This document shows positions 1 through 64,000 of a stretch of DNA of 64,000 nt, one piece after another. The notes beneath the pieces are model-generated. The model ran no database searches, had not been told where the DNA came from, and saw nothing but the letters and a program-made list of their open reading frames with translations. Every line of letters starts with the position of its first letter. Positions within the stretch are counted from its first letter, which is position 1. The position numbers were made by a program, and so were the translations under genes. Where the stretch lies: the NCBI GenBank assembly GCA_963793725.1, contig CAWCAY010000004.1:113295-177294 (forward strand), written 5' to 3'. The stretch is from an uncultured bacterium. GTDB lineage: Bacteria; JAUVQV01; CAWCAY01.

Positions 1-386
1 GTGACCGAGTCGCCCAGAATCGCGATCCGGTAAGTCTTCGTGTCCTTGTTGCGAATGAAGTCGGTGTCGCGGAATCCTGCGTTGTTCATGAAGTAGTCTA
101 TCTTCATCACGGCACCCGGAAGTCTGTGAAGAGTCGCCCAAGTTGTATTGGGTCGATAACGGTAGGTCGTCGGCAAGGACCTCTCCTCGATTCGGTTCGC
201 GACGACAAGGGGTATCTGGTATGCCGCCTGGTCCTGGCCAAAATAAAGGGGCGATTCCCCACTCACGACATCGGCAGTCTGGAACTTGCGAAAGGCCGTC
301 TCGACTGCGGCAAGAGTGGTCAGGGTGGAAAGGGCTACCAGCGCGATCCTGACGATGATCTCCCGCAGCCCACCGGGAGGTGGCAT
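1..386 (-). CDS. SGNH/GDSL hydrolase-family membrane-anchored protein, C-terminus beyond window edge
   Basis: Not in the ORF track; translated by hand from ATG at 386: MPPPGGLREIIVRIALVALSTLTTLAAVETAFRK...MNNAGFRDTDFIRNKDTKTYRIAILGDSVT. N-terminal hydrophobic anchor, N-x-x-GFR-D motif and LGDS block I are typical of this family. Confidence 0.8.
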   Translation of the reverse strand, partial: MPPPGGLREIIVRIALVALSTLTTLAAVETAFRKFQTADVVSGESPLYFGQDQAAYQIPLVVANRIEERSLPTTYRYRPNTTWATLHRLPGAVMKIDYFMNNAGFRDTDFIRNKDTKTYRIAILGDSV

Positions 387-636
387 AGTTCCTCCGGGTG
401 GCCGCGCAGGGCAAGAGAGTCGTTCGTCCATTCTAGTCAGGGGATGAACATGAGGTTTATTGCGCAGCATAGCACTCCGAGCGGATTGACGGAATAGCAA
501 CTGGCGGACCATGCAAAGTCGCGGAAGAACAACATGCTGTAGGCGCAGCGGAGCGAGAACGGTGACAATTTGGAGACAATCGAAAGTCTTGCACCGTGAA
601 CCGAACGAGTGAAAATCCGCAAGTCCTTGATTTTGC

Positions 637-724
637 TGGTGCCGGAGGCGGGGGTCGAACCCGCACGGGGCATAGCCCCAAGGGATTTTAAGTCCCTTGC
701 GTCTGCCAGTTCCGCCACTCCGGC
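637..724 (-). tRNA. tRNA-Leu (anticodon UAA), CCA encoded
   Basis: Reverse complement GCCGGAGTGGCGGAACTGGCAGACGCAAGGGACTTAAAATCCCTTGGGGCTATGCCCCGTGCGGGTTCGACCCCCGCCTCCGGCACCA: acceptor stem, D loop, anticodon loop CTTAAAA, long variable arm, GTTCGA T loop, CCA. Confidence 0.97.
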
Positions 725-842
725 GTCCTTTCTTGGCCCGCCCCCATGATACGGCCCGGACCCCGTTCCGACAATCCCATTTGCGCCGGCGCCCGGAGGG
801 TGTAGAATCTTCGGGCACTAAGTCCACGCAAGGGAGTGTGAC

Positions 843-2750
843 ATGAGCAAGCCGCAATTCGAGGACTTCATACTAGAGACCATCTCCAAGCTCGCCGGGG
901 CCCGCTTCAAGCAGGCCGAGGAGGAGATAAACCGGGCCGGGCAGGCCATCCTGGAAGAGCTGGCCACCGTCCGGGGCCGGCTGGACGGCATCATGCACAA
1001 GGGGTTGATCGACGAGGCCGTTTCCGAAATCTCCTGCCGGGTCGAGGAGCACGTCCGCAACCTCGAGACGGGTTTCGAGCGGAAGCTGGCCGAGGCGGTC
1101 GCCGCCAACGACGACGCCTGGCACTCCAAGCAGCTCCAGGCCGTGTCCGATACCGACGAGGCATGGCAGACCCGCCTCACCCGGTCGATCGAGTCGGCCG
1201 AGGAAGCGTGGCGCAAGAAGCTGGCCGACGGGGAGTCCTTCTGGCGGTCCAAGCTGGACGCGGCCGTGGCCGGCAGCAACGCCGAGTGGCAGCGCAAGGT
1301 CGATCAGGCCGCGGCGGAAGCCAACGAGTCGTGGCAGGCCCGCCTGCAGCAGTCCCTCGAGGCGGCCGACGAGTCGTGGAAGAGGAAGCTGGCCGATGCC
1401 GAGTCCTTCTGGCGGTCTAAGCTCGACGGGGCCCTCGCCGGGAACAGCACCGACTGGCAGCGGAAGCTCGACCAGGCCATCGCCAAGGGAGTCGCCCAGG
1501 CGGTGGCCGAGAACGACTCCGCCTGGAAAGCGAAGTACGACCGGGCCGTGACCGAGGCCGCGGAGGCCCGCGGGAAGGGCGCGCCGGCCGGGGTTCCGCC
1601 GAAACCTTCCGCGGCCGACCGGGTCCGGATCGAGGCTCTCGTCTCCGCCGGGCACGACATCATCGCCTCGTCCAACCAGACCGACATCCTGCTGCGCCTG
1701 CTCGGCGCGACCCGCCACTTCGCCGGCCGGATCGTCCTGTTCGTCCTCAAGGGCGATTCGCTGGGAGCCTGGAAGACCGAAGGGAAGGCCTGGGCGGCCG
1801 AGCGCCCGAATGTCAGCGCCATCTCGGTCGGGCGCACCTCCGACACCGCCGTGGCCGTCGCCCAGCACGACATGAAGGTCCTGCGGGAGGACCCCCGCGC
1901 CCGCGCCGGCAACCAGGCGCTGATGTCCGTGCTCGGCGGGGAGCTGCCCGACCTTGTGCTGGCCGCGCCGATCGTCGTGGCCGGCAAGTCGCCGGCGGTC
2001 CTGTACGCCGACCACCGGGCCTCCGACCCGGAGCCCATGGACATCGACACGATCCTCTACATGGTCTCGCTGGTGCAGCACCGGATCGAGACTCTCGGCC
2101 TGCTCCAGAAGCAGGGGCAGCGCGAGATCGCGCCCCCGGCGCCGCCTTCCCCGCCGAAGGCAGAGCCCAGGCCGGTGCCGCCGCCGACCCCGCCTCCTCC
2201 ACCACCGAAGCCCGCACCCGCGTCAACGCCGAAGCCGGCGCCCGCGTCACCTCCTCCGCCACCGCCTCCTCCGAAGGCCGAGCTCGCCCCCGCGAAGCCG
2301 CCGGTATCTCCGGCCACGGCCAGGTTCGGGCCGCCATCGAAGGCACCCGCGCCGCCCGCCGCCAAGCCGTTCGAGAAGGACACCTTCGACCTGGACGACC
2401 TGCTCGGCACGGGCCCGCCCAAGAAGGGCCCGCCGCCCGCCGCCCCGGCCCCGTCCGGGAAACCGGCCGCCGCCGCGCCCGTCGATCCCAAGAGGGCCGC
2501 CGCCGAACGCCTGGCACGCATCCTGGTGTCCGAGATCAAGCTCTACAACGAGACCGCTGTTGCCCAGGGGCGGAAGGGCGGGAACATCTACCAAATGCTG
2601 AAGCGGGACATCGACGTCAGCCGGGAACACTACGCTTCCAAGGTGGCTCCCGAGGTGGCCAAGGCGTCCGACCTGCTGCACGAGGAACTGGTGCGAACCC
2701 TCTGCCTCGGCGATCCGAAGCTCCTCGGCCCGGGGTACCCGGCCCCATGA
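843..2750 (+). CDS. Uncharacterised multidomain protein: Trp-periodic helical repeats, GAF-like domain, Pro-rich linker, conserved C-terminal helical domain
   Basis: 635 aa ORF with GGGAG upstream; repeats W-x-x-[KR]-L; GAF-like segment (LAAPIVVAGKSPAVLYAD); C-terminal RLARILVSEIKLYN...LKRDIDVSREHY. Confidence 0.75.
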   Translation: MSKPQFEDFILETISKLAGARFKQAEEEINRAGQAILEELATVRGRLDGIMHKGLIDEAVSEISCRVEEHVRNLETGFERKLAEAVAANDDAWHSKQLQAVSDTDEAWQTRLTRSIESAEEAWRKKLADGESFWRSKLDAAVAGSNAEWQRKVDQAAAEANESWQARLQQSLEAADESWKRKLADAESFWRSKLDGALAGNSTDWQRKLDQAIAKGVAQAVAENDSAWKAKYDRAVTEAAEARGKGAPAGVPPKPSAADRVRIEALVSAGHDIIASSNQTDILLRLLGATRHFAGRIVLFVLKGDSLGAWKTEGKAWAAERPNVSAISVGRTSDTAVAVAQHDMKVLREDPRARAGNQALMSVLGGELPDLVLAAPIVVAGKSPAVLYADHRASDPEPMDIDTILYMVSLVQHRIETLGLLQKQGQREIAPPAPPSPPKAEPRPVPPPTPPPPPPKPAPASTPKPAPASPPPPPPPPKAELAPAKPPVSPATARFGPPSKAPAPPAAKPFEKDTFDLDDLLGTGPPKKGPPPAAPAPSGKPAAAAPVDPKRAAAERLARILVSEIKLYNETAVAQGRKGGNIYQMLKRDIDVSREHYASKVAPEVAKASDLLHEELVRTLCLGDPKLLGPGYPAP

Positions 2751-2798
2751 AAGGCTGACCGCCCCCCGCGACGTGACCGAAGCGGCCGGGGGAGGGGC

Positions 2799-5553
2799 GT
2801 GATGTTCGACCCGTGGGGCGGCGGCCTCGAGCGGGCCGTCTTCATCACCGGCCACGCCGCCGGCGGCCCGGGCGAGGAGAACGCGCGCCTCTACGCCGTG
2901 TCGGCGGTTGAACTGGTCCCCGGCGGCGACCCCCGCGAGCACTCCTCCTTGGTCCGCTTCACCGGCTCGACCGAGCGCGAGTTCCACCGTTCCGGGATGA
3001 GCCGCGAGAAGCTCGCCTCGGCGCCGGGACGGGCGAAGGCCGAAGGATCGCTGCGGGAGTTCCTGGGCGACGCCCCGTTCGTCTTCGCCCTGGTCGACCA
3101 CGGCCCGGTCGACGAACTGGCCCGGATGACCGGCCGGCGCGTGATCGACCTGGCCTTCGCCGCCGAGTTCTTCTTCCCGGCCCTGCCGCTGTCGACCCCC
3201 AAGGCGCTCTGGGAGATGGTGCACGGCCGCCGTCGCGAGCGCTCCACGTTCCCGCCGGCCGAACTCTCCACGCTGGCCGTCGACGTCGCCCGGACCATCG
3301 TCGAGCGCTGCCTGGACGACAGCCGGGCGCCGGCCGCGCCGGTGCTGCGCCACTTCCTGGGGGCTAGCCGGACTCTCTTCGGCGACGCCTTCCTCGGGCT
3401 GGTCGACCGTTACCGCGACTTCTTCGGCGGCCTATTCACGCCGCGGGGCCGGCCAGACGATGCCGACTGGCGGTCGCACCTCGAGGTGGTCGCCGAGCGG
3501 CCACGGCGTCCCGACGAGGAGCCGATCGACGAGGTCAGGCCGGTCAGGCGCGAGGACCTGAAGGACCGCTTCAAGGCTCTGGCCGGAACGTTCCCGGGCT
3601 TCACCCTCCGCAAGGAGCAGCTCCACTACGCCGACCTGATCGCCGGGGCGTTCAGCGGCGGCCACCACCTGGTCATCGAGGCGGGAACCGGCACCGGCAA
3701 GACCTTCGGCTACCTGGTGCCGCTGCTCGAATTCCTGCAGCGCAACCCGTCGCTGCGGGCGGTCGTGTCGACCTACACCAAGAACCTCCAGGACCAGGTC
3801 CACGGCAACGAGCTGGCCCGGCTCCGGGCCGCCTTCCCGCTCTACCGCGACATCCCGGTGTCGCTGCTGAAGGGGAAGTCGAGCTACGTCTGCGCCGAGA
3901 AGCTGGCTGACGCCCTCGACGAGGGGATGGGCGGCCGTCGCCTGCTGGCCTGGCTCTACCTGCTGGAGGTGCTGATCGGCTACCGCACGGTCGAGGTCGG
4001 CTCGGCCGGCGAGCGCGTTCGGGCGGCGCTGGACGCCGACCGCTTCCTGACCCGCCTGTCGAACGACGTCTCGGCGCGCACCGGCTGCCGGTCCGATCAC
4101 GACCGTTGCCCCGCCCAGATGGTCCTGGGGGAGGCCGCGCGCGCCCGCCTGCTGGTCACCAACCACCACAAGCTGGCCCTGCTGGAGCGCGAGCCGGTGC
4201 TCAAGGGGCTGTTCAACCGGGTGGTCATCGACGAGGCCAACCACTTCGAGACCGCCGCGCGCTCGGCCCAGGCGCGGAGTGTCAGCTCGAGGGACCTGGC
4301 CGACCAGCTCGACTGGCTGGCGGCGCGGGTCCCGTCGCTGGGCCGGGCGGGCCTCGAGCGGGTCGCCCGCGCGGTCGAGTCGATCGGCCGGGCGGCCGAA
4401 ACGGCCCAGCGGGAGTTGGACCTCCTCGGCGGGGCGCTGCGGGCGCAGGCGGGCGAGTCGGGCGAGGAGGGGTGGATCGAGCCGTCCCACCCGGCGTTCA
4501 GGGATGGTGCGCTGGCGGCCCAGGCGGAGCCGTTGGGCAAGCTCCTGGCGTCCCTGGCCGAGGACCTGTCGCGCCTGGCCGCGGAGGAGGGGACGGCCGC
4601 CGAGCGCACCCGCCGCCGGCTCGGCCTGGCGTCCGAGGTGCTGGGCACGGCCGGGGAGGACCTGTCGGCCATGGCCGCCTCGGCCGGCGATGCCGGGTTC
4701 TTCATCGTGGCCCGCGCGTGGCAGCGCCACTGGGTGCTGACGCAGTCCCGGATCGACATGGCCCCCCACCTGGCGGCCACGCTGCTGCGGGAGAGGCGGT
4801 CGATCGTCTTCACGTCGGCCACGCTGGCCGCCGGCGGGTCGCTGCGGATCTTCTGCCGCACGCTCGGGATCGACCAGGCGGAGGCCGCGGAGGAGGGCGG
4901 CGGGGACGGGCACCCGTCGTGTCGCATGGCCATCATCCCGTCCCCGTTCCGGGACGTCGACCGACGGATCATCGTGCCGGCCGACGCCCCCTCGGGCGAT
5001 TTCCGCGGGCGGGAGGAGTGGCTGGCGTACGTCCGCGGGATCCTCCCCCGCCTGGTGGCCGCCAACCGCGGGGGCGTGCTGGTTCTCTTCGCCAGCCACC
5101 GCGACCTGCGCAGGACCGAGGCGGCGGTGGCCGACGGCCTGGCCGCGGCCGGCTTCCCGGTCCTCTCCCAGCGCCCGGGCGTGCCCACCTCGGAGCTCTC
5201 GGAGGAGTTCCGGGCGGTCCGCGAGAGCGTCCTCTTCGGCACCGAAACCTTCTGGCACGGGGTCGACTTCCGGGGCGAGACGCTGACCATGGTGGTCGTC
5301 ACCCGCATCCCCTTCCCGCACCCCGGGGAGCCCCTTCAGGTGGGCCGGCGGCGGGCGCTGTCCGACGGCGAGTACCTGGGAGCGCTACCGCTACGACACG
5401 GCCATCCGGCTGAAGCAGGGGATCGGCCGGCTGATCCGGGGGGAGGAGGACCGCGGCACGGTGGTCATCCTGGACAGCCGCTACCCGGGCTTCCAGCGGG
5501 TGCAGCGGCTCGGCCTGCCGGTCGACGGCGACGACCCCTTCGCCCGCCGCTGA
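2799..5553 (+). CDS. dinG: DinG/YoaA-family ATP-dependent DNA helicase with degenerate N-terminal exonuclease-like region; one apparent frameshift near 5378
   Basis: EAGTGTGKT Walker A, VIDEANH motif II, FTSATL, FWHGVDFRG. After a shift near 5378 the other frame reads AIRLKQGIGRLIRGEEDRGTVVILDSRY and ends at TGA 5551-5553. Confidence 0.88.
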
Positions 5554-5560
5554 GCGGGCA

Positions 5561-5566
5561 TATAAT
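5561..5566 (+). promoter_or_regulatory. Perfect -10 hexamer TATAAT, 6 nt before the EamA ATG (possible leaderless mRNA)
   Basis: TATAAT-GGCCGC-ATG; no Shine-Dalgarno in the gap. Confidence 0.5.
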
Positions 5567-5572
5567 GGCCGC

Positions 5573-6490
5573 ATGGCCACGAGTCCTCCTCGGCACTTCG
5601 CGGGCGGCCTGAAGCTCCTCCCACCGCTGGCGATCGTGGCGGCGTGGGGCCTGTCGTACGCCGCCATCCGCGCGGCCGTCCGGGAGATCCCCCCGTTCAC
5701 GCTGGCCTTCCTCCGCTTCCTGCTGGCCGCGCTCGTCGTCTGGCCGATCTACCGGAGGGGGGAGCGGCGTGCAATCATGCCCGGCGACCGGTGGGGGCTC
5801 CTGCTGCTCGGCCTGACCGGGGTGACCCTCTACTTCGCCTTCGAGAACACCGGCCTGCAGTACACCACCGCCTCGCACGGGGCGATGATCGCCGCCACCA
5901 TCCCGCTGTGCGTCGAACTTGCCGCGGCCCGGGCCAAGGGGCGCCGGCTCCCGCGACAGGCGCTGGCGGCGGCCCTGGTCGCCCTGGTGGGCGTCTTCAT
6001 CCTGGTCCGGCCGGGCTCCGGGGAGGGGGCCTCGCTCATCGGGGACCTGCTGATGTTCGGCGCGGTCGCCTCGTGGGTGGCCTACACCTTCCTGGCCGAG
6101 CGCGTCGCCGGCCGCTACCCCGGTTTCCAAGTGACCCACGTCATCCAACTGATCGGCGTGGCCAGTTTCCTGCCGGGCGCGCTGGTCGAGACGTTCCTTC
6201 GCCCCTGGCGCTGGCCGTCGGCGGCCGCGTGGGGCGGGGTGGCCTTCCTGGGCATCTTCTGCACGGCCATGGCCTACCACGTCTGGAACCGGGCCATCGC
6301 CGACCTGGGCGTGACCACCGCCTCGAACCTCCTCTACGGCGTGCCGGTGGTGGGCGTGCTCGGCGGGGTGGTGTTGCTCCACGAGCCGTTCACCCCGTCG
6401 CTGGCCCTGGGGTCGGCGCTGATCCTGGCCGGGGTGATCTGGGCCAACCGGGCCGCCCACTTCACCGGGGTCCATGGGGTCAGGTCTTGA
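5573..6490 (+). CDS. EamA/DMT family transporter
   Basis: 305 aa, about 10 hydrophobic segments, PPFTLAFLRF and GLQYTTAS motifs, two-repeat DMT architecture. Confidence 0.92.
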   Translation: MATSPPRHFAGGLKLLPPLAIVAAWGLSYAAIRAAVREIPPFTLAFLRFLLAALVVWPIYRRGERRAIMPGDRWGLLLLGLTGVTLYFAFENTGLQYTTASHGAMIAATIPLCVELAAARAKGRRLPRQALAAALVALVGVFILVRPGSGEGASLIGDLLMFGAVASWVAYTFLAERVAGRYPGFQVTHVIQLIGVASFLPGALVETFLRPWRWPSAAAWGGVAFLGIFCTAMAYHVWNRAIADLGVTTASNLLYGVPVVGVLGGVVLLHEPFTPSLALGSALILAGVIWANRAAHFTGVHGVRS

Positions 6491-6524
6491 AAGAAAGCAA
6501 TGTGTGTTTTCAAGACCTGACCCC
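6476..6524. repeat. Perfect 17-bp inverted repeat (REP-like palindrome / possible terminator)
   Basis: GGGGTCAGGTCTTGAAA (6476-6492), 15-nt loop, TTTCAAGACCTGACCCC (6508-6524); contains the EamA stop codon. Confidence 0.85.
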
Positions 6525-6530
6525 TCCTAC

Positions 6531-6560
6531 TTGACGGCCGCCCGGCGCGGGAGATAGGAT
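6531..6560 (+). promoter_or_regulatory. Putative sigma70 promoter for the membrane protein / CHASE2 cyclase genes
   Basis: TTGACG (6531-6536), 18 bp, TAGGAT (6555-6560). Confidence 0.4.
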
Positions 6561-6607
6561 CGGCCAGGCGGGCCATTTCCGGATGCGCCGGAGAAGGCCG
6601 CCGACAG

Positions 6608-6994
6608 ATGTCGCAACGGGGAGGCGGGAGCATGGCCCGAGTGGCGCGCGGCACGGTCGTCACGGTGGCGTTCTTCATCCTCGCCAGCTACTTCCTCTGG
6701 ATGGCCTGGCCGCTGCTTCCGATACTGTGCGTAATGATGCCGCTGAGCATGCTCATCCCCACCCGCGGGTGGACACGCGCGCGGGCCGTGTGGCTGACCG
6801 TGGGGGGGCTCCTGATGGCCACCTCGTCGGCCGGCATCGTCAGGTTCCGGTTGGTCACCGGGGAGCCATGGGCACGCTTCGCGATCATCATGGGCGCGGT
6901 GGTGGCCCTGGTCGCCGCGGCGGCGATCAGCGAGTGGCGCCGCCGGGACCCGGCCCCGCCCGCCCCCGCGGAGCCGTCCGGCGGGCCGGCCTGA
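6608..6994 (+). CDS. Small hypothetical membrane protein (about 4 TM; start may be ATG 6632)
   Basis: Hydrophobic ORF lying cleanly between EamA and the cyclase; GGAG before ATG 6632. Confidence 0.6.
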   Translation: MSQRGGGSMARVARGTVVTVAFFILASYFLWMAWPLLPILCVMMPLSMLIPTRGWTRARAVWLTVGGLLMATSSAGIVRFRLVTGEPWARFAIIMGAVVALVAAAAISEWRRRDPAPPAPAEPSGGPA

Positions 6995-7004
6995 GCCGCT
7001 CCCG

Positions 7005-8819
7005 ATGAGGAACAGGCGCTACCGCACCTTCATCACCGGCTACACCATCGCCGTCATCGTCCTGTCGGTCTTCTTCTGCTACACCCAGCCGAGCCTGCTG
7101 GAACGCATCGAGGAGCGGCTCTACGACCTTCGCTGCCGGGCGTTCCGGGGCACCACCACCCCTTCCGGGCGCATCGCCATCGTGGCCATCGACGACCGGA
7201 GCATCGCCGAGCTGGGGCGCTTCCCCTGGTCGAGGAGCGAGAACGCCCGGCTGGTCGACCAGGCGGCCAAGGCGGGCGCTCGGGCGGTGCTGTTCGACGT
7301 CGTCTTCCCCGAGTCGGAGTCGGCCGAGGCCGACGGGCGGTTCGCCGAGTCGATGCGCCGGTTCGGCAGGGTCACGCTGGCCACGGCCTTCGACGTGGCG
7401 CCCGACGGCAAGAGCCTGGTGAAGGTCGTCAACATCCCGGTTCTGGCCGGGGCTGCCCGGCGCGAGGCGCACATCAACATCCTGCCCGACGACGACGGCG
7501 TCCTGCGATGGAGCCGGCTGCTGGTCGAATACGAGGGGCGCTTCTTCCCGTCGATGGGGCTGGCCGCGGCCATGGACGCCCTGGGCGCGGACGACTTCAA
7601 GCCGGCCGGCTCGTCGGTGGTCGTCGGGCCGGTGACCGTGCCGACCACCTCCACCGGCTACCGCACCCGGTATCGCTACCTGATCACCTACAGCGGCGGG
7701 CCGGGGACCTTCAAGCGTTACTCGTTCGCCGACGTGGCCGCCGGCAGGCTGCCGCCGGGGGAGCTTGCCGGGAAGGTGCTGCTGGTCGGCTCGACCGCCC
7801 TGGCCGTCTACGACATGCGGGTCACCCCGTACTCGAACAACTCCCCCGGGGTGGAGGTCAACGCCAACGTTGCCGAGAGCATCCTCCAGCGCAACTTCAT
7901 CCAGCGGGGCACGGTCGAGGCGCTGATCGACCTGCTGGCCATCGTCGTGATCGCCATGGTGGTCGCCCTTTCGGCCGCCGGCCTGCGGGCGGGGGCCGCC
8001 TTCCCGATAGCCGTATCGATGATGGGGTTGTTCGCCGCCCTGGCCAGCGCCCTGTTCAGCCGGGGGATGTGGGTGTCGCTCGTCTACCCGCTCTTCGCCG
8101 GCGGCCTGGTGTACGCCGGGGTGTCCTACTTCCGCTTCATGCTGCTCGACCGCCGGGCGCGGGAGATCCGGACCATCTTCTCCAGCTATGTCTCCCGGAA
8201 GCTGGTCGAGCAACTGGTGGCCAATCCCGAACTGGCCCGGGTCGGCGGGGAGATCCGGGTGATCACCGTTGTATTCAGTGATGTCAAGAACTATACTTCG
8301 TACAGCGAGGGGCGCACGCCGCAGGAGGTAGTCAAGATACTCAACGAGTACCTGGCGGCAATGACCGCGGTCATCATGGACCATGACGGCACCCTCGACA
8401 AGTTCCTCGGGGACGGCATCCTGGCCTTCTGGGGGGCGCCCGTTCCGCAGGAGAAGCATGCCGAACTGGCTGTGCGCTGCGTGTTGGCCATGATCGAGCG
8501 GCTGGGCGAGCTGCAGAAGAAGTGGACCGCCGAGGGGAGCGAGCCATTGTCGTTCGGCGTCGGCATCAATACCGGCGAGGTGATCGTCGGCAACATCGGC
8601 GCCGAGGGGCTGAAGATGGAATACACGGTGATCGGCGACAACGTGAACCTAACCTACCGCATCCAGAACGAGAGCCGCGAGCACGACTGCCCGGCGATGA
8701 CCGAGTCGACATGGGAGCTGGTCAAGGACATTGTCGAAGCCGACCTGATCGGCCCGGTGACGGTCAAGGGGAAGACCAGGCCGGTGGTCATCTATGGACT
8801 GCGGGGGCTGAAACGATGA
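7005..8819 (+). CDS. CHASE2-domain class III adenylate cyclase
   Basis: CHASE2 (IAIVAIDDRSIAELGRFPWSR; PGVEVNAN), three TMs, cyclase motifs FSDVKNYTSYSE, DKFLGDGI, EYTVIGDNVNLTYR. K plus T/D specificity residues suggest ATP substrate. Confidence 0.93.
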   Translation: MRNRRYRTFITGYTIAVIVLSVFFCYTQPSLLERIEERLYDLRCRAFRGTTTPSGRIAIVAIDDRSIAELGRFPWSRSENARLVDQAAKAGARAVLFDVVFPESESAEADGRFAESMRRFGRVTLATAFDVAPDGKSLVKVVNIPVLAGAARREAHINILPDDDGVLRWSRLLVEYEGRFFPSMGLAAAMDALGADDFKPAGSSVVVGPVTVPTTSTGYRTRYRYLITYSGGPGTFKRYSFADVAAGRLPPGELAGKVLLVGSTALAVYDMRVTPYSNNSPGVEVNANVAESILQRNFIQRGTVEALIDLLAIVVIAMVVALSAAGLRAGAAFPIAVSMMGLFAALASALFSRGMWVSLVYPLFAGGLVYAGVSYFRFMLLDRRAREIRTIFSSYVSRKLVEQLVANPELARVGGEIRVITVVFSDVKNYTSYSEGRTPQEVVKILNEYLAAMTAVIMDHDGTLDKFLGDGILAFWGAPVPQEKHAELAVRCVLAMIERLGELQKKWTAEGSEPLSFGVGINTGEVIVGNIGAEGLKMEYTVIGDNVNLTYRIQNESREHDCPAMTESTWELVKDIVEADLIGPVTVKGKTRPVVIYGLRGLKR

Positions 8820-11800
8820 GCGCCGCTGTCGCGAGGAGTGCGGACCGGATGGGGCGCCTGCTGGTCGCGGCCGCCCTGCTGGCCGCGGCCGTCCCCGCCG
8901 GGGCGGTCTCGAGGGTCGACCTGGTCGGCCTGGTGCCTGCCGGCAAGCCGGTGGCCGTGGCCGTGGACGACGCCTTCCGCATCTACGCCGCCCAGGAGGA
9001 CGACGGCACGGTCTGGGTCCTCACCGACCAGGGGACCCTGCTGATGAAGCTGGGCGGCAAGGATGCCGCCGGCAAGCCGATCCTCAAGAAGCCGAGCCGC
9101 ATCAGCGTCGCCGGCGACCGTGTCTACGTGTCCGACTCGTCGCTCGACCGCATCGCCGTCTTCTCCCGCGAGGGGGCCTACATCGAATCGATCGGCAACG
9201 GCAGCGGCAACAAGTCCTTCAGCAGTCCCCGGGGCGTCCTGGTGCACGGCGGGGTCATCTACGTGGCCGACACCGGCAACGACCGGGTCCAGATCCTGGG
9301 ACCCAACGGCGTCTTCATGGAGAGCATCCAGAAGCTGCCGCTGCAGGACCCGCTGGGCGAGCCGATCGACGTCGCCGTGACCGCCGGGGGATCGGTGGTG
9401 GTCCTGGACAACAAGATCCGCGCGATCAGGACTTTCAATTCGCGCGGGGAGCCGACGTCCCGGTTCGCCTCGTTCGACGATCCGGTCGGCCTGGCCGCGG
9501 ACGCGGAAGGGGTGTACGTGGCCGACGCCGGCCGTTACCGTCTCTTCAAGTACTCCTACGACGGCAAGGAGATCTTCGCCTTCGGCTCGAAGGGGAAGGA
9601 GAAGGGGCAGTTCCTGGGCGACATCACCGGGGTGGCCCTCGACGCCGAGGGGCGCGTGTACGTCAGCGACGTCGACAAGGGGATGGTGATGATCTTCCGG
9701 CCGGACCGGGCCGCCGTCGAGGCCGGGGTGGTCGCCCCGCCCCAGGCGGTCAGGTGGCTCGGCACGGTGGCCGACGTCCCGGTAGGCGAGGTCACCTGGG
9801 GGAGCGACGGCAAGCTGTACGCCGTCTCATCCAAGGGGGATGCGGTGCTGGTGATTTCCGGCGGGCAGATCGAGCGGACGATACCCGTCCCCAAGACCGA
9901 CCTGGCCTCCGTGGCCCGGGACGCCCAGGGGGGGCTGTGGGTCGTGGACGGCAAGAAGGAGCGGGTCCTGCTGGTCGACGACGCGGGCAAGACGGCCCGG
10001 CAGATCTCGGCCGCGGGCAGCAAGGAGGGCTACCTGGACGAGCCGGCCGACCTGGCCATCAACAGCAAGGGGGTCCTCTTCGTCGCCGACCGGGGGAACA
10101 ACCGGGTGCAGGCCTTCAGTCCCGACGGGCTCTGCCTCCAGATCCTCAACCGTGACCGGACGCCGTCCGGGCCGCCGGAGCCGTTGGCGGTGGCCGTCGA
10201 CCCGGAGGACAATCTCTTCATTCTCGACCGGCTGAGCCGGACGGTCACCATGTACTCCGCCGACGGCCGCCTCACGGGGCGTTTCGGCGGCGAGAAGGTG
10301 TTCGAGAAACCGGTGTCGCTGGCGGTCACCCGGCAGGAGATCTTCGTCCTGGACGGCGCCGGCGAGGTGAAGATCTTCGCCAAGAACGGCGACTACCTCC
10401 GCCGTTTCGCGTCCCGCGGCACCGGCCGGGGCGACCTGATGGAGCCGGAATCCATTGCCGTCAAGAGCGACACCGAAATCCTGGTGTCGGACACCGGCAA
10501 TGGGCAGGTCGATCTCTTCGGCATCGTCTACACTCCCGGCGTGCCCGTGGAGCTGGCCGCCCGGCCGGGGATGCGATCGGCCAGCCTGACCTGGACGAGG
10601 AATTCGGAGGCCTACGTCGGCGAGTACCGCGTCTACCGTGCCGTTACCGGCGGCCGCCCGGAACTGCTCGGCGCGGTCACCACCAACACCTACCAGGACA
10701 ACGGCCTCGAGCCCGAGACGACCTACGAATACTCCGTCTCGGCGGTTGCCCGGGACGGCAACGAGGGGGGGCGCAGCCTGATCGTCGAGGCGGTCCCCAG
10801 CCGCCTGATGGCCGCGACGCCCTCCGGTCTCACGGCGTCGACCACCGAGGAGGTGGTCACGCTTTCCTGGGCGCCCAACGCCGAGCCGCATGTCCGGGAG
10901 TACCGCGTCTACCGGGAGACCGACGGCATCCCCCGGCAAATCGGCGCGCTGGCCGGCACCGGCTTCGAGGACAAGGGTCTGGAGACCGAGACGGGCTACG
11001 TCTACCACCTGACGGCGGTCAGCACCGACGGGGTCGAGAGCGGCCGGGCGACCGTCAAGGCGATGACCAAGGCGCCCACCAAGCCGCCGATCGAGATCGA
11101 CATCGTCAACCTGAGCAACGTCTTCTCCAACTCGTACAAGATCTACGAGACGGAGGGGATCGGCCGGATCCGCCTGGTCAACAACACCGTCGACCGGATC
11201 TCGCGCCTCAAGATCTCCTTCACCATGCAGAACTTCATGGACTTCCCCTGGGAGGTGACCGTCGAGGACGTCCCGCCGGGCGCCGGCCCGGAAATCCCGC
11301 TGAAGGCGGTGTTCAACAACAGGATTCTCGAGGTTTCCGAGGACACGCCGGTCCAGATCGAGGTCAAGGTGACCTACTTCCGCAGCCAGCGGCCGATCAC
11401 CATCACCCGCAGCCACACCGTCAACGTCTTCGACAAGCACCGGATGATGTGGGACACCAAGGACCGGTTCGCCGCCTTCATCACCCCCAAGGACCCGCCG
11501 ATCATCGAGTTCGGCCGGTCGGTGGCGGTCCTGTATCCGGAGGCCGACAACCCGCTCGTCTCGGCCGGGGTGCTGTTCGAGGCCCTGGGCGCCCGCGGCA
11601 TGATGTACATCGCCGACCCGAGCAACCCCTACCAGATCGTCTCCGAGAAGGCCGACACGGTCGACTACATCCAGTACCCGCAGGAGACGCTGAAGCGCAA
11701 CAGCGGCGACTGCGACGACCTGGTGGCCCTGTACGCCTCGATCCTCGAAAGCCTCGGCATCCGGGCCATCGTGCTGGACGTGCCGGGGCACATGTTCATG

Positions 11801-12523
11801 ATGTTCTCGAGCACCATCCCGGCCGCCAGCGGCATCGACACGATGGAGGGGATGTTCGTCGAGCACGAGGGCCAGTTGTGGGTGCCGGTGGAGGCGACCC
11901 TGGTCGGCCGCCCGTTCATCAAGGCCTGGGAGGAGGGGAGCAAGGCCTATGCCACCTGGCTCGGCAAGGGGCTCCAGCGGATGGACATCCGCGCGCTGTG
12001 GGACCGGTTCAAGCCGGCCAGCCTGCCGACGACCGACCTGCGCATCGCCGGGGTCGACCGCCCGTCGGCCGAACGCCTGTTCCAGGGCGAACTGAAGACG
12101 CTGCGCAAGATCTGGATCAGGTACCAGGGCTACCGCGAGGTCGAGATCCTGCGCCGGGAGCCGGACAACGTCGGGGCGCTGGTCAGCCTGGGAGTCCTCT
12201 ACGGCCAGGCGGGCGAACTGGAGGAGTCGCTCGAACTGCTCGGCCGGGCGGTGGAGCTGGCCCCCGAGAACGCCGCCGCGCAGAACAACTACGGCAACAT
12301 CCTGTTCCTGTCGGGCAAGTTTGCCGAGGCCCAGGTGGCGTACCAGGTGGCTTCGGAGATCGACCGGAAGGACCCCTACATCCTGGTCAACCTGGCCAGG
12401 GTATGCCTGCGGTCGGGCGAGAAGAAGCTGGCCAGCGAGGCGTTCGCCCGGGCGGTCGACCTCGATCCGGGGGTCAAGGGGCAGTTCCGCGGCATGGCCA
12501 TCGAGCTTTCGGGGGCATACTGA
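8816..12523 (+). CDS. Large exported NHL beta-propeller / fibronectin III / transglutaminase-like / TPR protein
   Basis: True start is probably ATG 8816, overlapping the cyclase stop (ATGA). Signal-peptide-like N-terminus, many NHL repeats (IYVADTGNDRVQI, LFVADRGNNRVQAF), two FN3-like units (YRVYR, YEYSVSAV), GDCDDL/GHMF/VEAT triad, C-terminal TPRs. Confidence 0.85.
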   Translation: MSAAVARSADRMGRLLVAAALLAAAVPAGAVSRVDLVGLVPAGKPVAVAVDDAFRIYAAQEDDGTVWVLTDQGTLLMKLGGKDAAGKPILKKPSRISVAGDRVYVSDSSLDRIAVFSREGAYIESIGNGSGNKSFSSPRGVLVHGGVIYVADTGNDRVQILGPNGVFMESIQKLPLQDPLGEPIDVAVTAGGSVVVLDNKIRAIRTFNSRGEPTSRFASFDDPVGLAADAEGVYVADAGRYRLFKYSYDGKEIFAFGSKGKEKGQFLGDITGVALDAEGRVYVSDVDKGMVMIFRPDRAAVEAGVVAPPQAVRWLGTVADVPVGEVTWGSDGKLYAVSSKGDAVLVISGGQIERTIPVPKTDLASVARDAQGGLWVVDGKKERVLLVDDAGKTARQISAAGSKEGYLDEPADLAINSKGVLFVADRGNNRVQAFSPDGLCLQILNRDRTPSGPPEPLAVAVDPEDNLFILDRLSRTVTMYSADGRLTGRFGGEKVFEKPVSLAVTRQEIFVLDGAGEVKIFAKNGDYLRRFASRGTGRGDLMEPESIAVKSDTEILVSDTGNGQVDLFGIVYTPGVPVELAARPGMRSASLTWTRNSEAYVGEYRVYRAVTGGRPELLGAVTTNTYQDNGLEPETTYEYSVSAVARDGNEGGRSLIVEAVPSRLMAATPSGLTASTTEEVVTLSWAPNAEPHVREYRVYRETDGIPRQIGALAGTGFEDKGLETETGYVYHLTAVSTDGVESGRATVKAMTKAPTKPPIEIDIVNLSNVFSNSYKIYETEGIGRIRLVNNTVDRISRLKISFTMQNFMDFPWEVTVEDVPPGAGPEIPLKAVFNNRILEVSEDTPVQIEVKVTYFRSQRPITITRSHTVNVFDKHRMMWDTKDRFAAFITPKDPPIIEFGRSVAVLYPEADNPLVSAGVLFEALGARGMMYIADPSNPYQIVSEKADTVDYIQYPQETLKRNSGDCDDLVALYASILESLGIRAIVLDVPGHMFMMFSSTIPAASGIDTMEGMFVEHEGQLWVPVEATLVGRPFIKAWEEGSKAYATWLGKGLQRMDIRALWDRFKPASLPTTDLRIAGVDRPSAERLFQGELKTLRKIWIRYQGYREVEILRREPDNVGALVSLGVLYGQAGELEESLELLGRAVELAPENAAAQNNYGNILFLSGKFAEAQVAYQVASEIDRKDPYILVNLARVCLRSGEKKLASEAFARAVDLDPGVKGQFRGMAIELSGAY

Positions 12524-12559
12524 TCAGTTCCTTTCTTGGCAGCTGAGGAGGTGGAAGCC

Positions 12560-12955
12560 ATGAGGATCATCCTGGTAGTGGCGCTGTGCATCGGGTTGTC
12601 AGCCGGCCCGGTGCTGGCCCAGGAGACGGGTTCGGGGGGCGGCTTCTGGAACGACTTGAAGTCGGTGATCGAGAAGCTGGTCCCGGTCAAGAAGAGCGTC
12701 GAGACCACCGCCGTAGGAGGGGTGCGGGGGGCCAAGGACACCACCGGCGACGGGCTCTACTGGAAGAGCGAGGAACGCAACCTGCAGGTCAACGAGTCCG
12801 AGCTGGGCGCCTTCAAGCAGGCCCTGGACCTGGTGGTCGCCGGCAAGAGGGTCGAGGCCCAGGCCGGATTCGAGCAGTTCCTGGTCGCCTATCCCCAGAG
12901 CGGCTTGGCCGAGGACGCCCGCAAGGCCATCGAGACCCTGAAGGCCGGTCAGTAG
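12560..12955 (+). CDS. Small secreted protein with C-terminal TPR-like (CpoB/BamD-like) helix pair
   Basis: GAGGAGG upstream; signal peptide ending VLA|QE; FEQFLVAYPQSGLAEDA motif. Confidence 0.72.
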   Translation: MRIILVVALCIGLSAGPVLAQETGSGGGFWNDLKSVIEKLVPVKKSVETTAVGGVRGAKDTTGDGLYWKSEERNLQVNESELGAFKQALDLVVAGKRVEAQAGFEQFLVAYPQSGLAEDARKAIETLKAGQ

Positions 12956-13088
12956 GCGCCGCCGATCCGAGCATTGCCGGCTGGGGAATTCCCCTGGCCG
13001 GCTGGGAGTCCAGGCCGCTTTCGCGAATGTGGGCACAAGCGGCAGGGCGTTGTTTTGTAAGGGCCGAGGGGAATAGAGCAATATCTCC

Positions 13089-13117
13089 TTGACACAAATA
13101 AAATGCTTTTTTACATT
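13089..13117 (+). promoter_or_regulatory. Putative sigma70 promoter of the nuo operon
   Basis: TTGACA (13089-13094), 17-bp AT-rich spacer, TACATT (13112-13117), upstream of nuoA. Confidence 0.7.
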
Positions 13118-13172
13118 GGGGCTCTGAATATCAGGCGTTGAATCCGGACAGACGACGAAGGAGGCCGGCCCG

Positions 13173-13538
13173 ATGAACGAAACCGCGGCGCGATTTGGCC
13201 CGGTGGGACTCTTCCTGGTCATCGCTCCGATCATGGGGATGATCTTCCTTTCCATCGGCGCCCTCTTCCGTCCCCACCGGCCGACCCGCGAGAAGTCGCT
13301 GCCGTACGAGTGCGGCATGGACAAGGCGGACGACCCCAACCGCCCCCACCACCCGCGGTTCGCCTTCATGGCCATGCTGCTGGTCCTGTTCGACGTCGAG
13401 GCGGCCTTCCTCGTCCCCTGGGCGCTGGGCGCTCGCGAGCTGGGGGTGCGGGGGCTGGTGGTGATGATCCTCTTCCTGGCGGTTCTCTTCGTCGGGTATG
13501 CCTACCTCTGGCGGCGGGGAGACCTGGAGTGGGACTGA
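13173..13538 (+). CDS. nuoA: NADH-quinone oxidoreductase subunit A
   Basis: [22 protein letters not shown]-terminal GDLEWD. Confidence 0.95.
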
Positions 13539-14011
13539 CCGACTACAAGACCCGCGAGGGGGGCGCCATCCTGACTTCCGTGGCCCAGGTGATCAACTGG
13601 TGCCGCGGGTCGTCGGTCTTTCCGCTCACCTACGGCCTGGCCTGCTGCGCCATCGAGATGATGCACACTTCCACGTCGCGCTACGACATCTCCCGCTTCG
13701 GTTCGGAGGCCTTCCGGCCGTCGCCGCGCCAGGCCGACATGATGATCGTGGCCGGAACGGTGACCCACAAGATGGCCCCGCACCTGCGCCGGCTGTACGA
13801 GCAGATGCCCGACCCCAAGGTGGTCCTGGCGATGGGGAGCTGCGCCACCACCGGCGGAGGCTTCCGCACCTACAGCACCCTCCAGGGGGTCGACCGGATC
13901 GTGCCGGTCGACGTCTACGTGGAAGGCTGTCCGCCGCGCCCGGAGAACCTGCTCAAGGGACTGATGGAGATCCAGGCGCTGATCAAGTCCCGAAAGACCC
14001 TCGGGTGGTGA
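13529..14011 (+). CDS. nuoB: NADH-quinone oxidoreductase subunit B
   Basis: GTG start overlapping nuoA; [36 protein letters not shown]. Confidence 0.95.
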
Positions 14012-14502
14012 GCTTGCCGGCCGACCCGAAGCGTCTGGCGGTGCTCGAGAACCTTGTATCCGGGCGGCTGGCGTCCATGGAGGCCAGCCTGGTCCTGTGC
14101 GGCGACGACCCCTGCCTCGACCTCTCCCCCGCCTGCTGGCGCGAGGCGGCCCGGGTGATCCGGGACGACCCCTCGGCGGGCTACACCGCCTTCTGCTGCC
14201 TGACCGGGATCGACCGCCACCCGCTGCAGCCCCGATTCGAGATTCTCTGCCACCTCCGCTCGCCGGACGCGAGGGACCGCCTGGTGCTGCGGACGCGCGT
14301 CCCGGAGTCGGCTCCGTCCGTCCCGTCGCTGGCCGGGATATGGAAGGGGGCCGAGTGGTACGAGCGCGAGGCCTTCGACCTCCTCGGCATCGACTTCGCC
14401 GGCCACCCCGACCTCCGGCGGATCATGATGCCGGCAGGCTACCAGGGGCACCCGCTGCGCAAGGACTTCCCCCTCGAAGGGGACACCGAGGGGGCCCGAT
14501 GA
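14008..14502 (+). CDS. nuoC: NADH-quinone oxidoreductase subunit C
   Basis: [23 protein letters not shown]...GHPLRKDFP; GTGA overlap with nuoB. Confidence 0.93.
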
Positions 14503-15668
14503 AAGGCCGGAACCTGACCATCAACATGGGGCCGCAGCACCCCAGCACCCACGGCGTGCTGCGCTTGGTGGTCGAGCTCGACGGCGAGAAGGTGGTCCGG
14601 GCGGTGCCCGACGTGGGCTTCCTGCACCGGGGGATCGAGAAGCTGGCCGAGCACCGCACCTGGGAGCAGTTCCTGCCGTTCACCGACCGGCTCGACTACG
14701 TGGCCGCGTCGGCCGGCAACCTGGCCTACTGCCTGGCGGTGGAGAAGCTGATGGCCATGGATGTGCCCCGCCGCGCCTCCTGGATCAGGGTCATGCTGGC
14801 CGAGGTGGCCCGCATCTCGTCGCACCTCATCTGGCTAGGCAGCAGTTGCCTCGACCTCGGCGCCATGGCCCCGATGTTCTACGCCTTCGCCGACCGGGAA
14901 CGAACCTGGGACCTGTTCGAGATGTCGGGCGGCGCCCGCATGACCCACTCCTTCATGCGCCTCGGGGGCCTGCGCAACGACCTCGACGCCGCCACGCTGC
15001 GGGCCTTCGGCGAATTCTGCGACTACTTCCCGTCGAGCATCGACCGGTTCGAGGAGCTGCTGACCAACAACCCGCTCTTCCGCTCCCGGACGATCGGCAT
15101 CGGCCGCATGGACGGGGCCGAGATGCTGAACCGGGGGGTGACCGGGCCGATAGCCCGCGCCTCGGGCGTCGACTGGGACCTGCGCCGCGACGATCCCTAT
15201 GCCGCCTACGGCGAGATGAGCTTCGAGGTGCCCCTCGGCCGGTCGGGCGACGTCTACGACCGCTACCTGGTCAGGATGGCCGAGATGCGCCAGAGCGTCA
15301 GGATCATCCGCCAGGTGCTCGACGGTCTGCCGGAGGGGGACTGGCGCTCGCGGGACCCCCGCTACGTCCGGCCGTCCAAGGAGGACGCCCTGAATTACGT
15401 AGAGGCGATGACCCGCTACTTCTACCTGGCCGCCGAGGGGCCCGCCCCGCCGGCCGGGGAAGCCTACGCCGCGGTCGAGGCCCCCAAGGGGGAGTTCGGG
15501 TTCTACGTCAAGAGCGACGGCACCGCCTACCCCGCCCGGGTCAAGATCAGGACGCCCAGCTTCGCCAACCTGGCCGCCCTGCCGGCCATGATCCAGGGCC
15601 TCTACCTGTCCGACGTGGTGGCCGTCATCGGCAGCATCGACATCGTCCTGGGAGAGGTGGACCGCTGA
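14499..15668 (+). CDS. nuoD: NADH-quinone oxidoreductase subunit D
   Basis: NMGPQHPSTHGVLRL, GFLHRGIEK, RLDY, EAPKGE, C-terminal IDIVLGEVDR. Confidence 0.96.
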   Translation: MKGRNLTINMGPQHPSTHGVLRLVVELDGEKVVRAVPDVGFLHRGIEKLAEHRTWEQFLPFTDRLDYVAASAGNLAYCLAVEKLMAMDVPRRASWIRVMLAEVARISSHLIWLGSSCLDLGAMAPMFYAFADRERTWDLFEMSGGARMTHSFMRLGGLRNDLDAATLRAFGEFCDYFPSSIDRFEELLTNNPLFRSRTIGIGRMDGAEMLNRGVTGPIARASGVDWDLRRDDPYAAYGEMSFEVPLGRSGDVYDRYLVRMAEMRQSVRIIRQVLDGLPEGDWRSRDPRYVRPSKEDALNYVEAMTRYFYLAAEGPAPPAGEAYAAVEAPKGEFGFYVKSDGTAYPARVKIRTPSFANLAALPAMIQGLYLSDVVAVIGSIDIVLGEVDR

Positions 15669-16138
15669 TGGCCACCCTCAAGCCGGGCACCGTCCGCCGC
15701 CTGGAGGAGCTCTTCGGCGACTTCCGGGACCGTCCCTCGGCCCTCATCCCGGCGCTCTACATCGTCCAGGAGGAGGAGAACCACCTGACCAGCGACAACC
15801 TGTCGGCCTTGGCCGACCTGCTCGACATGCCCAAGTCGTCGGTCTACGAGACGGCCACCTTCTACTCGCTCTACTCCTTCACCCTCCAGGGAAGGCACGT
15901 CATCCGCCTCTGCCGGAGCATCTGCTGCTGGCTCAACGGCAGCGACGCGCTGGAGGAGGCGGTCAGGGCTTCCTTGGGGATCGGCTTCGAGCAGGTCACC
16001 CCCGACGGGCGTTTCGTCCTGAAGCATTCCGAGTGCCTGGCGGCCTGCGACCGGGCGCCGGCCATCCAGGTGGACGACCGGATCTTCGGGCCGGTGACCC
16101 CGGCGGACATCCCCGGCATCCTGGAGGAGTTCCCGTGA
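15668..16138 (+). CDS. nuoE: NADH-quinone oxidoreductase subunit E
   Basis: ATFYSLY, CRSICC...ECLAAC 2Fe-2S ligands. Confidence 0.93.
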   Translation: MATLKPGTVRRLEELFGDFRDRPSALIPALYIVQEEENHLTSDNLSALADLLDMPKSSVYETATFYSLYSFTLQGRHVIRLCRSICCWLNGSDALEEAVRASLGIGFEQVTPDGRFVLKHSECLAACDRAPAIQVDDRIFGPVTPADIPGILEEFP

Positions 16139-17409
16139 CCGACCAGTTCTTCGTCGCCTACCGGGACATCGACGCGCCGGGGATAGGCGCCCTCGACGGC
16201 TACGAGCGCCACCGGGGGTACCAGGCGCTGCGCCAGGTGCTGACCACGATGACCCCCGAGGACGTCATCGAGACGATCAAGCGCTCCCGCCTCCACGGCC
16301 GGGGCGGGGCGGCCTTCCCGACCGGGCTCAAGTGGGAGTTCGTCTTCCAGGACCACAAGACCCCCAAGTACGTCGTCTGCAACGCCGAGGAGGGGGAGCC
16401 GGGGACCTTCAAGGACCGACCGATACTGGAGCGCGTCCCCCACCGGCTGGTGGAGGCGATGATCATCGCCGGGTACGCCATCGGCGCGCGGCGCGGGTAC
16501 GCCGTCTTCCGGGGAGAGTTCATCGGCCCGGCCGCCTCGGTCCGGAAGGCCATCGCCGAGGCAAAGGCAGCGGGGTACCTGGGCGAGAACATCCTCGGCT
16601 CCGGCTTCTCGTACGACCTCCAGGTCTACCGCACTGCCGGCGCCTACATCTGCGGCGAGGAGACGGCCCTGCTGGAGGCTCTCGAGGGACGCGCCGGGCT
16701 GGTCCGCATCCGGCCGCCGTTCCCGGTCAATGCCGGCCTCTGGGCGCGCCCGACGGTCCTCAACAACGTCGAGACCTTCGCCAACGTGCCCGACATCATC
16801 CTCAACGGGCCCGAGTGGTTCGCCCAGCGCGGGACGGACAAGTTCCCCGGGACGAAGATCTACTGCCTGTCGGGGCACGTCAACCGCCCCGGCATCTACG
16901 AGTTTCCCGCCGGCATCACGCTGCGGGAGCTGATCTACGAGCACGGCGGGGGCATCCCCGGAGGGCGGAAGATCAAGGCGGTCTTCCCCGGCGGGGCTTC
17001 CAGCTCCTGCCTGACGCCCGAGTCGCTCGACATCGTGCTCGACTATGCCTCGGTGGCCGTGGCCGGGTCGATGCTGGGCTCCGGGGCGATCATCGTGTGC
17101 GACGAGTCCACCTGCATGGTGGCCGCGGCGCGCCGGCTAGCCTCGTTCTTCAGGCACGAGTCGTGCGGCAAGTGCATCCCCTGCCGCGAGGGGACCGAGC
17201 ACATCCACCGGACCCTCACCCGGATCACCGAAGGGCAGGGGACGATGGGCGACGTCGACAACCTGGTGGACCTCTGCCAGATCATCCGCCAGACCGCTTT
17301 CTGCGGCCTGGGGCAGGCGGCCGTCAACCCCGTCCTGTCGACCGTCAAGCACTTCAGGCAGGAGTACGAGGACCACTGCTCCGGGAGGGGGTGCCGCCAT
17401 GGCGGCTGA
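16135..17409 (+). CDS. nuoF: NADH-quinone oxidoreductase subunit F
   Basis: GRGGAAFPTGLKW, EPGTFKDR, AYICGEETAL, ESCGKCIPCREG. Confidence 0.95.
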   Translation: MTDQFFVAYRDIDAPGIGALDGYERHRGYQALRQVLTTMTPEDVIETIKRSRLHGRGGAAFPTGLKWEFVFQDHKTPKYVVCNAEEGEPGTFKDRPILERVPHRLVEAMIIAGYAIGARRGYAVFRGEFIGPAASVRKAIAEAKAAGYLGENILGSGFSYDLQVYRTAGAYICGEETALLEALEGRAGLVRIRPPFPVNAGLWARPTVLNNVETFANVPDIILNGPEWFAQRGTDKFPGTKIYCLSGHVNRPGIYEFPAGITLRELIYEHGGGIPGGRKIKAVFPGGASSSCLTPESLDIVLDYASVAVAGSMLGSGAIIVCDESTCMVAAARRLASFFRHESCGKCIPCREGTEHIHRTLTRITEGQGTMGDVDNLVDLCQIIRQTAFCGLGQAAVNPVLSTVKHFRQEYEDHCSGRGCRHGG

Positions 17410-19787
17410 CAAGACCACCCTCCGCGTGACCATCGACGGCATCGCCCTCGACGTCGAGCGGGGGACCACCATCCTGACCGCCGCCCGCGAGGCCGGCGTG
17501 GAGATCCCCACCCTCTGCTGGCACCCCAAGGTGAGCATCATGGGCGCCTGCCGGGTCTGCCTTGTGGAAGTCGAGGGGCTCAACAAGCTGATCGCCGCCT
17601 GCCACACGCCGGTGGCCGAGGGGATGGTCGTGCGGACGGCCACCCCGCTGATCCGCAAGGTCCGCCAGACCCTGTTCGAGCTGCTGCTGGCCCGGCACCC
17701 GAGCGACTGCTGGGGGTGCGACAAGGGGGGATGGTGCGACCTGCAGGCGCTGGCCTTCAAGTTCGGCCCCGAGCGGCACCGCTTCGAGCTGCCGCGCGTG
17801 GCCAGCCGGGTCGAGGACCGAAGCCCCTTCGTCGAGCGGGATACCCGCAAGTGCGTCATGTGCCGCCGCTGCATCCGGGTCTGCCGCGAGGTCCGGGGGA
17901 CGTCGGTCTGGGGGGCCATGTACCGCGGCTTCGACAAGAAGATCTGCACCTTCTTCGAGCAACCGCTGGGGAGCGACTTCCACGACCCCTTCAACTGCGA
18001 GTTCTGCGGCTCGTGCATCGACATCTGCCCGGTGGGCGCGCTGACCGCCAAGCCGTCCAAGTACAAGACCAGGCCGTGGGAGGTCGAGACGGCCGAGACC
18101 TCCTGCCCCTTCTGCGGCGTCGGATGCCGGATGACCGCCCACCACCGCCGGGGCGTCGCTGGTCAAGACCACCCCGGTGAAGTACCCCGACGGCAACCAC
18201 TCCGACCTCTGCTTTCGGGGCCGCTTCGGGACGATCTACGCCGCCCACCCGTCGCGCCTGACCGGGCCCAGATGGGGACGGGGTGGCGGACCGGAGGGCA
18301 ATCCCGCCCGAGAAGGCCGCGGCCGCCCTGGCCGCCGTCCTGGCCTCGGCCGGCACGCCCGGCGCGGCCTTTGTCGGCGCCCAGTCGACCGAAGAGGAGA
18401 CGGCCGCCCTGGCCTCGCTGATGGCCTCGGGCTCGGTGCCCCACCCGGTCTTCGTGCTCGATTCGCGCGGGGAAGCCGAAACCGGCGAGCCCGCATGGCC
18501 GGCGGGAGTTCGGAGCGACACCGTCGACGAACTGGCGACCGCCCGGCGCATCATCCTGATCGGCCATGATTTCACCTTCCACCACCCGGTGGCCGGCATC
18601 CGGGTTCGCAAGGCCCTCCAGGCGGGCGGAACCCTGCTGCTGGTCGATCCGCTCGACACCTTGTTGGGGAGGCAGGCGGCGGCCTGGCTGCGCGTCCCAC
18701 CCTCGTCACAGGCGGCCCTGGTCGAGCAGCTCCGGGATGAGTTGGTTTCGGCCGGCGGGGCCTCCGCCCTGGCCGGCTTCCTCGAGTCGGTTCCCGGCGG
18801 CGGGGGCGAATCCGGCGGCAAGGCGGCCGAGTGGCTCAGGGGAGAGGGGCCGCTGACGCTGGTCATCCAGAAGATCCCCGGTCAGTCGGCCGCGGTGAAC
18901 AGTGCCGCGGCCCGCCTGCTCGAGGCTGCCGGCGGCGGGAGCGTGGTCTATCTCACGCCGGACGCCGACGCCTTCGGCGCTGCGGTGATTGCCAGGGGAG
19001 CGGGACCGGCCGTCGACGAACGGGCGCTGGAGCGATCTCCTCGCTTCGGACCGGCGCGTGCCGGCGGTCTTCTTCCTGCGGGCCGATCCGCTGGGCGAGA
19101 GCGCCCGGGCCGACCTCTGGGAGGCGCTGCGGCGCCGGTCGACCACCTGGGTGGTGTTCGACTCGTTCCCAACCCGCACCGCGACCCAGGCCGACTTGGT
19201 GCTGCCGGTGCCGCTGTTCACCGAGAACGGCGGGGAGCATCCGGGCGGCCGGCGGCCCCGGCTCGTTCACCCGCCTGTACCAGCCGCCGGCGGGCGTGCG
19301 CGACATGCTATCATGGGCCGGGAGTGCCGCGGCGGCGCTCGGCAAGGGCCTCGCCTGGGACGGCGGCGCGGCCGGCCTGGACGACATCCGGGCCAGGGGG
19401 AGGCGGGTCGGGCAGGCTCCCCCGGCGCCGGTTGCTCCGGCGGCGATCTGCCGGGGCGGGGAATCCTTCTGGCTCTTCGCGCGCTTCCACCGTTTCCCCG
19501 GCCATCGACTGGAACTGGCCGAGGCCCGGGCGGTCATCGGCCCGCAGGAGTGCCTGGAGGTGCACCCGGCCGACGCGGGAGCCATGGGCCTGCTGGACGG
19601 GGAACGGGTGACGGTCGAGGCAAGCGGCGCATCGGCGGCGTTCGCCGTGCGGGTGACGCCGCGCACGCCCCCGGGGTGCCTCTGCCTGCCGTTCGACCCG
19701 TCGTTCGGCGAGGTCATCCGATTCATGAGAGCCCTCGGGCCCGGTTTCGTCTCCGGCGGCGCGGCCGTATCCGCGAGAAAGGGGTGA
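17399..19787 (+). CDS. nuoG: NADH-quinone oxidoreductase subunit G; about four apparent frameshifts (near 18160, 18290, 19030, 19250)
   Basis: N-terminal Fe-S motifs (IPTLCWH, CRVCLVE, HPSDCWGCD, CVMCRRC, CEFCGSCIDICP, CPFCGVGC...CFRGRFG). Molybdopterin-fold remnants (TATQADLVLP; EVHPADA) are spread over successive frames. Confidence 0.85.
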
Positions 19788-19788
19788 G

Positions 19789-20265
19789 GTGATGTACAGG
19801 AAGGAACTGCTGCGGAAGATAACCTTCTTCGAGGGACTCTCCGACCAGGAACTCGACCAGCTGGTTGCCGCCACCGAAACCATCGTCTGCCAGAAGGGCG
19901 AGGCGGTCTACTCCGAGGACAAGGGGGGCTCGTCCCTGTTCATCATCGTCCGCGGGATGGTCCGGATCACCAAGGTGGTCACCTTCGACGAGAAGCAGAC
20001 CCTCACTCGTCTCCGCCCGGGCGAATTCTTCGGCGAGATGTCGTTCATCGATGGCCACCAGCACTCGGCCACCGCCGAGGCGGTCGAGGAGACCGAACTG
20101 GTCGTGCTGAGCCGCTCCAGGTTCGACCGGGTGGCGGAGGCGAACCCCGACCTGGCCTACAAGGTGATGATGCGCCTCGCGCTGCAGCTCTCGATGCTGC
20201 TGCGCAAGATGGACGAGCGGTTCGTGGAGATGGTCAACTACATATGGGGGAAGGGCAAGGTCTGA
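19789..20265 (+). CDS. Stand-alone cyclic-nucleotide-binding domain protein (no HTH) inside the nuo operon
   Basis: 158 aa; FFEGLSDQEL, GEAVYSE, LFIIVRGMV, PGEFFGEMSFIDGHQHSATAEA; stop overlaps the nuoH ATG. Confidence 0.9.
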   Translation: MMYRKELLRKITFFEGLSDQELDQLVAATETIVCQKGEAVYSEDKGGSSLFIIVRGMVRITKVVTFDEKQTLTRLRPGEFFGEMSFIDGHQHSATAEAVEETELVVLSRSRFDRVAEANPDLAYKVMMRLALQLSMLLRKMDERFVEMVNYIWGKGKV

Positions 20266-21222
20266 TGACAGTCGTCCTGCTGGCGGTCAAGATCCTGGTG
20301 CTGATCGTCCTGGTCCTGCTGGGGGCGGCCTACGTCCTCCTGGCCGAACGGCGCCTGCTGAGCCGCTTCCAGATGCGCATCGGGCCCAACCGGTGCGGCC
20401 CCCTGGGATTGGTCCAACCGCTGGCCGACGCGGCCAAGCTGATGGGCAAGGAGTTCCTCGTGCCCGACGGCGCCGACCGGTTCCTCTTCCGGCTGGCGCC
20501 GGTCCTGGCCATGGTGTCCGCCTTCGGCGTCTATGCTTTCATCCCCCTCGGGCCGGGGCTGATGATCTCCGACGTCAACACCGCGCTGCTGATGCTCCTG
20601 GCCGTCTCCTCCATGGGGGTCTACGCGATCGTCCTGGGGGGGACCTCCTCCAACAACTCCTTCTCCGCCATGGGCGCCCTGCGCTCGGCCGCCCAGATGA
20701 TCAGCTACGAGGTGTCGCTGGTGCTGGCCGCCATGGGCGCGGTGACCGGCGCCTCGTCGCTCAGCCTGCGGGAGATCGTCGACTACCAGAGCGAACTCCC
20801 GATGGTGGTCAGGGAGCCGGCCACTATCCTGTCGATGCTGGTCTTCTTCATCGCCGCCATGGCCGAGACCAACCGCACCCCGTTCGACCTGCCCGAAGCC
20901 GAGAGCGAACTGGTCGGCGGCTACCACACCGAGTACACCGCCATGGGCTTCGGCCTCTTCTTCCTGGGCGAGTACACCAACATCATCACCGTCTGCCTGC
21001 TGACCTCGATCCTCTTCCTGGGCGGCTGGCACGGGCCCGGCGCCCGACGGCATCTGGTGGCTGCTGGCCAAGGCGGTGCCGTTGATATTCGTCTTCATCT
21101 GGGCCCGGGGGACCATGCTCCGCTTCCGGTACGACAAGCTCATGGCCTTCGGGTGGAAGTTTCTGCTGCCGCTTTCGGCCGCGGCCCTGGTCCTGGAAGG
21201 GGCCTGGAAGGTGCTGAGGTAG
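20265..21222 (+). CDS. nuoH: NADH-quinone oxidoreductase subunit H; one apparent frameshift near 21045
   Basis: ERRLLSRFQMRIGPN, QPLADAAKL, ETNRTPFDLPEAESELVGGY. After the shift: RFRYDKLMAFGWKFLLPLS, stop TAG 21220-21222. Confidence 0.92.
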
Positions 21223-21228
21223 GCCGCC

Positions 21229-21642
21229 ATGGTGGGCGAAATCATCAAGGGCTTCTGGATCACGCTGCGGACCTTCTTCGGGCCGCCGATCACCGTCAGC
21301 TACCCGGAGGAGCGGCGCCCGGTTTCGCGGGGGTACCGCGGTGTCCCGTCGTTGCGCCGCCACCCGGACGGCCGCGAGCGGTGCGTGGCCTGCACGCTGT
21401 GCGTCAGAATCTGCCCGGCCCGCTGTATCGAAATGACCACCGGCGAGGGGCCAGACGGGGCCAAATACCCGTTCGAGTACCGGATCGACGCGGGGCGCTG
21501 CCTCTACTGTGGGCTGTGCGCCGAGGTCTGCCCGGTCGAGGCGGTGGTCCTTTCGTCGAGCTACGAGTTCACCGTCAGGGACCGCCGCGGCGCAATCCTC
21601 GACAAGGAGGCCCTGCTGGCCCTCGGGGAGAAGGAGCGATGA
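21229..21642 (+). CDS. nuoI: NADH-quinone oxidoreductase subunit I
   Basis: Two CxxCxxCxxxCP motifs (CVACTLCVRICP; CLYCGLCAEVCP). Confidence 0.95.
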   Translation: MVGEIIKGFWITLRTFFGPPITVSYPEERRPVSRGYRGVPSLRRHPDGRERCVACTLCVRICPARCIEMTTGEGPDGAKYPFEYRIDAGRCLYCGLCAEVCPVEAVVLSSSYEFTVRDRRGAILDKEALLALGEKER

Positions 21643-22142
21643 TCGCCGCCGTCTTCACGCTGCTGGCGCTGGCGGCCATCGGTTCGTCGCTGATGACCGT
21701 CCTTTCGAGGCGCATCTTCTACGGGGCGCTGTACCTGCTGGTGTCGATGCTGGCCACGGCCGGCATCTTCGTCCTGCTGGGGGCCGAGTTCCTGGCCGCC
21801 GTCCAGGTGCTCATCTACGCCGGCTCGGTCATGGTGCTGTTCGTCTTCGTGCTGATGACGGTCGGGTTCCGGGAGGAGAGCCGCGAGCCGCGGGGCCCCG
21901 GCTGGTGGGCCACGCTGCTGGGCCTGGGCGGGCTGATCCTGTGGCAGCTCATCGCCGCGGTGCGCTCGCTGGACGGGGGCGGGGAGTGCGCCGGGGTGCT
22001 GCCGACGCCCCCCGGGGACACCACCCGGGCCATGGCCGACATCCTCTTCGGCGAGCGGCTGGTCGCCCTGGAAGTCGTGTCTTTGCTGATCCTGGCGGTC
22101 ATGGTCGGCATCGCCGCCCTGCGGCGGGAGGAGCGCCGGTGA
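21639..22142 (+). CDS. nuoJ: NADH-quinone oxidoreductase subunit J
   Basis: AEFLAAVQVLIYAGSVMVLFVF. Confidence 0.93.
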   Translation: MIAAVFTLLALAAIGSSLMTVLSRRIFYGALYLLVSMLATAGIFVLLGAEFLAAVQVLIYAGSVMVLFVFVLMTVGFREESREPRGPGWWATLLGLGGLILWQLIAAVRSLDGGGECAGVLPTPPGDTTRAMADILFGERLVALEVVSLLILAVMVGIAALRREERR

Positions 22143-22450
22143 TCCCCCTGTCGTGGTGCCTCGTCCTGGGCGCGGTCCTGTTCGCCATCGGTTTCCTGGG
22201 CGTGGTCCTGCGGCGCAACGGCCTGTCGATGCTCCTGGCGGTCGAGATCATGGTCAACGCCGCCAACCTGAACCTGGTCGCGTTCGCCACGACCTGGGGG
22301 CTGATCGAGGGGCAGACCCTGGTCCTCTTCATCATCGGCGTCGAGGCGGCCGAACTGGCCGCGGCGCTCGCGGTGGTGACCGCCTGGCGGCGGCTCACCG
22401 GGGAGAACGAATTGGACGCCGCCCATTCCCTGAGGGACGAACATGAGTGA
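22139..22450 (+). CDS. nuoK: NADH-quinone oxidoreductase subunit K
   Basis: RRN...VEIMVNAANLNL...AAELA; about 100 aa, 3 TM. Confidence 0.93.
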   Translation: MIPLSWCLVLGAVLFAIGFLGVVLRRNGLSMLLAVEIMVNAANLNLVAFATTWGLIEGQTLVLFIIGVEAAELAAALAVVTAWRRLTGENELDAAHSLRDEHE

Positions 22451-23918
22451 CGGCTTCCCGCTGCTGACGCTGTTGCTCTTCCTGCCGCTTGCGGGCGGGC
22501 TGGCGGTGGCCTGCATTCCCGGGCGCTTGGAAAGGCTGGCCACGGGGGCGGCGACGGCCGTCTCGCTGGCGGCCCTGGGGCTCGGCCTGGCGGCGGCCGG
22601 CCGTTTCGACGCCGCCTCGGGCATCGGGCCGGTCGAGCGGTTCGACTGGATCCCGCGCTTCGGCATCGCCTTCCACCTCGGGCTCGACGGGCTGTCGCTG
22701 GCCCTGGTCCTGCTGACGCTCTTCCTGGTCCCCTTCGCCCTGTCGGGCGCCGCCGCAGGGTCGGCCGGCGGGCGCAGCCGTTTCCTCGGCCTGATGCTCG
22801 CCCTGGAAACCGGGCTCCTGGGCGTCTTCATGGCCCGCGACCTGGTCCTCTTCTACCTCTTCTGGGAGACGATGCTCATCCCGGCCTACTTCCTGCTGGG
22901 CGTGTGGGGCGGGCGCCACCGGGTCCGGGCGACCACCCGGTTCATGATCTACACCATAGCCGGCAGCCTGTTGATGCTGGTCGGCATCATGGTCCTGTAC
23001 GTCCGCCAGACCGCCCAGGGCGGGTGGGGGACGTTCGACATGGAGGTCCTGGCGGGGTCCGCCGCCGGCGCCGCCGCCCCCTGGGCGTTCCTCCTCTTCG
23101 CCGTCGCCTTTGCCGTCAAGACGCCCGTCTTCCCTTTCCACTCCTGGCTGGCCGACGCCTACGTCGAGGCGCCGACCGGGCTGTCGATGCTGATGTCGGG
23201 AGTGATGGCCAAGATGGGCGTCTACGGCTTCCTGCGCGTCTGCCTGCCCCTCTTCCCCGGCGAGGCCCGCCGCTACGCCGCCGTGGCCATGGCCCTGGCG
23301 CTGGCCGGCGCCCTGTGGGGAGCCCTGATGGCCCTCGCCCAGCGCGACCTCAAGCGGCTGATCGCCTGGTCGAGCTTCTCGCACATGGGCTTCATCACGC
23401 TGGGCGTCTTCAGCCTGACCGAGTCCGGGATCACCGGGGCCTCCTTCCAGATGGTGAGCCACGGCCTTACGACCGGCGGGCTCTTCCTGGCGGCCTCGTG
23501 CCTCTCCCGGGGCGGTGGCGGGATCGAATCGCTGGCCGCCGGCCCGGCGGGGGGCCGCCGCGGCGGGGCGCTGCTGACCTTCTTCGCCCTGGCCTCCCTG
23601 GGCATGCCCGGCACGGCCTCGTTCATCGGCGAGTTCCTGATCGTCGCCGGGGCCTTCAGGGCCGGCGCCTGGACGGGTCTCGTCGCCTGCATGGCGGTGG
23701 CCATGGGCGCCTGGTACATGCTCCGCCTGCTTCGCCGGGGCGTCTACCAGCCGCCCAAGCCGGTGGTTCACGGGGAGGTCGATCTGACCGCTCGGGAAAC
23801 GGCGCTCCTGGTCGTCCTGGGCATTGCCCTGGTCGTCCTGGGCGTGTTCCCCGGCGTCCTGACGGCCATCCTGCACGCCGCCACCGCGGGCATCCTGGCT
23901 GCCGTGGGAGGGGCCTGA
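22443..23918 (+). CDS. nuoM: NADH-quinone oxidoreductase subunit M
   Basis: DWIPRFGI, LGLDGLS, FYLFWETMLIP, VKTPVFPFHSWL, KMGVYG, SHMG, GEFL; 491 aa, no long C-terminal transverse helix. Confidence 0.9.
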   Translation: MSDGFPLLTLLLFLPLAGGLAVACIPGRLERLATGAATAVSLAALGLGLAAAGRFDAASGIGPVERFDWIPRFGIAFHLGLDGLSLALVLLTLFLVPFALSGAAAGSAGGRSRFLGLMLALETGLLGVFMARDLVLFYLFWETMLIPAYFLLGVWGGRHRVRATTRFMIYTIAGSLLMLVGIMVLYVRQTAQGGWGTFDMEVLAGSAAGAAAPWAFLLFAVAFAVKTPVFPFHSWLADAYVEAPTGLSMLMSGVMAKMGVYGFLRVCLPLFPGEARRYAAVAMALALAGALWGALMALAQRDLKRLIAWSSFSHMGFITLGVFSLTESGITGASFQMVSHGLTTGGLFLAASCLSRGGGGIESLAAGPAGGRRGGALLTFFALASLGMPGTASFIGEFLIVAGAFRAGAWTGLVACMAVAMGAWYMLRLLRRGVYQPPKPVVHGEVDLTARETALLVVLGIALVVLGVFPGVLTAILHAATAGILAAVGGA

Positions 23919-23920
23919 CC

Positions 23921-25315
23921 GTGCACGCCTACCTGCCGGAAGTCGTCGTCGCCGCCGGCGCCCTGGCCATCCTCGCCTGGGGCGCCATCCGGCCGTCACG
24001 CACCGGCCCGGGGGTCTCCTTCATGGCCCTGGCGGCGCTGACCGCCGGGGTGCTGACCATGATCATGCCCGGCCTCGCGGGCGGGGGGGGCGCGTCGCTG
24101 CCGGGCGGGGCCTTCATCTACCGGGTGACCATCCTGTTCGCCGCCTCGCTGACCGTCTTCCTGTCCCACGAGTATGTGCTCGTGTCGCTGATGCCGGCCA
24201 CCGAATACTACGTCCTGCTGCTCCTCTCCACGGTGGGCATGATGCTGGTCTCCGGGGCCGCCGACTATCTGGTCTTCTTCCTCGGCCTCGAGTTGATGAG
24301 CCTGCCGCTGGTGCTGATGTGCGCCATCGGCAGGGGATCGTCGGCCCCCAAGGAGGCGGCGGTCAAGTACCTCCTCTACGGCCTGACCGCGTCGGCGGTG
24401 CTGCTGTTCGGTTTGACCATGATCTACGGCATCCAGGGCTCGTGGGAACTGGATGGAGGGGATTTCAGCGCCGGTGGGGCCGCCGCGGCCGTCGCCCTGG
24501 TGCTGGTCCTGGTGGGCCTGAGCTTCAAGATGGGCCTGGTCCCGTTCCACATGTGGATGCCCGACGTCCTGTCCGGCAGCCCGGCGCCGGTGGCCTCGTT
24601 CATCGCCACCGGGTCCAAGGTGGCCGTGTTCGCCTTTGCCGGGCGGGCGCTCACAACCTCGCTGGGGGATCTTTCGCCGGTCTGGTTCACGATACTCCAA
24701 GTGACGGCAGTGGCCTCGATGCTGTGGGGGAACCTGGCCGCCCTGGCGCAGCGCGACGTCAAGAGGCTCATGGCCTACTCGGGGGTCGCCCACGCCGGCT
24801 ACCTGGCGGTGGCTTTGCTGGCCGCCGACCGCCTGCCGGAGGAAAGCCTGGCCAGCCTCGGGTTCTACCTCTTCGCCTACGTCTTCCTGACCGCCGGCTG
24901 CTTCGCCCTCTTCGCGGCCATCGAGACGCCGGGCGAGCGGTTGACGACCGACCGGCTCGCCGGCCTGGGCCGCCGGCACCCGGTTGTCGGCGCGGCCATG
25001 GCCCTGTTCCTGTTCGGCCTGGCCGGCCTGCCGCCGACCTCCGGCTTCATGGCCAAGTTCTGGATCTTCCTGGCGGCCGTCCACGCCGACCTGACCTGGC
25101 TGGCCGTCGTCGGCGTCGTCGCCTCGGCCATCGGCGCCGTCTACTACCTCCGCCTGGTGCGGATCATCTTCATGGACCAGCCTTCCGGTGCGACCCCCCC
25201 GGTGGTGCCCGGAATCGGCGTCTTCGCCCTCCTTCTGGCCGTGCTGGCCACCATCTGGCTGGGAGTGATGCCCGGCCGCTTCCTGGAGTTCATCCGCTTC
25301 ACCACCCATCCATGA
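23921..25315 (+). CDS. nuoN: NADH-quinone oxidoreductase subunit N
   Basis: GLELMSLPL, EAAVKY, FKMGLVPFHMWMPDV, KRLMAYSGVAHAGY, GLPPTSGFMAKF. Confidence 0.92.
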   Translation: MHAYLPEVVVAAGALAILAWGAIRPSRTGPGVSFMALAALTAGVLTMIMPGLAGGGGASLPGGAFIYRVTILFAASLTVFLSHEYVLVSLMPATEYYVLLLLSTVGMMLVSGAADYLVFFLGLELMSLPLVLMCAIGRGSSAPKEAAVKYLLYGLTASAVLLFGLTMIYGIQGSWELDGGDFSAGGAAAAVALVLVLVGLSFKMGLVPFHMWMPDVLSGSPAPVASFIATGSKVAVFAFAGRALTTSLGDLSPVWFTILQVTAVASMLWGNLAALAQRDVKRLMAYSGVAHAGYLAVALLAADRLPEESLASLGFYLFAYVFLTAGCFALFAAIETPGERLTTDRLAGLGRRHPVVGAAMALFLFGLAGLPPTSGFMAKFWIFLAAVHADLTWLAVVGVVASAIGAVYYLRLVRIIFMDQPSGATPPVVPGIGVFALLLAVLATIWLGVMPGRFLEFIRFTTHP

Positions 25316-26199
25316 AGTCGGTTGTCCTGCTCGGCCGATCGGTGGACGCCAGCCCCTCTCCGGCCATGCACAACGCCGCCTTCCGGTCGCTCGGGCTCCC
25401 CCTCCGCTACGTGGCGCTGTCGCTCGAGGCGACGGACCTGCCCGGGGCGGTGGAGGCGATCCGGGAGCTCGGCCTGGCCGGGGCCAACGTGACCGTCCCC
25501 TACAAGGACGCGGTGATTCCGCTGATCGACGACGTCCGTGGTGCCGCCGCGCGCCTCGGGAGCGTCAACACCATCGTCAACCGGGATGGCCGGCTGACCG
25601 GGTACAGCACCGACGGTCACGGTTTCGCGCGCTCCTGCGCCTTCCACGGCATCGGCCTGGCCGGAGTCACGGCGCTGATGGTCGGCTCGGGCGGGGCCGC
25701 CCGTTGCGTGGCCGACGCGCTGGCCGGGTGCGGCACCGGGCGCCTGGTCGTCCTGGGACGGAGCGCCGCCGGGCTGGAAGCCCTGGCAACGGCCGTGGGC
25801 GGCGCCCGCCCGGCATTCGATCTGTCGACCCATACCCTGGAGGCCTGCCGCGGACGTGATTTCACCGGCGCTTCCCTGGTGGTCAATGCCGCGTCTTCGG
25901 ACGACTGGATCGACCGGGTCGATCCGGAAGCCTTCCCCGGGGCGGGCTCCGTCGCCTGCGACCTGAACTACCGGCCAGGCTCCCGGTTCCTCAACTGGGC
26001 GGCGTCCCGGGGGGCGCGGGCGGTCGACGGCCTGGCCATGCTCCTCTTCCAGGGCGAGGCGTCCTTCGGACTGTGGACCGGGATCGAGCCGCCTCACGGT
26101 GTGATGGCCGTCGCGCTGGCGGAAGCCGCCGGTCTCCCCGCGGGCCATTTCGCCCGCGCGGGCGCTCCCGCCGGTGATTTCCCCAACTTGACAGATTGA
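25312..26199 (+). CDS. aroE: Shikimate dehydrogenase
   Basis: SPSPAMHN, GANVTVPYK, SVNTI, GYSTDG, GSGGAA, DLNY, DGLAMLLFQG. Confidence 0.92.
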   Translation: MKSVVLLGRSVDASPSPAMHNAAFRSLGLPLRYVALSLEATDLPGAVEAIRELGLAGANVTVPYKDAVIPLIDDVRGAAARLGSVNTIVNRDGRLTGYSTDGHGFARSCAFHGIGLAGVTALMVGSGGAARCVADALAGCGTGRLVVLGRSAAGLEALATAVGGARPAFDLSTHTLEACRGRDFTGASLVVNAASSDDWIDRVDPEAFPGAGSVACDLNYRPGSRFLNWAASRGARAVDGLAMLLFQGEASFGLWTGIEPPHGVMAVALAEAAGLPAGHFARAGAPAGDFPNLTD

Positions 26200-26216
26200 T
26201 CTGCCCTGTCTAAGAT
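26188..26216 (+). promoter_or_regulatory. Putative sigma70 promoter for pilB
   Basis: TTGACA (26188-26193), 17 bp, TAAGAT (26211-26216), overlapping the aroE 3' end. Confidence 0.6.
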
Positions 26217-26267
26217 GCAGAAGCTGGGAACAAGGGCACTTGGCGTCGATAATCGTGGAGCGGAATC

Positions 26268-28061
26268 ATGGCATTGCGTCTCGGCGAAATACTGATCAAG
26301 GAAGGCCGTATCACCCAGGAACAGCTCACCAAGGCCCTGGAGGATCAAAAACGGGGCGGCGGGCGGCTGGGGTACCACCTGGTGAAGCTCAACTTCATCA
26401 GCGAGGAGGACATCACCAAGGTCCTGAGCCGCCAGTTCGGCATTCCGGCCATCAGCCTGGCGACCTACAAGATCGACCCTGAAGTGCTCAAGATCATTCC
26501 CGCCGACGTGGCCAAGAAATACATGGTCCTGCCCGTCCACCGCGTCGGCCCGACGCTCACCCTGGCCATGACCGATCCCTCCAACGTCTTCGCCATCGAC
26601 GACATCAAGTTCATGAGCGGCCTGAACGTCGAGCCGGTCGTGGCCACCGAGATGTCCATCATCGAGTCGATCAAGAAATACTACGGCGGCAGCGGGGGGG
26701 GGATCGAGCAGGTCAAGGACAAGGCGGCCATCGACGCCACCGAGTTCACCATGGAGGACATCGAGGACAACCCCTTCGAGGAGATGGAGGAGGGGCCGGT
26801 GGTGGACGTGGACGACTTCGACTCGCTGGTCAGCGACGCGGCCACCGATATCGACGTGGTCGAGGAGGAGGAGGAGAAACTCTCCGGCGACGTCGAGGCC
26901 CCGATCGTCAAACTGGTCAACGGCATCCTCATCAAGGCCATCAAGCTCGGCTGCAGTGACATCCACATCGAGTGCTACGAGAAGACCTTCCGGGTCCGCT
27001 ACCGTCTCGACGGGGTGTTGCGGACGGCCATGAACCTGCCGATGAAGATCAAGAACGCGGTCATTTCGCGCATCAAGATCATGTCCCGGCTGGACATCGC
27101 CGAGCGCCGCCTCCCGCAGGACGGCCGCATCAAGCTGAAGCTGGGCAGGAAGAAGGACATGGACTTCCGGGTCTCGGTCCTGCCGTGCCTCTTCGGCGAG
27201 AAGGTGGTCATGCGTCTGCTCGACAAGTCGAACCTACAGCTCGACATGACCAAGCTGGGCTTCGAGGAGAAGGCGCTGGCCGACTTCCAGGCGGCCATCC
27301 ACCGGCCTTTCGGCATGGTCCTGGTCACCGGGCCCACCGGCTCGGGGAAGACCACCACCCTCTATTCGGCCCTCCACCAGCTCAACCAGGTGTCCGAGAA
27401 CATCATGACCGCCGAGGATCCGGTCGAGTTCAACCTGACCGGCATCAACCAGGTGCAGATGCACGACGAGATCGGGCTCAACTTCGCCGCCGCGCTGCGG
27501 TCGTTCCTCCGGCAGGATCCGGACATCATCATGGTGGGCGAGATCCGCGACTACGAGACGGCCGAGATCGGCGTCAAGGCCGCCCTCACCGGACACATGG
27601 TCCTCTCCACGCTGCACACCAACGACGCCCCCAGCACCATCAACCGGCTGCTCAACATGGGCATCGAGCCCTTCCTGGTGGCTTCCTCGGTGGTCCTGAT
27701 CGGGGCCCAGCGCCTGGCCCGCAAGGTGTGCTCGAACTGCAAGGAGGAGATCAAGATCAATCCCCAGGCCCTGATCGAGGTCGGCTTCTCGCCCGAGGAG
27801 GCCGAGACGATGAAGACCTACAAGGGGCGCGGGTGCGTGACGTGCTCCAACACAGGGTACAAGGGGCGCATCGCGCTGTACGAGGTGATGCCCATCAGCG
27901 AGCGCCTCAAGGAGTTGATCCTGCAGGGCGCGCCGGCCACCGAGATCAAGAACGCGGCCATCGAGGAAGGCATGATGTCGCTCCGGATGAGCGGGTTGGA
28001 GAAGATCAAGATAGGCATGACCACCCCCGAGGAAGTCTTGCGGGTTACCGTGGGAGACTAG
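26268..28061 (+). CDS. pilB: Type IV pilus extension ATPase with N-terminal MshEN-like motif
   Basis: RLGEILIKEGRITQEQL...RLG; RLDIAERRLPQDGR; GPTGSGKTTT; LRQDPDIIMVGEIRD; Zn-binding Cys pairs. Confidence 0.96.
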   Translation: MALRLGEILIKEGRITQEQLTKALEDQKRGGGRLGYHLVKLNFISEEDITKVLSRQFGIPAISLATYKIDPEVLKIIPADVAKKYMVLPVHRVGPTLTLAMTDPSNVFAIDDIKFMSGLNVEPVVATEMSIIESIKKYYGGSGGGIEQVKDKAAIDATEFTMEDIEDNPFEEMEEGPVVDVDDFDSLVSDAATDIDVVEEEEEKLSGDVEAPIVKLVNGILIKAIKLGCSDIHIECYEKTFRVRYRLDGVLRTAMNLPMKIKNAVISRIKIMSRLDIAERRLPQDGRIKLKLGRKKDMDFRVSVLPCLFGEKVVMRLLDKSNLQLDMTKLGFEEKALADFQAAIHRPFGMVLVTGPTGSGKTTTLYSALHQLNQVSENIMTAEDPVEFNLTGINQVQMHDEIGLNFAAALRSFLRQDPDIIMVGEIRDYETAEIGVKAALTGHMVLSTLHTNDAPSTINRLLNMGIEPFLVASSVVLIGAQRLARKVCSNCKEEIKINPQALIEVGFSPEEAETMKTYKGRGCVTCSNTGYKGRIALYEVMPISERLKELILQGAPATEIKNAAIEEGMMSLRMSGLEKIKIGMTTPEEVLRVTVGD

Positions 28062-28064
28062 ACG

Positions 28065-29194
<1,130 letters not shown>

Positions 29195-29243
29195 ATGACG
29201 CCGCGCGGCGAGACCAGGATTCGCTGAGCACAAGGAGAACGAC

Positions 29244-30452
29244 ATGGCCGTCTTCAAATATATCGGCAAGGCGCGTGACGGTTCCGAGAAGAAGGGTGAA
29301 GTGGAGGCCGTGAACCAGGAGGCGGTGCTCGTTCAGCTCCGCCGCATGGGCATCAACCCGAGCAGCGTCAAGCCGAAGGCGGCGGAGTTCAACCTGAGCA
29401 TGCCGGGCTTCCTTTCCAGCGTCAGCGAGAAGGACTTGGTCACCTTCACCCGGCAGTTCGCCACCATGATTGACGCCGGCCTGCCGCTCGTGCAGTGCCT
29501 GGAGATCCTCGGCTCGCAGACGGAGAACAAGACCTTCGCCAACGCCATCGTCAAGGTGCGCGGCGACGTCGAGGGCGGGTCGACCTTCGCCGATGCCCTC
29601 AAGCGCCACCCCAGGATATTCGACGACCTGTACTCCAACATGGTCGCCGCCGGCGAGGCGGGCGGCATTCTGGACACCATCCTGAACCGGCTGGCGGTCT
29701 ACATCGAGAAGAACGTTGCCCTGAAGAAGAAGATCAAGGGCGCCATGACCTACCCGACCATCGTCATGGTCATCGCCGTCGGCGTCGTAGCGATCATGCT
29801 GATCTTCGTCATCCCGTCGTTCGCCAAGATGTTCACCGACTTCGGCGGCCAGCTCCCGGGGCCGACCCAGATCGTGCTCAACCTGAGCAACATCTTCGTC
29901 AAGTGGTGGTGGCTGATCGGCCTGGGCATCGCCCTGCCGATCATCGGCATCAAGCAGATCTACCGCACCAACCGGGGGCGGGAGATCATGGACGACATGT
30001 TCCTCAGGCTGCCGGTGGTCGGCATCCTGATCCGCAAGGTGGCCGTGGCCAAGTTCACCCGCACCCTGTCGACGCTGATCACCAGCGGCATCCCCATCCT
30101 CGAGGGACTCGACATCGTGGCCAGGACGGCCGGGAACAAGACCGTCGAGAAGGCCATCATCAAGACCAAGCAGGGCATTTCGGAAGGGAAGACCATCGCC
30201 GAGCCGCTGAAACAGACCAACGTCTTCCCGCCCATGGTGGTCCAGATGATCAGCGTCGGCGAGGCAGCCGGCGCCCTCGACACCATGCTGGCGAAGATCG
30301 CCGACTTCTACGACGAGGAGGTCGATTCGGCCGTCGGAGCCCTGACCTCCATGCTGGAGCCGATCCTGATGGTCTTCCTGGGCGTGACCCTCGGCTTCAT
30401 GGTCATCGCCATGTACCTGCCGGTCTTCAAGCTGGCCTCGGCCATCGGCTGA
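29244..30452 (+). CDS. pilC: Type IV pilus platform protein (GspF family)
   Basis: FTRQFATMIDAGLPL, GEAGGILD, AMTYP, MLEP, MYLPVF. Confidence 0.96.
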   Translation: MAVFKYIGKARDGSEKKGEVEAVNQEAVLVQLRRMGINPSSVKPKAAEFNLSMPGFLSSVSEKDLVTFTRQFATMIDAGLPLVQCLEILGSQTENKTFANAIVKVRGDVEGGSTFADALKRHPRIFDDLYSNMVAAGEAGGILDTILNRLAVYIEKNVALKKKIKGAMTYPTIVMVIAVGVVAIMLIFVIPSFAKMFTDFGGQLPGPTQIVLNLSNIFVKWWWLIGLGIALPIIGIKQIYRTNRGREIMDDMFLRLPVVGILIRKVAVAKFTRTLSTLITSGIPILEGLDIVARTAGNKTVEKAIIKTKQGISEGKTIAEPLKQTNVFPPMVVQMISVGEAAGALDTMLAKIADFYDEEVDSAVGALTSMLEPILMVFLGVTLGFMVIAMYLPVFKLASAIG

Positions 30453-30471
30453 TCCGGGCCGGCCTGGCGGC

Positions 30472-32166
30472 ATGAAACGGGGCGTCGAGGTCGTCCCTCC
30501 CCGGGTGATGTGGCTGATCACCCTGCGGATGATCCTGGTCACGTTCATCCTCTTCCTGACCGCGTTCATGCACATGCGGGGGATGCGCGACTACGTTCCC
30601 CACCAGTTCCGCGGCCTTTACATCATCGCCGGTTCGGCCTACCTCGAGACCGCCCTGGCAGTCTTCCTGCACGCGCGGGGCCAGGGTCGCTTCTTCCCGC
30701 CCTACGCCCAGTTGATGCTCGACAACCTGCTTATCGCGGCGATAATCCTGGTGACCGACGGGGTCGACAGCATCTTCTCGGTCCTCTTCTTCTTCACCGC
30801 CATCGCCGGGAGCATCCTTTACTACCGCCGGGGGGGGCTGTGGATCGCGCTGCAAGGGTCGGCAGTTTACATCGTAGCCATACTGGTCCCTTTCCTGCAC
30901 CCCCTCTGGCCGCTGCTCGACCTGGGGGAGAGGTACGGCCAGGAGAGCGTCCTGTCGGTGCTCTACCGGGGCACGGTCAACACCACCGCCTTCCTGATGG
31001 TGTCGCTGCTCTCGAGCTACCTGTCGGAATCGCTGCGCCGGGCCAAGGAAAGCCTGCGTGCCAGGGAAAGCGATCTGGCCGAACTGCAGTCCCTGTACCA
31101 GAACATCGTCCGGAACATCGCCACCGGCCTCATCACCACCGACCTGAGCCGGCGGATCATCTCCTTCAACCGGGCGGCCGAGAAGATCACCGGACGGCTG
31201 GCCGCGGATTGCCTGTACCGGGACCTCCTGAGCGTCTTCCGGCTGCCCGAGGGGAAGAATCCCTATGCCTATCGATGGGTCCCCGGGGAGGGTGGCTGGC
31301 GGTGCGAGGGGGGGCTGCACGCCTTCCCCTCGACCATCCTGGGGATGACCTTTTCGCCGCTGCGGAACGAGGAAGGCGAGATGAACGGCATCATCTGCTC
31401 GTTCCAGGACCTCACCAAGATGCGGAAGATGGAGGAGGCGGTCAAGCGGAGCGACCGGCTGGCGGCGGTGGGGGAGATGGCCGCGGGCGTGGCCCACGAG
31501 ATACGCAACCCCCTGGCGAGCATCAGCGGTTCGATCCAGCTCCTGCGGGGGGACATGCCGGACGATGTGCAGTCGAAGCGGCTCATGGAGATCGTCATCT
31601 CCGAGACCGAGCGGCTCAACCGGATCATCACCGACTTTCTCCTCTTCGCCACGCCTCGCCCGCCCAAGTGGGAGGAGATCAAGACGCGGCGCCTGATCGA
31701 GGAGACGCTGACTCTGGTGGCCACGCACCCGGACGTCACCTCCGGGCACCGGTTCGAGATCGTCGAGTCGGAGGCGCCCGGCCCGGTCAGAGGTGATCCC
31801 CAGATGCTGCGTCAGGCCTTCTGGAACCTGACCATCAACGCCGTTCAGGCGATGGCCGAGGGGGGGGTGCTGGAGATCAGGATCGGCCGGAGCGACGGCC
31901 CCCAGGGCGGGGAGCATCAAAGCGAGTTCCTGATGGTCGAATTCGCCGACACCGGAACCGGAGTCTCGCGGGAGAACATGGACAAGCTTTTCACCCCGTT
32001 CTTCTCCACCAAGGAGAGGGGGACGGGGCTCGGGCTGTCGATCGTCTACAAGATCGTGGAGCAGCACCGGGGGGCGACCGAGATAGAAGGCCGCCCCGGC
32101 GGCGGCACACTGGTCAGGATATTGCTCCCGGCGGGCGCCGAGGGCCTGCCGGAGGGGGAGGGGTAG
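30472..32166 (+). CDS. pilS: PilS-like membrane sensor histidine kinase
   Basis: About 6 TM, PAS-like region, AHEIRNPL, N-box NAVQAM, DTGTG, FTPFFSTK, GTGLGL; position after pilC. Confidence 0.85.
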   Translation: MKRGVEVVPPRVMWLITLRMILVTFILFLTAFMHMRGMRDYVPHQFRGLYIIAGSAYLETALAVFLHARGQGRFFPPYAQLMLDNLLIAAIILVTDGVDSIFSVLFFFTAIAGSILYYRRGGLWIALQGSAVYIVAILVPFLHPLWPLLDLGERYGQESVLSVLYRGTVNTTAFLMVSLLSSYLSESLRRAKESLRARESDLAELQSLYQNIVRNIATGLITTDLSRRIISFNRAAEKITGRLAADCLYRDLLSVFRLPEGKNPYAYRWVPGEGGWRCEGGLHAFPSTILGMTFSPLRNEEGEMNGIICSFQDLTKMRKMEEAVKRSDRLAAVGEMAAGVAHEIRNPLASISGSIQLLRGDMPDDVQSKRLMEIVISETERLNRIITDFLLFATPRPPKWEEIKTRRLIEETLTLVATHPDVTSGHRFEIVESEAPGPVRGDPQMLRQAFWNLTINAVQAMAEGGVLEIRIGRSDGPQGGEHQSEFLMVEFADTGTGVSRENMDKLFTPFFSTKERGTGLGLSIVYKIVEQHRGATEIEGRPGGGTLVRILLPAGAEGLPEGEG

Positions 32167-32169
32167 GGT

Positions 32170-33537
32170 ATGGACGACACGAGGGTGCTGGCCATCGACG
32201 ACGAGAAGGGGATGCGGGATCTATTGACCATCATCCTGCAGAAGGAGGGCCTCCCGGCCGACGTGGCCGGCACCCGGACCGAGGTGGAGCGCCTGCTGGG
32301 CGAGCACCGCTACACCCTGATCATCTCCGACATCAAGATGGCGGGCATGTCGGGGATAGACGTGCTGCGCTCGGTCAGGGAGCGCACGCCCGAGACGAAG
32401 GTCATCCTGATAACCGCCTACGCCTCGACCGAGACGGCCATCGAGGCCATGAAGCTGGGCGCCTACGAGTACATCACCAAGCCCTTCGATGTCGACGAGA
32501 TGCGCCGCCTGATCCGGTCCGCCCTGCAGCACGAGGCCGGCGAGTCGATCGCCCGCGAGATCAAGACCCAGGTGACGACCGACTACATCGTCGGCGACTC
32601 GCGGGGCATCCTGGAGATCTGCAAGACGATCGGCCGGATCGCCGCCCGCAAGATCACCGTGGTCATCCAGGGGGAGAGCGGCACCGGCAAGGAACTGATC
32701 GCCCGGGCCATCCATTACAACAGCGACCGGAAGGCCATGCCGTTCATCAGCGTCAACTGCGGCGCCTTGACCGACACCCTGCTCGAGAGCGAGCTCTTCG
32801 GCCACGTCAAGGGGGCCTTCACCGGGGCCATATCGGACAAGAAGGGCCTTTTCGAGGCTGCCCACGGCGGGACGCTCTTCCTCGACGAGATCAGCGAGAC
32901 GAGCAAGGGCTTCCAGGTCAAGCTCCTGCGCGTGCTACAGGAGGGGACGGTCAAGCGGGTCGGCGACACCCGCGACATACCGGTCGACGTCCGGATCATC
33001 GCCGCCACCAACCGCGACCCGGACAGGCTGGTGCGGGAGGGCGCCCTCCGCGAGGACCTCTACTTCCGCCTCAACGTCATTTCCCTGCGGGTCCCGGCCC
33101 TGCGGGAGCGCCCCGAGGACATCCCCAAACTGGTTGACTACTTCATCCACAAGTACCGCCGGCAGGATGACCCGATGCGCTTCAACGGGGAAGCCATGAG
33201 CCTGCTGCAGCGGTACCATTGGCCGGGGAATGTCCGGGAACTGGAGAACGTTGTCGAGCGCGCCATGGCCGTGGCCGGGAGCGAGGCGATCGGCCCGGAG
33301 GCCCTGCCGGCGTCGATCTCGGCGGGCGAAATCCCGGACGCGACGGAACCGGCGGGAGTGGTCATGCCGCCGGGCTTCGATCTCGAGGCACACCTGGAGG
33401 GGATCGAGCGGGGCTACCTTCGGGCCGCCCTGGAGCGGGCCGAGGGAAACCGCCAGGAAGCCGCGGCCCTGCTCGGCATCTCGCTCCGGTCGCTGCGGTA
33501 CCGGCTGGACAAGCTGCGGTTCGAGTCGCGGGATTGA
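32170..33537 (+). CDS. pilR: PilR-like sigma54-dependent response regulator
   Basis: Receiver domain, GESGTGKELIA, GAFTGA, FLDEI, WPGNVREL, C-terminal Fis-like HTH. Confidence 0.88.
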   Translation: MDDTRVLAIDDEKGMRDLLTIILQKEGLPADVAGTRTEVERLLGEHRYTLIISDIKMAGMSGIDVLRSVRERTPETKVILITAYASTETAIEAMKLGAYEYITKPFDVDEMRRLIRSALQHEAGESIAREIKTQVTTDYIVGDSRGILEICKTIGRIAARKITVVIQGESGTGKELIARAIHYNSDRKAMPFISVNCGALTDTLLESELFGHVKGAFTGAISDKKGLFEAAHGGTLFLDEISETSKGFQVKLLRVLQEGTVKRVGDTRDIPVDVRIIAATNRDPDRLVREGALREDLYFRLNVISLRVPALRERPEDIPKLVDYFIHKYRRQDDPMRFNGEAMSLLQRYHWPGNVRELENVVERAMAVAGSEAIGPEALPASISAGEIPDATEPAGVVMPPGFDLEAHLEGIERGYLRAALERAEGNRQEAAALLGISLRSLRYRLDKLRFESRD

Positions 33538-33623
33538 CCGCGGCGCGAACCGCGGAGTCTCACGCCGGCCGAATCGGGGTATAATCCGGAATGCTGGCCA
33601 AAGGCATCGATGAGGAGACGGAC

Positions 33624-34106
33624 ATGGAACTGCAGGTCGTCGGAATAGACACGCCGGAGGACGTCAACGTCATCGCCGGCCAGGCGCATTTCATCAAGAC
33701 CGTCGAGGACCTGCACGAGGTGATGGCCCAGGCGGCCCCGCAGTCCTCTTTCGGGATCGCCTTCTGCGAGTCCTCGGGCCCGGCGCTGATCCGCCTATCG
33801 GGGAATGACCAGGGCATGACCGACCTGGCCCGCGACTGGGCCGCCCGGCTCGCCGCCGGGCACGTCTTCGTTATCTGCATGTGCGGCGTCTTCCCGGTGG
33901 CGGTGCTCAACGCCGTCAAGGCCGTGCCCGAGGTGTGCGGCATCTACTGCGCCACCGCCAGTCCGGTCCAGTTCGTCGTCGCCGTGACCGACCAGGGGCG
34001 CGGGGTGATGGGGGTGATCGACGGCGTGGCCAGCAGGGGAGTGGAGACCGAAGACGACCGGCGGTCGCGGCATGAACTGCTGCGCAGGTTCGGATACAAA
34101 CTCTGA
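33624..34106 (+). CDS. Adenosine-specific kinase-like protein (DUF355 family)
   Basis: NVIAGQAHFIKTVEDLHE, FGIAFCESSG, FPVAVLNAVK, RGVMGVIDG; GAGGAG before ATG 33624 (alternative start 33591). Confidence 0.85.
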   Translation: MELQVVGIDTPEDVNVIAGQAHFIKTVEDLHEVMAQAAPQSSFGIAFCESSGPALIRLSGNDQGMTDLARDWAARLAAGHVFVICMCGVFPVAVLNAVKAVPEVCGIYCATASPVQFVVAVTDQGRGVMGVIDGVASRGVETEDDRRSRHELLRRFGYKL

Positions 34107-34154
34107 CCGGGAGCGCGGTTGGCACTGATTGACATCATCGAGGGAGGGAGACAG

Positions 34155-34514
34155 ATGGTCCAAGGGCAGAGGGGCGGCATCAACATCGGGTGCATACTGG
34201 GGGTGGTGGCCGTGGTGCTGGGCGGGTGGCACGCCTTCCTCTTCGGCATACCCTACCTGAACAAGGAGAAGTTCGAGGACAAGCTCTTCGAGCAGGCCGA
34301 GTTCGTTTTCCACTATCCCGAGGAAGAGATTCTGAAGATGGTCAAGGACACGGCCATCGAGTGCGACATCCCGCTGGACGAGGAGCGGGTCAAGATCCGC
34401 CAGACGCCGTCGGAGATCTTCATCAACGTTTCCTGGGACGTGCCGGTGAAGACCTTCGTGATCGACAAGACGATGACCTACAAGATCGAGGTGCAGCGCT
34501 ATTTCTCCCGGTAG
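34155..34514 (+). CDS. Small single-anchor membrane protein, DUF4845-like / pilin-like leader
   Basis: GGAGG upstream; MVQGQRG followed by a hydrophobic helix and a small globular domain. Confidence 0.6.
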   Translation: MVQGQRGGINIGCILGVVAVVLGGWHAFLFGIPYLNKEKFEDKLFEQAEFVFHYPEEEILKMVKDTAIECDIPLDEERVKIRQTPSEIFINVSWDVPVKTFVIDKTMTYKIEVQRYFSR

Positions 34515-34533
34515 GACGGCCGGGCCGCGCCGG

Positions 34534-35853
34534 GTGTGTCCCGAATCCCCCGGCGGGATGGCGCGCTTCCTCCTGGCGTTGCAGCATGCCCGCGGCATCC
34601 GCCCCGGCACGGCCAGGATGGACGCTTGCCTGCGGCGCCTCGGCTCGCCGCAAGCGGCCTTCGCCACCGTCCACGTGGTCGGCACCAAGGGGAAGGGGAG
34701 CACCGCGGCCATGCTCCACGCCATCCTGCGGGCCCAGGGAATCGTCGCCGCGCTGTACACCTCGCCCCATCTGATCGACTTCACCGAGCGCTTTCGTGTC
34801 GGGGACGCCGACGTCTCCTGGGACGACCTGGCTGCCGCGTTCTGGGAGGTCCACCTGGCCACCCGGGGAGGGGCCGACCCCCCGCTGACGTTCTTCGAGT
34901 GGTGCACCGCCATGGCTTTCGTGCTGTTCGCCCGTCGCGGGGTGAAGGTGGCGGTCGTCGAAGCCGGCATGGGGGGGCGCTGGGATGCCACCCGGTCGGC
35001 GGCCGGCCAACTGGTGCTGGTCACCAGGATCGGCCTCGACCACACCGAGCAACTCGGGACGGACCCCGGAGCGGATCGCCATCGAGAAGGCGAGCATCAT
35101 GGCTCCCGGGGCGACCGTCCTGACGGCCCGTCAACTGCCGGCGTCGAGAACGTCATCGCCGCGTCGTTCGCCGGCGGGGGGGCGCCGCCGGCCCGCCGAT
35201 TCGATTTGCAGCGCGGTCCCGCACGGCACCGACTTAGCGGTGTCTGCTTCGATCCCTGCTTGCGGGGGCGGGCGCCTGTCCCGGCTCCAATCCCCCTTCC
35301 GGGGCTCCACCAGGCGGGCAACGCGGCCCTGGCCGCGGCCGGGGCGCCAGGGTCCTCGCGGAGCGGGGAACCGCCATCGGCGAGGAGGCGATCCGGGCCG
35401 GCCTGGCCACCGTTCGGTGGCCCGGAAGGCTGGAGACCTGGGCGACGGACCGGGAGTGCTGCTGGACGGGGCCCACAACCGCGACAGCGCCGAGGTCCTG
35501 GCCGCCTTCCTGGCCGAGGCCTTCCCCGGCGAGCGCCTGGCGCTCGTCCTGGGGATTCTGGCCGACAAGGACGTCCGGGCCATCCTGGGCGCCCTGGGCC
35601 GCCTGCCGGTGCGTTGTACGCCGCGCCCTGCCCCAATCCGAGGACGCTCCCGGCGGAGGTCCTGGCCGCCGAGGCGAGGAAGGCCGGCCTGCCGGTGGCC
35701 GGTGTCCACCGGAGCGTGACCGCGGCCCTCGATGCGGCCCGGCTGCATGCGGGAGGGGCGGCGCCGGTGGTCGTCACCGGGTCGCTCTACGCCGTGGCCG
35801 AGGCCCGGGCGCGCCTGCTGGGGAGGACCATTCCGCACCCCTTCGCCCAGTGA
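34534..35853 (+). CDS. folC: Bifunctional folylpolyglutamate synthase / dihydrofolate synthase; several apparent frameshifts (about 35070-35630)
   Basis: HVVGTKGKGST, YTSPHLIDFTERF, TFFE, EAGMGGRWDAT, IGLDH, IAIEKA, LDGAHN, LADKD, VTGSLYAV across frames. Confidence 0.9.
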   Translation: MCPESPGGMARFLLALQHARGIRPGTARMDACLRRLGSPQAAFATVHVVGTKGKGSTAAMLHAILRAQGIVAALYTSPHLIDFTERFRVGDADVSWDDLAAAFWEVHLATRGGADPPLTFFEWCTAMAFVLFARRGVKVAVVEAGMGGRWDATRSAAGQLVLVTRIGLDHTEQLGTDPGADRHREGEHHGSRGDRPDGPSTAGVENVIAASFAGGGAPPARRFDLQRGPARHRLSGVCFDPCLRGRAPVPAPIPLPGLHQAGNAALAAAGAPGSSRSGEPPSARRRSGPAWPPFGGPEGWRPGRRTGSAAGRGPQPRQRRGPGRLPGRGLPRRAPGARPGDSGRQGRPGHPGRPGPPAGALYAAPCPNPRTLPAEVLAAEARKAGLPVAGVHRSVTAALDAARLHAGGAAPVVVTGSLYAVAEARARLLGRTIPHPFAQ

Positions 35854-35962
35854 TGAAGACCATCCCGCCGGCCGCCGGCCTTGCCACGAGCGTGCCTCCT
35901 GTGGTAGAAAGGCGGCGTTTCCGGCATCCGGCCGGGGAAGTGTCGATCACAGCGGGAAACTC

Positions 35963-38051
35963 ATGCTCCGTCTCGGGATCACTTTCATCGTCATCGCTTG
36001 CCTGATGGCGCCGATCGCCGTGTCGTCGGCGGCCCTCGGCGCGGGTCTGCCCGACATCCAGGGGGTTGTTTCCGCGGCCGACAAGGTCGAGGTGCTCGCC
36101 GACCGGATCAGCCGCGACGCGGTGACGGGCCTGGTCGTGGCCGAGGGGGCGGTGGAGATAAGGACCGGCGAGGATCGTCCTGAAGGCCGACCGGATCGAG
36201 ATGGACGAGCGGACGATGATCGTCAGGGCCACCGGCTCGGCCGTGCTGGACGCCGGCGACAGCCGTCTCCAGGGCGAGTCGCTGGAGGTGAACCTGAAGA
36301 CCGAGCTGGGCGCGGTCACCGGCGGGGAGGGATTCGCCCAGGAGTACTACTTCTCCGGCGACCGGATCGAGCGGATCGACGCCGAGCGCTTCCGGGTGAC
36401 CAACGGCAGCTTCACCGCCTGCGAGGGGGCGTCCCCCGCCTGGTCGTTCCACTCCCCCGACACCCTGGTGCATCTCGACAACTACATCTACTCCTGGCAC
36501 CCGAACCTGCGGGTCAAAGGGGTGCCGGTCTTCTACATCCCGTATGCCATCGTCCCGATCAAGCCCTCCCGGGCGACGGGCCTGCTGATCCCCCGCGTCA
36601 ACTACGGCAGCAAGGACGGATTCGTCTACGGGCAGGATCTCTTCTGGGCCCTGACCGACTCGGCCGACGTGACCATCGGCTTCGACTACTACCAAGAGCG
36701 GGGCGTGCGCTACGGCCTGGAGGGGAACTACGTCATCGACCAGGGGAGCAAGGGGATGCTGACCACTTCCTACATCCGGGACCGGACCGTCGCCGAGGAG
36801 CAGGAGCGCTGGAACGTCTCCTTCGACCACCAGCACGACCTGCCGTGGGGCATCCGCGGGCTGGTTGACGTCGACTACCAGAGCGACAACAACTACCAGC
36901 GGGATTACGCCGTCGATCTCGCGGACGTGGCCGAGGAGCGCCTGAACTCGGCCCTGTCGTTGACCCGCTCCTTCGGCGCGGTCACCGCCACCCTCTCGGC
37001 CGAATGGCAGAGGAGCCTCACCTGGGAAGAGGACGGGACCGACAAGGACTCGTCCCTCACCCGGGCGCCCTCGCTGTCGGTCAGCCGTCCGGACGGGCGC
37101 ATCGGCGACACTCCGGTCCACTACTCCTTCAAGTTCCAGGGTATCGGCCTCAAGAGCGTCAAGGAGGAAGTCACCCAGGAAACCGACCGATACGACGGCT
37201 CGGGGCGCGTGTCGCTGCCGGTCGACGTGCAGGCGTGGGCCACCGTCACCCCTTCGATGGGGCTCCAGGTACACCTACTACACCAGGGACCTCGAGGGGG
37301 AGACAGCCGACCGCTTCCTGTACAACCCGAAGTTCGACCTGGTGGGGCCGCGGCTCTATCGCATCTACGGCGCCGAAGGGGCCAAGGCCGCGATTCAAGC
37401 ACTTGCTCTACCCGGGGGTCACCTACAGCTATCTGCCCGACGTCGACCAGACATCCCAGCCGAGCTTCGACGGCACCGACCGGATCGGGGCGACGAACGC
37501 CGTCACCTACCGGCTGGTCAACCAGGTCATGGGGAAGTTCACCGACGCCGACGGGAAGAGCTCGCTGCGCGACGTCCTGCGGATGGACATCTCCCAGCGG
37601 TACGACTTCGACGCCGCCCCCGGCGCCGACGGCAAGTCCCGTCCGATGGGTGATGTCACGGCGAACCTGGACGCCAGCCCGCTCGACTGGCTGACCTTGG
37701 AAGGGAATTTCGGCTATGATGTCAACCAGGGGAGATACGACCACGATGAACTACGGTTTCAAGATGGCCGGGGCGGACATCGGCACGTTGTCGTTAAGCC
37801 GCCGCCACTCGACCGGGCAGACAGTCGACTACCTCGAGGCGGGCGCGACCATCACGCCCGGCCGCTGGAAACTCTCGTACACCGGCAGGTACGACCTGGC
37901 CGGCTCGGTCTTCGTCGAGCAGACGGCCGAGGCTGTCTACACGGCGCAGTGCTGGGACGCCACCGTCACCTACATCGACCGGGAGGACGACTACCAGTTC
38001 CGGTTCCTGCTGAGTCTGAAGAACATCGGCCAAGTCATCAGCTTGCGATAA
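35963..38051 (+). CDS. lptD: LPS-assembly outer-membrane protein LptD; about three apparent frameshifts
   Basis: Signal peptide, OstA-like domain (ADRI, AEGAVEI), FTACE, GVPVFYIPY, TGLLIP, beta-barrel strands, CWDA, C-terminal FRFLLSLKNIG. Confidence 0.85.
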
Positions 38052-38076
38052 TCACCAACACCGGGGAGGGCACGGA

Positions 38077-38539
38077 ATGCCGCTGATCGATGGCGTGAGG
38101 GTCAAGAAACTGAAGGTCATTCCCGACGAGCGGGGCCGGGTGATGGAGATGCTCCGCTGCGACGACGAGGAGTTCATGGCCTTCGGCCAGGTCTACATGA
38201 CCACCGCCTACCCGGGCGTGGTCAAGGCGTGGCACTACCACCGCAAGCAGACCGACTTCTTCTGCTGCGTCGCTGGGGATGATGAAGCTGGTGCTGTACG
38301 ACGACCGCGAGGGCTCGGCCACCCGGGGGATGTTCAACGAGTTCTTCCTGGGCGAGCACAACGCCAGCCTGGTGGTCATTCCGCCGATGATCCACCACGG
38401 CTTCAAGTGCATCAGCGCCACCGAGGCGCTGGTGGTCAACATCCCGAGCCTGCCGTACGACCGCCAGACGCCCGACGAGTACCGGCAGCCGGCGCACGGC
38501 GGCGACATCCCCTACGACTGGTCGAGAAAGGACGGGTAG
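38077..38539 (+). CDS. rfbC: dTDP-4-dehydrorhamnose 3,5-epimerase (cupin); one apparent frameshift near 38275
   Basis: DERG, GVVKAWHYH, Q-D-F, HHGFK. Confidence 0.85.
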
Positions 38540-38545
38540 GCCACC

Positions 38546-39553
38546 ATGAAGATACTGGTCACCGGCGGCGCCGGCTTCATCGGCAGCCACTTCGTGCGCC
38601 TGGTCCTGCGCGAGCGGCCGGACTGGGACGTCATCAACCTGGACAAGCTCACCTACGCCGGCAACCTGGAGAACCTGGCCGACGTCGCCGGGAACCCGCG
38701 CTACCGTTTCGTGCAGGGGGACATCGGCGACCCGGAGGCCGCCGGGCGGGTCATGGAGGGAGTCGATGCGGTGGTCAACTTCGCCGCCGAGACGCACGTC
38801 GACCGGTCGATCATGTCGGCCGACGAGTTCCTGCGGACCGACATCCTGGGCGTGCACAACCTGCTGGAGACGGCCCGGAAGGTCAAGACCACCGCCCGGT
38901 TCGTCCAGATCTCCACCGACGAGGTCTACGGCAGCATCGCCACCGGGTCGGCGACCGAGGACGCGCCCCTGACCCCCAACAGCCCGTATGCCTCCAGCAA
39001 GGCCGGCGGAGACCTGCTCGCCCTGGCCTATCACCGGACCCACGGCCTGCCGGTGATCATCACCCGGTCGTCGAACAACTACGGCCCCAACCAGTACCCC
39101 GAGAAGGTCATCCCGCTGTTCATCACCAACCTGCTCGAGGGGAGGAAGGTGCCCCTCTACGGCGACGGCCGGAACGTGCGCGACTGGCTCCACGTCGAGG
39201 ACAACTGCCGGGCGGTGCTGCTCGTCCTCGAGAAGGGCGAGGTCGGGCAGGCGTACAACATCGGCGGCGGCCACGAGCTGACCAACAAGGAACTGACCTC
39301 GCAGATCATCGCCGCCATGGGCAAGGGGCCGGAGTGGATCGAGCCGGTGACCGACCGCCCCGGGCACGACCGGCGCTACAGCGTCGACTGCGCCAGGACC
39401 CGCGCCCTGGGTTGGGAGCCCCGGATTGCCTTCGATCGCGGGCTGGCCGAGACGATCGCCTGGTACACCGCCAACCGCGGCTGGTGGGAGCGCATCAAGA
39501 GCGGCGAGTACCGCGACTACTACCGGCAGCAGTACCGGAACGCCGGCCGATGA
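38546..39553 (+). CDS. rfbB: dTDP-glucose 4,6-dehydratase
   Basis: GGAGFIGS, DKLTYAGN, FAAETHVDRS, STDEVYG, PYASSKA, NNYGPNQYPEK, DRPGHDRRY. Confidence 0.96.
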   Translation: MKILVTGGAGFIGSHFVRLVLRERPDWDVINLDKLTYAGNLENLADVAGNPRYRFVQGDIGDPEAAGRVMEGVDAVVNFAAETHVDRSIMSADEFLRTDILGVHNLLETARKVKTTARFVQISTDEVYGSIATGSATEDAPLTPNSPYASSKAGGDLLALAYHRTHGLPVIITRSSNNYGPNQYPEKVIPLFITNLLEGRKVPLYGDGRNVRDWLHVEDNCRAVLLVLEKGEVGQAYNIGGGHELTNKELTSQIIAAMGKGPEWIEPVTDRPGHDRRYSVDCARTRALGWEPRIAFDRGLAETIAWYTANRGWWERIKSGEYRDYYRQQYRNAGR

Positions 39554-40416
39554 CCGGAGGCGGCCGGCCCTCCGTCCTGATAACCGGCGCCAGCGGCTTG
39601 CTGGGCTTCAGCCTCCAGCGCGAGTTCGGGGATGACTGGCGGCTGCTGATGCCCGACCTGGACGAGTTCGACATCCTCCGGCGGAGCGAGACGATCGACT
39701 GGATCACCGGCCACCGGCCCGACCTGGTCATTCATTGCGCCGCCTACACCGCCGTGGACAAGGCCGAGGAGGAGCCGGATCTGGCGTATGCGCTGAACCG
39801 CGACGGCACCGCCACGGTGGTCGAGGGGGCCTGCCGTTGTGACGCGCCGGTGGTCTACATCAGCACCGACTACGTCTTCGACGGCAGGAAGGGCGCCGCC
39901 TACACCGAGGAGGACGAGCCGCGAGCGCAGGGTGTCTATGCCGCCTCGAAGCTGGCCGGCGAGGAGGTGGTCAGGCAGATGACCGCCGACCACCTGATCG
40001 TCAGGACGGCGTGGATCTTCGGCCCCGGGCGGCCCAATTTCGTGCTGACCATGGCTCGACGCGCCGAAGCCGGCACGCCGGTGCGGGTGGTCGACGACCA
40101 GACGGGTTCGCCGACCTACCTGCCGCACCTGGCCAGGGGGATGCGGTGCCTCTGGGCGGCCGGCGCGCGGGGGACCTTCCACGTGGTCAACTCGGGCCAG
40201 GCCACCTGGTTCGACCTGACCCGCGAGACGTACCGGCTGGCCGGGGCCGATCCGAGCCTCGTCACCACCCAGACCACCGCCGAGCTGAACCGGCCGGCGC
40301 CCAGGCCGGCCTTCTCGGTGCTGGACAACTCGCTATACACCCGCACGACGGGGGCTCGCATGCCCGACTGGCGGGAGGGACTGGCCGACTACTTCTCACT
40401 GCGCGACCTCTGGTGA
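39550..40416 (+). CDS. rfbD: dTDP-4-dehydrorhamnose reductase
   Basis: GASGLLG, HCAAYTAVDKAE, ISTDYVFDG, YAASKLAGE, DQTGSPT, RPAPRPAFSVLD. Confidence 0.95.
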   Translation: MTGGGRPSVLITGASGLLGFSLQREFGDDWRLLMPDLDEFDILRRSETIDWITGHRPDLVIHCAAYTAVDKAEEEPDLAYALNRDGTATVVEGACRCDAPVVYISTDYVFDGRKGAAYTEEDEPRAQGVYAASKLAGEEVVRQMTADHLIVRTAWIFGPGRPNFVLTMARRAEAGTPVRVVDDQTGSPTYLPHLARGMRCLWAAGARGTFHVVNSGQATWFDLTRETYRLAGADPSLVTTQTTAELNRPAPRPAFSVLDNSLYTRTTGARMPDWREGLADYFSLRDLW

Positions 40417-40425
40417 CCCTCGCCA

Positions 40426-40614
40426 GAAGCCAGCCCGGGATGGCCGGGGACTCACCACCCTGCTACAGAGGGGGCGCGGGGTCCTGACGCCTCTCACCCC
40501 CATGAAGTGCTCGCGAACGGACTGCGCGCTTCATGGGGGTCCCCCGTCGGCGTCACCCCGCCCCCACTTGTAGAGACATGTTTGGCTGCCTCACGGTTAT
40601 TCCGGGCAGGCTGT
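40426..40614 (-). ncRNA. ssrS: Probable 6S RNA (about 190-nt rod-like structured RNA)
   Basis: Minus strand folds by eye: closing stem AGCC.GCCCGG.AT with ATCCCGGGC.GGCT; internal asymmetric loop near GCAGCCAAACATGTCTCTACAAG (resembles the 6S bubble GAGCC...ACAAG); inner stems GCGGGGT/ACCCCGC, GACGCC/GGCGTC, CCCCCATGAAG/CTTCATGGGGG. A second homologous core at 53.9 kb lowers certainty. Confidence 0.55.
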
Positions 40615-40624
40615 CGGCGAACAG

Positions 40625-41641
40625 TTATGAGCGCTTGCCGGCGATGAACTCCTCGGCCCAACCCACTTCCAGCTTGCTGCCGATGAAGATCGGCACGCGC
40701 TGGTGGAGCTTGTCGGGGACCACCTCCATCGTCCGCCCGGTTCCGGTCGAGGCCGCGCCGCCGGCCTGCTCGACGACGAACGACATGGGCGCCACCTCGT
40801 ACTGCAGGCGCAGTTTCCCCTTCGGCTTGGCCGGGTCCTTGTGGTCCATCGGGTACATGAAGATGCCGCCGTACAGCAGCGTCCGGTGGAAGTCGGCCAC
40901 CAGGCTGCCGATGTAGCGGGTGCCGTAGGGCGAGCGGCCGTCGACCGGGCTCTTCAGGAACTCGACGTAGCGCTGGACCTCGGGTTGCCAGTAGAGGTGA
41001 TTCCCCTCGTTGACGCTGTAGTACTTCCCCTTGGGCGGTATCTTGATATCCGGGTGCGACAGCAGGAACTCGCCGATCGACGGGTCGAGAGTGAAGCCGT
41101 GGACGCCGGTGCCGGTGGTGTAGACCATCATCGTCGACGCGCCGTACAGGAAATAGCCCGCGCATGCCTGCGACGTGCCCGGCTGCAGCAGATCCTGCAT
41201 GCAGCCGTCGCCGCCGGGGGAGACCCGCCGTTGGATCGAGAAGATGGTGCCGATGGGGGCGTTGGCGTCGATGTTGGTCGAGCCGTCCAGGGGGTCGAAC
41301 AGCAGCACGTACTTCCCCTTGGGGTACTTGTCGGGGATCAGGATCGGCTCCTCGACCTCCTCCGAGGCCATGACGCACAGGTGCCCGGTGTGGCTCATGT
41401 TCTTGATGATCGTCTCGTTGGCGAACTCGTCCAGCTTCTGGACCTCCTCGCCCTGGACGTTCTTCTTGCCGGTCAGCCCCAGCACTTCCACCAGGCCGGC
41501 CTTGGTGACCTCGCGCGAGATGATCTTGGCGCAGACGATCAGCTCCGACAGCAGCAGCGAGAACTCGCCCGTGGCCGAGGGATGGGCCACCTGCTCCTCC
41601 ATGATGAACTTGGTCAGGGTCATGCCGGTTTCGTAGGCCAT
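40625..41641 (-). CDS. fbp: Class 1 fructose-1,6-bisphosphatase
   Basis: GEEVQKLD, ASEE, FDPLDGSTNID, YSVNEGN, RYIGSLVADFHR, KLRLQYE; AGGAGG before ATG 41641. Confidence 0.96.
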   Translation of the reverse strand: MAYETGMTLTKFIMEEQVAHPSATGEFSLLLSELIVCAKIISREVTKAGLVEVLGLTGKKNVQGEEVQKLDEFANETIIKNMSHTGHLCVMASEEVEEPILIPDKYPKGKYVLLFDPLDGSTNIDANAPIGTIFSIQRRVSPGGDGCMQDLLQPGTSQACAGYFLYGASTMMVYTTGTGVHGFTLDPSIGEFLLSHPDIKIPPKGKYYSVNEGNHLYWQPEVQRYVEFLKSPVDGRSPYGTRYIGSLVADFHRTLLYGGIFMYPMDHKDPAKPKGKLRLQYEVAPMSFVVEQAGGAASTGTGRTMEVVPDKLHQRVPIFIGSKLEVGWAEEFIAGKRS

Positions 41642-41806
41642 CACGCCTCCTTTGACAGCGTTGGACCAAGCCTCGTTCGCCGATTCGCCGGCCGCCACCA
41701 CACGGCCCGGCCGGCTGCCACTTGCCGGCTTCATTATCCGTCCGCCGGCCGCGCGATTCAAGAGGGAATAGGTGAGCGCCAGGCCCGGCCAAAGTTGCGG
41801 TATCGT

Positions 41807-41834
41807 TTGACAATCGGGCGTTTTTGACCATAAT
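41807..41834 (+). promoter_or_regulatory. Putative sigma70 promoter of the polysaccharide genes
   Basis: TTGACA (41807-41812), 16 bp, CATAAT (41829-41834). Confidence 0.55.
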
Positions 41835-41872
41835 AGAGCACCACGCGAATCATGATTCCCGAGGAGGATCAG

Positions 41873-42842
41873 GTGAAGACACTCATCACGGGTTTGACCG
41901 GTTTTGTCGGCAGCCACTTGGCCGAGTACCTGCTGGAGAAAGGTTTCGAGGTCCACGGCACCATCCGCTGGCGCAGCCGGCAGGAGAACATCCGCCACAT
42001 CGCCCCCCGGCTGAAGCTGCACGAGTGCGACCTGCAGGACGCCTGGTCGGTCCGCCGGACCATCGCCGCGGTGCGCCCCGACCGGATCTACCACCTGGCC
42101 GCGCAGAGCTTCGTGCCCACCAGTTGGCACTCGCCCGAGCAGACCATGTCGAACAACGTCATCGGCCAGCTCAACATCTTCGAGGCCCTCGTGGTCCGAG
42201 GGGCTCACCGACACCCGGATCCAGATCGCCTGCTCCTCCGAGGAGTACGGCATGGTCTACGAGCACGAGGCGCCGATCACCGAGACCAATCCGCTGCGGC
42301 CGCTATCGACCTACGCCGTCAGCAAGGTCGCCCAGGACTTCATGGCCTACCAGTACTTCAAGAGCTACGGCATCTTCACCGTGCGCACCCGCGGCTTCAA
42401 CCACACCGGCCCGCGGCGCGGCGACGTCTTCGTGACCACCAACTTCGCCCGGCAGGTGGCCGACATCGAGGCCGGCCTGAAGGCGCCGGTCATCCACGTC
42501 GGCAACCTCGAGGCCCGCCGCGACTTCACCGACGTGCGCGACATGGTCCACGGCTACTGGCTCAGCCTGGAGAAGTGCGAGCCGGGCGAGGTCTACAACA
42601 TCGCCTCGGGCAAGGCATATGCCATCCAGGAGGTGCTGGAGATCCTCCTTTCCTACAGCACCGCCAAGGTCGACGTGCAGGTCGACCCCGAGCGGCTGCG
42701 CCCCTCGGACGTGCCCCTGCTGCTCGGCGACGCCGGCAAGTTCCGGCTGGCCACCGGCTGGGAGCCGACGATCCCCTTCGAGAAGACGATGGAGGACCTG
42801 CTCAACTACTGGCGCGCGGTCATCAAGGCCCAGCGGGGCTGA
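41873..42842 (+). CDS. GDP-mannose 4,6-dehydratase / Rmd-like extended SDR; one apparent frameshift near 42200
   Basis: ITGLTGFVGSHLA, YHLAAQSFVPTSW, SSEEYG, YAVSK, FNHTGPRR, GNLEARRDFTDVRD. Confidence 0.85.
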
Positions 42843-42847
42843 TCGGC

Positions 42848-43804
42848 ATGCGGGCGCTGGTCACCGGCGTGGCCGGTTTCGCCGGCAGCCACCTGGCCGA
42901 ACACCTCCTGGCCATGGGGGACGCGGTCGCCGGGACCGTCCTGGCCGACGAGTCAACGGCCAACATCGCCCACCTGGGGACCGGCGTCACGCTGTTCCAG
43001 GCCGATGTGCGCGACCATGCGGCGCTGGCGGCCGCCTTCGCCTCCTTCCGGCCGGAAGCCGTCTACCACCTGGCCGGCATGGCATCCGTCGGGGAGGCCT
43101 GGAAAAACATGCCCAGGACACTCGAGGTGAATGCCCTCGGCTTGGTCAACGTGATCGCCGCGGCCAGCGAAACCGGTTCCCCGGGGGTGCTGGCGGTCGG
43201 TTCGGGGGAGGAGTACGGCCGTGTTCCGGCCGACAGCCAGCCGATCGTCGAGGATACCCCGCTCGCCCCGCTGAGCCCGTACGCCCTCTCCAAGGTCTGG
43301 CAGGAGGAAGCCGGCCGGTTCTTCCATTCGCGGGGCTACCCGGTCTGCCTGGTGCGCTCGTTCAACCACGCCGGCCCCCGGCAGTCGAAGCTCTTCGTCT
43401 GCGCCGACTTCGCCTCCCAGGTGGCCGAGATCGAGGCGGGCCTCCGGGAGCCGGTCATCCGGGTGGGCAATCTGGAGGCGCGACGCGACTTCACGGACGT
43501 GCGGGACGTCGTCGTCGCCTACCGGCTGGTGGTGACCCGGGGCACGCCGGGCGTGCCGTACAACGTCGGCTCCGGGGTCGCCCGGTCGATCGGCGAGGTG
43601 CTCGACACCCTGCGGGGCTACGCCCGTGTGCCGGTGACGGTCGAGCCCGAACCGTCGCGGATCCGGCCGGCCGACGTGCCGGTCCTGGCCGGCGACGCCT
43701 CGCGGCTACGGCGCGCCACCGGCTGGGAGCCGCGCATCCCGTTCGAACAGACCCTGCGGGACCTGCTCGACCACGAGCGCCGCTCGCTGGCCGCCCGTCG
43801 ATGA
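42848..43804 (+). CDS. Second GDP-mannose 4,6-dehydratase / GDP-4-keto-6-deoxymannose reductase-like SDR
   Basis: VTGVAGFAGSHLA, YHLAG, SGEEYG, PYALSK, FNHAGPRQS, GNLEARRDFTDVRD. Confidence 0.88.
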   Translation: MRALVTGVAGFAGSHLAEHLLAMGDAVAGTVLADESTANIAHLGTGVTLFQADVRDHAALAAAFASFRPEAVYHLAGMASVGEAWKNMPRTLEVNALGLVNVIAAASETGSPGVLAVGSGEEYGRVPADSQPIVEDTPLAPLSPYALSKVWQEEAGRFFHSRGYPVCLVRSFNHAGPRQSKLFVCADFASQVAEIEAGLREPVIRVGNLEARRDFTDVRDVVVAYRLVVTRGTPGVPYNVGSGVARSIGEVLDTLRGYARVPVTVEPEPSRIRPADVPVLAGDASRLRRATGWEPRIPFEQTLRDLLDHERRSLAARR

Positions 43805-45039
43805 ACGCCATCACCGCCCGCGGCCTGGGGAAGCGTTTCCGCCGGAGCACCACGCCGTCGGCGCCGACGATCAAGGAGCGGGTGGTGGAGTTCCTCACCC
43901 GGGGCGGCGGCGGGGGCACCGAGGAGTTCTGGGCGCTGCGCGACGTCTCGTTCGAGGTCGGCAAGGGGGAGATGTTCGGCGTGGTCGGCTCGAACGGTTC
44001 GGGGAAGAGCACCCTGCTCAAGCTCCTGGCCGGGATCTACCGGCCGGACGAGGGGACGCTCGAGTGCCCAGGGGCGGGTGACCTCGCTGATCGAGCTGGG
44101 CGCCGGATTCCACCCCGACCTGACGGGGCGCGAGAACATCCTCATCAACGGGCTCCTGATCGGTCTGACTCGCGGTCGTACATCCGCCAGGTGACCGACG
44201 ACATCATCGCCTTCTCCGGCCTGGAGCGGTTCATCGACAGCCCGGTGCGCACCTACTCCTCGGGCATGTACATGCGCCTCGGCTTCGCCATCGCCGCCCA
44301 CGCCGAGCCGGACATCCTGCTGGTGGACGAGATCCTGGCCGTCGGCGACGAGTACTTCCAGCACCGCTGCCTCGGCCGGATCAACGACTTCCGCCGCGAA
44401 GGGCAGGACGATCCTGCTGGTGTCGCACGACCTGGGCACGGTGGCCCGCCACTGCGACCGGATCCTGTGGATCGACCGGGGCGCGGTCCGGGGCGCTGGG
44501 GCACCCGCGGCAGATGATCGACGCCTACCTCGAGACGGTCGAGGAGCAGGAGGCCGCCCGGGTGATGGCCAGCCACCACCGGATGGAGGTCCACGACGCG
44601 CCGGGGGGCGGGAAGCGATGGGGCTCAGGGCGAGGTGCTGATCACCTCGGTCCGGATGGAAGGGCGGGCCGGCGGGAGCGCTACCTCTTCCACACCGGCG
44701 AGGCGGCGCGGATCAGGATCGGCTGGCGGGTCCCCGGGGAGCCGGTGGACGAGGCCGTCTTCGGCGTGGCTTTCCAGCGCGACGACGGCGTGGCCTGCTA
44801 CGGCACCAACACCCGCATCGAGGGGATCGAAACTGCCGACGCTCTCGGGCGAGGGGGAGATCCTGTTCGAGATCGGCGACCTGCCGCTCTTGCAAGGTTC
44901 CTACCGTTTCGACGTGGCCGCCCACCGGCCCGACGAGTATCCGTACGACTTCCATAGCCGGATGTACGGCTTCGAGGTCCGGAGCGCGCTTCGGGAGCTC
45001 GGCGTGGCCCGGATTTCCCACCGCTGGGTGGTTCCCTGA
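43801..45039 (+). CDS. wzt: Polysaccharide ABC-transporter ATP-binding subunit with C-terminal Wzt_C domain; several apparent frameshifts
   Basis: FWALRDVSFEV, GSNGSGKST, IELGAGFHPDLTGREN, YSSGMYMRLGFA, DEILAVGD, VSHD; C-terminal FGVAF...YGTN, LLQGSYRFDVA. Confidence 0.88.
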
Positions 45040-45048
45040 GGGACCCAG

Positions 45049-46319
45049 ATGCCGGCCGCCGGCGAGCGTCCCGACGTGGACCTGCTGATGGCCCGGGTGC
45101 GGGCGGTCGCCGCCCAGCGGCTCCGGGTCGGGCTACTACCGGCCGGAGGAGCTCGAGAGATCCGGCGGATGGAGGCCGACGTGGCCGCCCGGGGAAGCGG
45201 CGGCCCCGACCTGGAGGATGCGCTGTCGCGCCTGCACGCCGCCTGGGACCCGACCGCCCCGGTGGAGATCTTCGTCGCACCGCCCGGTGCTCGGCCGGGT
45301 GATCGTCCCGGTGAAGCGGGCGGCCATGCGGGTGCTGCGGCCCTTCGCGCGGATGGCCCTGAGCCGGCAGGCGGCCTTCGACGGGGAGGTCACCCGGCTG
45401 CTGACGATGGCCGTCCGCAGGGCGGGGAACATGGACGTCAGGCTCCGGGAACTGGAGCGGGAGCACCGGGAGCTCCTCGAGCGCCACCGGCGGCTGCTCG
45501 GGAAGTCGAGGAAACCGGCGGAGCGCGAATCCCACCCGCAGGCACTGCCGTCGGCCCCGGTCGGAAGCGAGCGGGAGCGGAGTCCTCCCCGCCCACCGAC
45601 TGCTCGCCGGCCGCCGCGGCGCCGGGGGCGTCGTACGTCGCCTTCGAGGACCGCCACCGCGGTTCGCCCGGAGGAGATTGCCGCGCGCCAGCGCGTCTAC
45701 GTGGCGCTGTTCGACCGGGGTGCCCGGGCCGGTGCTCGACGCCGGCTGCGGCAGGGGGGAGTTCCTCGACCTGCTGCGGCGCGGCGGGCGTGGCCGCCTA
45801 CGGCGTTGACGCCGACGCGGAGATGGTCGAGCGCTGCCGCCGCCGTGGGCTCGACGTCCGGCGGGGGGACCTGATCGAACACCTCCGCTCGCTCGCGGCG
45901 GCATCCCTCGGCGGGATCTTCGCCGGCCAGGTGGTCGAGCACCTCGACACGCCCGGCCTGCTCGACTTCATCGGCTTGGCCCGCGACAAGATCGCCGCTG
46001 GCGGGCGCCTGGTGATCGAGACGATCAATCCGGCGGCGCTGGCCACATTCTCCGGCGCCTTCTACCTCGACCTGACGCATGTCCGGCCGGTCCACCCGAG
46101 TCGCCCTGCGGCGGGCGGTCGAGGCGGCCGGCTTCGGCGCCGTCGGGATCGTCGGCCGGTCGCCCCTGCCGGGCGACGCCAAGATGCGGATGACCAGGCC
46201 GGTCGGGCCGGTGGAAGGCGGCCCCGGCGGACTGATCGACATCCTCGACGCGAAACTTCGCCCGGATCAACGGACTCGATCTACGGTGACCAGGACTATG
46301 CCCTTTTGCCATCCGGTGA
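45049..46319 (+). CDS. Class I SAM methyltransferase with N-terminal coiled coil; multiple apparent frameshifts
   Basis: Across frames: YVAFEDRHRG, LDAGCGRGEFL, GIFAGQVVEHL, LVIETINP, FYLDLTHVRPVHP, YGDQDYA; clear paralog of 51510-52760. Confidence 0.78.
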
Positions 46320-47538
46320 CGTCGCCACGCTGACCTTCGTCGTCCCCTGGTTCGGGGCCGACGTCCGGGGCGGGGCCGAGCTCCAGGCCTGGGAAACGGT
46401 CCGCCAGATGGCCCGGCCCGCGGCTGGGCGGTCGAACTCTGGACGACCTGCTCGCGCTCTTTCCTGGCGCGCTGGGACGAGAATGCTCACCCGTCGGGCA
46501 CGGCGCTGGTCGACGGGGTCACGGTGCGGCGCTTCCCGGTCGATCCGCGGGACGAGGCGCTCTTCGGCTCGCTGAACGGGCTGCTCCTCGCCGGCGGGCG
46601 CCTCTCTCGCGGCCCAGGAGGCGTCGTTCGTCGCCAACAGCATCAACAGCGCCGACTTGTGCCGGTCGATCGCCGGGGAGGGGGACCGGCGCATGTTCGT
46701 CTTCATCCCCTACCTGTACGGGACGACCGTCGCTGGGGCCGCCGTCCGGCCGGACCGCTCACTGCTGATGCCCTGCTTCCACGACGAGCCGTACGGCCAC
46801 CTGGATGGCGGAAACGGATGTTCGGCGCGGTCCGGGGGATGCTCTACCTCGCCCCGGAGGAGCGCGCTGGCGCTGGAGCGGGTGGTTGGCGCCGGCGATT
46901 CCGGGAGTGGTGGTCGGCGGCGGGATCGACATCCCAGCCGCCGGCGATCCGGAGCGGTTCCGGCGCGAGACGGGCATCGGCGGGGAGTTCATGGTGTGCG
47001 TCGGCCGGATCGATCCGGGAAAGAACACCCACCAGTTGGCGGCCTACTTCGATGCCTGGGTCAGGCGCCGTGGGGGAGCGCGAGAAGCTGGTGCTGATCG
47101 GCGGGGGAGAAATGCGCCTGCCGGAGGGCGGTTCGGTGGTCAACCTCGGGCCACGCCCGGAGCGGGTCCGGAACGACGCCTGCGCCGCGGCGGCCGTCCT
47201 CTGCCAGCCGTCGGTCAACGAGAGCTTCTCGCGGGTGATCATGGAAGCCTGGCTGCAGGAGACGCCGGTGTTGGTCAACGGCCGCTGCGCGGTCACCCTC
47301 GGGCACTGCCGCCGGAGCGGAGGCGGGCTCTGGTTCGAGGACTACCACCAGTTCGCCGCGGCTGCCGAACTGCTGCTGGGCAACCGGGATGTGCGGGAGC
47401 GATCTCGGCCGTGCCGGCCGGCGTTACGTGCTCGACAACTACGGCTGGGACGCGGTCGTCGAACGGACCGTCGGGGCCATCGAGGAACTCTCGGGATGCA
47501 GGATCGGGCGGAAGGTGCCCGCTCAAGAAAGGTCTTGA
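46320..47538 (+). CDS. GT4 glycosyltransferase; multiple apparent frameshifts, start uncertain
   Basis: FVVPWFG...GGAE, FIPYLYGTT, HDEP, GRIDPGKN, QPSVNESFSRVIMEAW; ends TGA 47536-47538. Confidence 0.78.
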
Positions 47539-47581
47539 CGAAAGAGATTCTATGTCCAATAATGTCCATCGAAGTCCTTGG

Positions 47582-47647
47582 CTGTCAACTGATGGTGGGT
47601 CATGAGAATAAAAACAGTTGACAGGGATGGGGGACCGGCGTAATAAT
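47582..47647 (+). promoter_or_regulatory. sigma70-type promoter with a 10-bp inverted repeat overlapping the -35 box
   Basis: CTGTCAACTG (47582-47591) and CAGTTGACAG (47615-47624) are exact reverse complements; TTGACA (47618-47623), 18 bp, AATAAT (47642-47647). Confidence 0.6.
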
Positions 47648-47849
47648 ACCCGGTTCAGAAGGACGGTGTGCATGGAGGTTGGCGAATAATCTCCGGGCAA
47701 CTGAATAGCCCCGGGTTATCATATGGAAAACGGCCAACCAGCCTGCTAGGACAGGAAGAGGGAGGTGGTCACCGGAAACCTAGGTCATGCAGACATCTGG
47801 ACGACTGTGTGAGACAAAATAGCCACCCGCATTCAGGAGGACACATAAC

Positions 47850-48450
47850 GTGAAGAAGATGCTTAAGTACATTGCCCTCGGTATCGCCGTTTCGCTCGTG
47901 CTGGCCGGTTGCGCCAAGCCGCCCGAGGCGGAGAAGACCGCCGCCCAGGCTTCCATCGACGCCGCTGTCGCCGCTGGCGCCAACGTCTATGGCAAGGACG
48001 AGCTCCAGGCCCTCAACAGCCTGCTGGTCCAGGCCGATGATCAGATCAAGTCGCAGGAAGGCAAGCTCTTCAAGAAGTACGACGAGGCGAAGGCCACCCT
48101 GGCCAAGGCCAAGGCTGATGCCGAGTCCCTGACCGCCCAGATTCCGGCCCGCAAGGAAGAGGCCAAGAAGAACGCCCTGGCCGCTCTCGAGGCCGCCAAG
48201 GCCGCCGTCTCCGAGGCCAAGGCTCTGCTTGCCAAGGCCCCCAAGGGCAAGGGCACCAAGGCTGACATCGAGGCCATGACCGCCGACCTGAAGGGTCTCG
48301 AGGACTCCCTGCCGGGCGTCGAGGCCGCCGATCACCGCCGAGGACTTCTTCGGCGCTTCCGACAAGGCCAAGGCGATCAACGACGGCGCCGCCCGCGTCG
48401 CCGAGCAGGTCAAGGCTGCGATCGAGAAGAAGACCGGCAAGAGGCCGTAG
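47850..48450 (+). CDS. Ala/Lys-rich helical lipoprotein (DUF4398-like); one apparent frameshift near 48330
   Basis: GGAGG RBS; lipobox LAGC; after the shift reads ITAEDFFGASDKAKAINDGAARVAEQVKAAIEKKTGKRP to TAG 48448-48450. Confidence 0.8.
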
Positions 48451-48482
48451 TAGTAGCGACTCAGAATCACGGGTTGCGAATC

Positions 48483-49586
48483 ATGAAGCACCGCCAGGCG
48501 ACGGGAAGGGCTATCGCCCTGGCGGTGCTTTTTCTTTGCGGCTGCGCCGGCCCGGCGGTCCCACCCGAGGTGAGGCTGGCCGAGCAGATGGGGCAGCGCC
48601 TCTGGAAGGCCGGTGCGGCCGAGGCGGCGCCCGAGTCGTACCGCCGCTACCTGGCTGACTTGCGGCGGGCCAAGGACCGCTTCCTGCGCGGAGAGGAACC
48701 GTCTGGCGTGGTTCCGCGACTACGAACCGACGGCCATCGAACTCCGGTACCTGCTCCAGCGCGGCGGGACGGTCATGGGAAGAATTCGCCGGGAGCGGAA
48801 CATGCGCACGTGCCCGCATCGCCGACAAGAGCCAGGCACTCCTGGCCAAGGCCGAAGGGATCGAGAACCTGAGCAACGCGCATGAACGAGGGGAGGCTGG
48901 CCCGCCGGAACCTCTCCAAGGCCGAAGCTGATGATCCACGAGGCGGGTTACCTGTCCAGGCGCCGCCGCTTCGACGAGGCCGACAATGTGCTGTTCGAGG
49001 CGGAGATCGCGCTGCAAGAGCGCCGCGGCCGCGGTCAGGCCGATCGTCAACCGATTCTGCGACCGCAAGCAGGTCGCCCAGTGGCGGTCCTGGGTGGACG
49101 AGACCATCCACGAGTCCAAGAGCCGGAGCATCACCGCCATCGTGGTCGACAAGGTAGCCCGCGACCTGACCATCTACCGCGACGGCAGTGTCCTCCGAGA
49201 CTTACCGGGTGGGTTTGGGCAGGAACGGGCTGACCGACAAGCTCTATGCCGGCGACCAGGCCACGCCCGAGGGGCGTACCGCATCATCAAGAAGGTTCCC
49301 CGGAGCCGGTACTACAAGGCGCTGCTGATCAACTACCCGAACGACGAGGACCGGCGCCAGTTCGCCCAGGCCAAGCGGCGCGGCCTCATCCCCCCCCGCG
49401 CCGGCATCGGCAGCCTGATCGAGATCCACGGCGGCGGGGACGAGGGGATGACCTACGGCTGCGTCTCGCTCGACGACCGCCACATGGAGGAGATCTTCGG
49501 CATCGCCGACGTGGGCACGCCGGTGACCATCGTCGGCACCACCGCCATTCGACAACAGCGTGACCGCGGCCGGCAATGAACTCTAG
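48483..49586 (+). CDS. L,D-transpeptidase (YkuD) lipoprotein with helical N-terminus; multiple apparent frameshifts, end approximate
   Basis: Lipobox LCGC; IVVDKVARDL, ATPEG, YYKALLINYPN, catalytic IEIHGGG...MTYGC. Confidence 0.8.
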
Positions 49587-50332
49587 CGTGATCGGCGCGA
49601 ACCGCGGACGGGGATGCGGCCGTCAAGCAGAAATGCCGATCGCGGCGCCGGCGAGCCGGCAGGACTCCGGCGCGCGTTGCAGGGCGAGGCGGGCCGTTCA
49701 TGGCGGTCGCTGGCGCTGCGTGCTGACCGGCTGGTCTTCCTGGGCGTCCTGGTGGCCGTCGGGACGGTGCTGAGCCGGCGCGGTTCGGCCGGTGCCGGCG
49801 GACGCCCGGGAACCGGAGCGCTGACCGACCGGGCCGGCGATCGAGGCGCAGCAACCAGGCCCTGAGCGAAGAAGATGTCCGGCTTCGCGCCGAAGGGCCT
49901 GTACCTCGTCATCGACACCGGCCGCAACCGCCTTTTCTACAGGAAGGGCGAGCAGGTCGTGCGCGAGGCGGTCGTCTCGTGCGGCAGCGGCGGCGTCCTC
50001 GAGGACCCGAACGGCAAGCGGAGCTGGGTCTTCGACACCCCCCGGGGCGAGCCGCCGTCAAGTCCAAGGCCAAGAACCCGACCTGGATCAAGCCCGACTG
50101 GGCCTTCATCGAGGAAGGGGAAGCGATCCCGAAGAACTACGGCGACCGCGCCGAGGAGGGCGTGCTGGGGGACTACGCGCTCGGCATCGGCAACGGCTAC
50201 TTCCTGCACGGCACGCTCTACACCCGCCTGCTGGGGCGCAACGTGACCCACGGCTGCGTCCGGATCGGCGACGAGGACCTCGAGTACCTCTACAGGAACG
50301 TCCCGCTGGGCACGAAGGTCTACATCTTCTGA
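49576..50332 (+). CDS. L,D-transpeptidase (YkuD), membrane-anchored; apparent frameshifts, start uncertain
   Basis: LVIDTGRNRL, FDTPRG, NPTWIKPDWAF, catalytic FLHGT...VTHGCVR. Confidence 0.82.
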
Positions 50333-51018
50333 TGCGCCCCGCCCGCACCCTCGCCGGTGCCATCGCCCTGGCGATCTCCTGCCTCGCCGCTTCCGCGCCT
50401 GCCGGCGACCTGGCCGTGGAGAACCGCCTGCTGGAGGAGGAGATCACGCTGTCGAAGAGCGGCAAGCCGTACATCGTCATCGACCTCGCTGCCGGGGGCG
50501 TCCTGCTGAAGGTCAAGGGGGTGCTGTTGCGGACCTTCCCGATCGAGTCATGGCGCCTGTGGGGCGGCGCGGCCGATCTCCGGCCGCTGCTGCTCGCCGG
50601 CCGCAAGGCGACGCGGGAGCCGGAACGCCCCGAACTGCATCCCGAGGCGGCGCCCGCGCCGGGCACGCCGCCGAAGGCCGAACCGGAGCCTCCTCCTCCC
50701 CCGCCGGTGGACCCGGCCAAGCCCAAGGAACCCGATCTGGAGGCCCTGGAATTGCGGGACATGCCGATCGAGTACTACCTCGACCTGGAGGACGGCACGC
50801 GGATCATGGTCAAGAACGCCCCCGTCGGCTGGAAGGAGAAGCTCGGGCACGTCTGGTACCAGGTCAAGTGGTGGGTCGGGTCCCCCTGGCAGACGATCCG
50901 CCAAGGCATGCGCAAGCGGCACTACCGGGCGATGAGCATGATCCTCGCGCCCGAGGACGCCCAGGCCCTCTACTGGGCTTTCCCCGAAGGGACCCCCTGC
51001 ATCATCTACTCTCCCTGA
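50332..51018 (+). CDS. YkuD-like exported protein lacking catalytic His/Cys
   Basis: Signal peptide; YIVIDL; C-terminal ILAPEDAQALYWAFPEGTP aligns with the YkuD end but has no HG..HGC. Confidence 0.6.
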   Translation: MRPARTLAGAIALAISCLAASAPAGDLAVENRLLEEEITLSKSGKPYIVIDLAAGGVLLKVKGVLLRTFPIESWRLWGGAADLRPLLLAGRKATREPERPELHPEAAPAPGTPPKAEPEPPPPPPVDPAKPKEPDLEALELRDMPIEYYLDLEDGTRIMVKNAPVGWKEKLGHVWYQVKWWVGSPWQTIRQGMRKRHYRAMSMILAPEDAQALYWAFPEGTPCIIYSP

Positions 51019-51418
51019 GCACGGCCGGGAACCCGTCGCCGGCCGGCGACGGGCGGACGGGGCCGAACTGGCGCTCCGCGGGAGTCGTCCCGGAGAGGAT
51101 CGGCGGGAAGCCGACGAGATCGAAGAAGGAGAGGCGCAGGATCGGCTGATCCGGCTCGGGGCATAATAGCGGCCCATAGATCCAACCCGGACCGAGTCGG
51201 GGCATCTCGACCCTGAACCAGTCGCCCGATGTCTCGACCACCCGGACCCGGCGGCCCTCCTCGAACCTGGTCATGACCGGGTAGCCGGTCCCCGGCCCCG
51301 AGCGCACGTTGGCCTGGGACGTCACCACGGCGAAGCGCCCCTCCTCGAAGGCCGGGGCGGACGTCGCGACCGTGCAGGCGGCCAGCAGCGCCACCGCCGG
51401 AAACACACTCCGCTTCAT
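51002..51418 (-). CDS. Exported bacterial SH3 (SH3b) domain protein
   Basis: Signal peptide; ANVRSGPGTGYPV...GDWFRV...GWIY. Confidence 0.85.
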   Translation of the reverse strand: MKRSVFPAVALLAACTVATSAPAFEEGRFAVVTSQANVRSGPGTGYPVMTRFEEGRRVRVVETSGDWFRVEMPRLGPGWIYGPLLCPEPDQPILRLSFFDLVGFPPILSGTTPAERQFGPVRPSPAGDGFPAVLRESR

Positions 51419-51509
51419 GCCGTCATGGTATCATGTGCGGCATGGGACGCGCGACGGGGATTGCCCGACGTGGTGAAGCGGGGCCCGGGGTGCCGGCCGG
51501 GGGCGGCGC

Positions 51510-52760
51510 ATGACCGCTGACCGGCGGGAAGACGCCGGCGGACTGCTGGCCAGGGCCCAGCAGCGCGTCGACGGACGCCTCGCGGCCGGGACCTACTCCC
51601 GCGAGGATGTCGAGCGGGTCTCCGGGCTGGCCCTGGTGCTCAAGGAGAAGCGCGACTTCGGCCTCGACGTCGACGAGGGGGTGGCCTGGCTCCACGCCAA
51701 CTGGGACCCGACCCGCTCGGTCGAGATCAACTCGCACCGGCCGCTGGCCGGGAAAGTCATCGTCCCGGCCAAGAAGCTGCTGTGGCGCCTGCTCCGCCCG
51801 CTGGCCAAGCTGATGCTGCTCAAGCAGACCGAGTTCAACGGCCACGCCACGCACCTCCTGACCGTGGCCCTGAACGACCTGCGCGATCGGATGGACGACC
51901 GGGTTGAGCAGCGTCTCGACACGCTCCTGGTCAGCCATCACCAGTTGCAGCACGAGCACGACCTGCTGGCCGGCCGCTGCCGGGAATTGCGCCGGGAACG
52001 GGTCCGCCGGGAGGCCGCGGGAAGGGTGACGAACGAGGGAACGCCGCCGGCCGGGATCAGCCTGGAGGACCGCCAGCGGGGAGCCGACGCACCGGTCCCC
52101 GAATCGCCGCGCGACTACCTGGCGTACCTGGGCGGCCGCCAGCCGGTGCTCGATGCCGGCTGCGGGGAAGGGGATTTCCTGGAGACGCTGCGAGCGGCCG
52201 GGATCGCCGCCTGGGGGGTGGATGCCGACGCCGGCTTGGTGGCCCGCTGCCGCGGCCGGGGCCTCGACGCCCGACATGGGGACATGGTTGCCCACGTCGC
52301 CTCCCTCCCGGACGCCTCCCTGGGCGGGATCGTGTCGCTCCAGGTGGTCGAGCGCCTGTCCACCGACGACCTGAACCGCTTCTTCGCGCTGGCTCACCGG
52401 AAACTGGCCCCGGGCGGGTGCCTGCTGGTCGAAACGGTCAACCCGACGTGCCTGTGCACCTTCGCCGACACCTTCTACCTCGACCTGGCCCGCACCCGGC
52501 CGATCCACCCCGAGTCGCTCAGCTTCCTGGCCGAGTCGGTCGGCTTCTCCCCGGTGGAACTCCTCTGGAGATCGCCCGTGCCCCCCGAGTCGAAGCTGCG
52601 GGAGGTGGACATCTTCCACAGGGTCGGCACCTTCGAGGACGCCTTCCTGAACACCGTCAACGACAACTTCAACCGGCTCAACGAGTTGATCTGGGGGTAC
52701 CGCGACTACGCCATCGTCGCCTGGAAACCCGACGGCCGGGGGGAGACGAACCCCGCGTGA
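51510..52760 (+). CDS. Class I SAM methyltransferase with N-terminal coiled coil
   Basis: VLDAGCGEGDFL, QVVERL, LLVETVNP, FYLDLARTRPIHP, GYRDYAIVA. Confidence 0.85.
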   Translation: MTADRREDAGGLLARAQQRVDGRLAAGTYSREDVERVSGLALVLKEKRDFGLDVDEGVAWLHANWDPTRSVEINSHRPLAGKVIVPAKKLLWRLLRPLAKLMLLKQTEFNGHATHLLTVALNDLRDRMDDRVEQRLDTLLVSHHQLQHEHDLLAGRCRELRRERVRREAAGRVTNEGTPPAGISLEDRQRGADAPVPESPRDYLAYLGGRQPVLDAGCGEGDFLETLRAAGIAAWGVDADAGLVARCRGRGLDARHGDMVAHVASLPDASLGGIVSLQVVERLSTDDLNRFFALAHRKLAPGGCLLVETVNPTCLCTFADTFYLDLARTRPIHPESLSFLAESVGFSPVELLWRSPVPPESKLREVDIFHRVGTFEDAFLNTVNDNFNRLNELIWGYRDYAIVAWKPDGRGETNPA

Positions 52761-52761
52761 C

Positions 52762-53838
52762 ATGAGGATCGACCAGATCCTGCCCAACTTCTCGTACGGG
52801 GACGCCATCGGCAACGACACCCTGGCCCGGCGCAACACCCTCCGCCGCTGGGGCTTCGATTCCGATGTCTTCGCCCAGTACGTGCACGAGAAGATGGCTG
52901 CCGAGAGCCGTTTCTACGACGACTACCGGCGTTTCGACGACCCCGGCAACGTCCTCGTCTACCACTTCTCGATCGGCTCGACGATCAGCGCCTTCCTGGC
53001 CACCCTGGCCTGCCGCAAGGTCATCCAGTACCACAACATCACCCCGGCGGCCTTCTTCCGGGGGGTGAACCGGCGGGCCGCCTGGGAGTGCGAGCGGGGG
53101 CGCCGCGAGCTGGCCTCGCTGGCCGGGCGCACCGAGCTTGCGCTGGGCGACTCGGAGTACAACCGGCGGGAACTTGAGGAGCTCGGCTTTTCGCCCACCG
53201 GCGTGCTGCCGATCTTCGTCGACTTCGATGCGTACCGGGCCGCGCCGGACCGGGAGGTGCTGAGGCGCTACGCCTCGGGCGGGCCGGTCATCCTGCACGT
53301 CAGCCGGATGGCGCCCAACAAGCGAATCGAGGACCTGGTGCGGACCTTCTTCTTCGTCCGGCGCGTCAGGCCCGACGCGCGGCTGGTGCTGGTCGGGACC
53401 GAGGTCAACATGGAGAACTACGGGGGGGCGGTCCGGCGCCTGGCCGACGAGCTGGGGGTGGCCGACGGGATCGTCTTCGCCGGGCACGTCACCTTCCAGC
53501 AGCTGCTGGCCTACTACCGGTCGGCTTCGGTCTACCTGTCGATGAGCGAGCACGAGGGGTTCTGCGTGCCAATGGTCGAGTGCATGGCCATGGGCGTGCC
53601 GGTGGTCGCCCACGACGCCGGGGCGGTGGGCGAGACGATCGGCGATGCCGGAATCCTGTTCGGCGCCAAGGACCATCCAAACGTGGCCGAGCTGGTGCTG
53701 ATGCTGCTGGAGGACCGGACCCTGGCCGCCTCGCTGGTCACGGCCGGCCGCCAACGCCTGGAGCGCTTCGGCGTCCCCCGCCGCGAAGAGGCCTTCCGCA
53801 ATCACCTACAGTCCCTAGGGGTGCCCTTCTCGGGCTAG
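52762..53838 (+). CDS. GT4 glycosyltransferase
   Basis: GDAIGN, YHNITP, DSEYN, RMAPNKRIEDL, SEHEGFCVPMVE. Confidence 0.9.
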   Translation: MRIDQILPNFSYGDAIGNDTLARRNTLRRWGFDSDVFAQYVHEKMAAESRFYDDYRRFDDPGNVLVYHFSIGSTISAFLATLACRKVIQYHNITPAAFFRGVNRRAAWECERGRRELASLAGRTELALGDSEYNRRELEELGFSPTGVLPIFVDFDAYRAAPDREVLRRYASGGPVILHVSRMAPNKRIEDLVRTFFFVRRVRPDARLVLVGTEVNMENYGGAVRRLADELGVADGIVFAGHVTFQQLLAYYRSASVYLSMSEHEGFCVPMVECMAMGVPVVAHDAGAVGETIGDAGILFGAKDHPNVAELVLMLLEDRTLAASLVTAGRQRLERFGVPRREEAFRNHLQSLGVPFSG

Positions 53839-53863
53839 CCGGCCGGGCAAAGCCCGCCGCCGT

Positions 53864-53967
53864 CCTACGAGCGGCGGGGTGGCACCAACGGGGGACCCCC
53901 ACGAAGCGCGCAGCCGCAGGCGAGCACATCGTGGGGGTGGTTGGTGACAGGACCCCGCGCTGCTAGG
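53864..53967 (+). repeat. Structured hairpin element homologous to the apical part of the 40.5-kb RNA
   Basis: 53873-53960 aligns by hand with the reverse complement of 40474-40562 at about 74/89 identities, with compensatory stem changes. Confidence 0.75.
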
Positions 53968-54943
53968 AAGGTCCCACGGGCGGCCGCTTCTGGTCGTGCC
54001 AAGAGAAGCCCACCCAGATCATCCATCCGATAAGCCCCTCCACCAGCACCACGCCCATCTCCAGCCACGATATGGCTGCTCCCAGGTCGGCCGCCCCGGC
54101 CACCCCCCAGACGCCCAGGAAGGTGCCCATGGTGCCCTCGCGCAGCCCGATGCCGTTAATGGTCAGCGGGAGGCTGATCACCATGCGCGTCAGCGGGACG
54201 AAGGCGAAGTAAGCCAGCAGCGGGAGGTGTATCCCGAGCGAGCGGCCCAGGAACATGACGAAGAAGACCACGTTGGCCTGCAGGACGATGGTCAAACTGA
54301 GGACGGCCAGCAGTTGCCAGGGGGCGCCGAAGAATCCGGACAGCGGAGCGACCACCTTGTCCAGGATGGCCGCCAGCCTACCCAGGACCGGCCTTCCGGC
54401 GGTGGCCGAGCGGAGGCGCTCCAACCAGCCGGTGGAGGTGGTCAGGCGCCAGGCCAGGGCAAGCCCTGCGGCCGCCGCCAGGACGACCGGCAGCCACGGG
54501 ACCGGCAGGCTGAGGCGCGCCGAGGAGACCGGCAGGAAGACCAGTGTCAGGATCAGCAGCGCAAACAGACCGATGATCCGTTCCACCACGACGGTCACCA
54601 GCGACACCGACAGCGGGATCGATGTCCGGGGCACCAGGGCCGCCCTGACCGGGTCGGCGCCGACGGTCGAGGGGAAGAAGTTGTTCAGGAAGACCGAGTA
54701 GAGGTAGACCCGCATCAGGTAGAAGAGGGGCGGCGGCTGGCCGTGGACGCGGATCAGCACCCGCCAGCGCAGGGCGGTGATGAACGTCCCGAGGAAGAGG
54801 AGCGCCAGGGCCGCCAGGAGCCATCCCGGCGACACCGCCGCCAGGTGGCGGCCGATCTCGCGCAGGTCCGCGTTCCAGAAGACCGCCGCCAGCAGGGCCA
54901 GCGAGATGCCGACCCGAAGGGCGATCCTGGCCGCGCGGCTCAC
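53963..54943 (-). CDS. Lysylphosphatidylglycerol synthase TM / flippase-like membrane protein (UPF0104)
   Basis: ALRWRVL, FLNNFFPSTVG-D, ERIIGL, LPLTINGIGLRE. Confidence 0.85.
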   Translation of the reverse strand: MSRAARIALRVGISLALLAAVFWNADLREIGRHLAAVSPGWLLAALALLFLGTFITALRWRVLIRVHGQPPPLFYLMRVYLYSVFLNNFFPSTVGADPVRAALVPRTSIPLSVSLVTVVVERIIGLFALLILTLVFLPVSSARLSLPVPWLPVVLAAAAGLALAWRLTTSTGWLERLRSATAGRPVLGRLAAILDKVVAPLSGFFGAPWQLLAVLSLTIVLQANVVFFVMFLGRSLGIHLPLLAYFAFVPLTRMVISLPLTINGIGLREGTMGTFLGVWGVAGAADLGAAISWLEMGVVLVEGLIGWMIWVGFSWHDQKRPPVGPS

Positions 54944-55680
54944 GGTGTCCGCGACCGGGTCACCCGGGCCGGCGTGCCGACGGCCACCGTCAGCGGGGGG
55001 ATGTCGGCGGTCACCAGCGACTTGGCCCCGACGACGGCGTCATGGCCGACGGTCACCCCGTCCATGACCGTCACGTCCGCGCCGAGCCATACGCCGTGTT
55101 GAAGGCGGATGCCCCCCTTGGAGATCGACGGCTGCAGGATCACCGGCATGTCGGTCCGCGAGAAATCGTGGTTGCCGCCGGCCACAAGGTAGCAGTACGC
55201 GGCCAGCAGGCAGTGCTCTTCGAGGACGATGCTCGACTCGGAGTGGAGGATCGACAGTTGGCCGATGTTGCATCCGGCCCCGACGGCGATCTTTCCCCCC
55301 TTGCAGGAGAGGACCGCCCCGCGGTTGACGACGGTCCCCTCGCCGACGTCGATCCCCTCGGCGGAAGTCCCCTTGGCGTCGAGCACGGCGTAGTCGTCGA
55401 CGATCACCCGGCTGCCGAGGCGGATCCGGTGGGGTTGGCGCAGGGTCACCCCCCGGCCGAGGGCCACCTTCCGTCCGAACGACCCGAACAGTGGCCGGTA
55501 GAAGATGGACCGCAGCCCCAGGCCGAGCAGTCCGGGCAGGTTTCCCAGCAGCGTGGTGACCCCCTCGAGATAGAGGAAGTAGAGGAGCCCGCGGTCGCCC
55601 GCGACGAGGCGGCGGTACGATCGCCAGGGGGAGGTTCCCCGCCCGGTGAGGTTCGTCTGCAGTTCCGTCCCCTGCCTCAC
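54940..55680 (-). CDS. Hexapeptide-repeat acyltransferase
   Basis: Left-handed beta-helix repeats; IRLQHGVWLGADVTVMDGVTVGHDAVVGAKSLV; GTPAR. Confidence 0.88.
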   Translation of the reverse strand: MRQGTELQTNLTGRGTSPWRSYRRLVAGDRGLLYFLYLEGVTTLLGNLPGLLGLGLRSIFYRPLFGSFGRKVALGRGVTLRQPHRIRLGSRVIVDDYAVLDAKGTSAEGIDVGEGTVVNRGAVLSCKGGKIAVGAGCNIGQLSILHSESSIVLEEHCLLAAYCYLVAGGNHDFSRTDMPVILQPSISKGGIRLQHGVWLGADVTVMDGVTVGHDAVVGAKSLVTADIPPLTVAVGTPARVTRSRTP

Positions 55681-56654
55681 AGCCAGCCCTCCTTCCGGTA
55701 CCAGTCGACGGTCAGCCGCATACCCTCTTCAAGGCCCACCCGGGGCCGGTACCCAAGGATACGCCATGCCGCCTCGATGGAGAAGACCTGGGGGCGGGTG
55801 TAGAAGAGAAGGCGGCGGCGGGAGAGAGGGGGCGTGCCCGGCAGGTGCTTCCAGAGGGCCTCGATCGCCCAGGCCGCCGGGCGGGCCAGCGAGAGGGGGA
55901 CGGGGAGGCGGCGGAAGGGGCGACCCAGGGCGGCGGCGGCGGCCCGGCAGAGGTCGACCAGGGGCACCGGGCTTTGGGGGCCGAGGATGAAGGTGCGGCC
56001 GACCGCCCCGGGGTGGGTGGCGGCCAGGGCGATGCCGTCGGCCACGTCGTCGACGAAGACCGGCGAGAGCGGGGTCGATCCGTCACCGATCATCGGGAAG
56101 CGGCCGCAGCTGATGAGCCGGAAGAGCTTCAGGTTCTTCCGGTCGCCGGGGCCGTAGATCCAGGCCGGCCGGACCACCACCGCCGGCAGCCCCTGCTTCC
56201 CCAGCGCGCCGACCAGCTCCTCGGCGGCTTTCTTGGTCTCCTCGTAGACGTTGGTCGGGTGGCAGGGGGTCGTCTCGTCGGCCGGGAGGGTCGCCGGATG
56301 CCCGTAGACCCCGACCGAGGAGACGAGCACGAAACGGGGCGGCCGGGGCCGGGTCGAGGCCCACTCGGCCAGCATCCGGGTTCCCTCGATGTTGACCCGG
56401 CGGTAGTCCTCCGGCGGGGCGTCGTTGAGGATCGCGGCCGCGTGGACGACCGCCTCGACCGGCGGGAAGGTGGCCGGGTCGGGCATGAGCAGGTCTCCCA
56501 GCACCGGGGTGACGCCGCACCCGGCCAGGACCGACGACTGGTCGCCCCGGCGGCAGAGGCCGAAGACGCGGTGGCCGTCGGCCGCCATGCGTCGGGCGAC
56601 AGCGCTCCCCAGGAATCCGGCCGCCCCGGTCACCAGCACGTCCACGTCAGTCAT
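55677..56654 (-). CDS. NAD-dependent epimerase/dehydratase
   Basis: TGAAGFLG, VNIEGT, VSSVGVYG, YEETK, RPAWIYGPGD. Confidence 0.9.
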   Translation of the reverse strand: MTDVDVLVTGAAGFLGSAVARRMAADGHRVFGLCRRGDQSSVLAGCGVTPVLGDLLMPDPATFPPVEAVVHAAAILNDAPPEDYRRVNIEGTRMLAEWASTRPRPPRFVLVSSVGVYGHPATLPADETTPCHPTNVYEETKKAAEELVGALGKQGLPAVVVRPAWIYGPGDRKNLKLFRLISCGRFPMIGDGSTPLSPVFVDDVADGIALAATHPGAVGRTFILGPQSPVPLVDLCRAAAAALGRPFRRLPVPLSLARPAAWAIEALWKHLPGTPPLSRRRLLFYTRPQVFSIEAAWRILGYRPRVGLEEGMRLTVDWYRKEGWL

Positions 56655-57438
56655 CCTTGCGGGCGGTGACGAAGATGACGCTGCCGCGCGCGCCGAGGAG
56701 ACGGTCCGGCCAGGTGACCAGCAGCAGCAGCGGAAAGAGGAGCCGGTAGGCCATGATCAGCGAGGCGCTCCCCTCGGCTTCCTCGCGGCTCTGCGGGGCG
56801 ATGCTCCCCTTGCCGCCGCCCCGGAAACCCTTCAGGCGGCCGACCAGCGAGAAGGCGGCGTTGAGCAGCAGCTCGACCGTCTCGGTCAGCGGGCCGACGC
56901 ACGCGCCGTCGGACTCCACCCGGAATCCCGCCGCCGTGGTCATCCGCCGCAGTTCCCCAGGCGGGTAACCGTCACGCAGATGTCCGTAGCGCTCCCGCCG
57001 CATCCCTAAGAAGCGGCGCAGGCGGGCGCCGAGAGGGCCGGGAAGGCGCGGGGCCGAGATGATCGCCGGCCCTCCCGGGCGGGTCACCCGGAAGACCTCG
57101 CGCAGCAGGGCCTGATCGTCGGGCACGTGCTCGAGGTGGTCGACCAGCAGGACGCCGTCGAAGACGGCATCGGGGAACGGCAAGGAAGAGCCCATCCGAA
57201 CCACCGGGTCCCCGGTCAGTTCCCGGGTGGAGCGCAAGTGCCCGGCGTCCCCGTCGGCGTGGACGAAGGCGCCCGGGTGAAGGCGCTTCAGCTCGTGCGC
57301 CAGGACGCCCTTCTCGGGGCCGATCTCGAGATAGCGCCCGGGTCCCCACCGGCCGACCAGCGGCAGCAGCGCCCGCAGCTTGGCCCGCTTCTTCAGCGAC
57401 AGGCGGCCGAGGCGCACCTGCCAGGGGAGGCCGCTCAC
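56647..57438 (-). CDS. Class I SAM-dependent methyltransferase
   Basis: YLEIGPEKG, LPFPDAVFDGV...LEHVPDD...EVFRVTRPGG. Confidence 0.82.
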   Translation of the reverse strand: MSGLPWQVRLGRLSLKKRAKLRALLPLVGRWGPGRYLEIGPEKGVLAHELKRLHPGAFVHADGDAGHLRSTRELTGDPVVRMGSSLPFPDAVFDGVLLVDHLEHVPDDQALLREVFRVTRPGGPAIISAPRLPGPLGARLRRFLGMRRERYGHLRDGYPPGELRRMTTAAGFRVESDGACVGPLTETVELLLNAAFSLVGRLKGFRGGGKGSIAPQSREEAEGSASLIMAYRLLFPLLLLVTWPDRLLGARGSVIFVTARKDD

Positions 57439-58469
57439 AGCCCCGAGCCCTCCTTCTTCCCCAGCAGGCGAGGCAGCAGGCGGTAGCCGCCCAGCGTCTC
57501 CTTGACGAAGGTGCGCAGGTTGGGGGTCGGCACGCCCAGGAAGGTCGGCCGGCGGATCTGGTCGCAGGCGGCGCAGGGGAGCAGGTCATCCACCTGTCCG
57601 GCGGCCATCCGACGGCGCAGTTCACGCAGCGGGGCTCCGTTCCAGATCTCGGCCACCGACTGGCGGTTCAGGTTCCCGACGGCCAGGCGGCCGTGGAAGT
57701 CCTGCGGGCACGGGGCGACGGTGCCGTCGGCGAAGACCACCAGGGCGAACCAGGGGAAGGTGCAGGGGGTGAAGCGCCGCCGGTCGGGGGCCAGGCCGGA
57801 AGCGACCGTGCCGGCCCAGTTGTGGGGCGCCTTGACGATGAACTTGTCCAGCCCCTGGGCGACCAGGCGGGACTTCAGGGATTCCCGGGCGGCGGCTGCA
57901 TCGGGCCGGGTGACCTCCTCGAAGCCGATCGTCTCGAAGACGGTCAGCGGCAGGGGCGACCGGCGCTCCCTCTTCCGGCGCAGGAAGCCCTCGATGTTGG
58001 CCAGGGTGGCGTCGAAGTCGGCCCCCCGGCGTATGGCGGCATAGTCGGCCGGGGTGAAGCCGTCGAACGAGAAGGAGATCAGGTCGAGCCCGGCGTCGAG
58101 CAGGGCCTCCCCCTTCCCGGCGTCGAGCAGGGTGGCGTTGGTGTGCAGCCTGGTGGCGATGCCGGCGGCCTTCGCCTCGCGGACCATTGCCGCCAGGTCG
58201 GGGTGCAGCAGCGGCTCCCCGCGGTGGTGCAGGTTGGCGTCGTAGGCCTGGCCGGCGATCTGCCCGACGAGCGACCGGAAGAGGGGCATCCCCATCACCG
58301 CCGTGGCCGGGCGGTCCTCCAGGCTGTTGGGGCACATCACGCAGCGCAGGTTGCAGCCGTTGGTCGGCTCGATCCAGAAGCGGAAGGGAGGGTAGCCGGG
58401 TCCGGCCTTCCCCAGGCGGTAGGCGGCGAAGATCTCCGCCAGGCGGCGGTAGCGCGCGACGGCGTTCAC
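57435..58469 (-). CDS. Radical SAM protein with SPASM/twitch domain
   Basis: IEPTNGCNLRCVMCP; GEPLLHP; C-terminal CTFPW...PCPQD...VGNL...EIWNG...CAAC; GTG start 58469. Confidence 0.9.
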   Translation of the reverse strand: MNAVARYRRLAEIFAAYRLGKAGPGYPPFRFWIEPTNGCNLRCVMCPNSLEDRPATAVMGMPLFRSLVGQIAGQAYDANLHHRGEPLLHPDLAAMVREAKAAGIATRLHTNATLLDAGKGEALLDAGLDLISFSFDGFTPADYAAIRRGADFDATLANIEGFLRRKRERRSPLPLTVFETIGFEEVTRPDAAAARESLKSRLVAQGLDKFIVKAPHNWAGTVASGLAPDRRRFTPCTFPWFALVVFADGTVAPCPQDFHGRLAVGNLNRQSVAEIWNGAPLRELRRRMAAGQVDDLLPCAACDQIRRPTFLGVPTPNLRTFVKETLGGYRLLPRLLGKKEGSGL

Positions 58470-59922
58470 GGCCGCTTCCGGGTGAGCAGGGCCCGGAGGT
58501 ACTCCCGCCCGGTGACCGCCAGCAGGCGCAGCTCCCGCCACGAGCGCACCGCCAACAGCGCCCGGGGAATCTTCCTCCACAGGGGTATCCGCTCCCGGGC
58601 GGCCCACTCCACCGACAGCCGGCTCATCGCCTCCCACGACAGGGTGTCGAGGAAGAGGGGCGAGTTGCCGTGCGCCGCGCCGACCGAGGTCCCCCCGCGC
58701 ATCTCCCGGTCGGACCAGGAGAAGCCGGGCGAGATGATCCCTGTCTCCCGGGCGATCCGCTCGATGGCCGTGCCGGGGTAGATGCGCAGGAACGACAGCG
58801 ACGCCTGCCCGCCGATCTCCCCCATGAAGCGCACCGTCTCGCGGGCCTGCTCCTCGGTCTCACCAGGGAAGCCGATGATGTAGCCGGGATTCTTCTGGAT
58901 GCCCAGCTCGTCGCACCAGCGGGCCACGTCGCGCACCTGGTCGAGGGAGATGCGCTTGCCGCACACCCGGTCGATCGTCTCCTGGTTGCCCGACTCGACC
59001 CCGAAGAAGACCTTGAAGCAGCCGGCTCGCTTCATCAGCGCCAGCAGGTCGCGGTCGACGGTGTCGACCCGGATGGAGCAGGTGAAGTGGAGCTTCCACC
59101 CCCGGTCGATGATCCCCTGGCAGATGTCGGCGACCCTCTTCCTGGCCATGGTGAAGGTGTCGTCGTAGAACCAGAGGGTGTCGATTCCCTGGCCGACCAC
59201 CTGTTCCACCTCGGCCAGCACGTTGTCGGCGGTGCGGGCCCGCCACTTCATGCCCATCATCGTCGAGGTGGCGCAGAAGGAGCAGCCGAAGGGGCAGCCG
59301 CGACTGGTGATGGTGTGGGCCGCCGGGCGCTTGCCCACCCCCGGCACGTCTAGCGTGAAGCGGTACCTGTCCATCGGCAGGAGGTGGCGGGCGGGGAAGG
59401 GGAGGGCGTCCAGGTCGCGCACCAGCGGGGCGTCGGGGGTGGAGCGGACCGTGTCCCCGTCGCGCCAGGTGAGGCCCGGCACGCCCGCCGGGTCGCCGCT
59501 TTCCGCCAGGGCCCGGATCAGCTGCAGGATCGTCTCCTCGGCCTCCCCCCGGACGACGATGTCGGCTTCGGGCACGTGCCGGGCGGTGTCCTCGGCGGCC
59601 AGCGTGACATGCGGCCCACCCAGAATGACGACCGCGTCCGGGGCCGCCTCCCGGGCCAGCCTGGCCGTGTCGAAGGAGGAGAAGCGGAACTCGGTCAGGA
59701 CGGTGATCCCCACCAGGTCGGGCCGGAAGGCGGCCGTGCGCCGGCGCAGCTCCCTCATGGAGAGGCGCTCCGCGGCGGCGTCGATGATGGCCACCGGAAT
59801 TCCCTCCCGCTCCAGGACCGCCCCCAGGAAGGCCAGCCCGAGCGGGGGAGAGGGTCCTTGGTCGAGAAGCCGCCCGGGGGGAAGATCAACAGCACCCGCG
59901 GGCGCCCGGGGAGCCTTCTCAC
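58466..59922 (-). CDS. Cobalamin-dependent radical SAM enzyme; one apparent frameshift near 59835
   Basis: VLLIFPP...PLGLAFL, DLVGITV, VILGGPHVT, RGEAE, TSRGCPFGCSFC, FYDDTF, FGVESG. Confidence 0.9.
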
Positions 59923-61793
59923 CGCCACTCCTCGGCCCACAGGGCCAGGTGCATCAGCGGCCAGATCCGGTGGGCGTGGTCCTCGCGTCCCGACAGGTGG
60001 CCGGCCAGCAGGCGGTCGACCGTCTTCTGGTCGAACAGGCCCAGCTTTCCCAGGGAGGAGGGGGACAGGAGCTCGCGGGCCATGCCTGCCAGCGGGCCGC
60101 GCAGCCAGTTCTTCATGGGTATCGAGAATCCTTCCTTGGGGCGGTCGATCACCTCGGCGGGAAGCCGCGGCCGGACGATATCTTTCAGTATAGCCTTGCC
60201 GACCCCCCGGCGCAACTTGACGTCGCCCGGGAGGGAGAAGAGGAACTCGGCCAGCCGGTGGTCGAGCAGCGGCGCCCGCGATTCGAGCGACACGGCCATG
60301 GTCATCCGGTCGACCTTGACCATGATGTCGTCGACCAGGAAGCTCTTCAGGTCGACGTACAGCAGCCGGTTCACCGGGTCGAGATCGCGGGCCTCGTCGA
60401 ACAGGTCGGTGATATACCGCCAGGCGGCTCCCGAGGCGTACGGCCGGAGGTCGCCGGAGTAGAGCGACGCCTTGGCCGCCTCGTCCAGGTAGACCCGCCA
60501 GCGGGCGTGCCCCAGGGATGCCGGCAGGGCCACCCCTTGGGCGAACCGGCGGATGTTGTTCCAGGTCCCCTTCTTGGCTTCGCGCGGGGCGATCAGGGCA
60601 TCGACGGTCCGGGCCATCAGGCGGCGCAGCGGACGGGGGATGACGCCGAAGGGGCGGGCCAGCAGGTGGGCCCGGTAGGTCTCGTAGCCGGCCATCAACT
60701 CGTCGCCGCCGTCACCCGAGAGGGCCACGGTGACCCCCTCCCGGGCCGTCTTGGCCAGCAGGTAGGTCGGGAAGATGGAGGTGTCGGCCATCGGCTCGTC
60801 TAGGAAACGGACCAGGTGGCGGGCCAGCGAAGCGATGTCGGGGGTCAGGCGGCGCACGTGGTGGGCCAGGCCGAAGCGCCGGGCGATCAGCTCGGAGTAG
60901 GGAACCTCGTCGTAGCTCCCCTCGGCGAAGCCGATGCTGTAAGTCTGCACCGGTTCGGTGGCGTGGTCGACCATGTACGAGACGACCGTGGAGGAGTCGA
61001 GGCCGCCCGACAGGAAGGCCCCCAGCGGGACGTCGGAGATCATCCGGCAGCGCACCGCCTCGTCGATCAGGCAGTCGAGTTCCGCCTCCGGGTCGGGCGA
61101 CGGGGCCCGGCGGGCCGCCTCGGCCAGCAGGTCCCAGTACGGGCGGACGGTGACGCGCCCGTCGCGGAAGCGGAGCAGGTGCCCCGGGGGGAGTTTGCGG
61201 ATCGACCGGAAGATGCTCATCGGCCCCGGCACGTACTCGAAGGTCAGGTAGGCGTCGACCGCCTCGGGGTCGAGTTCCCGCGACACCCAACCGGAGGCGA
61301 GCAGGGCCTTGATCTCCGAGCCGAAGACGATCCGGCCGCCCAGGTCGGCGTAGTAGAGGGGTTTCTTCCCCAGCCGGTCGCGCCCCAGGACCAGGGTCCG
61401 GTTCGGGCCGTCCCAGATGGCGATGGCGAACATCCCGGCCAGCCGGCTGAAGACCTCCTCGCCCCACTCCTGGTAGCCGTGCAGCATCACCTCGGTGTCG
61501 CTGCGGGTGGCGAAGCGGTGCCCCTTCCCCTCCAGTTCGCGGCGCAACTCGGGGAAGTTGTAGATTTCGCCGTTCTGGATGCCCCAGACGGTCCCCGTCT
61601 CCTCGGTCATCGGCTGGTGGCCGCCGGCCAGGTCGATGATCGACAGGCGCCGCATGGCCATGGCCACGCCCGGTTCGATGCGGAACCCCTCGTCGTCCGG
61701 TCCCCGGTGCACCAGCGTGTCGTTCATCCGCTTGAGGACGGCGCCGGCGTCCTCCGGCAGTCCCGCTCCCGCAAATCCGCATATCCCGCACAT
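59919..61793 (-). CDS. asnB: Asparagine synthase-like glutamine amidotransferase
   Basis: MCGICG, HRGPD, RRLSIIDL, NGEIYN, RDRLGKKPLYY, FLSGGLDSS, LSGDGGDE. Confidence 0.93.
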   Translation of the reverse strand: MCGICGFAGAGLPEDAGAVLKRMNDTLVHRGPDDEGFRIEPGVAMAMRRLSIIDLAGGHQPMTEETGTVWGIQNGEIYNFPELRRELEGKGHRFATRSDTEVMLHGYQEWGEEVFSRLAGMFAIAIWDGPNRTLVLGRDRLGKKPLYYADLGGRIVFGSEIKALLASGWVSRELDPEAVDAYLTFEYVPGPMSIFRSIRKLPPGHLLRFRDGRVTVRPYWDLLAEAARRAPSPDPEAELDCLIDEAVRCRMISDVPLGAFLSGGLDSSTVVSYMVDHATEPVQTYSIGFAEGSYDEVPYSELIARRFGLAHHVRRLTPDIASLARHLVRFLDEPMADTSIFPTYLLAKTAREGVTVALSGDGGDELMAGYETYRAHLLARPFGVIPRPLRRLMARTVDALIAPREAKKGTWNNIRRFAQGVALPASLGHARWRVYLDEAAKASLYSGDLRPYASGAAWRYITDLFDEARDLDPVNRLLYVDLKSFLVDDIMVKVDRMTMAVSLESRAPLLDHRLAEFLFSLPGDVKLRRGVGKAILKDIVRPRLPAEVIDRPKEGFSIPMKNWLRGPLAGMARELLSPSSLGKLGLFDQKTVDRLLAGHLSGREDHAHRIWPLMHLALWAEEWR

Positions 61794-63028
61794 CAGGCTA
61801 TCTCCCCGGTCTGGTGGAACAGCACCACCCGCTGCAGGAAGGTGTCGAGTGAAATGAGGTCGGCCTCACGGGAGAGGGGACGATCCTCATCGGCCATGGA
61901 GACCACGGCTCCCCGTTCGGGGGCGAGTTCGGCGAAGGTCGCGCGATACTGTTTCAGGCCGTCGGCCATGGCTGTGGATGGGGTGCGGCTCAGCTTGAAC
62001 TCCACCGGCCAGAGCTTCCGATTGGCCCCCTCCACCAATAGGTCTACCTCGTTGCCCGCCGCCGTGCGGACGTAGTAGAGGCGGGGACGTATGCCCCGGG
62101 ACACGATGGCCTTGAACGCCTCGACAACGCAGAAGTTCTCGAAGAGCGCTCCGGCCATGGGCCCCTTCAGCAGATGCTCGGTGTCGTGGATGCCGGTCAG
62201 GTAGCAGACCAGGGCGCAGTCCAGAAAGTAGACCTTGGGAGCCTTGGTCACCCGCTTGCCGAGGTTGTTGTAGTAGGGAGAGAGGGGCAGGACCATCCTG
62301 CAGGCCTCAAGTATCGAGAACCAGCGGCTGATGGTATTGACCGCCACTCCCAGGTCGCGGGCGTAGGAGGAGAGGTTCAACTGCTGCCCGCACCTGGTCG
62401 CCAGGAGTTGCACGAAGCGCTCGAAGTCTCGCAGGTTGCCGATGTCGTAGATCGACCGCACGTCCCGCTCCAGGTAGGTTTGCAGGTAGGCGGCCTGCCA
62501 GTCATCCCGTCGAGCCGTGCGGCTCACCACCGGCTCGGGGAACGAGCCCGAGATGCAGGCGTGGGTGAACGCGGCGCGGGCTCCGGTCAGGGTGCCTTTC
62601 AATCCCGGCACCCGGCGTTTCTCCCCCAGACTGAACGGCATTACTTCCAGCAAAGCCACCCGTCCGGCCAGCGACTCGCTGACTCCCTTCATCAGCGCGA
62701 ACTGCTGCGAGCCGGTCAGGATGAAGCGGCCCCGGCGGTGCCGTTCGTTGTCGATGCGCACCTTGATGTGGGAGAGGAGTTCGGGAGCATACTGGATCTC
62801 GTCCACGACACCCTTTTCGCCCAGCGAATCGAGCAGGCTCTCCGGGTCGTTCCGGGCCATCTGGCGGATCTGGAGATCGTCCAGCGACCGGTAGGCATGG
62901 TCGGGCAGGATCTGGCGCAGCATGGTGGACTTGCCTGCCTGGCGCGGACCCGTGACTACCAGCCCGGGAAACTGCTTCACCAGCGACAGCAGCACCGGTT
63001 CCAGATCGCGATGGATGTAACCCTTCAT
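61793..63028 (-). CDS. AAA+ ATPase with DUF4143 C-terminal domain
   Basis: GPRQAGKST, DEIQYAP, LTGSQ, ESLAGR, YLERDV, KAPKVYFLD, GALFENF, EVDL; start probably ATG 63028; TGATG overlap with asnB. Confidence 0.9.
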   Translation of the reverse strand: MKGYIHRDLEPVLLSLVKQFPGLVVTGPRQAGKSTMLRQILPDHAYRSLDDLQIRQMARNDPESLLDSLGEKGVVDEIQYAPELLSHIKVRIDNERHRRGRFILTGSQQFALMKGVSESLAGRVALLEVMPFSLGEKRRVPGLKGTLTGARAAFTHACISGSFPEPVVSRTARRDDWQAAYLQTYLERDVRSIYDIGNLRDFERFVQLLATRCGQQLNLSSYARDLGVAVNTISRWFSILEACRMVLPLSPYYNNLGKRVTKAPKVYFLDCALVCYLTGIHDTEHLLKGPMAGALFENFCVVEAFKAIVSRGIRPRLYYVRTAAGNEVDLLVEGANRKLWPVEFKLSRTPSTAMADGLKQYRATFAELAPERGAVVSMADEDRPLSREADLISLDTFLQRVVLFHQTGEIA

Positions 63029-63139
63029 GCCCCATAGTCTACCCAATCCGACGATCTGGCGCAATAACAAATTTGCCGTATAAAAGCAAATATGTCATAT
63101 AGCACAGCCTATTACCACTATTAGTCACACATTAAGGTG

Positions 63140-64000
63140 TTATTGCTTCTTTTCCTCCAGCCGGCGCCACTTGGCATCCCGCCCTCGGGCCATGACTTCA
63201 AGGCGGCCTTCGTCACGCCAGCGGTTCATGACAACCCTTATCATCTCGCGGCTGACGTTGGGGCAGAGCCGCTCGATATCGGCGATGCCGAAGGGGCTGG
63301 TGACGTTCTCCAGGGCGTAGGCCACCAGATCAGCCTTGGAGCCACGCGCCGGACGATCACGAGCGGCCCGCTCCTCAAATTCCCGGTATGCCGACCGCAG
63401 AGTCGACAGGAGGTAGTTGAACCAGGGGAGAACGTCGTGCTTTCCTTCGTGCCACCCCGCGGAACTCCTGGCCAATACCTCGTAGTAGCTCTCCTTGGTC
63501 TGCTCCACGAGTCTCTCATGGCTTATATATCGGCCAACGCCGTACCCGTGATGATAGAAGGCAAGGAGACTGAGAAGGCGTGACACCCGCCCGTTGCCAT
63601 CCCGGAAGGGATGGATGCAGAGAAGATCCAGGATGAGACAGGCGGTCGCCAGCAGTGGGGTGACCCTCCCCTGATCCATGGCATGACGATAGACAAGGCA
63701 CAATTCGTCCATTGCAGAGGGAACCTTGTCGGGGGGCAATGTGCGGAAGCGCAGCCGGCGGCGGCCATCCGGAAAGGTCTCGATGATATCGACTGGTGTG
63801 GTTTTCCATTGGCCGGCGTCGCCGCTGGTTCCTCCCTGCGCCAAGGCGTGGAACCTCAAGCAGGTTTCCGGGGTGATGGGGATCTTCTTATGGTCCGTAT
63901 GAATCCAATGGAGCGCCCGGCGATAGCCGACAATCTCCTCCTCGGAACGGTCGCGCGGCCGGGCTTTGCCCAAGACGAGCGGCCGAAGGCGTAGGCGCTC
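63140..64000 (-). CDS. Fic-family protein, N-terminus beyond window edge
   Basis: Canonical HPFRDGNGRVSR motif; frame open to position 64000; C-terminal wHTH-like region. Confidence 0.92.
   Translation of the reverse strand, partial: ERLRLRPLVLGKARPRDRSEEEIVGYRRALHWIHTDHKKIPITPETCLRFHALAQGGTSGDAGQWKTTPVDIIETFPDGRRRLRFRTLPPDKVPSAMDELCLVYRHAMDQGRVTPLLATACLILDLLCIHPFRDGNGRVSRLLSLLAFYHHGYGVGRYISHERLVEQTKESYYEVLARSSAGWHEGKHDVLPWFNYLLSTLRSAYREFEERAARDRPARGSKADLVAYALENVTSPFGIADIERLCPNVSREMIRVVMNRWRDEGRLEVMARGRDAKWRRLEEKKQ

What the first reader, a model, noticed from the sequence alone, without database searches (positions are those of the whole stretch)
19789..20265. Stand-alone cNMP-binding protein translationally embedded in the complex I operon
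Seen: a 158-aa CAP/CNB-only protein starts 1 nt after the nuoG stop and its TGA overlaps the nuoH ATG, so it sits at the junction of the peripheral-arm and membrane-arm genes. Its phosphate-binding cassette reads FGEMSFIDGHQHSAT, with His where CRP-type proteins have Arg (PRSA). An intact adenylate cyclase lies about 11 kb upstream on the same strand. Established: it is not among the 14 core subunits. Inference: a cyclic-nucleotide-responsive accessory subunit or assembly regulator of complex I, possibly with a non-cAMP ligand. This is the strongest candidate for an undescribed system here.
Basis: partly seen in the sequence, partly recalled or inferred. Interest (0 to 1): 0.8.

Follow-up and report, generated by a model that had tools for sequence, protein, structure and literature searches.

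The report
cNMP-binding protein in complex I operons
A small protein with a cyclic-nucleotide-sensor fold is encoded between the nuoG and nuoH genes of respiratory complex I, and its family has stayed next to the NADH-oxidising genes (NuoE/F/G) in many distant uncultured bacteria, so it is probably an undescribed ligand-sensing partner of that module.

Summary
A 157-aa protein (ATG 19792 to TGA 20265) has a single cNMP-binding domain (PF00027, E = 2.9e-21). Its start lies 4 nt after the nuoG stop, and its stop overlaps the nuoH start (TGATG).

It is not a random insertion. Every relative at 62-96% identity whose context I could see has the same nuoG-X-nuoH arrangement. Members at only 32-43% identity also lie next to NuoE/F/G genes: usually between G and H, sometimes between D and E or before E, and in one clade between NuoF and a selenocysteine formate dehydrogenase. 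Across distinct family members, 21 of 22 are linked to this module, against 3 of 189 other CNB loci (p about 1e-24). Pairwise identities of the protein track those of NuoE and NuoF (r = 0.93-0.94).

The ligand-site residues G81, E82, S84 and S92 are invariant. The canonical phosphate-binding Arg is His in 75 and Arg in 46 of 121 members. The window's clade has no Arg in the cassette at all.

Best reading: a ligand-gated accessory partner of the NADH-dehydrogenase module. This rests on genomic inference only. Ligand binding and physical association are untested, and the link to the upstream adenylate cyclase is not supported. I found no description of it in the literature I could search.

The parts
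19792..20265 (+). Stand-alone CNB-domain protein, 157 aa (the alternative GTG start at 19789 would give 158 aa). It belongs to a family linked to the NuoE/F/G genes.
   Evidence: PF00027 E = 2.9e-21. Homologues all 153-160 aa. AF2 model pLDDT 88.5, with a beta-barrel and a long C-helix. Foldseek best match is the T. thermophilus CAP effector domain, rmsd 1.7 A over 135 residues.
20029..20073 (+). Phosphate-binding cassette F80-T94 (FGEMSFIDGHQHSAT). G81, E82, S84, S92 and A93 are canonical. H91 replaces the canonical Arg, and H89 replaces the family's usual Arg.
   Evidence: Alignments. Residue counts over 121 family members. Alignment of His to the Arg of PKG and PKA chains.
20146..20244 (+). 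Long C-terminal helix (residues 119-151) carrying the family signature LR-x-M-[DN]-x-x-[FY]-x-x-M-x-x-Y-x-[WF]. R138 and M140 are invariant. It is a candidate lid or partner interface.
   Evidence: Secondary structure of model m22d8929946ef. Conservation.
19780..19794 (+). Junction of nuoG and the CNB gene: aggggTGAggtgATG. The purine-rich Shine-Dalgarno-like stretch includes the nuoG stop, and the ATG follows 4 nt later.
   Evidence: The same aaaggggTGAnnnnATG layout is seen in L001, L003 and L009.
20263..20267 (+). TGATG overlap of the CNB stop with the nuoH start.
   Evidence: The sequence AAGGTCTGAtg is identical in L001, L003, L009 and L010.
13173..13538 (+). nuoA
   Evidence: tblastn with L003 proteins.
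13535..14011 (+). nuoB
14041..14502 (+). nuoC
14499..15668 (+). nuoD
15668..16138 (+). nuoE (NADH-oxidising module)
16135..17409 (+). nuoF (NADH-oxidising module, NADH/FMN site), intact
17399..19787 (+). nuoG (NADH-oxidising module). It reads in five frame segments in this assembly, with changes near 18155, 18250, 19036 and 19232.
   Evidence: Pfam on the pieces, tblastn, and DNA alignment to L003 showing single-base indels.
20265..21222 (+). nuoH, with one frame change near 21035 (GGG against GG in L003).
21229..21642 (+). nuoI
21639..22142 (+). nuoJ
22139..22450 (+). nuoK
22443..23918 (+). nuoM (TIGR01972, 450 bits). It follows nuoK directly, with no nuoL.
23921..25315 (+). nuoN (TIGR01770, 355 bits)
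7005..8819 (+). CHASE2 plus class III adenylate cyclase. This is context only; a link to the CNB gene is not supported.
   Evidence: Pfam. No homologue in the flanks of the relatives' nuo loci.

Best explanation
The gene encodes a member of a conserved, previously unannotated family of stand-alone CNB-fold proteins. In effect each is a CRP effector domain with its long C-helix but no DNA-binding domain. The family is dedicated to the NADH-oxidising module NuoE/F/G.

Proposed mechanism. The protein is made together with NuoG and NuoH by translational coupling. It docks on the NuoE/F/G module through the conserved face of its C-helix and tail. It binds a small phosphate-bearing ligand in its intact binding pocket, most likely a cyclic nucleotide such as cAMP. 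The usual CNB hinge-and-lid movement of the C-helix then changes NADH:acceptor activity, or changes how the module docks. This would put complex I, and in another clade an NAD-linked formate dehydrogenase, under direct second-messenger or metabolite control.

Shown: the gene is real and under purifying selection. The family is large. Its association with NuoE/F/G genes is nearly exclusive and old. The ligand-pocket residues are conserved.

Inferred: physical binding to NuoE/F/G, the identity of the ligand, and the direction of any regulation.
For: 1. Domain and fold. PF00027 E = 2.9e-21. AF2 pLDDT 88.5. Foldseek best matches are CRP-type effector domains and stand-alone CNB structures.
2. Close relatives. 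P0004, P0006, P0007 and P0010 (62-92% identity) all show nuoABCDEFG-CNB-HIJK-MN, with identical coupled junctions.
3. Distant members. P0208, P0214, P0210, P0266 and P0164 (34-42% identity) lie before nuoH, and between nuoG and nuoH wherever the upstream side is on the contig, in operons with different membrane arms. P0166 and P0177 lie between NuoF and a Sec-FdhA.
4. Independent sample. A DNA-pattern scan of metagenomes gave 120 CNB loci. The 11 loci that score at least 150 bits on the family HMM all have NuoE/F/G/H neighbours, including D|E and pre-E positions. Only 2 of the other 109 have NuoE/F/G/H neighbours, and none is between nuoG and nuoH.
5. Control. 80 CNB loci with a canonical Arg cassette have no nuo context. 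Fisher test on 21/22 against 3/189 gives p = 1e-24.
6. Co-divergence. Pairwise identity of the CNB protein correlates with NuoE (r = 0.94), NuoF (0.93) and NuoH (0.92) over 12-13 operons, and the clade structure is the same. The CNB protein is as conserved as the core subunits.
7. Pocket. G81, E82, S84, R138 and M140 are invariant, S92 is Ser in 120 of 121 and A93 is Ala in 118. Position 91 is His or Arg only. The beta2-beta3 Gly is kept in 94 of 121. This Gly is co-conserved with cAMP binding according to PMC2246266.
8. dN/dS is 0.16-0.47.
Against: No experiment or structure shows binding to NuoE/F/G or to any ligand. A multimer prediction could not be run. The window's clade has His at both basic cassette positions (GHQHSAT), so it lacks the Arg that contacts the cyclic phosphate in all characterised cNMP receptors. 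In PKA, Arg to Lys alone lowers cAMP affinity about ten-fold (PMC2246266). One close cluster (P0013, 50% identity) lies outside any nuo operon, next to a histidine kinase and TrkA/TrkH, so the protein can exist unlinked. The correlation of identities is similar for NuoH and NuoD, so it does not single out the partner subunit. Well-studied complexes I work without such a protein. In this window nuoG and nuoH are frameshifted; if those frameshifts are real, the operon here would be decaying. Contexts were sampled, not surveyed exhaustively, and the literature search covers open-access papers only.
Confidence: 0.5

Rival explanations
1. It is an assembly or maturation factor for the NuoE/F/G module, for example holding NuoF or NuoG during FMN or Fe-S insertion or during docking. 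It would not be a subunit of the finished enzyme, and the CNB pocket might bind a cofactor-like nucleotide rather than a signal.
For: The genomic evidence is the same as for the best explanation: exclusive, ancient linkage with NuoE/F/G in both complex I and soluble formate dehydrogenase operons. The only thing these enzymes share is the flavin and Fe-S module.
Against: The tight coupling on both sides (4-nt gap, TGATG overlap) is conserved in the window clade. This suggests production in step with the structural subunits. The invariant canonical pocket (G-E...[R/H]-S-A) and the CRP-like C-helix are hallmarks of allosteric sensors, not of known Fe-S or flavin chaperones. No homology to known maturation factors was found.
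Confidence: 0.2
2. It is a sensor subunit as in the best explanation, but its ligand is not a cyclic nucleotide. Candidates are a nucleoside, an NAD(H)-derived compound or another metabolite. This would apply at least to the window's clade, which has no Arg in the cassette.
For: H89 and H91 replace both basic residues in the window clade only. CNB folds with a non-Arg residue at this position bind other ligands or have an unclear ligand: heme in CooA, chlorophenolacetate in CprK, unknown in PDZ-GEF (PMC2246266). From my own knowledge, trypanosomatid PKA regulatory subunits that lack the Arg bind nucleosides.
Against: His and Arg alternate among close family members in the same operon position, for example L100 (His) against L096 and L103 (Arg). 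This argues for one phosphate-type ligand class across the family. G-E and S-A are invariant. Heme ligation is unlikely because 46 of 121 members have Arg there.
Confidence: 0.2
3. It is a free cNMP receptor or buffer that acts on other targets. It would be encoded in the operon only so that it is co-expressed with respiration genes, with no physical contact to complex I.
For: P0013 and P0012 (50% identity) are encoded away from nuo, beside a histidine kinase and TrkA/TrkH. The C-helix motif RLRxxDExF is also seen in some unrelated stand-alone CNB proteins (L067, L089).
Against: Co-expression alone does not explain why the gene keeps to NuoE/F/G through operon rearrangements (G|H, D|E, pre-E, F|FdhA) and across different enzymes. 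It also does not explain the co-divergence with r = 0.93-0.94.
Confidence: 0.08
4. It is a chance ORF, a recent insertion, or a truncated CRP/FNR regulator pseudogene.
For: High-GC DNA yields many spurious ORFs. Source databases label relatives as 'Crp/Fnr family transcriptional regulator'.
Against: The Pfam hit is strong. GC3 is 0.90. There is purifying selection. At least 120 clusters of 153-168 aa share the same ends. No member has an HTH domain, and the context is conserved.
Confidence: 0.01

Closest known systems
Effector (cAMP-binding) domain of CRP/CAP-type regulators, e.g. Thermus thermophilus CAP (PDB 4ev0), M. tuberculosis CRP, C. glutamicum GlxR
   Same: Same fold, including the long C-helix. 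Foldseek TM 0.77-0.80, rmsd 1.7 A over 135 residues, 31% identity to 4ev0. G-E and S-A of the cassette are conserved.
   Different: No C-terminal HTH DNA-binding domain: the protein ends 6 residues after the C-helix. The cassette has His in place of Arg. It has a family-specific C-terminal motif, M[DN]xx[FY]xxMxxYx[WF]G. It is encoded inside nuo or fdh operons rather than as a free-standing regulator.
Stand-alone CNB-domain proteins solved by structural genomics: Mfla_1926 (3gyd), Gmet_1532 (3mdp), the S. coelicolor N-terminal domain (2pqq)
   Same: Single-domain CNB proteins of similar size and fold.
   Different: Only 22-29% identical. No function or partner is known for them. I did not examine their genomic context, and I know of no link to complex I.
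Supernumerary subunits and extra reading frames of bacterial complex I: Nqo15 and Nqo16 of T. thermophilus, homologues of NDUFS4/S6/A12 in Paracoccus, and the unidentified reading frames inside the Paracoccus nqo cluster (all from my own knowledge)
   Same: They are precedents for extra, lineage-specific proteins attached to the peripheral arm, and for non-core genes interspersed in nuo/nqo operons.
   Different: None has a CNB fold or a ligand-sensor architecture. The protein here hits only PF00027. None is known to follow NuoEF into formate dehydrogenase operons.
Enzymes or channels controlled directly by a CNB domain: mycobacterial cAMP-dependent acetyltransferase Pat, the MlotiK1 and SthK channels, PKA and PKG
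   Same: The same kind of logic is proposed: cNMP binding moves the C-helix or lid and switches an attached effector. These are the best sequence and fold matches in PDB and NCBIfam.
   Different: In those systems the CNB domain is fused to its effector, or is a dedicated regulatory subunit of a kinase. Here it is a separate polypeptide whose proposed effector is a respiratory flavin and Fe-S module.
CNB-domain gene in the group 3b [NiFe]-hydrogenase cluster of Rhodococcus equi (PMC13332983)
   Same: Another CNB-domain protein encoded inside a gene cluster for a redox enzyme.
   Different: It involves a different enzyme. I did not compare sequences, and no function is assigned there either.

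Membership tests
Cyclic nucleotide-binding domain superfamily (Pfam PF00027) | Profile match above the curated threshold | tested here: met
   75.7 bits against a cutoff of 27.5, residues 34-118.
Cyclic nucleotide-binding domain superfamily (Pfam PF00027) | Eight-stranded beta-barrel followed by B/C helices | tested here: met
   By prediction only. AF2 pLDDT 88.5. Foldseek probability 1.00 to many cNMP-bound CNB structures.
Cyclic nucleotide-binding domain superfamily (Pfam PF00027) | Gly-Glu of the cassette (contact to the ribose 2'-OH) and Ser/Thr-Ala after the basic residue | tested here: met
   G81, E82 and S84 are invariant, S92 is Ser in 120 and A93 is Ala in 118 of 121 family members, and all are present in the window protein.
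Cyclic nucleotide-binding domain superfamily (Pfam PF00027) | Cassette Arg (PKA Arg209) that binds the cyclic phosphate | tested here: not met
   The window protein has His91 and also His89. Across the family the position is His in 75 and Arg in 46 of 121.
Cyclic nucleotide-binding domain superfamily (Pfam PF00027) | Gly in the beta2-beta3 loop, co-conserved with cAMP binding (PKA Gly169; PMC2246266) | tested here: inconclusive
   G45-G46 are present, and position 46 is Gly in 94 of 121. The exact structural equivalence was not checked on coordinates.
Cyclic nucleotide-binding domain superfamily (Pfam PF00027) | Measured binding of cAMP or cGMP | not testable with these tools
   Needs purified protein (DSF or ITC).
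CRP/FNR family transcription factors | C-terminal winged-HTH DNA-binding domain | tested here: not met
   The protein is 157 aa and ends just after the C-helix. Only PF00027 is found. All NCBIfam CRP/FNR models score far below their cutoffs and match only their N-terminal parts.
CRP/FNR family transcription factors | CNB-like effector domain with a long C-helix (dimerisation helix) | tested here: met
   Helix 119-151. Best fold match is the effector domain of 4ev0. Dimerisation itself was not tested.
Respiratory complex I: core subunits NuoA-N | Homology to one of the 14 core subunit families | tested here: not met
   Pfam and NCBIfam give only CNB-type matches.
Respiratory complex I: accessory (supernumerary) subunit | Encoded in and co-inherited with the nuo operon | tested here: met
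Respiratory complex I: accessory (supernumerary) subunit | Present in the purified or assembled enzyme | not testable with these tools
   Needs co-purification or cryo-EM.
PKA-R / Epac / CNG-type cNMP effectors | CNB domain fused to, or paired with, its known effector (kinase, GEF or channel) | tested here: not met
   It is a single-domain protein. No such effector gene is adjacent.

The most novel reading that the evidence does not exclude
A fifteenth, ligand-gated subunit of bacterial complex I. A stand-alone CNB receptor sits on NuoE/F/G and lets a cyclic nucleotide, or in the His-His clade perhaps a different or pH-dependent ligand, switch NADH oxidation on or off directly. The same device is reused on NAD-linked formate dehydrogenase. 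This would be, as far as I know, the first second-messenger receptor built into a prokaryotic respiratory complex.
Probability: 0.35. Interest if true: 0.85.

Novelty: new variant of a known kind. Interest (0 to 1): 0.74.

Why it matters
Complex I is generally treated as regulated in bacteria by transcription and substrate supply. A conserved sensor protein tied to its NADH-oxidising module would add a direct post-translational control point. It would also give an experimentally tractable handle: a small soluble protein plus the NuoEFG subcomplex. It could explain how anaerobes with many class III cyclases couple signalling to NADH turnover, because the same family also accompanies an NAD-linked formate dehydrogenase. 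It gives a name and a testable role to over a hundred sequence clusters now annotated as 'Crp/Fnr family transcriptional regulator' although they have no DNA-binding domain. The carrier operons also have unusual membrane arms (no NuoL, short NuoL, or extra antiporter-like subunits) that are of bioenergetic interest in their own right.

Tried and rejected
It returned only CNB proteins with a canonical Arg cassette, 27-41% identical, with no nuo context.
2. Taxonomy of the window. The window has no rRNA, only one tRNA. Cluster look-ups gave no organism names for close relatives. A NuoF search showed no named relative above 58% identity. More distant carriers are labelled Deltaproteobacteria or Thermodesulfobacteriota MAGs.
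4. Viral contigs: the pattern scan gave 0 hits.
5. Link to the upstream adenylate cyclase: no cyclase homologue in the relatives' nuo flanks. I set the link aside for lack of synteny evidence, with the caveat that the flanks are short.
6. Heme (CooA-like) or Fe-S (FNR-like) sensing. There is no conserved Cys, and the His position is Arg in 38% of members. Rejected as a general mechanism.
7. A truncated transcription factor. Rejected, because all members share the same 153-168 aa length and C-terminus.
8. Using the correlation of identities to pick the partner subunit. The values for NuoE, F, H and D are all 0.91-0.94, so this does not discriminate.
10. Literature. Seven searches looked for CNB genes in nuo or fdh operons or for a His-type cassette, and two looked for complex I that naturally lacks NuoL. 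None found a prior description.
Full report
**The observation**

The ORF reported at 19789-20265 (+) is there. It encodes a protein with one Pfam cNMP_binding domain (PF00027, 75.7 bits, E = 2.9e-21) and nothing else. NCBIfam has no dedicated model for it. It matches only the effector-domain parts of CRP/FNR, encapsulin 2B and bacteriocin-transport CNB models, all far below their cutoffs.

The nuoG stop is TGA 19785-19787. Every homologue starts MY..., so ATG 19792 is the likely start. That gives 157 aa and a 4-nt gap. The stop TGA 20263-20265 overlaps the nuoH ATG as TGATG.

The cassette reads FGEMSFIDGHQHSAT. In profile alignments His91 falls on the Arg of PKA, PKG and CRP chains. The CHASE2 plus class III cyclase at 7005-8819 is also real.

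**The operon**

Using proteins from a relative that is 92% identical in this protein (L003), the operon reads nuoA-B-C-D-E-F-G-CNB-H-I-J-K-M-N, followed by aroE and pilB/T/C. The two antiporter-like genes are NuoM (TIGR01972, 450 bits) and NuoN (TIGR01770, 355 bits). There is no nuoL in the operon or anywhere in the 64 kb.

In this assembly nuoG reads in five frame segments and nuoH in two. The differences from L003 are single-base indels, one of them in a G run. Similar breaks occur in pilT. I read these as probable assembly errors but cannot prove it. The CNB gene itself is intact.

**It is a real gene**

GC3 is 0.90. dN/dS against four relatives is 0.16-0.47. The protein is as conserved as the core subunits. 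Against L003 it is 92% identical, compared with NuoF 94%, NuoH 93%, NuoD 88% and NuoG about 70-90%. Against L001 it is 65%, compared with NuoD 62% and NuoG 52%.

**Close relatives**

A word-indexed search of 5.8 billion proteins found only 13 clusters at 50% identity or more, all 157-159 aa. For the four with readable flanks (P0004, P0006, P0007, P0010; 62-92% identity) the context is identical: nuoABCDEFG-CNB-HIJK-MN-aroE, again with no nuoL.

The junctions are conserved to the base. The layout aaaggggTGAnnnnATG is shared by L001, L003 and L009. The sequence AAGGTCTGAtg is shared by those three and L010.

There is one exception. P0013 (50% identity) lies between a histidine kinase and a 93-aa gene followed by TrkA and TrkH, on short contigs.

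**The wider family**

An exhaustive HMMER search with the clade profile, against cluster representatives of about 15 billion proteins, showed many full-length single-domain relatives of 150-163 aa. Aligned together, they share the cassette FFGE[ML]SFxDGxxHSATA and a C-terminal signature LRxM[DN]xxFxxMxxYxW.

A profile search with that alignment returned 1016 proteins at E of 1e-20 or better. The best 120 are all stand-alone proteins of 153-168 aa. [quoted passage not shown]

I looked up seven of these, at 34-42% identity to the window protein:
- P0208, P0214, P0210 and P0266 lie between nuoG and nuoH. P0164 lies directly before nuoH at the end of its locus. Their operons have different membrane arms: full-length NuoL, short NuoL plus an 83-aa protein plus extra antiporter-like subunits, or the order M-N-L.
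- P0166 and P0177 lie between a 598-aa NuoF-like protein and a gene for a NuoG-like N-terminus joined to a molybdopterin enzyme. That gene is interrupted by an in-frame TGA within NCARV-TGA-HAPTVAGL. This is the classic selenocysteine site of formate dehydrogenase. No membrane-arm genes are present.

**An independent sample and controls**

I wrote a degenerate DNA pattern for the His-type cassette and scanned the metagenome collection. It returned 120 loci, all encoding CNB domains.

Scoring them with an HMM built from the family alignment split them cleanly. Eleven loci score 150-200 bits, match full-length, are stand-alone and carry the tail motif. The rest score below 135 bits. Most of those are 220-290 aa CRP-type proteins with an added C-terminal domain.

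All eleven high scorers have NuoE/F/G/H neighbours. Most are G-CNB-H. L211 is nuoA-B-C-D-CNB-E-F. L131 is CNB-E-F at the head of an operon. L220 is CNB followed by a NuoG-like gene. Of the other 109 loci, only L192 (a full nuoG-N operon) and L224 (a distant nuoF hit) have NuoE/F/G/H neighbours. In L192 and L197 a different CNB protein follows nuoN (for L192).

The 80 loci from the earlier genome scan all have the canonical Arg cassette and no nuo context.

Counting distinct family members, 21 of 22 are next to NuoE/F/G genes, against 3 of 189 other CNB loci (Fisher p = 1e-24).

**Co-divergence**

Over 12-13 operons, pairwise identity of the CNB protein correlates with that of NuoE (r = 0.94), NuoF (0.93), NuoH (0.92), NuoD (0.91) and NuoG (0.82). 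The same four clades appear in both matrices.

So the gene has travelled with these enzymes since NuoF sequences were about 45-55% identical, while its position within the operon changed. The only genes common to all arrangements are those of the NADH-oxidising module. That is why I place the functional link there, rather than at the junction of the peripheral and membrane arms.

**The protein**

With the 23-sequence alignment, AlphaFold2 gives a confident model (pLDDT 88.5). It has the CNB beta-barrel, the short cassette helix, and one long C-terminal helix spanning residues 119-151.

Foldseek places it closest to the effector domain of T. thermophilus CAP (4ev0; rmsd 1.7 A over 135 residues, 31% identity). 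Next come the stand-alone CNB protein Mfla_1926 (3gyd), other CRPs, and the CNB domains of MlotiK1, SthK, PKA and PKG. In effect it is a CRP without its DNA-binding domain.

Counts over 121 top family members:

| Position | Residues |
|---|---|
| G81, E82, S84 | invariant |
| S92 | Ser 120 |
| A93 | Ala 118 |
| R138, M140 (C-helix) | invariant |
| 91 (canonical Arg) | His 75, Arg 46 |
| 89 | Arg 105, His 12 |

The 12 sequences with His at position 89 are exactly the window's clade.

His and Arg at position 91 alternate between close relatives in the same operon position: L100 has His, while L096 and L103 have Arg. I take this to mean the pocket is functional and binds a phosphate-type ligand throughout the family.

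But the window's clade, with GHQHSAT and no Arg at all, is the most deviant. It could have altered or pH-dependent affinity. Kannan et al. (PMC2246266) describe Arg209 as the phosphate contact, natural His or Met at this site in PDZ-GEF, and a heme-ligating His in CooA. Heme ligation cannot be general here because 38% of members have Arg.

**Mechanism**

What is shown:
- a conserved gene family under purifying selection;
- nearly exclusive and ancient association with NuoE/F/G genes;
- translational coupling in the window clade;
- an intact CNB pocket and a CRP-like C-helix.

What is inferred:
- the protein binds the NuoE/F/G module through the conserved stripe on its C-helix and tail;
- it binds a cyclic nucleotide or related ligand;
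- the usual CNB hinge-and-lid movement changes NADH:acceptor turnover or module docking.

I put this at about 0.5. Rivals, in order:
1. an assembly factor for the module (0.2);
2. the same sensor role with a non-cNMP ligand (0.2);
3. a free receptor that is merely co-expressed (0.08);
4. an artefact (0.01).

The upstream cyclase is a plausible source of cAMP in general terms. Nothing ties it to this gene: no cyclase homologue is in the relatives' visible flanks, although those flanks are short.

**Comparison with what is known**

By membership, the protein is a CNB-superfamily protein. One defining feature, the cassette Arg, is not met in this copy. It is not a CRP/FNR regulator, because it has no HTH domain. 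It is not a core Nuo subunit. It is not homologous to the known bacterial supernumerary subunits, because Pfam finds only the CNB domain.

In proposed function, it most resembles CNB modules that switch an attached effector, such as Pat, the MlotiK1 and SthK channels, or the PKA regulatory subunit. Here the module is a separate polypeptide and its candidate effector is a respiratory flavin and Fe-S module.

Seven full-text searches looked for a CNB gene in nuo or fdh operons or for a His-type cassette, and two looked for complex I that naturally lacks NuoL. None found a description. The nearest item is a CNB gene noted, without an assigned function, in a hydrogenase 3b cluster of Rhodococcus equi. 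The searchable library holds open-access papers only, so a description elsewhere cannot be excluded.

**Limits**

- Contexts were sampled: 12 look-ups and one capped scan. This is not a census.
- Most carriers I saw are metagenome contigs or MAGs; I identified no isolate.
- The window's own lineage could not be named.

**Verdict**

This is a new variant of a known kind: a stand-alone CNB sensor dedicated to the NADH-dehydrogenase module. Interest 0.74.

Noticed in passing
window 22139-25315; also L001, L003, L009, L010: The nuo operon goes straight from nuoK to nuoM and nuoN. There is no nuoL in the operon or anywhere in the 64-kb window, and the same holds for all four relatives of this clade. 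Two literature searches found no description of complex I operons that naturally lack NuoL. Whether nuoL lies elsewhere in these genomes is unknown.
   Followed up: partly
window near 18155, 18250, 19036 and 19232 (nuoG), near 21035 (nuoH), near 28600 (pilT): Several conserved genes read in more than one frame. Against L003 the differences are single-base indels, and one is GGG against GG. This is probably assembly or sequencing error rather than pseudogenes, but it is unproven. The CNB gene is intact.
   Followed up: partly
L098 6001-9171; L106 7001-10174; L099, L107, L108: A 153-aa subfamily of the same CNB family sits between a 598-aa NuoF-like protein and a formate dehydrogenase catalytic subunit with a NuoG-like N-terminus. 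That gene has an in-frame TGA at NCARV-U-HAPTVAGL, the selenocysteine site. Gene callers split it into 355-aa and 537-aa products.
   Followed up: partly
L192 9098-9613; L197 466-897: A different stand-alone CNB protein, also with a His-type cassette (GEMSLIDGEPHSATAIA in L192, where it is 171 aa) but without the family tail motif, lies directly after nuoN. The L192 operon has no gene between nuoG and nuoH. This may be a second, separate pairing of a CNB protein with complex I.
   Followed up: partly
L092, L096 and L229 (after nuoK); L103 (after nuoN): The membrane arms of carrier operons vary. Some have a short NuoL-like protein (488-514 aa, with a weak or faint Proton_antipo_N match) followed by a conserved 82-84-aa hydrophobic protein. 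Some have up to four antiporter-like subunits (L229). One has the order M-N-L (L103). L100 has a full-length 725-aa NuoL.
   Followed up: no
L006 716-1189 (also L007, L008): The only family member I saw outside a NuoE/F/G context (P0013, 50% identical to the window protein, cassette GLPHSAT) lies between a Tll0287-like histidine kinase and a 93-aa gene followed by TrkA and TrkH.
   Followed up: no
window 7005-12955: Upstream of nuoA lie three genes. First, a CHASE2 plus class III adenylate cyclase (7005-8819). Second, a protein of about 1,230 aa with NHL repeats, fibronectin type III domains, a transglutaminase-like domain and TPR repeats (to 12523). Third, a conserved 132-aa ORF (12560-12955) with no Pfam or NCBIfam match. 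The last two are also upstream of nuoA in L003.
   Followed up: partly
window 25312-34106: Directly after nuoN come aroE, pilB, pilT, pilC, a sensor kinase and a sigma-54 response regulator (PilS/PilR-like). After these comes a PF04008 'adenosine specific kinase' family protein (33585-34106). The aroE-pilB linkage to the nuo operon is conserved in L001, L003 and L009.
   Followed up: no
L162 5003-7907: In this metagenome locus the order is nuoD-E-F-G-CNB, then nuoI and nuoH on the opposite strand, then nuoJ-K-L on the first strand again. This is either an inversion or a misassembly.
   Followed up: no
L211 1-6900: Here the order is nuoA-B-C-D-CNB-E-F. What follows is not nuoG but further NuoE-like and NuoF-like (HydC/HydB-type) genes, so it looks like a hybrid of a nuo head and a multimeric hydrogenase-type cluster.
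   Followed up: no
L010 1318-6477: In this relative the gene caller gives a fused NuoD-NuoE product (494 aa) and splits nuoG into 368-aa and 430-aa products. These are either real rearrangements or assembly errors like those in the window.
   Followed up: no
window 640-724 (-): One tRNA gene is the only Rfam match at gathering threshold in the whole window.
   Followed up: no

Follow-up and report, generated by a model that had tools for sequence, protein, structure and literature searches.

The complex I (nuo) operon of an uncultured bacterium (GCA_963793725.1) present in freshwater-sediment samples lacks nuoL, and the same genome carries, on another contig, a module of two MrpD-like antiporter subunits, A and B, separated by a small protein, s. 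The combination recurs in related assemblies, and in most other bacteria examined the module sits in the slot of nuoL. Judging from gene content, comparative genomics, and sequence homology, the complex I of this lineage is most likely completed by the unlinked A-s-B module, which would dock on its membrane arm. On the best reading, what is new here is the replacement of NuoL by an unlinked module, the MrpD-type replacement encoded inside the nuo operon being already known.

Organization of the nuo Operon

The operon is located on contig C4, within the 64,000-nucleotide stretch of DNA that was analyzed (hereinafter, the window). Its genes were called by tblastn, mainly with the intact proteins of a sister assembly (L086), and by searches with protein family models:

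13173..13538, plus strand: nuoA; tblastn with the intact sister-assembly protein (95% identity), PF00507 at the sister locus
13529..14011, plus strand: nuoB; tblastn with the sister-assembly protein, PF01058 at the sister locus
14005..14502, plus strand: nuoC; tblastn with the sister-assembly protein, PF00329 at the sister locus
14499..15668, plus strand: nuoD; tblastn with the sister-assembly protein, PF00346 at the sister locus
15668..16138, plus strand: nuoE; tblastn with the sister-assembly protein, PF01257 at the sister locus
16135..17409, plus strand: nuoF; tblastn with the sister-assembly protein, PF01512 at the sister locus
17399..19787, plus strand: nuoG; five tblastn frame pieces here, intact (794 aa) in L086
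19789..20265, plus strand: stand-alone cNMP-binding protein between nuoG and nuoH; CRP-type effector domain matches, PF00027 at sister loci
20265..21222, plus strand: nuoH; tblastn, frame shifted by a 1-base insertion at 21042
21229..21642, plus strand: nuoI; tblastn
21639..22142, plus strand: nuoJ; NF005168 (90.6 bits) and tblastn
22139..22450, plus strand: nuoK; GTG start, TGA stop, NF004320 (85.5 bits)
22443..22450, plus strand: nuoK/nuoM overlap, ATGAGTGA; the site of nuoL or A-s-B in other genomes
22443..23918, plus strand: nuoM; ATG start, TIGR01972 (450 bits vs. a cut-off of 264)
23915..25315, plus strand: nuoN; TIGR01770 (355 bits vs. a cut-off of 333)

A canonical NDH-1 operon comprises nuoA-N with nuoL between nuoK and nuoM. 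Here, nuoK overlaps nuoM directly, the ATG of nuoM and the stop of nuoK sharing 8 nt (...GAACATGAGTGAC...). The gene calls and the junction sequence thus bear out the original prediction that the operon holds neither nuoL nor a remnant of it and that nuoN runs into aroE, which lies directly 3' of it; the motifs which it listed (FWE, VKTP, and KMG in NuoM; LELMS and FKMG in NuoN) are present in the translations.

The A-s-B Module

The candidate substitute lies outside the window:

Contig C3 (G000:C3), about 904,555-907,975, minus strand: A-s-B module
A: ~490 aa, core the most NuoL/MrpA-like in the genome, no lateral helix
s: 80 aa, conserved, two membrane helices, between A and B
B: 583 aa, MrpD-like core, then TM15, lateral helix, TM16

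Neither large subunit is a NuoL by the family model TIGR01974 (191 bits for A and 151 bits for B, with the cut-off at 407.5 bits). B belongs to NF009310 (Na+/H+ antiporter subunit D, PRK12668), matching positions 5-581 of 584 with 712 bits against a cut-off of 564 when the query is stitched across frame breaks (the intact sister protein is P0121). A, likewise stitched across a frame break, scores 662.4 bits with NF006236 (putative cation/H+ antiporter subunit D, PRK08375.1-1), the cut-off of which is 663.

The alignment of B with five canonical NuoL proteins runs to the C-terminus, covering TM15, the lateral helix (motif D..IDG.V.G...LR..Q.G), and TM16, and shows no extension. Its AlphaFold model (pLDDT 77) displays helices at residues 448-467, 483-556, and 561-582, including a lateral helix of ~75 residues, i.e., of canonical length, modeled at a low pLDDT of about 50; the best Foldseek matches of this model are NdhF, MrpA, and NuoL. 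By alignment and predicted fold, B is the only subunit of the module with the architecture of the NuoL/MrpA class (TM15, a long lateral amphipathic helix, and TM16).

The module possesses a promoter-like region of its own and neighbors different from those of nuo. AT-rich -35/-10 regions and TAAT(A/C)AAA-like spacers are common to the promoters of nuoA and A. A search for a shared operator established none: the derived consensus occurs six times genome-wide, which is near chance, and misses the nuoA promoter of the window itself.

Genomic Context and Co-Occurrence

Among the 80 surveyed genomes from other phyla that harbor a B homologue, the module lies within a nuo operon in 77, flanked by nuo genes on both sides (70 genomes) or on one side (7 genomes), usually in the order K-A-(s)-B-M. 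The three modules without nuo neighbors are part of Mrp antiporter clusters. Since it is also found in Mrp-type clusters of other taxa (L110, L161, L171, and L184), the module is not exclusive to complex I.

In the lineage under study, the nuoL-less operon and a stand-alone A-s-B operon were found together in all four samples that could be checked:

Sample 1: this genome; nuo operon on C4, module on C3
Sample 2: GCA_936421825.1; operon L087, module L092
Sample 3: SRR34261239; operon L088, module L177
Sample 4: JGI 3300037851; operon L175, module L178

In these samples, the module has been kept together with the nuoL-less operon across NuoM identities of 46-54%. The co-occurrence of nuoL loss with the inserted cNMP-binding gene, proposed initially, does not hold as a strict link: the nuoL-less operon of JGI 3300042731 is devoid of this gene, and L106 has it in a nuo operon comprising the module in cis.

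Origin of the Operon and the Module

The B proteins of the lineage form one clade (support 100), sister (support 96) to the B proteins embedded in complex I operons, and joining them with the Mrp-context copies is rejected by the AU test (p = 0.0004). A descent of A-s-B from the Mrp cluster of the same class (L184, from the relative G004) was also considered and rejected by the tree and by the AU test (p = 0.003, for a group defined post hoc, with the tree already known). NuoM and NuoN of the lineage group with the NuoL-type operons of same-class relatives, outside the main clade of MrpD-type operons; in the NuoM tree, the same-class NuoL-type operons are the sister clade (support 96). The NuoM P0005 is sister to that of the lineage. 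This grouping suggests that the nuo operon has not long co-evolved with A-s-B, albeit a NuoM clade with MrpD-type operons is compatible with the AU test (p = 0.30). Together with the canonical order of the operon and the location of the module elsewhere, it points to either a direct displacement of NuoL from the second locus or a module initially present in cis and relocated later.

A Complex I Probably Completed from a Second Locus

Completion of the enzyme from the second locus appears probable because the module occupies the nuoL slot in most of the other bacteria examined. In the proposed scenario, nuoL would have been lost from an otherwise canonical 14-gene operon, and A-s-B would be supplied from the second locus. 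B would dock on NuoM, with its lateral helix running back over NuoM and NuoN as that of NuoL does, and A together with s would lengthen the membrane arm distally, the predicted subunit order being N-M-B-A. The outcome would be a complex with four antiporter-like subunits, above the canonical count rather than below it, and its proton yield per NADH would probably exceed that of the canonical enzyme by one. One of the initial suggestions, that nuoL lies at another place in the genome or is borrowed from a further nuo or Mrp cluster, comes closest to this evidence insofar as a putative replacement module resides on C3, but the latter is an MrpD-like pair with a small subunit rather than a same-clade orphan nuoL. 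The other suggestion, a two-antiporter complex with a lower H+/e- ratio, is the less likely reading.

Under that reading, complex I would operate with NuoN and NuoM only, lacking the lateral helix and pumping at about half the proton stoichiometry, and A-s-B would be an unrelated transporter or serve another partner. It accords with an operon whose genes form a complete, translationally coupled set in the absence of nuoL, with the separate promoter-like region and neighbors of the module, and with the operation of such modules outside the Nuo context in Mrp clusters; in addition, according to the discussion of PMC9271201, which cites earlier work, E. coli complex I remains stably assembled when nuoL is deleted, with pumping at about half the stoichiometry. 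Still, no stand-alone mode is known for A-s-B, all 80 surveyed homologues residing in either of the two contexts, and the Mrp core is absent from this genome. The retention of the module in all four samples and the full-length NuoL-type lateral helix of B, which is shortened or diverged in the two Mrp-context copies inspected (L110 and L184), also speak against a two-pump enzyme, so we regard it as unlikely.

More speculative, and rather improbable in our estimate, is the possibility that A-s-B acts as a detachable, separately transcribed “gear”, the complex having two pumps (N and M) or four depending on expression. If so, the cell could adjust to conditions either its H+/e- stoichiometry or the force that drives reverse electron flow, the cNMP-binding protein of the operon could be a part of this control, and the lineage would represent a natural case of a variable-stoichiometry complex I.

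The proton number of complex I and the addition and swapping of antiporter-like modules in the course of its evolution are live questions. A canonical operon devoid of its terminal module (NuoL), with a laterally related MrpD-type module at another locus, supports the concept of a plug-in membrane arm. It also warns that “nuoL missing” in an annotation does not necessarily imply an enzyme that is incomplete or crippled, and draws attention to an 80-aa subunit of MrpD-type complexes that is conserved but has no name. Should the second-locus module really dock, this lineage would lend itself well to studying the contribution of distal subunits to stoichiometry.

Comparison with Known Systems

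The closest parallel is the “green”, or MrpD-type, complex I, with a pair of MrpD-like subunits in the place of NuoL (Degli Esposti and Martinez-Romero 2016, as cited in PMC9040806); an MrpD pair is also present in Complex_I_3 of ‘Ca. Manganitrophus’. The present system shares with it the two protein families (NF009310 for B and, with a score just short of the cut-off, NF006236 for A), the conserved small ORF between them, and the lack of a canonical NuoL, all three genes being orthologous to the operon-embedded copies; in B, the lateral helix and TM16 are present and the 26-aa extension is not. Unlike in the “green” complex I, the module is not located between nuoK and nuoM but forms its own operon on another contig (C3 vs. 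C4, with the same split in L087/L092, L088/L177, and L175/L178), and the remaining operon retains the canonical A-N order and groups with NuoL-bearing operons of the same class. In gene order and closest sequences, it resembles the canonical 14-subunit NDH-1 of the same-class genomes G005 (L181) and G004 (L186), with identities of 64-66% for NuoF, 55-57% for NuoH, and 57-60% for NuoK, but differs from them in the absence of nuoL and the presence of the cNMP-binding gene between nuoG and nuoH.

The Mrp (CPA3) antiporters with the D-A-s-B set (L110, L161, L171, and L184) harbor homologues of all three genes of the module, arranged alike. In addition, they encode MrpE/F/G/B/C and a third D subunit, none of which occurs in this genome, so the module does not represent an Mrp antiporter. 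The Nitrospira 2M complex I (Chadwick et al. 2018, as cited in PMC9040806) has a second copy of NuoM as its extra subunit, and its NuoL shows an insertion in the lateral helix. The two systems are alike in the predicted fourth antiporter-like subunit, but the present one differs in that the replaced subunit is NuoL itself and the lateral helix has its normal length. The E. coli nuoL deletion, as described in the discussion of PMC9271201, likewise has a complex I operon without nuoL; it is laboratory-made and has no substitute subunit, whereas here a substitute module is retained.

Canonical NuoL and Alternative Partners in the Genome

A six-frame search of the whole assembly with TIGR01974 revealed no canonical NuoL; the only matches were NuoM, NuoN, A, and B, all below the NuoL cut-off. 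The assembly contains a single nuoA-N set, and the candidate origin of an L subunit from a second nuo or hydrogenase set was discarded, since none was found in the assembly. nuoK is its sole NuoK/MnhC-family gene (one PF00420 match above the cut-off). There were no matches above the cut-off to PF04039 (MnhB) or PF03334 (MnhG) in the assembly, and tblastn with three Mrp sets as queries found only PF00361 genes in it, with no match for MrpE/F/G/B/C. With a single nuo set and no Mrp core genes, A-s-B has no other known partner complex here.

A canonical nuoL could sit as an orphan gene in sequence missing from the assembly, which is a MAG with a CheckM-type completeness of 77%; split membrane-arm operons do occur elsewhere, e.g., a nuoL-M-N cluster standing alone in L176. 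However, the assembly consists of 11 contigs (3.14 Mb), its many single-base indels lower the marker-based completeness, the six-frame search is negative for the assembly, and the lineage consistently has A-s-B instead. An orphan nuoL is therefore very improbable.

Frame Breaks and the nuoK/nuoM Junction

In the window, nuoG is split into five frame pieces and nuoH into two, which might suggest a decaying operon, i.e., a pseudogene cluster with nuoL deleted and nuoG and nuoH frameshifted. This explanation is scarcely credible. The breaks in nuoG are single-base indels, evident as frame switches in the GC3 profile and as 1-bp gaps at about 18154, 18265, 19032, and 19229 in a comparison with L086 alone. 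Neither L086 nor the short-read contigs of two runs have the 1-base insertion at 21042 in nuoH, a finding that eliminates the pseudogenization of this gene. Both genes are intact in L086, L087, L088, and L175, and GC3 remains at least 0.9 in the coding frames of the window. Genes A and B carry frame breaks of a similar kind, as expected for long-read consensus errors.

A collapse of nuoL at the junction, raised at first as a possible mis-assembly at 22430-22460, has virtually nothing to commend it: no evidence was found in its favor, and it is ruled out by the same junction in five other assemblies and in Logan contigs from three independent runs, which bridge 22443-22450 with neither gap nor joint:

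22293-22536: Logan contig X1, spanning the nuoK/nuoM junction
22241-22755: Logan contig X2, spanning the nuoK/nuoM junction
22304-22454: Logan contig X3, spanning the nuoK/nuoM junction

L086, an independent short-read assembly 94.7% identical to the window, is collinear with it over 11.7 kb; they differ in length by gaps of 1-5 bp only (23 gap columns, 19 openings), leaving no space for a 1.9-kb nuoL. The order nuoA-G, (cNMP gene), H-K, M, N recurs in L086, L087, L088, L175, and a JGI contig; hence, the nuoL-less order A-K, M, N is documented in six independent assemblies including the present one, with NuoM of the other five being 46-96% identical.

The nuo Operon and the nuoK/nuoM Junction

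The window harbors one complex I operon on the plus strand, beginning with nuoA at 13173 and arranged in the order nuoA, B, C, D, E, F, G, cNMP-binding gene, H, I, J, K, M, N. Its features of interest are as follows:

19789-20265, plus strand, cNMP-binding gene (158 aa) between nuoG and nuoH
22139 (GTG) to 22450 (TGA), plus strand, nuoK
22443 (ATG) onward, plus strand, nuoM (TIGR01972, 450 bits, above cut-off)
following nuoM, plus strand, nuoN (TIGR01770, 355 bits, above cut-off)

NuoM and NuoN both score far under the NuoL model, and aroE is situated directly 3' of nuoN. Between nuoK and aroE, there is neither nuoL nor its remnant, nor room for it. The absence of nuoL and the direct overlap of nuoK with nuoM (22443-22450, ...CATGAGTGA...), predicted originally from the sequence alone, are borne out by gene calls and family models.

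Artefact or Lineage Trait

The genome (GCA_963793725.1) is a MAG of 11 contigs (3.14 Mb, 77% completeness score) with numerous single-base indels, e.g., nuoG (window 17399-19787) is split into five frame pieces and nuoH (20265-21222) into two, with one insertion at 21042. An independent short-read assembly (L086, 94.7% identical), collinear with the window over 11.7 kb, shows an identical layout at the K-M junction, and both nuoG (794 aa) and nuoH (318 aa) are uninterrupted in it. Since the extra base at 21042 is absent from this assembly and from short-read contigs of two other runs, the nuoH frameshift most likely arose in assembly and not through decay. Consensus errors are evidently present in the MAG; probably, they also depress its completeness score. 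The nuoG indels, compared with L086 only, are probably of the same origin. Operon decay is rejected.

The same holds for mis-assembly: positions 22443-22450 are crossed by contigs of three runs with no gap, joint, or collapsed nuoL, and the nuoL-less order recurs in GCA_936421825.1 (L087, NuoM 54% identical), SRR34261239 (L088, 48%), JGI 3300037851 (L175, 47%), and a JGI contig (46%). Downstream synteny (aroE, pilB, pilT, pilC) is kept in the loci of the nuoL-less relatives. The absence of nuoL is an old trait of the lineage and no artefact.

A Probable NuoL Replacement at a Second Locus

When all six frames of the entire assembly were searched with the NuoL model, four genes were retrieved (those of NuoM, NuoN, and two antiporter-like proteins on another contig, C3), none of them above the cut-off for canonical NuoL. 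Of the suggestion that nuoL is encoded elsewhere or borrowed, the second locus is supported, in the form of a probable replacement module, but no canonical nuoL was found. The C3 genes, A and B, flank the gene of a small protein, s. Both are likewise broken by single-base indels (C3 904,555-907,975); the A-s-B operon was reconstructed by stitching the C3 genes across frame breaks and from intact sister-assembly orthologues.

Protein A (485-493 aa; NF006236, 662 bits; PF00662, faint) comes closer to the canonical NuoL core than any other protein of the genome, and its clade falls together with canonical NuoL. Protein s (80 aa), for which no family match was found, is predicted to have two membrane helices. 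Protein B (583 aa; NF009310 at 712 bits) aligns to canonical NuoL up to the extreme C-terminus, with no extension, and carries the lateral-helix motif of NuoL, D..IDG.V.G...LR..Q.G. Its AlphaFold model (pLDDT 77) comprises TM15 (448-467), a long helix (483-556), and TM16 (561-582); the top structural matches are NdhF, MrpA, and NuoL, and no solved structure of a close homologue was found. The conserved pump residues E122, K224, H268, K357, and K390 are invariant across the B family, which is large and strongly conserved (53-60% identity across phyla).

The nuoL-less operon and stand-alone A-s-B occur together in all four checkable samples (this genome, GCA_936421825.1, SRR34261239, and JGI 3300037851). 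Every copy of A-s-B seen has a metallo-beta-lactamase-fold gene (Lactamase_B_2) as its neighbor, and three also adjoin a poly(A) polymerase gene. Every nuo gene is single-copy in the assembly, which contains one NuoK/MnhC gene and no MnhB or MnhG; tblastn against it returned no match to MrpE/F/G/B/C. With a single nuo set and no Mrp core genes, the Nuo complex is the only one in this genome of a kind that the module is known to join. Judging from the sequences, the missing NuoL is probably made good by a module that is known to replace NuoL and that here lies at a second locus.

A true two-pump complex I, with N and M only, is possible, and PMC9271201 describes an E. coli nuoL deletion variant which assembles and pumps at half stoichiometry; this reading, however, leaves the conserved A-s-B operon partnerless. 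It is also possible that a canonical nuoL is present and unassembled, as is conceivable for a MAG.

If the module does replace NuoL, B would occupy the NuoL position adjoining NuoM, where its normal-length lateral helix would hold M and N like a clamp and its TM16 would be anchored near N/J/K. A, with its NuoL/MrpA-like core, and s would be placed distally, resulting in an enzyme with four antiporter-like subunits. Nuo operons with a NuoL-replacing module are already known (Yu et al.); the novelty is the unlinked placement together with an operon of canonical lineage, which is of moderate interest for understanding how complex I evolved by modules.

Sigma-70-like AT-rich promoters precede both operons:

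window 13090-13172, plus strand, nuoA promoter, TTGACA-17-TACATT
C3 about 907,976-908,040, minus strand, A promoter, TTGACC-17-TTAGCT

Their spacers contain similar TAAT(A/C)AAA elements that persist throughout the lineage; an operator common to these two promoters gained no statistical support.

The Module in Other Genomes

In a set of 80 species genomes that encode a B homologue, the module is flanked by nuo genes on both sides in 70, on one side in 7, and on neither in 3. The host operons are 11-subunit, of canonical 14-subunit order, or of J-K-...-N-A-...-G order; the Pfam-annotated contexts in Planctomycetota and Elusimicrobia read nuoJ-K-[A]-[small]-[B]-M-N-nuoA-B-C-D-EF-G. A Proteobacteria MAG (L106, D-E-F-G-cNMP-H-I-J-K-A-B-M) features the same operon as the window but with the module in cis. 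In Desulfocapsa/Desulfobulbaceae (L146, L169, L172), the order is K-M-A-B-N, not K-A-B-M-N; either the module lies between M and N or the M/N paralogues are misnamed by best match.

In the three exceptions and in a same-class relative, the module terminates Mrp-type clusters (F, G, B, C, D, A, s, B); the hosts are Wenzhouxiangella, Desulfamplus, Desulfurivibrionaceae, and the relative:

L110, L161, L171, about 4200-11800 each, Mrp-type cluster ending in A-s-B
L184 (same-class relative), 7670-12400, Mrp-type cluster ending in A-s-B

In the tree, these copies are interspersed among the Nuo-embedded ones, which indicates repeated movement of the module between Mrp and complex I. In the two Mrp-context B proteins inspected (L110, L184), the lateral helix is shortened or diverged.

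The s-type ORF (74-96 aa) between A and B, both of them MrpD-like genes, is kept nearly everywhere, in Nuo and Mrp contexts alike:

L089, 9766-10008, s-type ORF
L092, 9102-9386, s-type ORF
L094, 8718-9008, s-type ORF
about 75 other loci, s-type ORF

Its product has two membrane helices and a His-x-His (H.H) motif, with REDYYD at the C-terminus in most lineages; the s-type proteins of these loci yielded no family match either. Probably, it represents an unnamed subunit of the complexes carrying A and B.

Evolutionary History

The operons closest to that of the window are the canonical 14-gene, NuoL-bearing ones of same-class relatives (NuoF 64-66% and NuoH 55-57% identical; all others <=53% and <=47%). 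The NuoM phylogeny places the nuoL-less clade as the sister group of these operons (support 96). The B proteins of the lineage form a clade (support 100) sister (support 96) to the complex-I-embedded B of Thermodesulfovibrionia, Acidobacteriota, Planctomycetota, and Elusimicrobia, and not to the Mrp-context copy of the same-class relative. Grouping with Mrp-context copies is rejected by the tree and by AU tests on groups named after tree inspection (p = 0.0004 for union with the Mrp-context copies, p = 0.003 with the same-class Mrp copy).

The simplest history suggested by these phylogenies combines vertical descent of the nuo operon from a NuoL-bearing ancestor with lateral gain of a complex-I-type A-s-B and loss of nuoL. 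Possibly, the module initially took the place of nuoL in cis and moved later; the AU test did not reject joining the nuoL-less NuoM with MrpD-type operons (p = 0.30).

The cNMP-Binding Gene and Other Observations

The proposed co-occurrence of nuoL loss with the cNMP-binding gene holds in part: the gene is usual in nuoL-less operons and missing from L181 and L186, two canonical operons of same-class relatives, but it is absent from the JGI 3300042731 operon and present with the cis module of L106 (34% identical, nuoG/nuoH position).

In two same-class relatives (L179, L180), two antiporter-like genes are clustered with NuoB/C/D-like genes in a layout reminiscent of a membrane-bound hydrogenase or an Mbx-type complex; the genome under study has no counterpart. 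In a Methylomirabilia MAG (L176, 4797-9644), a canonical nuoL-M-N trio stands alone, with a divergent cation-efflux gene upstream, and provides a further case in which genes for the membrane arm of complex I lie away from nuoA-K.

Follow-up and report, generated by a model that had tools for sequence, protein, structure and literature searches.

The two hairpins found between convergent genes in the window (the whole stretch of DNA analysed, 64,000 nt), hereafter copies A and B, are probably non-autonomous, non-coding hairpin repeats of ~88 nt, belonging to the same broad class as REP/REPIN sequences and the Rickettsia palindromic elements (probability about 0.7). In this genome the imperfect palindrome is present 48 times, copies A and B included, and forms the largest intergenic repeat cluster; the core of the repeat is under purifying selection, evolving far slower than neutral sites. 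Among the options raised by the first-pass annotation, the dispersed REP/MITE-like element is thus the one that fits, given this copy number and the location of most copies at the 3' ends of genes.

Two homologous hairpins at convergent gene ends

The features of the window that concern the two copies are:

53873–53960, plus strand: copy B core, an 88-nt imperfect palindrome (covariance model R1: 53871–53961, 92.4 bits; nhmmer E 1.1e-16)
53859–53972, plus strand: copy B extended hairpin (minimum free energy −67.9 to −74.2 kcal/mol, z −2.8 to −3.3)
52762–53838, plus strand: GT4 glycosyltransferase gene (Pfam Glyco_trans_1_4, E 2.4e-26), ending 34 nt before copy B
53963–54943, minus strand: LPG_synthase_TM (UPF0104) membrane protein gene (PF03706, E 3.3e-40), convergent, its stop 3 nt past the copy B core
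40474–40562, minus strand: copy A core, a family member in opposite orientation (R1: 40473–40564, minus, 99.9 bits)
40417–40624, minus strand: fbp–rmlD spacer, folding into a single rod whose apex is formed by copy A (minimum free energy −111.9 kcal/mol, z −3.5)
40625–41650, minus strand: fbp, class 1 fructose-1,6-bisphosphatase (Pfam FBPase, E 4.9e-66), convergent with rmlD
ending at 40416, plus strand: rmlD (Pfam RmlD_sub_bind, E 3.1e-83)

The match of 74 in 89 nt that had been claimed between the two copies was recovered by BLASTN (53873–53960, plus strand, vs. the reverse complement of 40474–40562; 83.1% identity), and precisely two occurrences of a 23-nt core motif were counted in the window, where chance would give 0.01. 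Both copies fold into a long hairpin (z −2.8 for copy B and −4.2 for copy A vs. dinucleotide shuffles), and the differences between them do preserve pairing as first described (CATGAAG/CTTCATG vs. CACGAAG/CATCGTG, and GACGCC/GGCGTC vs. GGCACC/GGTGAC), with a change of the apical loop (TCCGTTC vs. CCGCAG). The copy B core reads GGGGTGGCACC-AAC-GGGGGA-CCCCCACGAAG...CATCGTGGGGG-TGGTTGGTGA-CAGGA-CCCC and is surrounded by a copy-specific outer stem, such that the extended hairpin takes up approximately the entire 124-nt spacer. The flank pairing proposed for this copy stands only in part: CCUAC.GAGCG/CGCUGCUAGG is paired in the minimum-energy fold, whereas the outermost GCCCG/CGGGC is unused there. 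Both copies do sit between convergent genes, as first described.

A repeat family dispersed through the genome

Gene-context statistics, obtained with a simple in-house gene caller covering 78% of the genome, placed 27 of 47 repeat copies between convergent genes vs. 312 of 2816 spacers genome-wide (11%). Most of the non-convergent copies lie 5–60 nt past a stop codon and, in tandem contexts, near the upstream stop; enrichment 3' of genes and between convergent genes is a trait of REP systems. One copy (C2:114726–114812) sits inside a 1054-aa ORF. Repeat orientation showed no bias with respect to replication strand when tested against GC skew. Contigs C5 and C7 (821 kb) carry a single copy, and bin contamination was rejected as the cause, tetranucleotide composition giving no separation of these contigs.

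The closest pairs of copies are at most ~94% identical, hence no sign of recent movement in this genome. Direct target-site duplications did not exceed controls (k = 3–8, offsets 0–3) in either the 47 own-genome or 100 cross-phylum copies, and the longest flank repeats were no longer than those of mismatched flank pairs in both sets.

Conservation of fold and sequence

Selection on structure, as the first-pass annotation had suggested, is supported by the alignment of 46 copies from this genome, in which 19 of 33 pairs have changed on both sides. The covariation score of this alignment (0.253) compares with 0.098 for shuffles, none of 500 reaching the observed value, and with at most 0.06 for slid structures. 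When copies from different phyla are aligned, 24 of 30 pairs display compensatory changes. Sequence is constrained as well: the hairpin is closed by fixed clamps of 9 and 12 nt (5' GGGGTGRCG, 3' CGRCAGGACCCC), and includes a conserved GGA bulge, an A.G/G.A mismatch (alignment columns 12/82: A.G 18 times, G.A 17 times, A.A never) and an apical GCGCAG...GAGCAC motif. Conservation across phyla extends to the GGA bulge, the A.G/G.A mismatch, a C.A mismatch and a G-rich internal loop.

Sites occupied by the repeat vary among close relatives, being present, absent or grown into tandem arrays. Copy A is absent from its site in three relatives (L018/L064, L063, L020), the spacer orthologous to fbp–rmlD measuring 21 nt in L063 and 93 nt in L020, whereas the copy B site is occupied by a single repeat in the sister species and by a tandem array of four in L066. 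Where a copy is retained, however, it is strongly conserved: copy B and its sister-species ortholog (L065:7432–7522) are identical at 87 of 88 positions, as compared with 360 of 412 four-fold sites (87%) and ~8 differences in the adjoining 38-nt spacer. Only the core is conserved in this way, since the outer-stem sequence of copy B has diverged in the sister species without clear compensation. Similarly, three TatD orthologs with 68–74% amino-acid identity have kept the ends (GGGGTGRCRCG...CGRCAGGACCCC) and the hairpin with different interiors, and a fourth has an empty site. Such strong conservation suggests that something still reads both the sequence and the fold of the repeat; this reader might be a mobilising or maintenance protein of the element, or a host factor.

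Occurrence across phyla and within genes

The pattern formed by the two ends of the hairpin matches at least 117 loci in many bacterial phyla. Model R1, built solely from copies of this genome, gave 95 matches in 98 end-pattern loci, among the matches listed; in 19 loci taken for chance occurrences of the pattern, it gave none at that position. The family is thereby also found in Patescibacteria (CPR), Omnitrophota, Planctomycetota, Acidobacteriota, Elusimicrobiota, Proteobacteria and others, with 8 to 50+ copies in other genomes, including CPR genomes of 0.6–1.0 Mb. Overall, copy number ranges from 1 to 50+ across genomes, and one of the six genomes of the phylum examined (G002) has none. The repeat is GC-rich even inside genomes of 36–45% GC. 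Copies are translated in frame within ValRS-type synthetase, TatD, MnmA and MVD ORFs, the synthetase copy corresponding to a 24-aa gap against the ValRS of this genome. No neighbouring protein family recurred across 98 loci of several phyla.

A search for BoxC-like relatives in 5,426 E. coli genomes gave no BLAST match, and scanning genome and metagenome collections with an exact 24-nt core produced chance hits only, because the interior of the repeat varies. The first-pass annotation had set a match to an already described repeat as grounds for refutation; motif- and concept-based literature searches and Rfam returned no published description. In one Deltaproteobacteria MAG, the core travels inside a MITE proper, whose inverted ends are of GTAA type and which has 8-bp duplications.

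Candidate mobilising genes

Y1_Tnp, Tn3, IS66 and DUF559 genes were examined, and no mobilising gene was found for the repeat. RAYT/Y1 transposase genes are present in this genome (C6:128997–129815 and C7:144455–145336) but are not flanked by the repeat, no copy lying near either one, and a single core was found within 3 kb of 22 Y1_Tnp genes from nine genomes. Co-occurrence of repeat and Y1_Tnp is weak (12 of 15 carrier genomes vs. 6 of 14 control genomes), several repeat-carrying genomes, three class relatives among them, having no Y1_Tnp gene. The 38-nt arms may resemble Tn3-family inverted repeats. A Tn3-derived TIME was rejected: PF01526 is absent from all six phylum genomes examined and no 5-bp duplication was seen. 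IS66 was likewise set aside as a parent (PF03050 is absent from this genome, and IS66 accounts only for the outer MITE of the Deltaproteobacteria MAG), as was a DUF559 nuclease cassette, DUF559 genes not being adjacent to repeat copies.

Alternative explanations

Conserved unpaired nucleotides could also mark a structured RNA family, i.e., a cis-acting 3'-UTR element or small RNA whose fold and conserved loops the ribosome or a conserved RNA-binding protein would recognise, with the DNA merely encoding it. The covarying A.G/G.A pair, a tandem G.A beside the clamp in many phyla and purifying selection at orthologous sites are all consistent with this, as is the better folding of the strand termed sense in 62 of 93 cross-phylum copies. 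We nevertheless consider an RNA family unlikely. Orientation is mixed, both relative to the upstream gene in tandem contexts of this genome (10 same, 5 opposite) and in genomes of ≤56% GC, where copies just 3' of genes are 5 sense and 13 antisense and those within ORFs 16 sense and 9 antisense. In this genome, moreover, G-U and A-C counts reveal no strand preference and the sense strand folds better in 23 of 46 copies, i.e., there is no energy difference between sense and antisense. This random orientation and absence of G-U/A-C preference argue against a strand-specific RNA. Copies within ORFs are also translated rather than removed, and no family of Rfam 15 matched the copies; even at relaxed thresholds, copy B gave chance-level scores only (Prion_pknot 17.6 bits, mir-718, CRISPR-DR28) and a CPR copy none.

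A function independent of orientation would be expected if the repeat were instead a DNA target of some host protein or recombinase that owes its retention to chromosome organisation or topology and not to transcripts; BIME/REP sequences, which are bound by gyrase and IHF, offer a comparison. Sequence conservation at non-paired positions and the tandem arrays of a relative, as in BIMEs, would suit such a site. It is rather improbable, however, considering that copy number differs so widely between genomes (with none in G002), that the 821 kb of C5 and C7 hold only one copy, and that copies within essential genes are hard to square with a role in chromosome architecture.

Compensatory changes and complementary flanks might even be unselected, arising during replication from intrastrand template switching at quasi-palindromes (arm-to-arm copying and outward extension), a process established from quasi-palindrome mutagenesis in E. 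coli. Flank complementarity is indeed copy-specific and above control pairings in 22 of 47 copies, and the entire 208-nt spacer of copy A is one rod. Template switching would, however, erase mismatches and bulges, whereas the GGA bulge, A.G/G.A, C.A and the G-rich loop are kept across phyla; it also leaves the near-identity of copy B at its orthologous site unexplained, and the divergence of the copy B outer stem, with no clear compensation, does not fit. We regard it as very improbable.

Finally, a second, divergent 6S-like RNA, the leading idea of the first-pass annotation for the pair, would suit the rod-like fold with internal loops but is refuted by copy number (48 per genome) and by Rfam, whose 6S model matches neither copy even at E ≤ 10 and instead identifies the true 6S RNA (RF00013) on a different contig, at C7:241386–241557 (57.3 bits vs. 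a 46.4-bit cut-off), some copies moreover lying within ORFs.

Proposed mechanism and significance

As a non-autonomous hairpin repeat, it probably spreads, or once spread, as DNA, with the help of an enzyme that acts in trans and recognises the single strand in its folded form (HUH/Y1-like or other); a cut-and-paste DDE transposase would probably not be the route. In this gene-dense genome, the copies that survive would be the ones located 3' of genes, usually where two genes converge. Once there, a stable 3' hairpin on both convergent transcripts could plausibly block read-through or 3' exonucleases. Neither copy is a canonical intrinsic (Rho-independent) terminator, because no T-tract follows the hairpin: a terminator scan of 40300–54100 listed neither copy A nor copy B, and T-runs occur in the flanks of few copies only (e.g., C2:80972 and C3:531712). 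A host function fits better than pure parasitism: selfish copies that do not move would be expected to decay, but copy B and those in TatD have been conserved.

It is tempting to go further and speculate, tentatively and as a possibility that we do not favour, that the ~80–95-nt core is a nucleic-acid module, pan-bacterial and so far undescribed, that follows recognition rules of its own and has a widespread trans-acting partner. The marks of such a module may be the fixed clamps, the GGA bulge, the purine-purine pair and the apical GCGCAG...GAGCAC motif, which may be held by long-term purifying selection even within essential genes of AT-rich CPR genomes. Its partner may be a new mechanism of mobilisation or maintenance acting on folded single strands, or may serve a host function such as 3'-end formation, and the IS66-type MITE (from one MAG) and pre-existing hairpin apices may serve as its vehicles or favoured targets.

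Small palindromic repeats (REP, RPE, ERIC, MITEs) are usually lineage-specific, and most have no known mover. Here, both the fold and the clamps (9 and 12 nt) stay the same all the way from a Rokubacteria-labelled lineage to CPR bacteria, Planctomycetota, Acidobacteriota and Proteobacteria, in a repeat that resists decay at orthologous sites and survives within essential genes. If the conservation does reflect a dedicated partner protein or mechanism, the repeat would offer a tractable entry to how such elements spread and why hosts keep them, and would account for the GC-rich inserts that make CPR proteins harder to annotate; annotators would gain a covariance model, with which these hairpins need no longer be mistaken for 6S-like RNAs or new small RNAs. 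For the window, two apparent "novel RNA genes" are removed.

Comparison with known repeat systems

Rickettsia palindromic elements (RPEs), reportedly described by Ogata and colleagues in 2000, come close in several respects. Both are palindromic, gene-less repeats of ~100 nt, found between genes and in frame within protein-coding genes, where they are translated as extra loops, and neither has its own transposase or obvious target-site duplications. Going by published descriptions of RPEs (summarised in PMC10969869 and PMC3733652), these are confined to Rickettsia and relatives and end in a CGTC tag (PMC3733652), whereas the hairpin repeat spans many phyla, is GC-rich and bears GGGGTGRCG/CGRCAGGACCCC clamps. 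These GC-rich clamps make homology to RPE-1 to RPE-8 unlikely.

With ERIC/IRU, Correia and other bacterial MITEs, including Tn3-derived TIMEs (PMC4133298, PMC3184786, PMC2229807), the repeat shares size (~80–260 nt), inverted-repeat arms that fold in transcripts, tens of copies per genome and an intergenic location. Unlike them, its core has no direct target-site duplication and no parent insertion sequence was found for it (Tn3 in the phylum, IS66 in this genome); TIMEs, by comparison, are 262 bp long, with 5–6-bp duplications, and mostly single-copy (PMC4133298).

REP sequences are defined as hairpins of 20–40 nt, one end of which bears an unpaired GTAG (or CGTC) tag, and lie mostly just downstream of genes and between convergent genes (PMC3733652); REPs and REPINs go with RAYT transposases (PMC3116915, PMC3337134, PMC3733652), a single-copy RAYT (Y1_Tnp) gene being flanked by the repeats. 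The hairpin repeat differs in having neither tag (47 copies aligned with flanks), in not flanking Y1_Tnp genes, which several carrier genomes lack altogether, in occurring within ORFs, and in ends that are conserved across phyla where REPs are lineage-specific. Nevertheless, both it and REP/REPIN sequences are imperfect palindromes of two inverted arms without target-site duplications, and both form tandem clusters in some genomes and persist for long in a lineage.

A family of covarying hairpin repeats

Copy B is best read as belonging to a family of non-autonomous hairpin repeats that spans phyla and has not been described before; two of its copies lie in the window:

53873-53960, plus strand: copy B, flanked by convergent genes for a GT4 glycosyltransferase and an LPG_synthase_TM protein
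40474-40562, minus strand: copy A, flanked by convergent rmlD and fbp, in a 208-nt spacer that forms one continuous rod

The likeness, the pairing-preserving differences and the convergent-gene setting described in the first-pass annotation were all recovered: copy B and the reverse complement of copy A are 83.1% identical over 89 nt, the substitutions listed there fall on opposite sides of predicted pairs, and both copies sit in convergent-gene spacers. A 23-nt motif common to the two (GGGGACCCCCAYGAAGCGCGCAG) occurs exactly twice in the window (0.01 expected), both fold into long hairpins stabler than shuffled controls (z -2.8 and -4.2), and no T-tract is found at either copy. The genome-wide search that the same annotation had suggested revealed a family of 48 copies, not a pair: across the whole assembly (3.14 Mb, 11 contigs; the window lies at C4:113295-177294), BLASTN and iterated nhmmer returned 47 full copies, and a covariance model built from 46 of these (R1) returned 48. 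No other cluster of similar intergenic DNA in this genome is as large as this family, whose consensus core is GGGGTGRCGCC-GAC-GGGGGA-CCCCCACGTGG-C-GC-GCAG-TCCGTTC-GC-GA-GC-A-CCACGTGGGGG-TGGGAGG-CGRC-AGGA-CCCC. Two other clusters of similar intergenic DNA, with 17 and 14 members, are unrelated to it (e.g., C5:130486-131023, C6:94750-94890). Contigs C5 (361 kb) and C7 (460 kb) jointly carry one of the 48 copies, where ~12 would be expected by length, and have a stronger GC skew than the other contigs with the same tetranucleotide composition; this scarcity may reflect a different replicon or chromosome region, or a binning artefact.

Selection on structure, as first proposed, is borne out by covariation. 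With a structure hand-written from the predicted fold, standard pairs fill 89.9% of cells in the 46-copy alignment and double-sided changes occur at 19 of 33 pairs (147 cells), giving a covariation score of 0.253 vs. 0.098±0.006 for shuffles (0 of 500 reach 0.253) and at most 0.060 for structures slid by 1-3 columns. The middle stem alone exists in at least 10 complementary versions (e.g., CACGTGG/CCACGTG, CATGAAG/CTTCATG, CACGGAG/CTCCGTG, CGCACGG/CCGTGCG). Several unpaired features match the stems in conservation, namely a G-run directly 5′ of a C-run, a GGA bulge, a C.A mismatch and a purine-purine position, the last being A.G in 18 copies, G.A in 17 and A.A in none.

According to a crude, custom codon log-odds gene caller covering 78% of the genome, convergent-gene spacers hold 27 of the 47 copies vs. 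312 of all 2816 spacers (11%), most remaining copies lie 5-60 nt past the upstream gene's stop, three are within ORFs, and copies in tandem contexts have the same orientation as the upstream gene in 10 cases and the opposite in five. The copies sit where insertion harms least, and a stable hairpin at the 3′ ends of both transcripts could be useful. Orientation does not correspond to GC skew, the sense strand folds better in 23 of 46 copies (i.e., the strands are equal), and the excess of G-U over A-C mismatches in the nominal sense strand is unconvincing (15 vs. 9, one apical pair aside). Since both strands fold equally, mismatches are not convincingly skewed and orientation is mixed, the hairpin is constrained on both strands, as would be expected for DNA, or for a hairpin forming in both convergent transcripts.

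Occurrence across phyla

Among six species genomes of the phylum, two of three genera have divergent versions that keep GGGGTGRCG..., ...GAGCA... and ...CGRCAGGACCCC, and one carrier relative is labelled Candidatus Rokubacteria at NCBI. When 185,579 species genomes were scanned for the near-fixed ends or “clamps” of the core (GGGGTGRCG-N48-76-CGRCAGGACCCC), at least 117 loci emerged. By our own arithmetic, chance matches are expected in 70%-GC genomes, with fewer than one over all ~40%-GC genomes; about 19 of the listed matches, in high-GC coding DNA without a hairpin, look like chance. The others come from Patescibacteria (Davies-, Doudna- and Levyibacteria, Saccharimonadales), Omnitrophota, Elusimicrobiota, Planctomycetota, Aminicenantes/Acidobacteriota, Dormibacteraeota, Nitrospirales, Myxococcota, Spirochaetes, Clostridia, and Legionella- and Coxiella-like Gammaproteobacteria. 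Model R1, trained on copies of the one genome alone, matched 95 elements in 98 listed loci, including extra copies outside the pattern matches; the 19 chance loci gave no R1 match where the pattern had matched. The interior of the cross-phylum copies, which was not in the search pattern, has the same architecture, usually with an apical GCGCAG...GAGCAC motif; in a model-fitted alignment of these copies, both sides have changed at 24 of 30 pairs (covariation 0.478 vs. 0.117 for shuffles). A Deltaproteobacteria MAG carries at least 50 copies and a Planctomycetota MAG 19, with 11 in a Daviesbacteria genome (1.0 Mb) and eight in a Doudnabacteria genome (0.6 Mb).

Copies within protein-coding genes

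For genomes of at most 56% GC, where ORF calling is easy, 25 of 66 copies lie within ORFs (16 sense, nine antisense) and 18 just 3′ of a gene (five sense, 13 antisense). Host ORFs include a ValRS-type synthetase, TatD, MnmA, mevalonate-diphosphate decarboxylase and LigD. The element is in frame and read through, as RGGANGSPSSSAVPEAMPSDEGDERQDPE in TatD and as RGGGLGGPPSSARNEVRTSDGGKVRQDPE in the synthetase, where alignment with the ValRS of the genome under study leaves it as a 24-residue gap. Among TatD homologs of 68-74% mutual identity, several carry the insert at one position after HPHHADK and others (269-270 aa) lack it, the empty allele reading HPHHADKQDVASDW. In three of the genes with the insert, the DNA retains GGGGTGRCRCG...CGRCAGGACCCC and the hairpin, with interiors that differ and are mutually complementary. 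The persistence of a GC-rich hairpin across such divergence, in coding DNA of a 38%-GC genome, is difficult to account for unless the nucleic acid itself is selected. The patchiness of the insert among orthologs of similar relatedness could reflect repeated precise loss or re-insertion.

The homologs compared (P0128-P0149) are Patescibacteria-like, with the insert at loci L074, L270 and L271 vs. none at L269, and the ends of the insert peptide, (E)GV(A/T)R...ERQDP, correspond to the DNA clamps. The L074 record is labelled Gammaproteobacteria, and its TatD is closest to Patescibacteria proteins.

Orthologous sites in close relatives

Contigs of relatives were reached through FBPase homologs:

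L018, L064, L065: sister species, ~92-94% nucleotide identity
L063, L066 (one 368-kb JGI contig): second relative, ~84% identity
L020: more distant relative

At the copy A site, the sister has a 375-aa gene without a Pfam match between fbp and rmlD (L064:11113-12240, L018:4113-5240), in the very place of the 190-nt rod of the window, and the spacer is 21 nt in L063 and 93 nt in L020, with the element in none of them. The fbp-rmlD junction is a hotspot of insertions and deletions.

The copy B site of the sister contains the element, its 88-nt core having one difference. In the two flanking genes, 360 of 412 four-fold degenerate sites (87.4%) are identical, and the 38-nt spacer adjoining the core has ~8 differences; by our own arithmetic for this one site, ~11 core differences are expected under neutrality (binomial P(≤1) ~1e-4). 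The match reflects orthology rather than homogenization, because copy B shares no more than 89-92% identity with its nearest paralogs. In the second relative, four copies of two subtypes stand in tandem, all in the same orientation, at the orthologous site (L066:18870-19273, window 53839-53962), and one more copy lies 4 kb away. The linkers of this array (JGI 3300044712 contig) are similar, ~23 nt long (e.g., GCCAGCAGTTCC.GTGAGG.AGTC), in a BIME-like layout. With copies absent, present or amplified according to site, and copy B conserved, sites gain, lose and amplify copies, yet a retained copy is constrained. That copy B is conserved suggests that some copies, at least, are of consequence to the host or for maintenance of the element.

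Flanks and candidate movers

Neither this genome nor a set of 100 cross-phylum copies showed direct target-site duplications, whatever length or offset was tested, and flank repeats were no longer than in mismatched controls. The two flanks of a copy are mildly complementary: in this genome, pairing is above the 95th percentile of controls for 22 of 47 copies, some copies gain 10-15 further perfect pairs of copy-specific sequence, and in many phyla GA before and after the clamp (tandem G.A) is followed by 2-5 copy-specific pairs. Together, the lack of duplications, the conserved hairpin imperfections and the absence of an orientation preference suggest that a folded single strand is recognized, by a mechanism that may be of HUH type or other.

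Y1_Tnp/RAYT-like genes occur in 12 of 15 carrier genomes vs. 6 of 14 controls; as mover they were rejected, with one core within 3 kb of 22 Y1_Tnp genes and three class relatives having the repeat without the gene. The two Y1_Tnp (PF01797) genes of this genome (C6:128997-129815 and C7:144455-145336; 272 and 293 aa) appear to be single, without flanking repeats, and encode proteins starting M(A/S)RPLR(L/I)E(F/M)EGGLYHVTSRGDGRE with long C-terminal extensions; their appearance is that of domesticated genes, not of insertion-sequence components. Tn3 transposase is absent from the six genomes of the phylum, IS66 transposase is absent from this genome, DUF559 genes are not adjacent to copies, and no protein family turns up repeatedly next to copies from different phyla.

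In Deltaproteobacteria bacterium RIFOXYA12_FULL_61_11 (e.g., L226-L245), which has at least 50 core-model matches, the core lies at the centre of a ~165-nt MITE, whose arms are present in 18 of 18 aligned copies. This MITE has inverted ends TGTAACC-CTTCAGTCTTGG of GTAA type (TTCAGTCTTGG/CCAAGACTGAA) and clear 8-bp direct duplications (e.g., CAACCTGG, CTTTGTCG, AACTTGTG), a combination which we take to be the signature of IS66; the genome encodes a full IS66 transposase and 12 Y1_Tnp-like genes. The core is here either a passenger or was inserted at the palindromic MITE apex before the MITE amplified. A preference of the element for hairpin apices would fit both this position and the flank complementarity; outward growth of the palindrome by template switching is an alternative.

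Comparison with 6S RNA and known repeat families

The suggestion of a 6S-like RNA fails, as Rfam has no 6S match at the copies and the bona fide 6S RNA of this genome lies outside the window at C7:241386-241557 (RF00013, 57.3 bits, cut-off 46.4). The latter also bears on the reading of copy A (40426-40614) as a probable 6S RNA. At gathering thresholds, Rfam 15 matches nothing at copies A and B, and the window has one match in all:

640-724, minus strand: tRNA with a long variable arm (55.9 bits)

At E ≤ 10, it gives noise alone in the copy B region and zero matches for a CPR copy. A match to an already described repeat was not found either: Rfam 15 has no model for the family, full-text literature searched by clamp strings and concept gave no published description, and E. 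coli genomes hold no similar sequence.

Of the alternatives first proposed, a dispersed REP/MITE-like element fits. The conserved core may also be something more specific, a less likely but real possibility. The family behaves like REP and RPE elements. It matches the gene-relative distribution described for REPs (PMC3733652), but without their tag or RAYT linkage; it differs from MITEs/TIMEs (PMC4133298), which have duplications and a parent transposase; and it has in common with RPEs an in-frame residence within genes.
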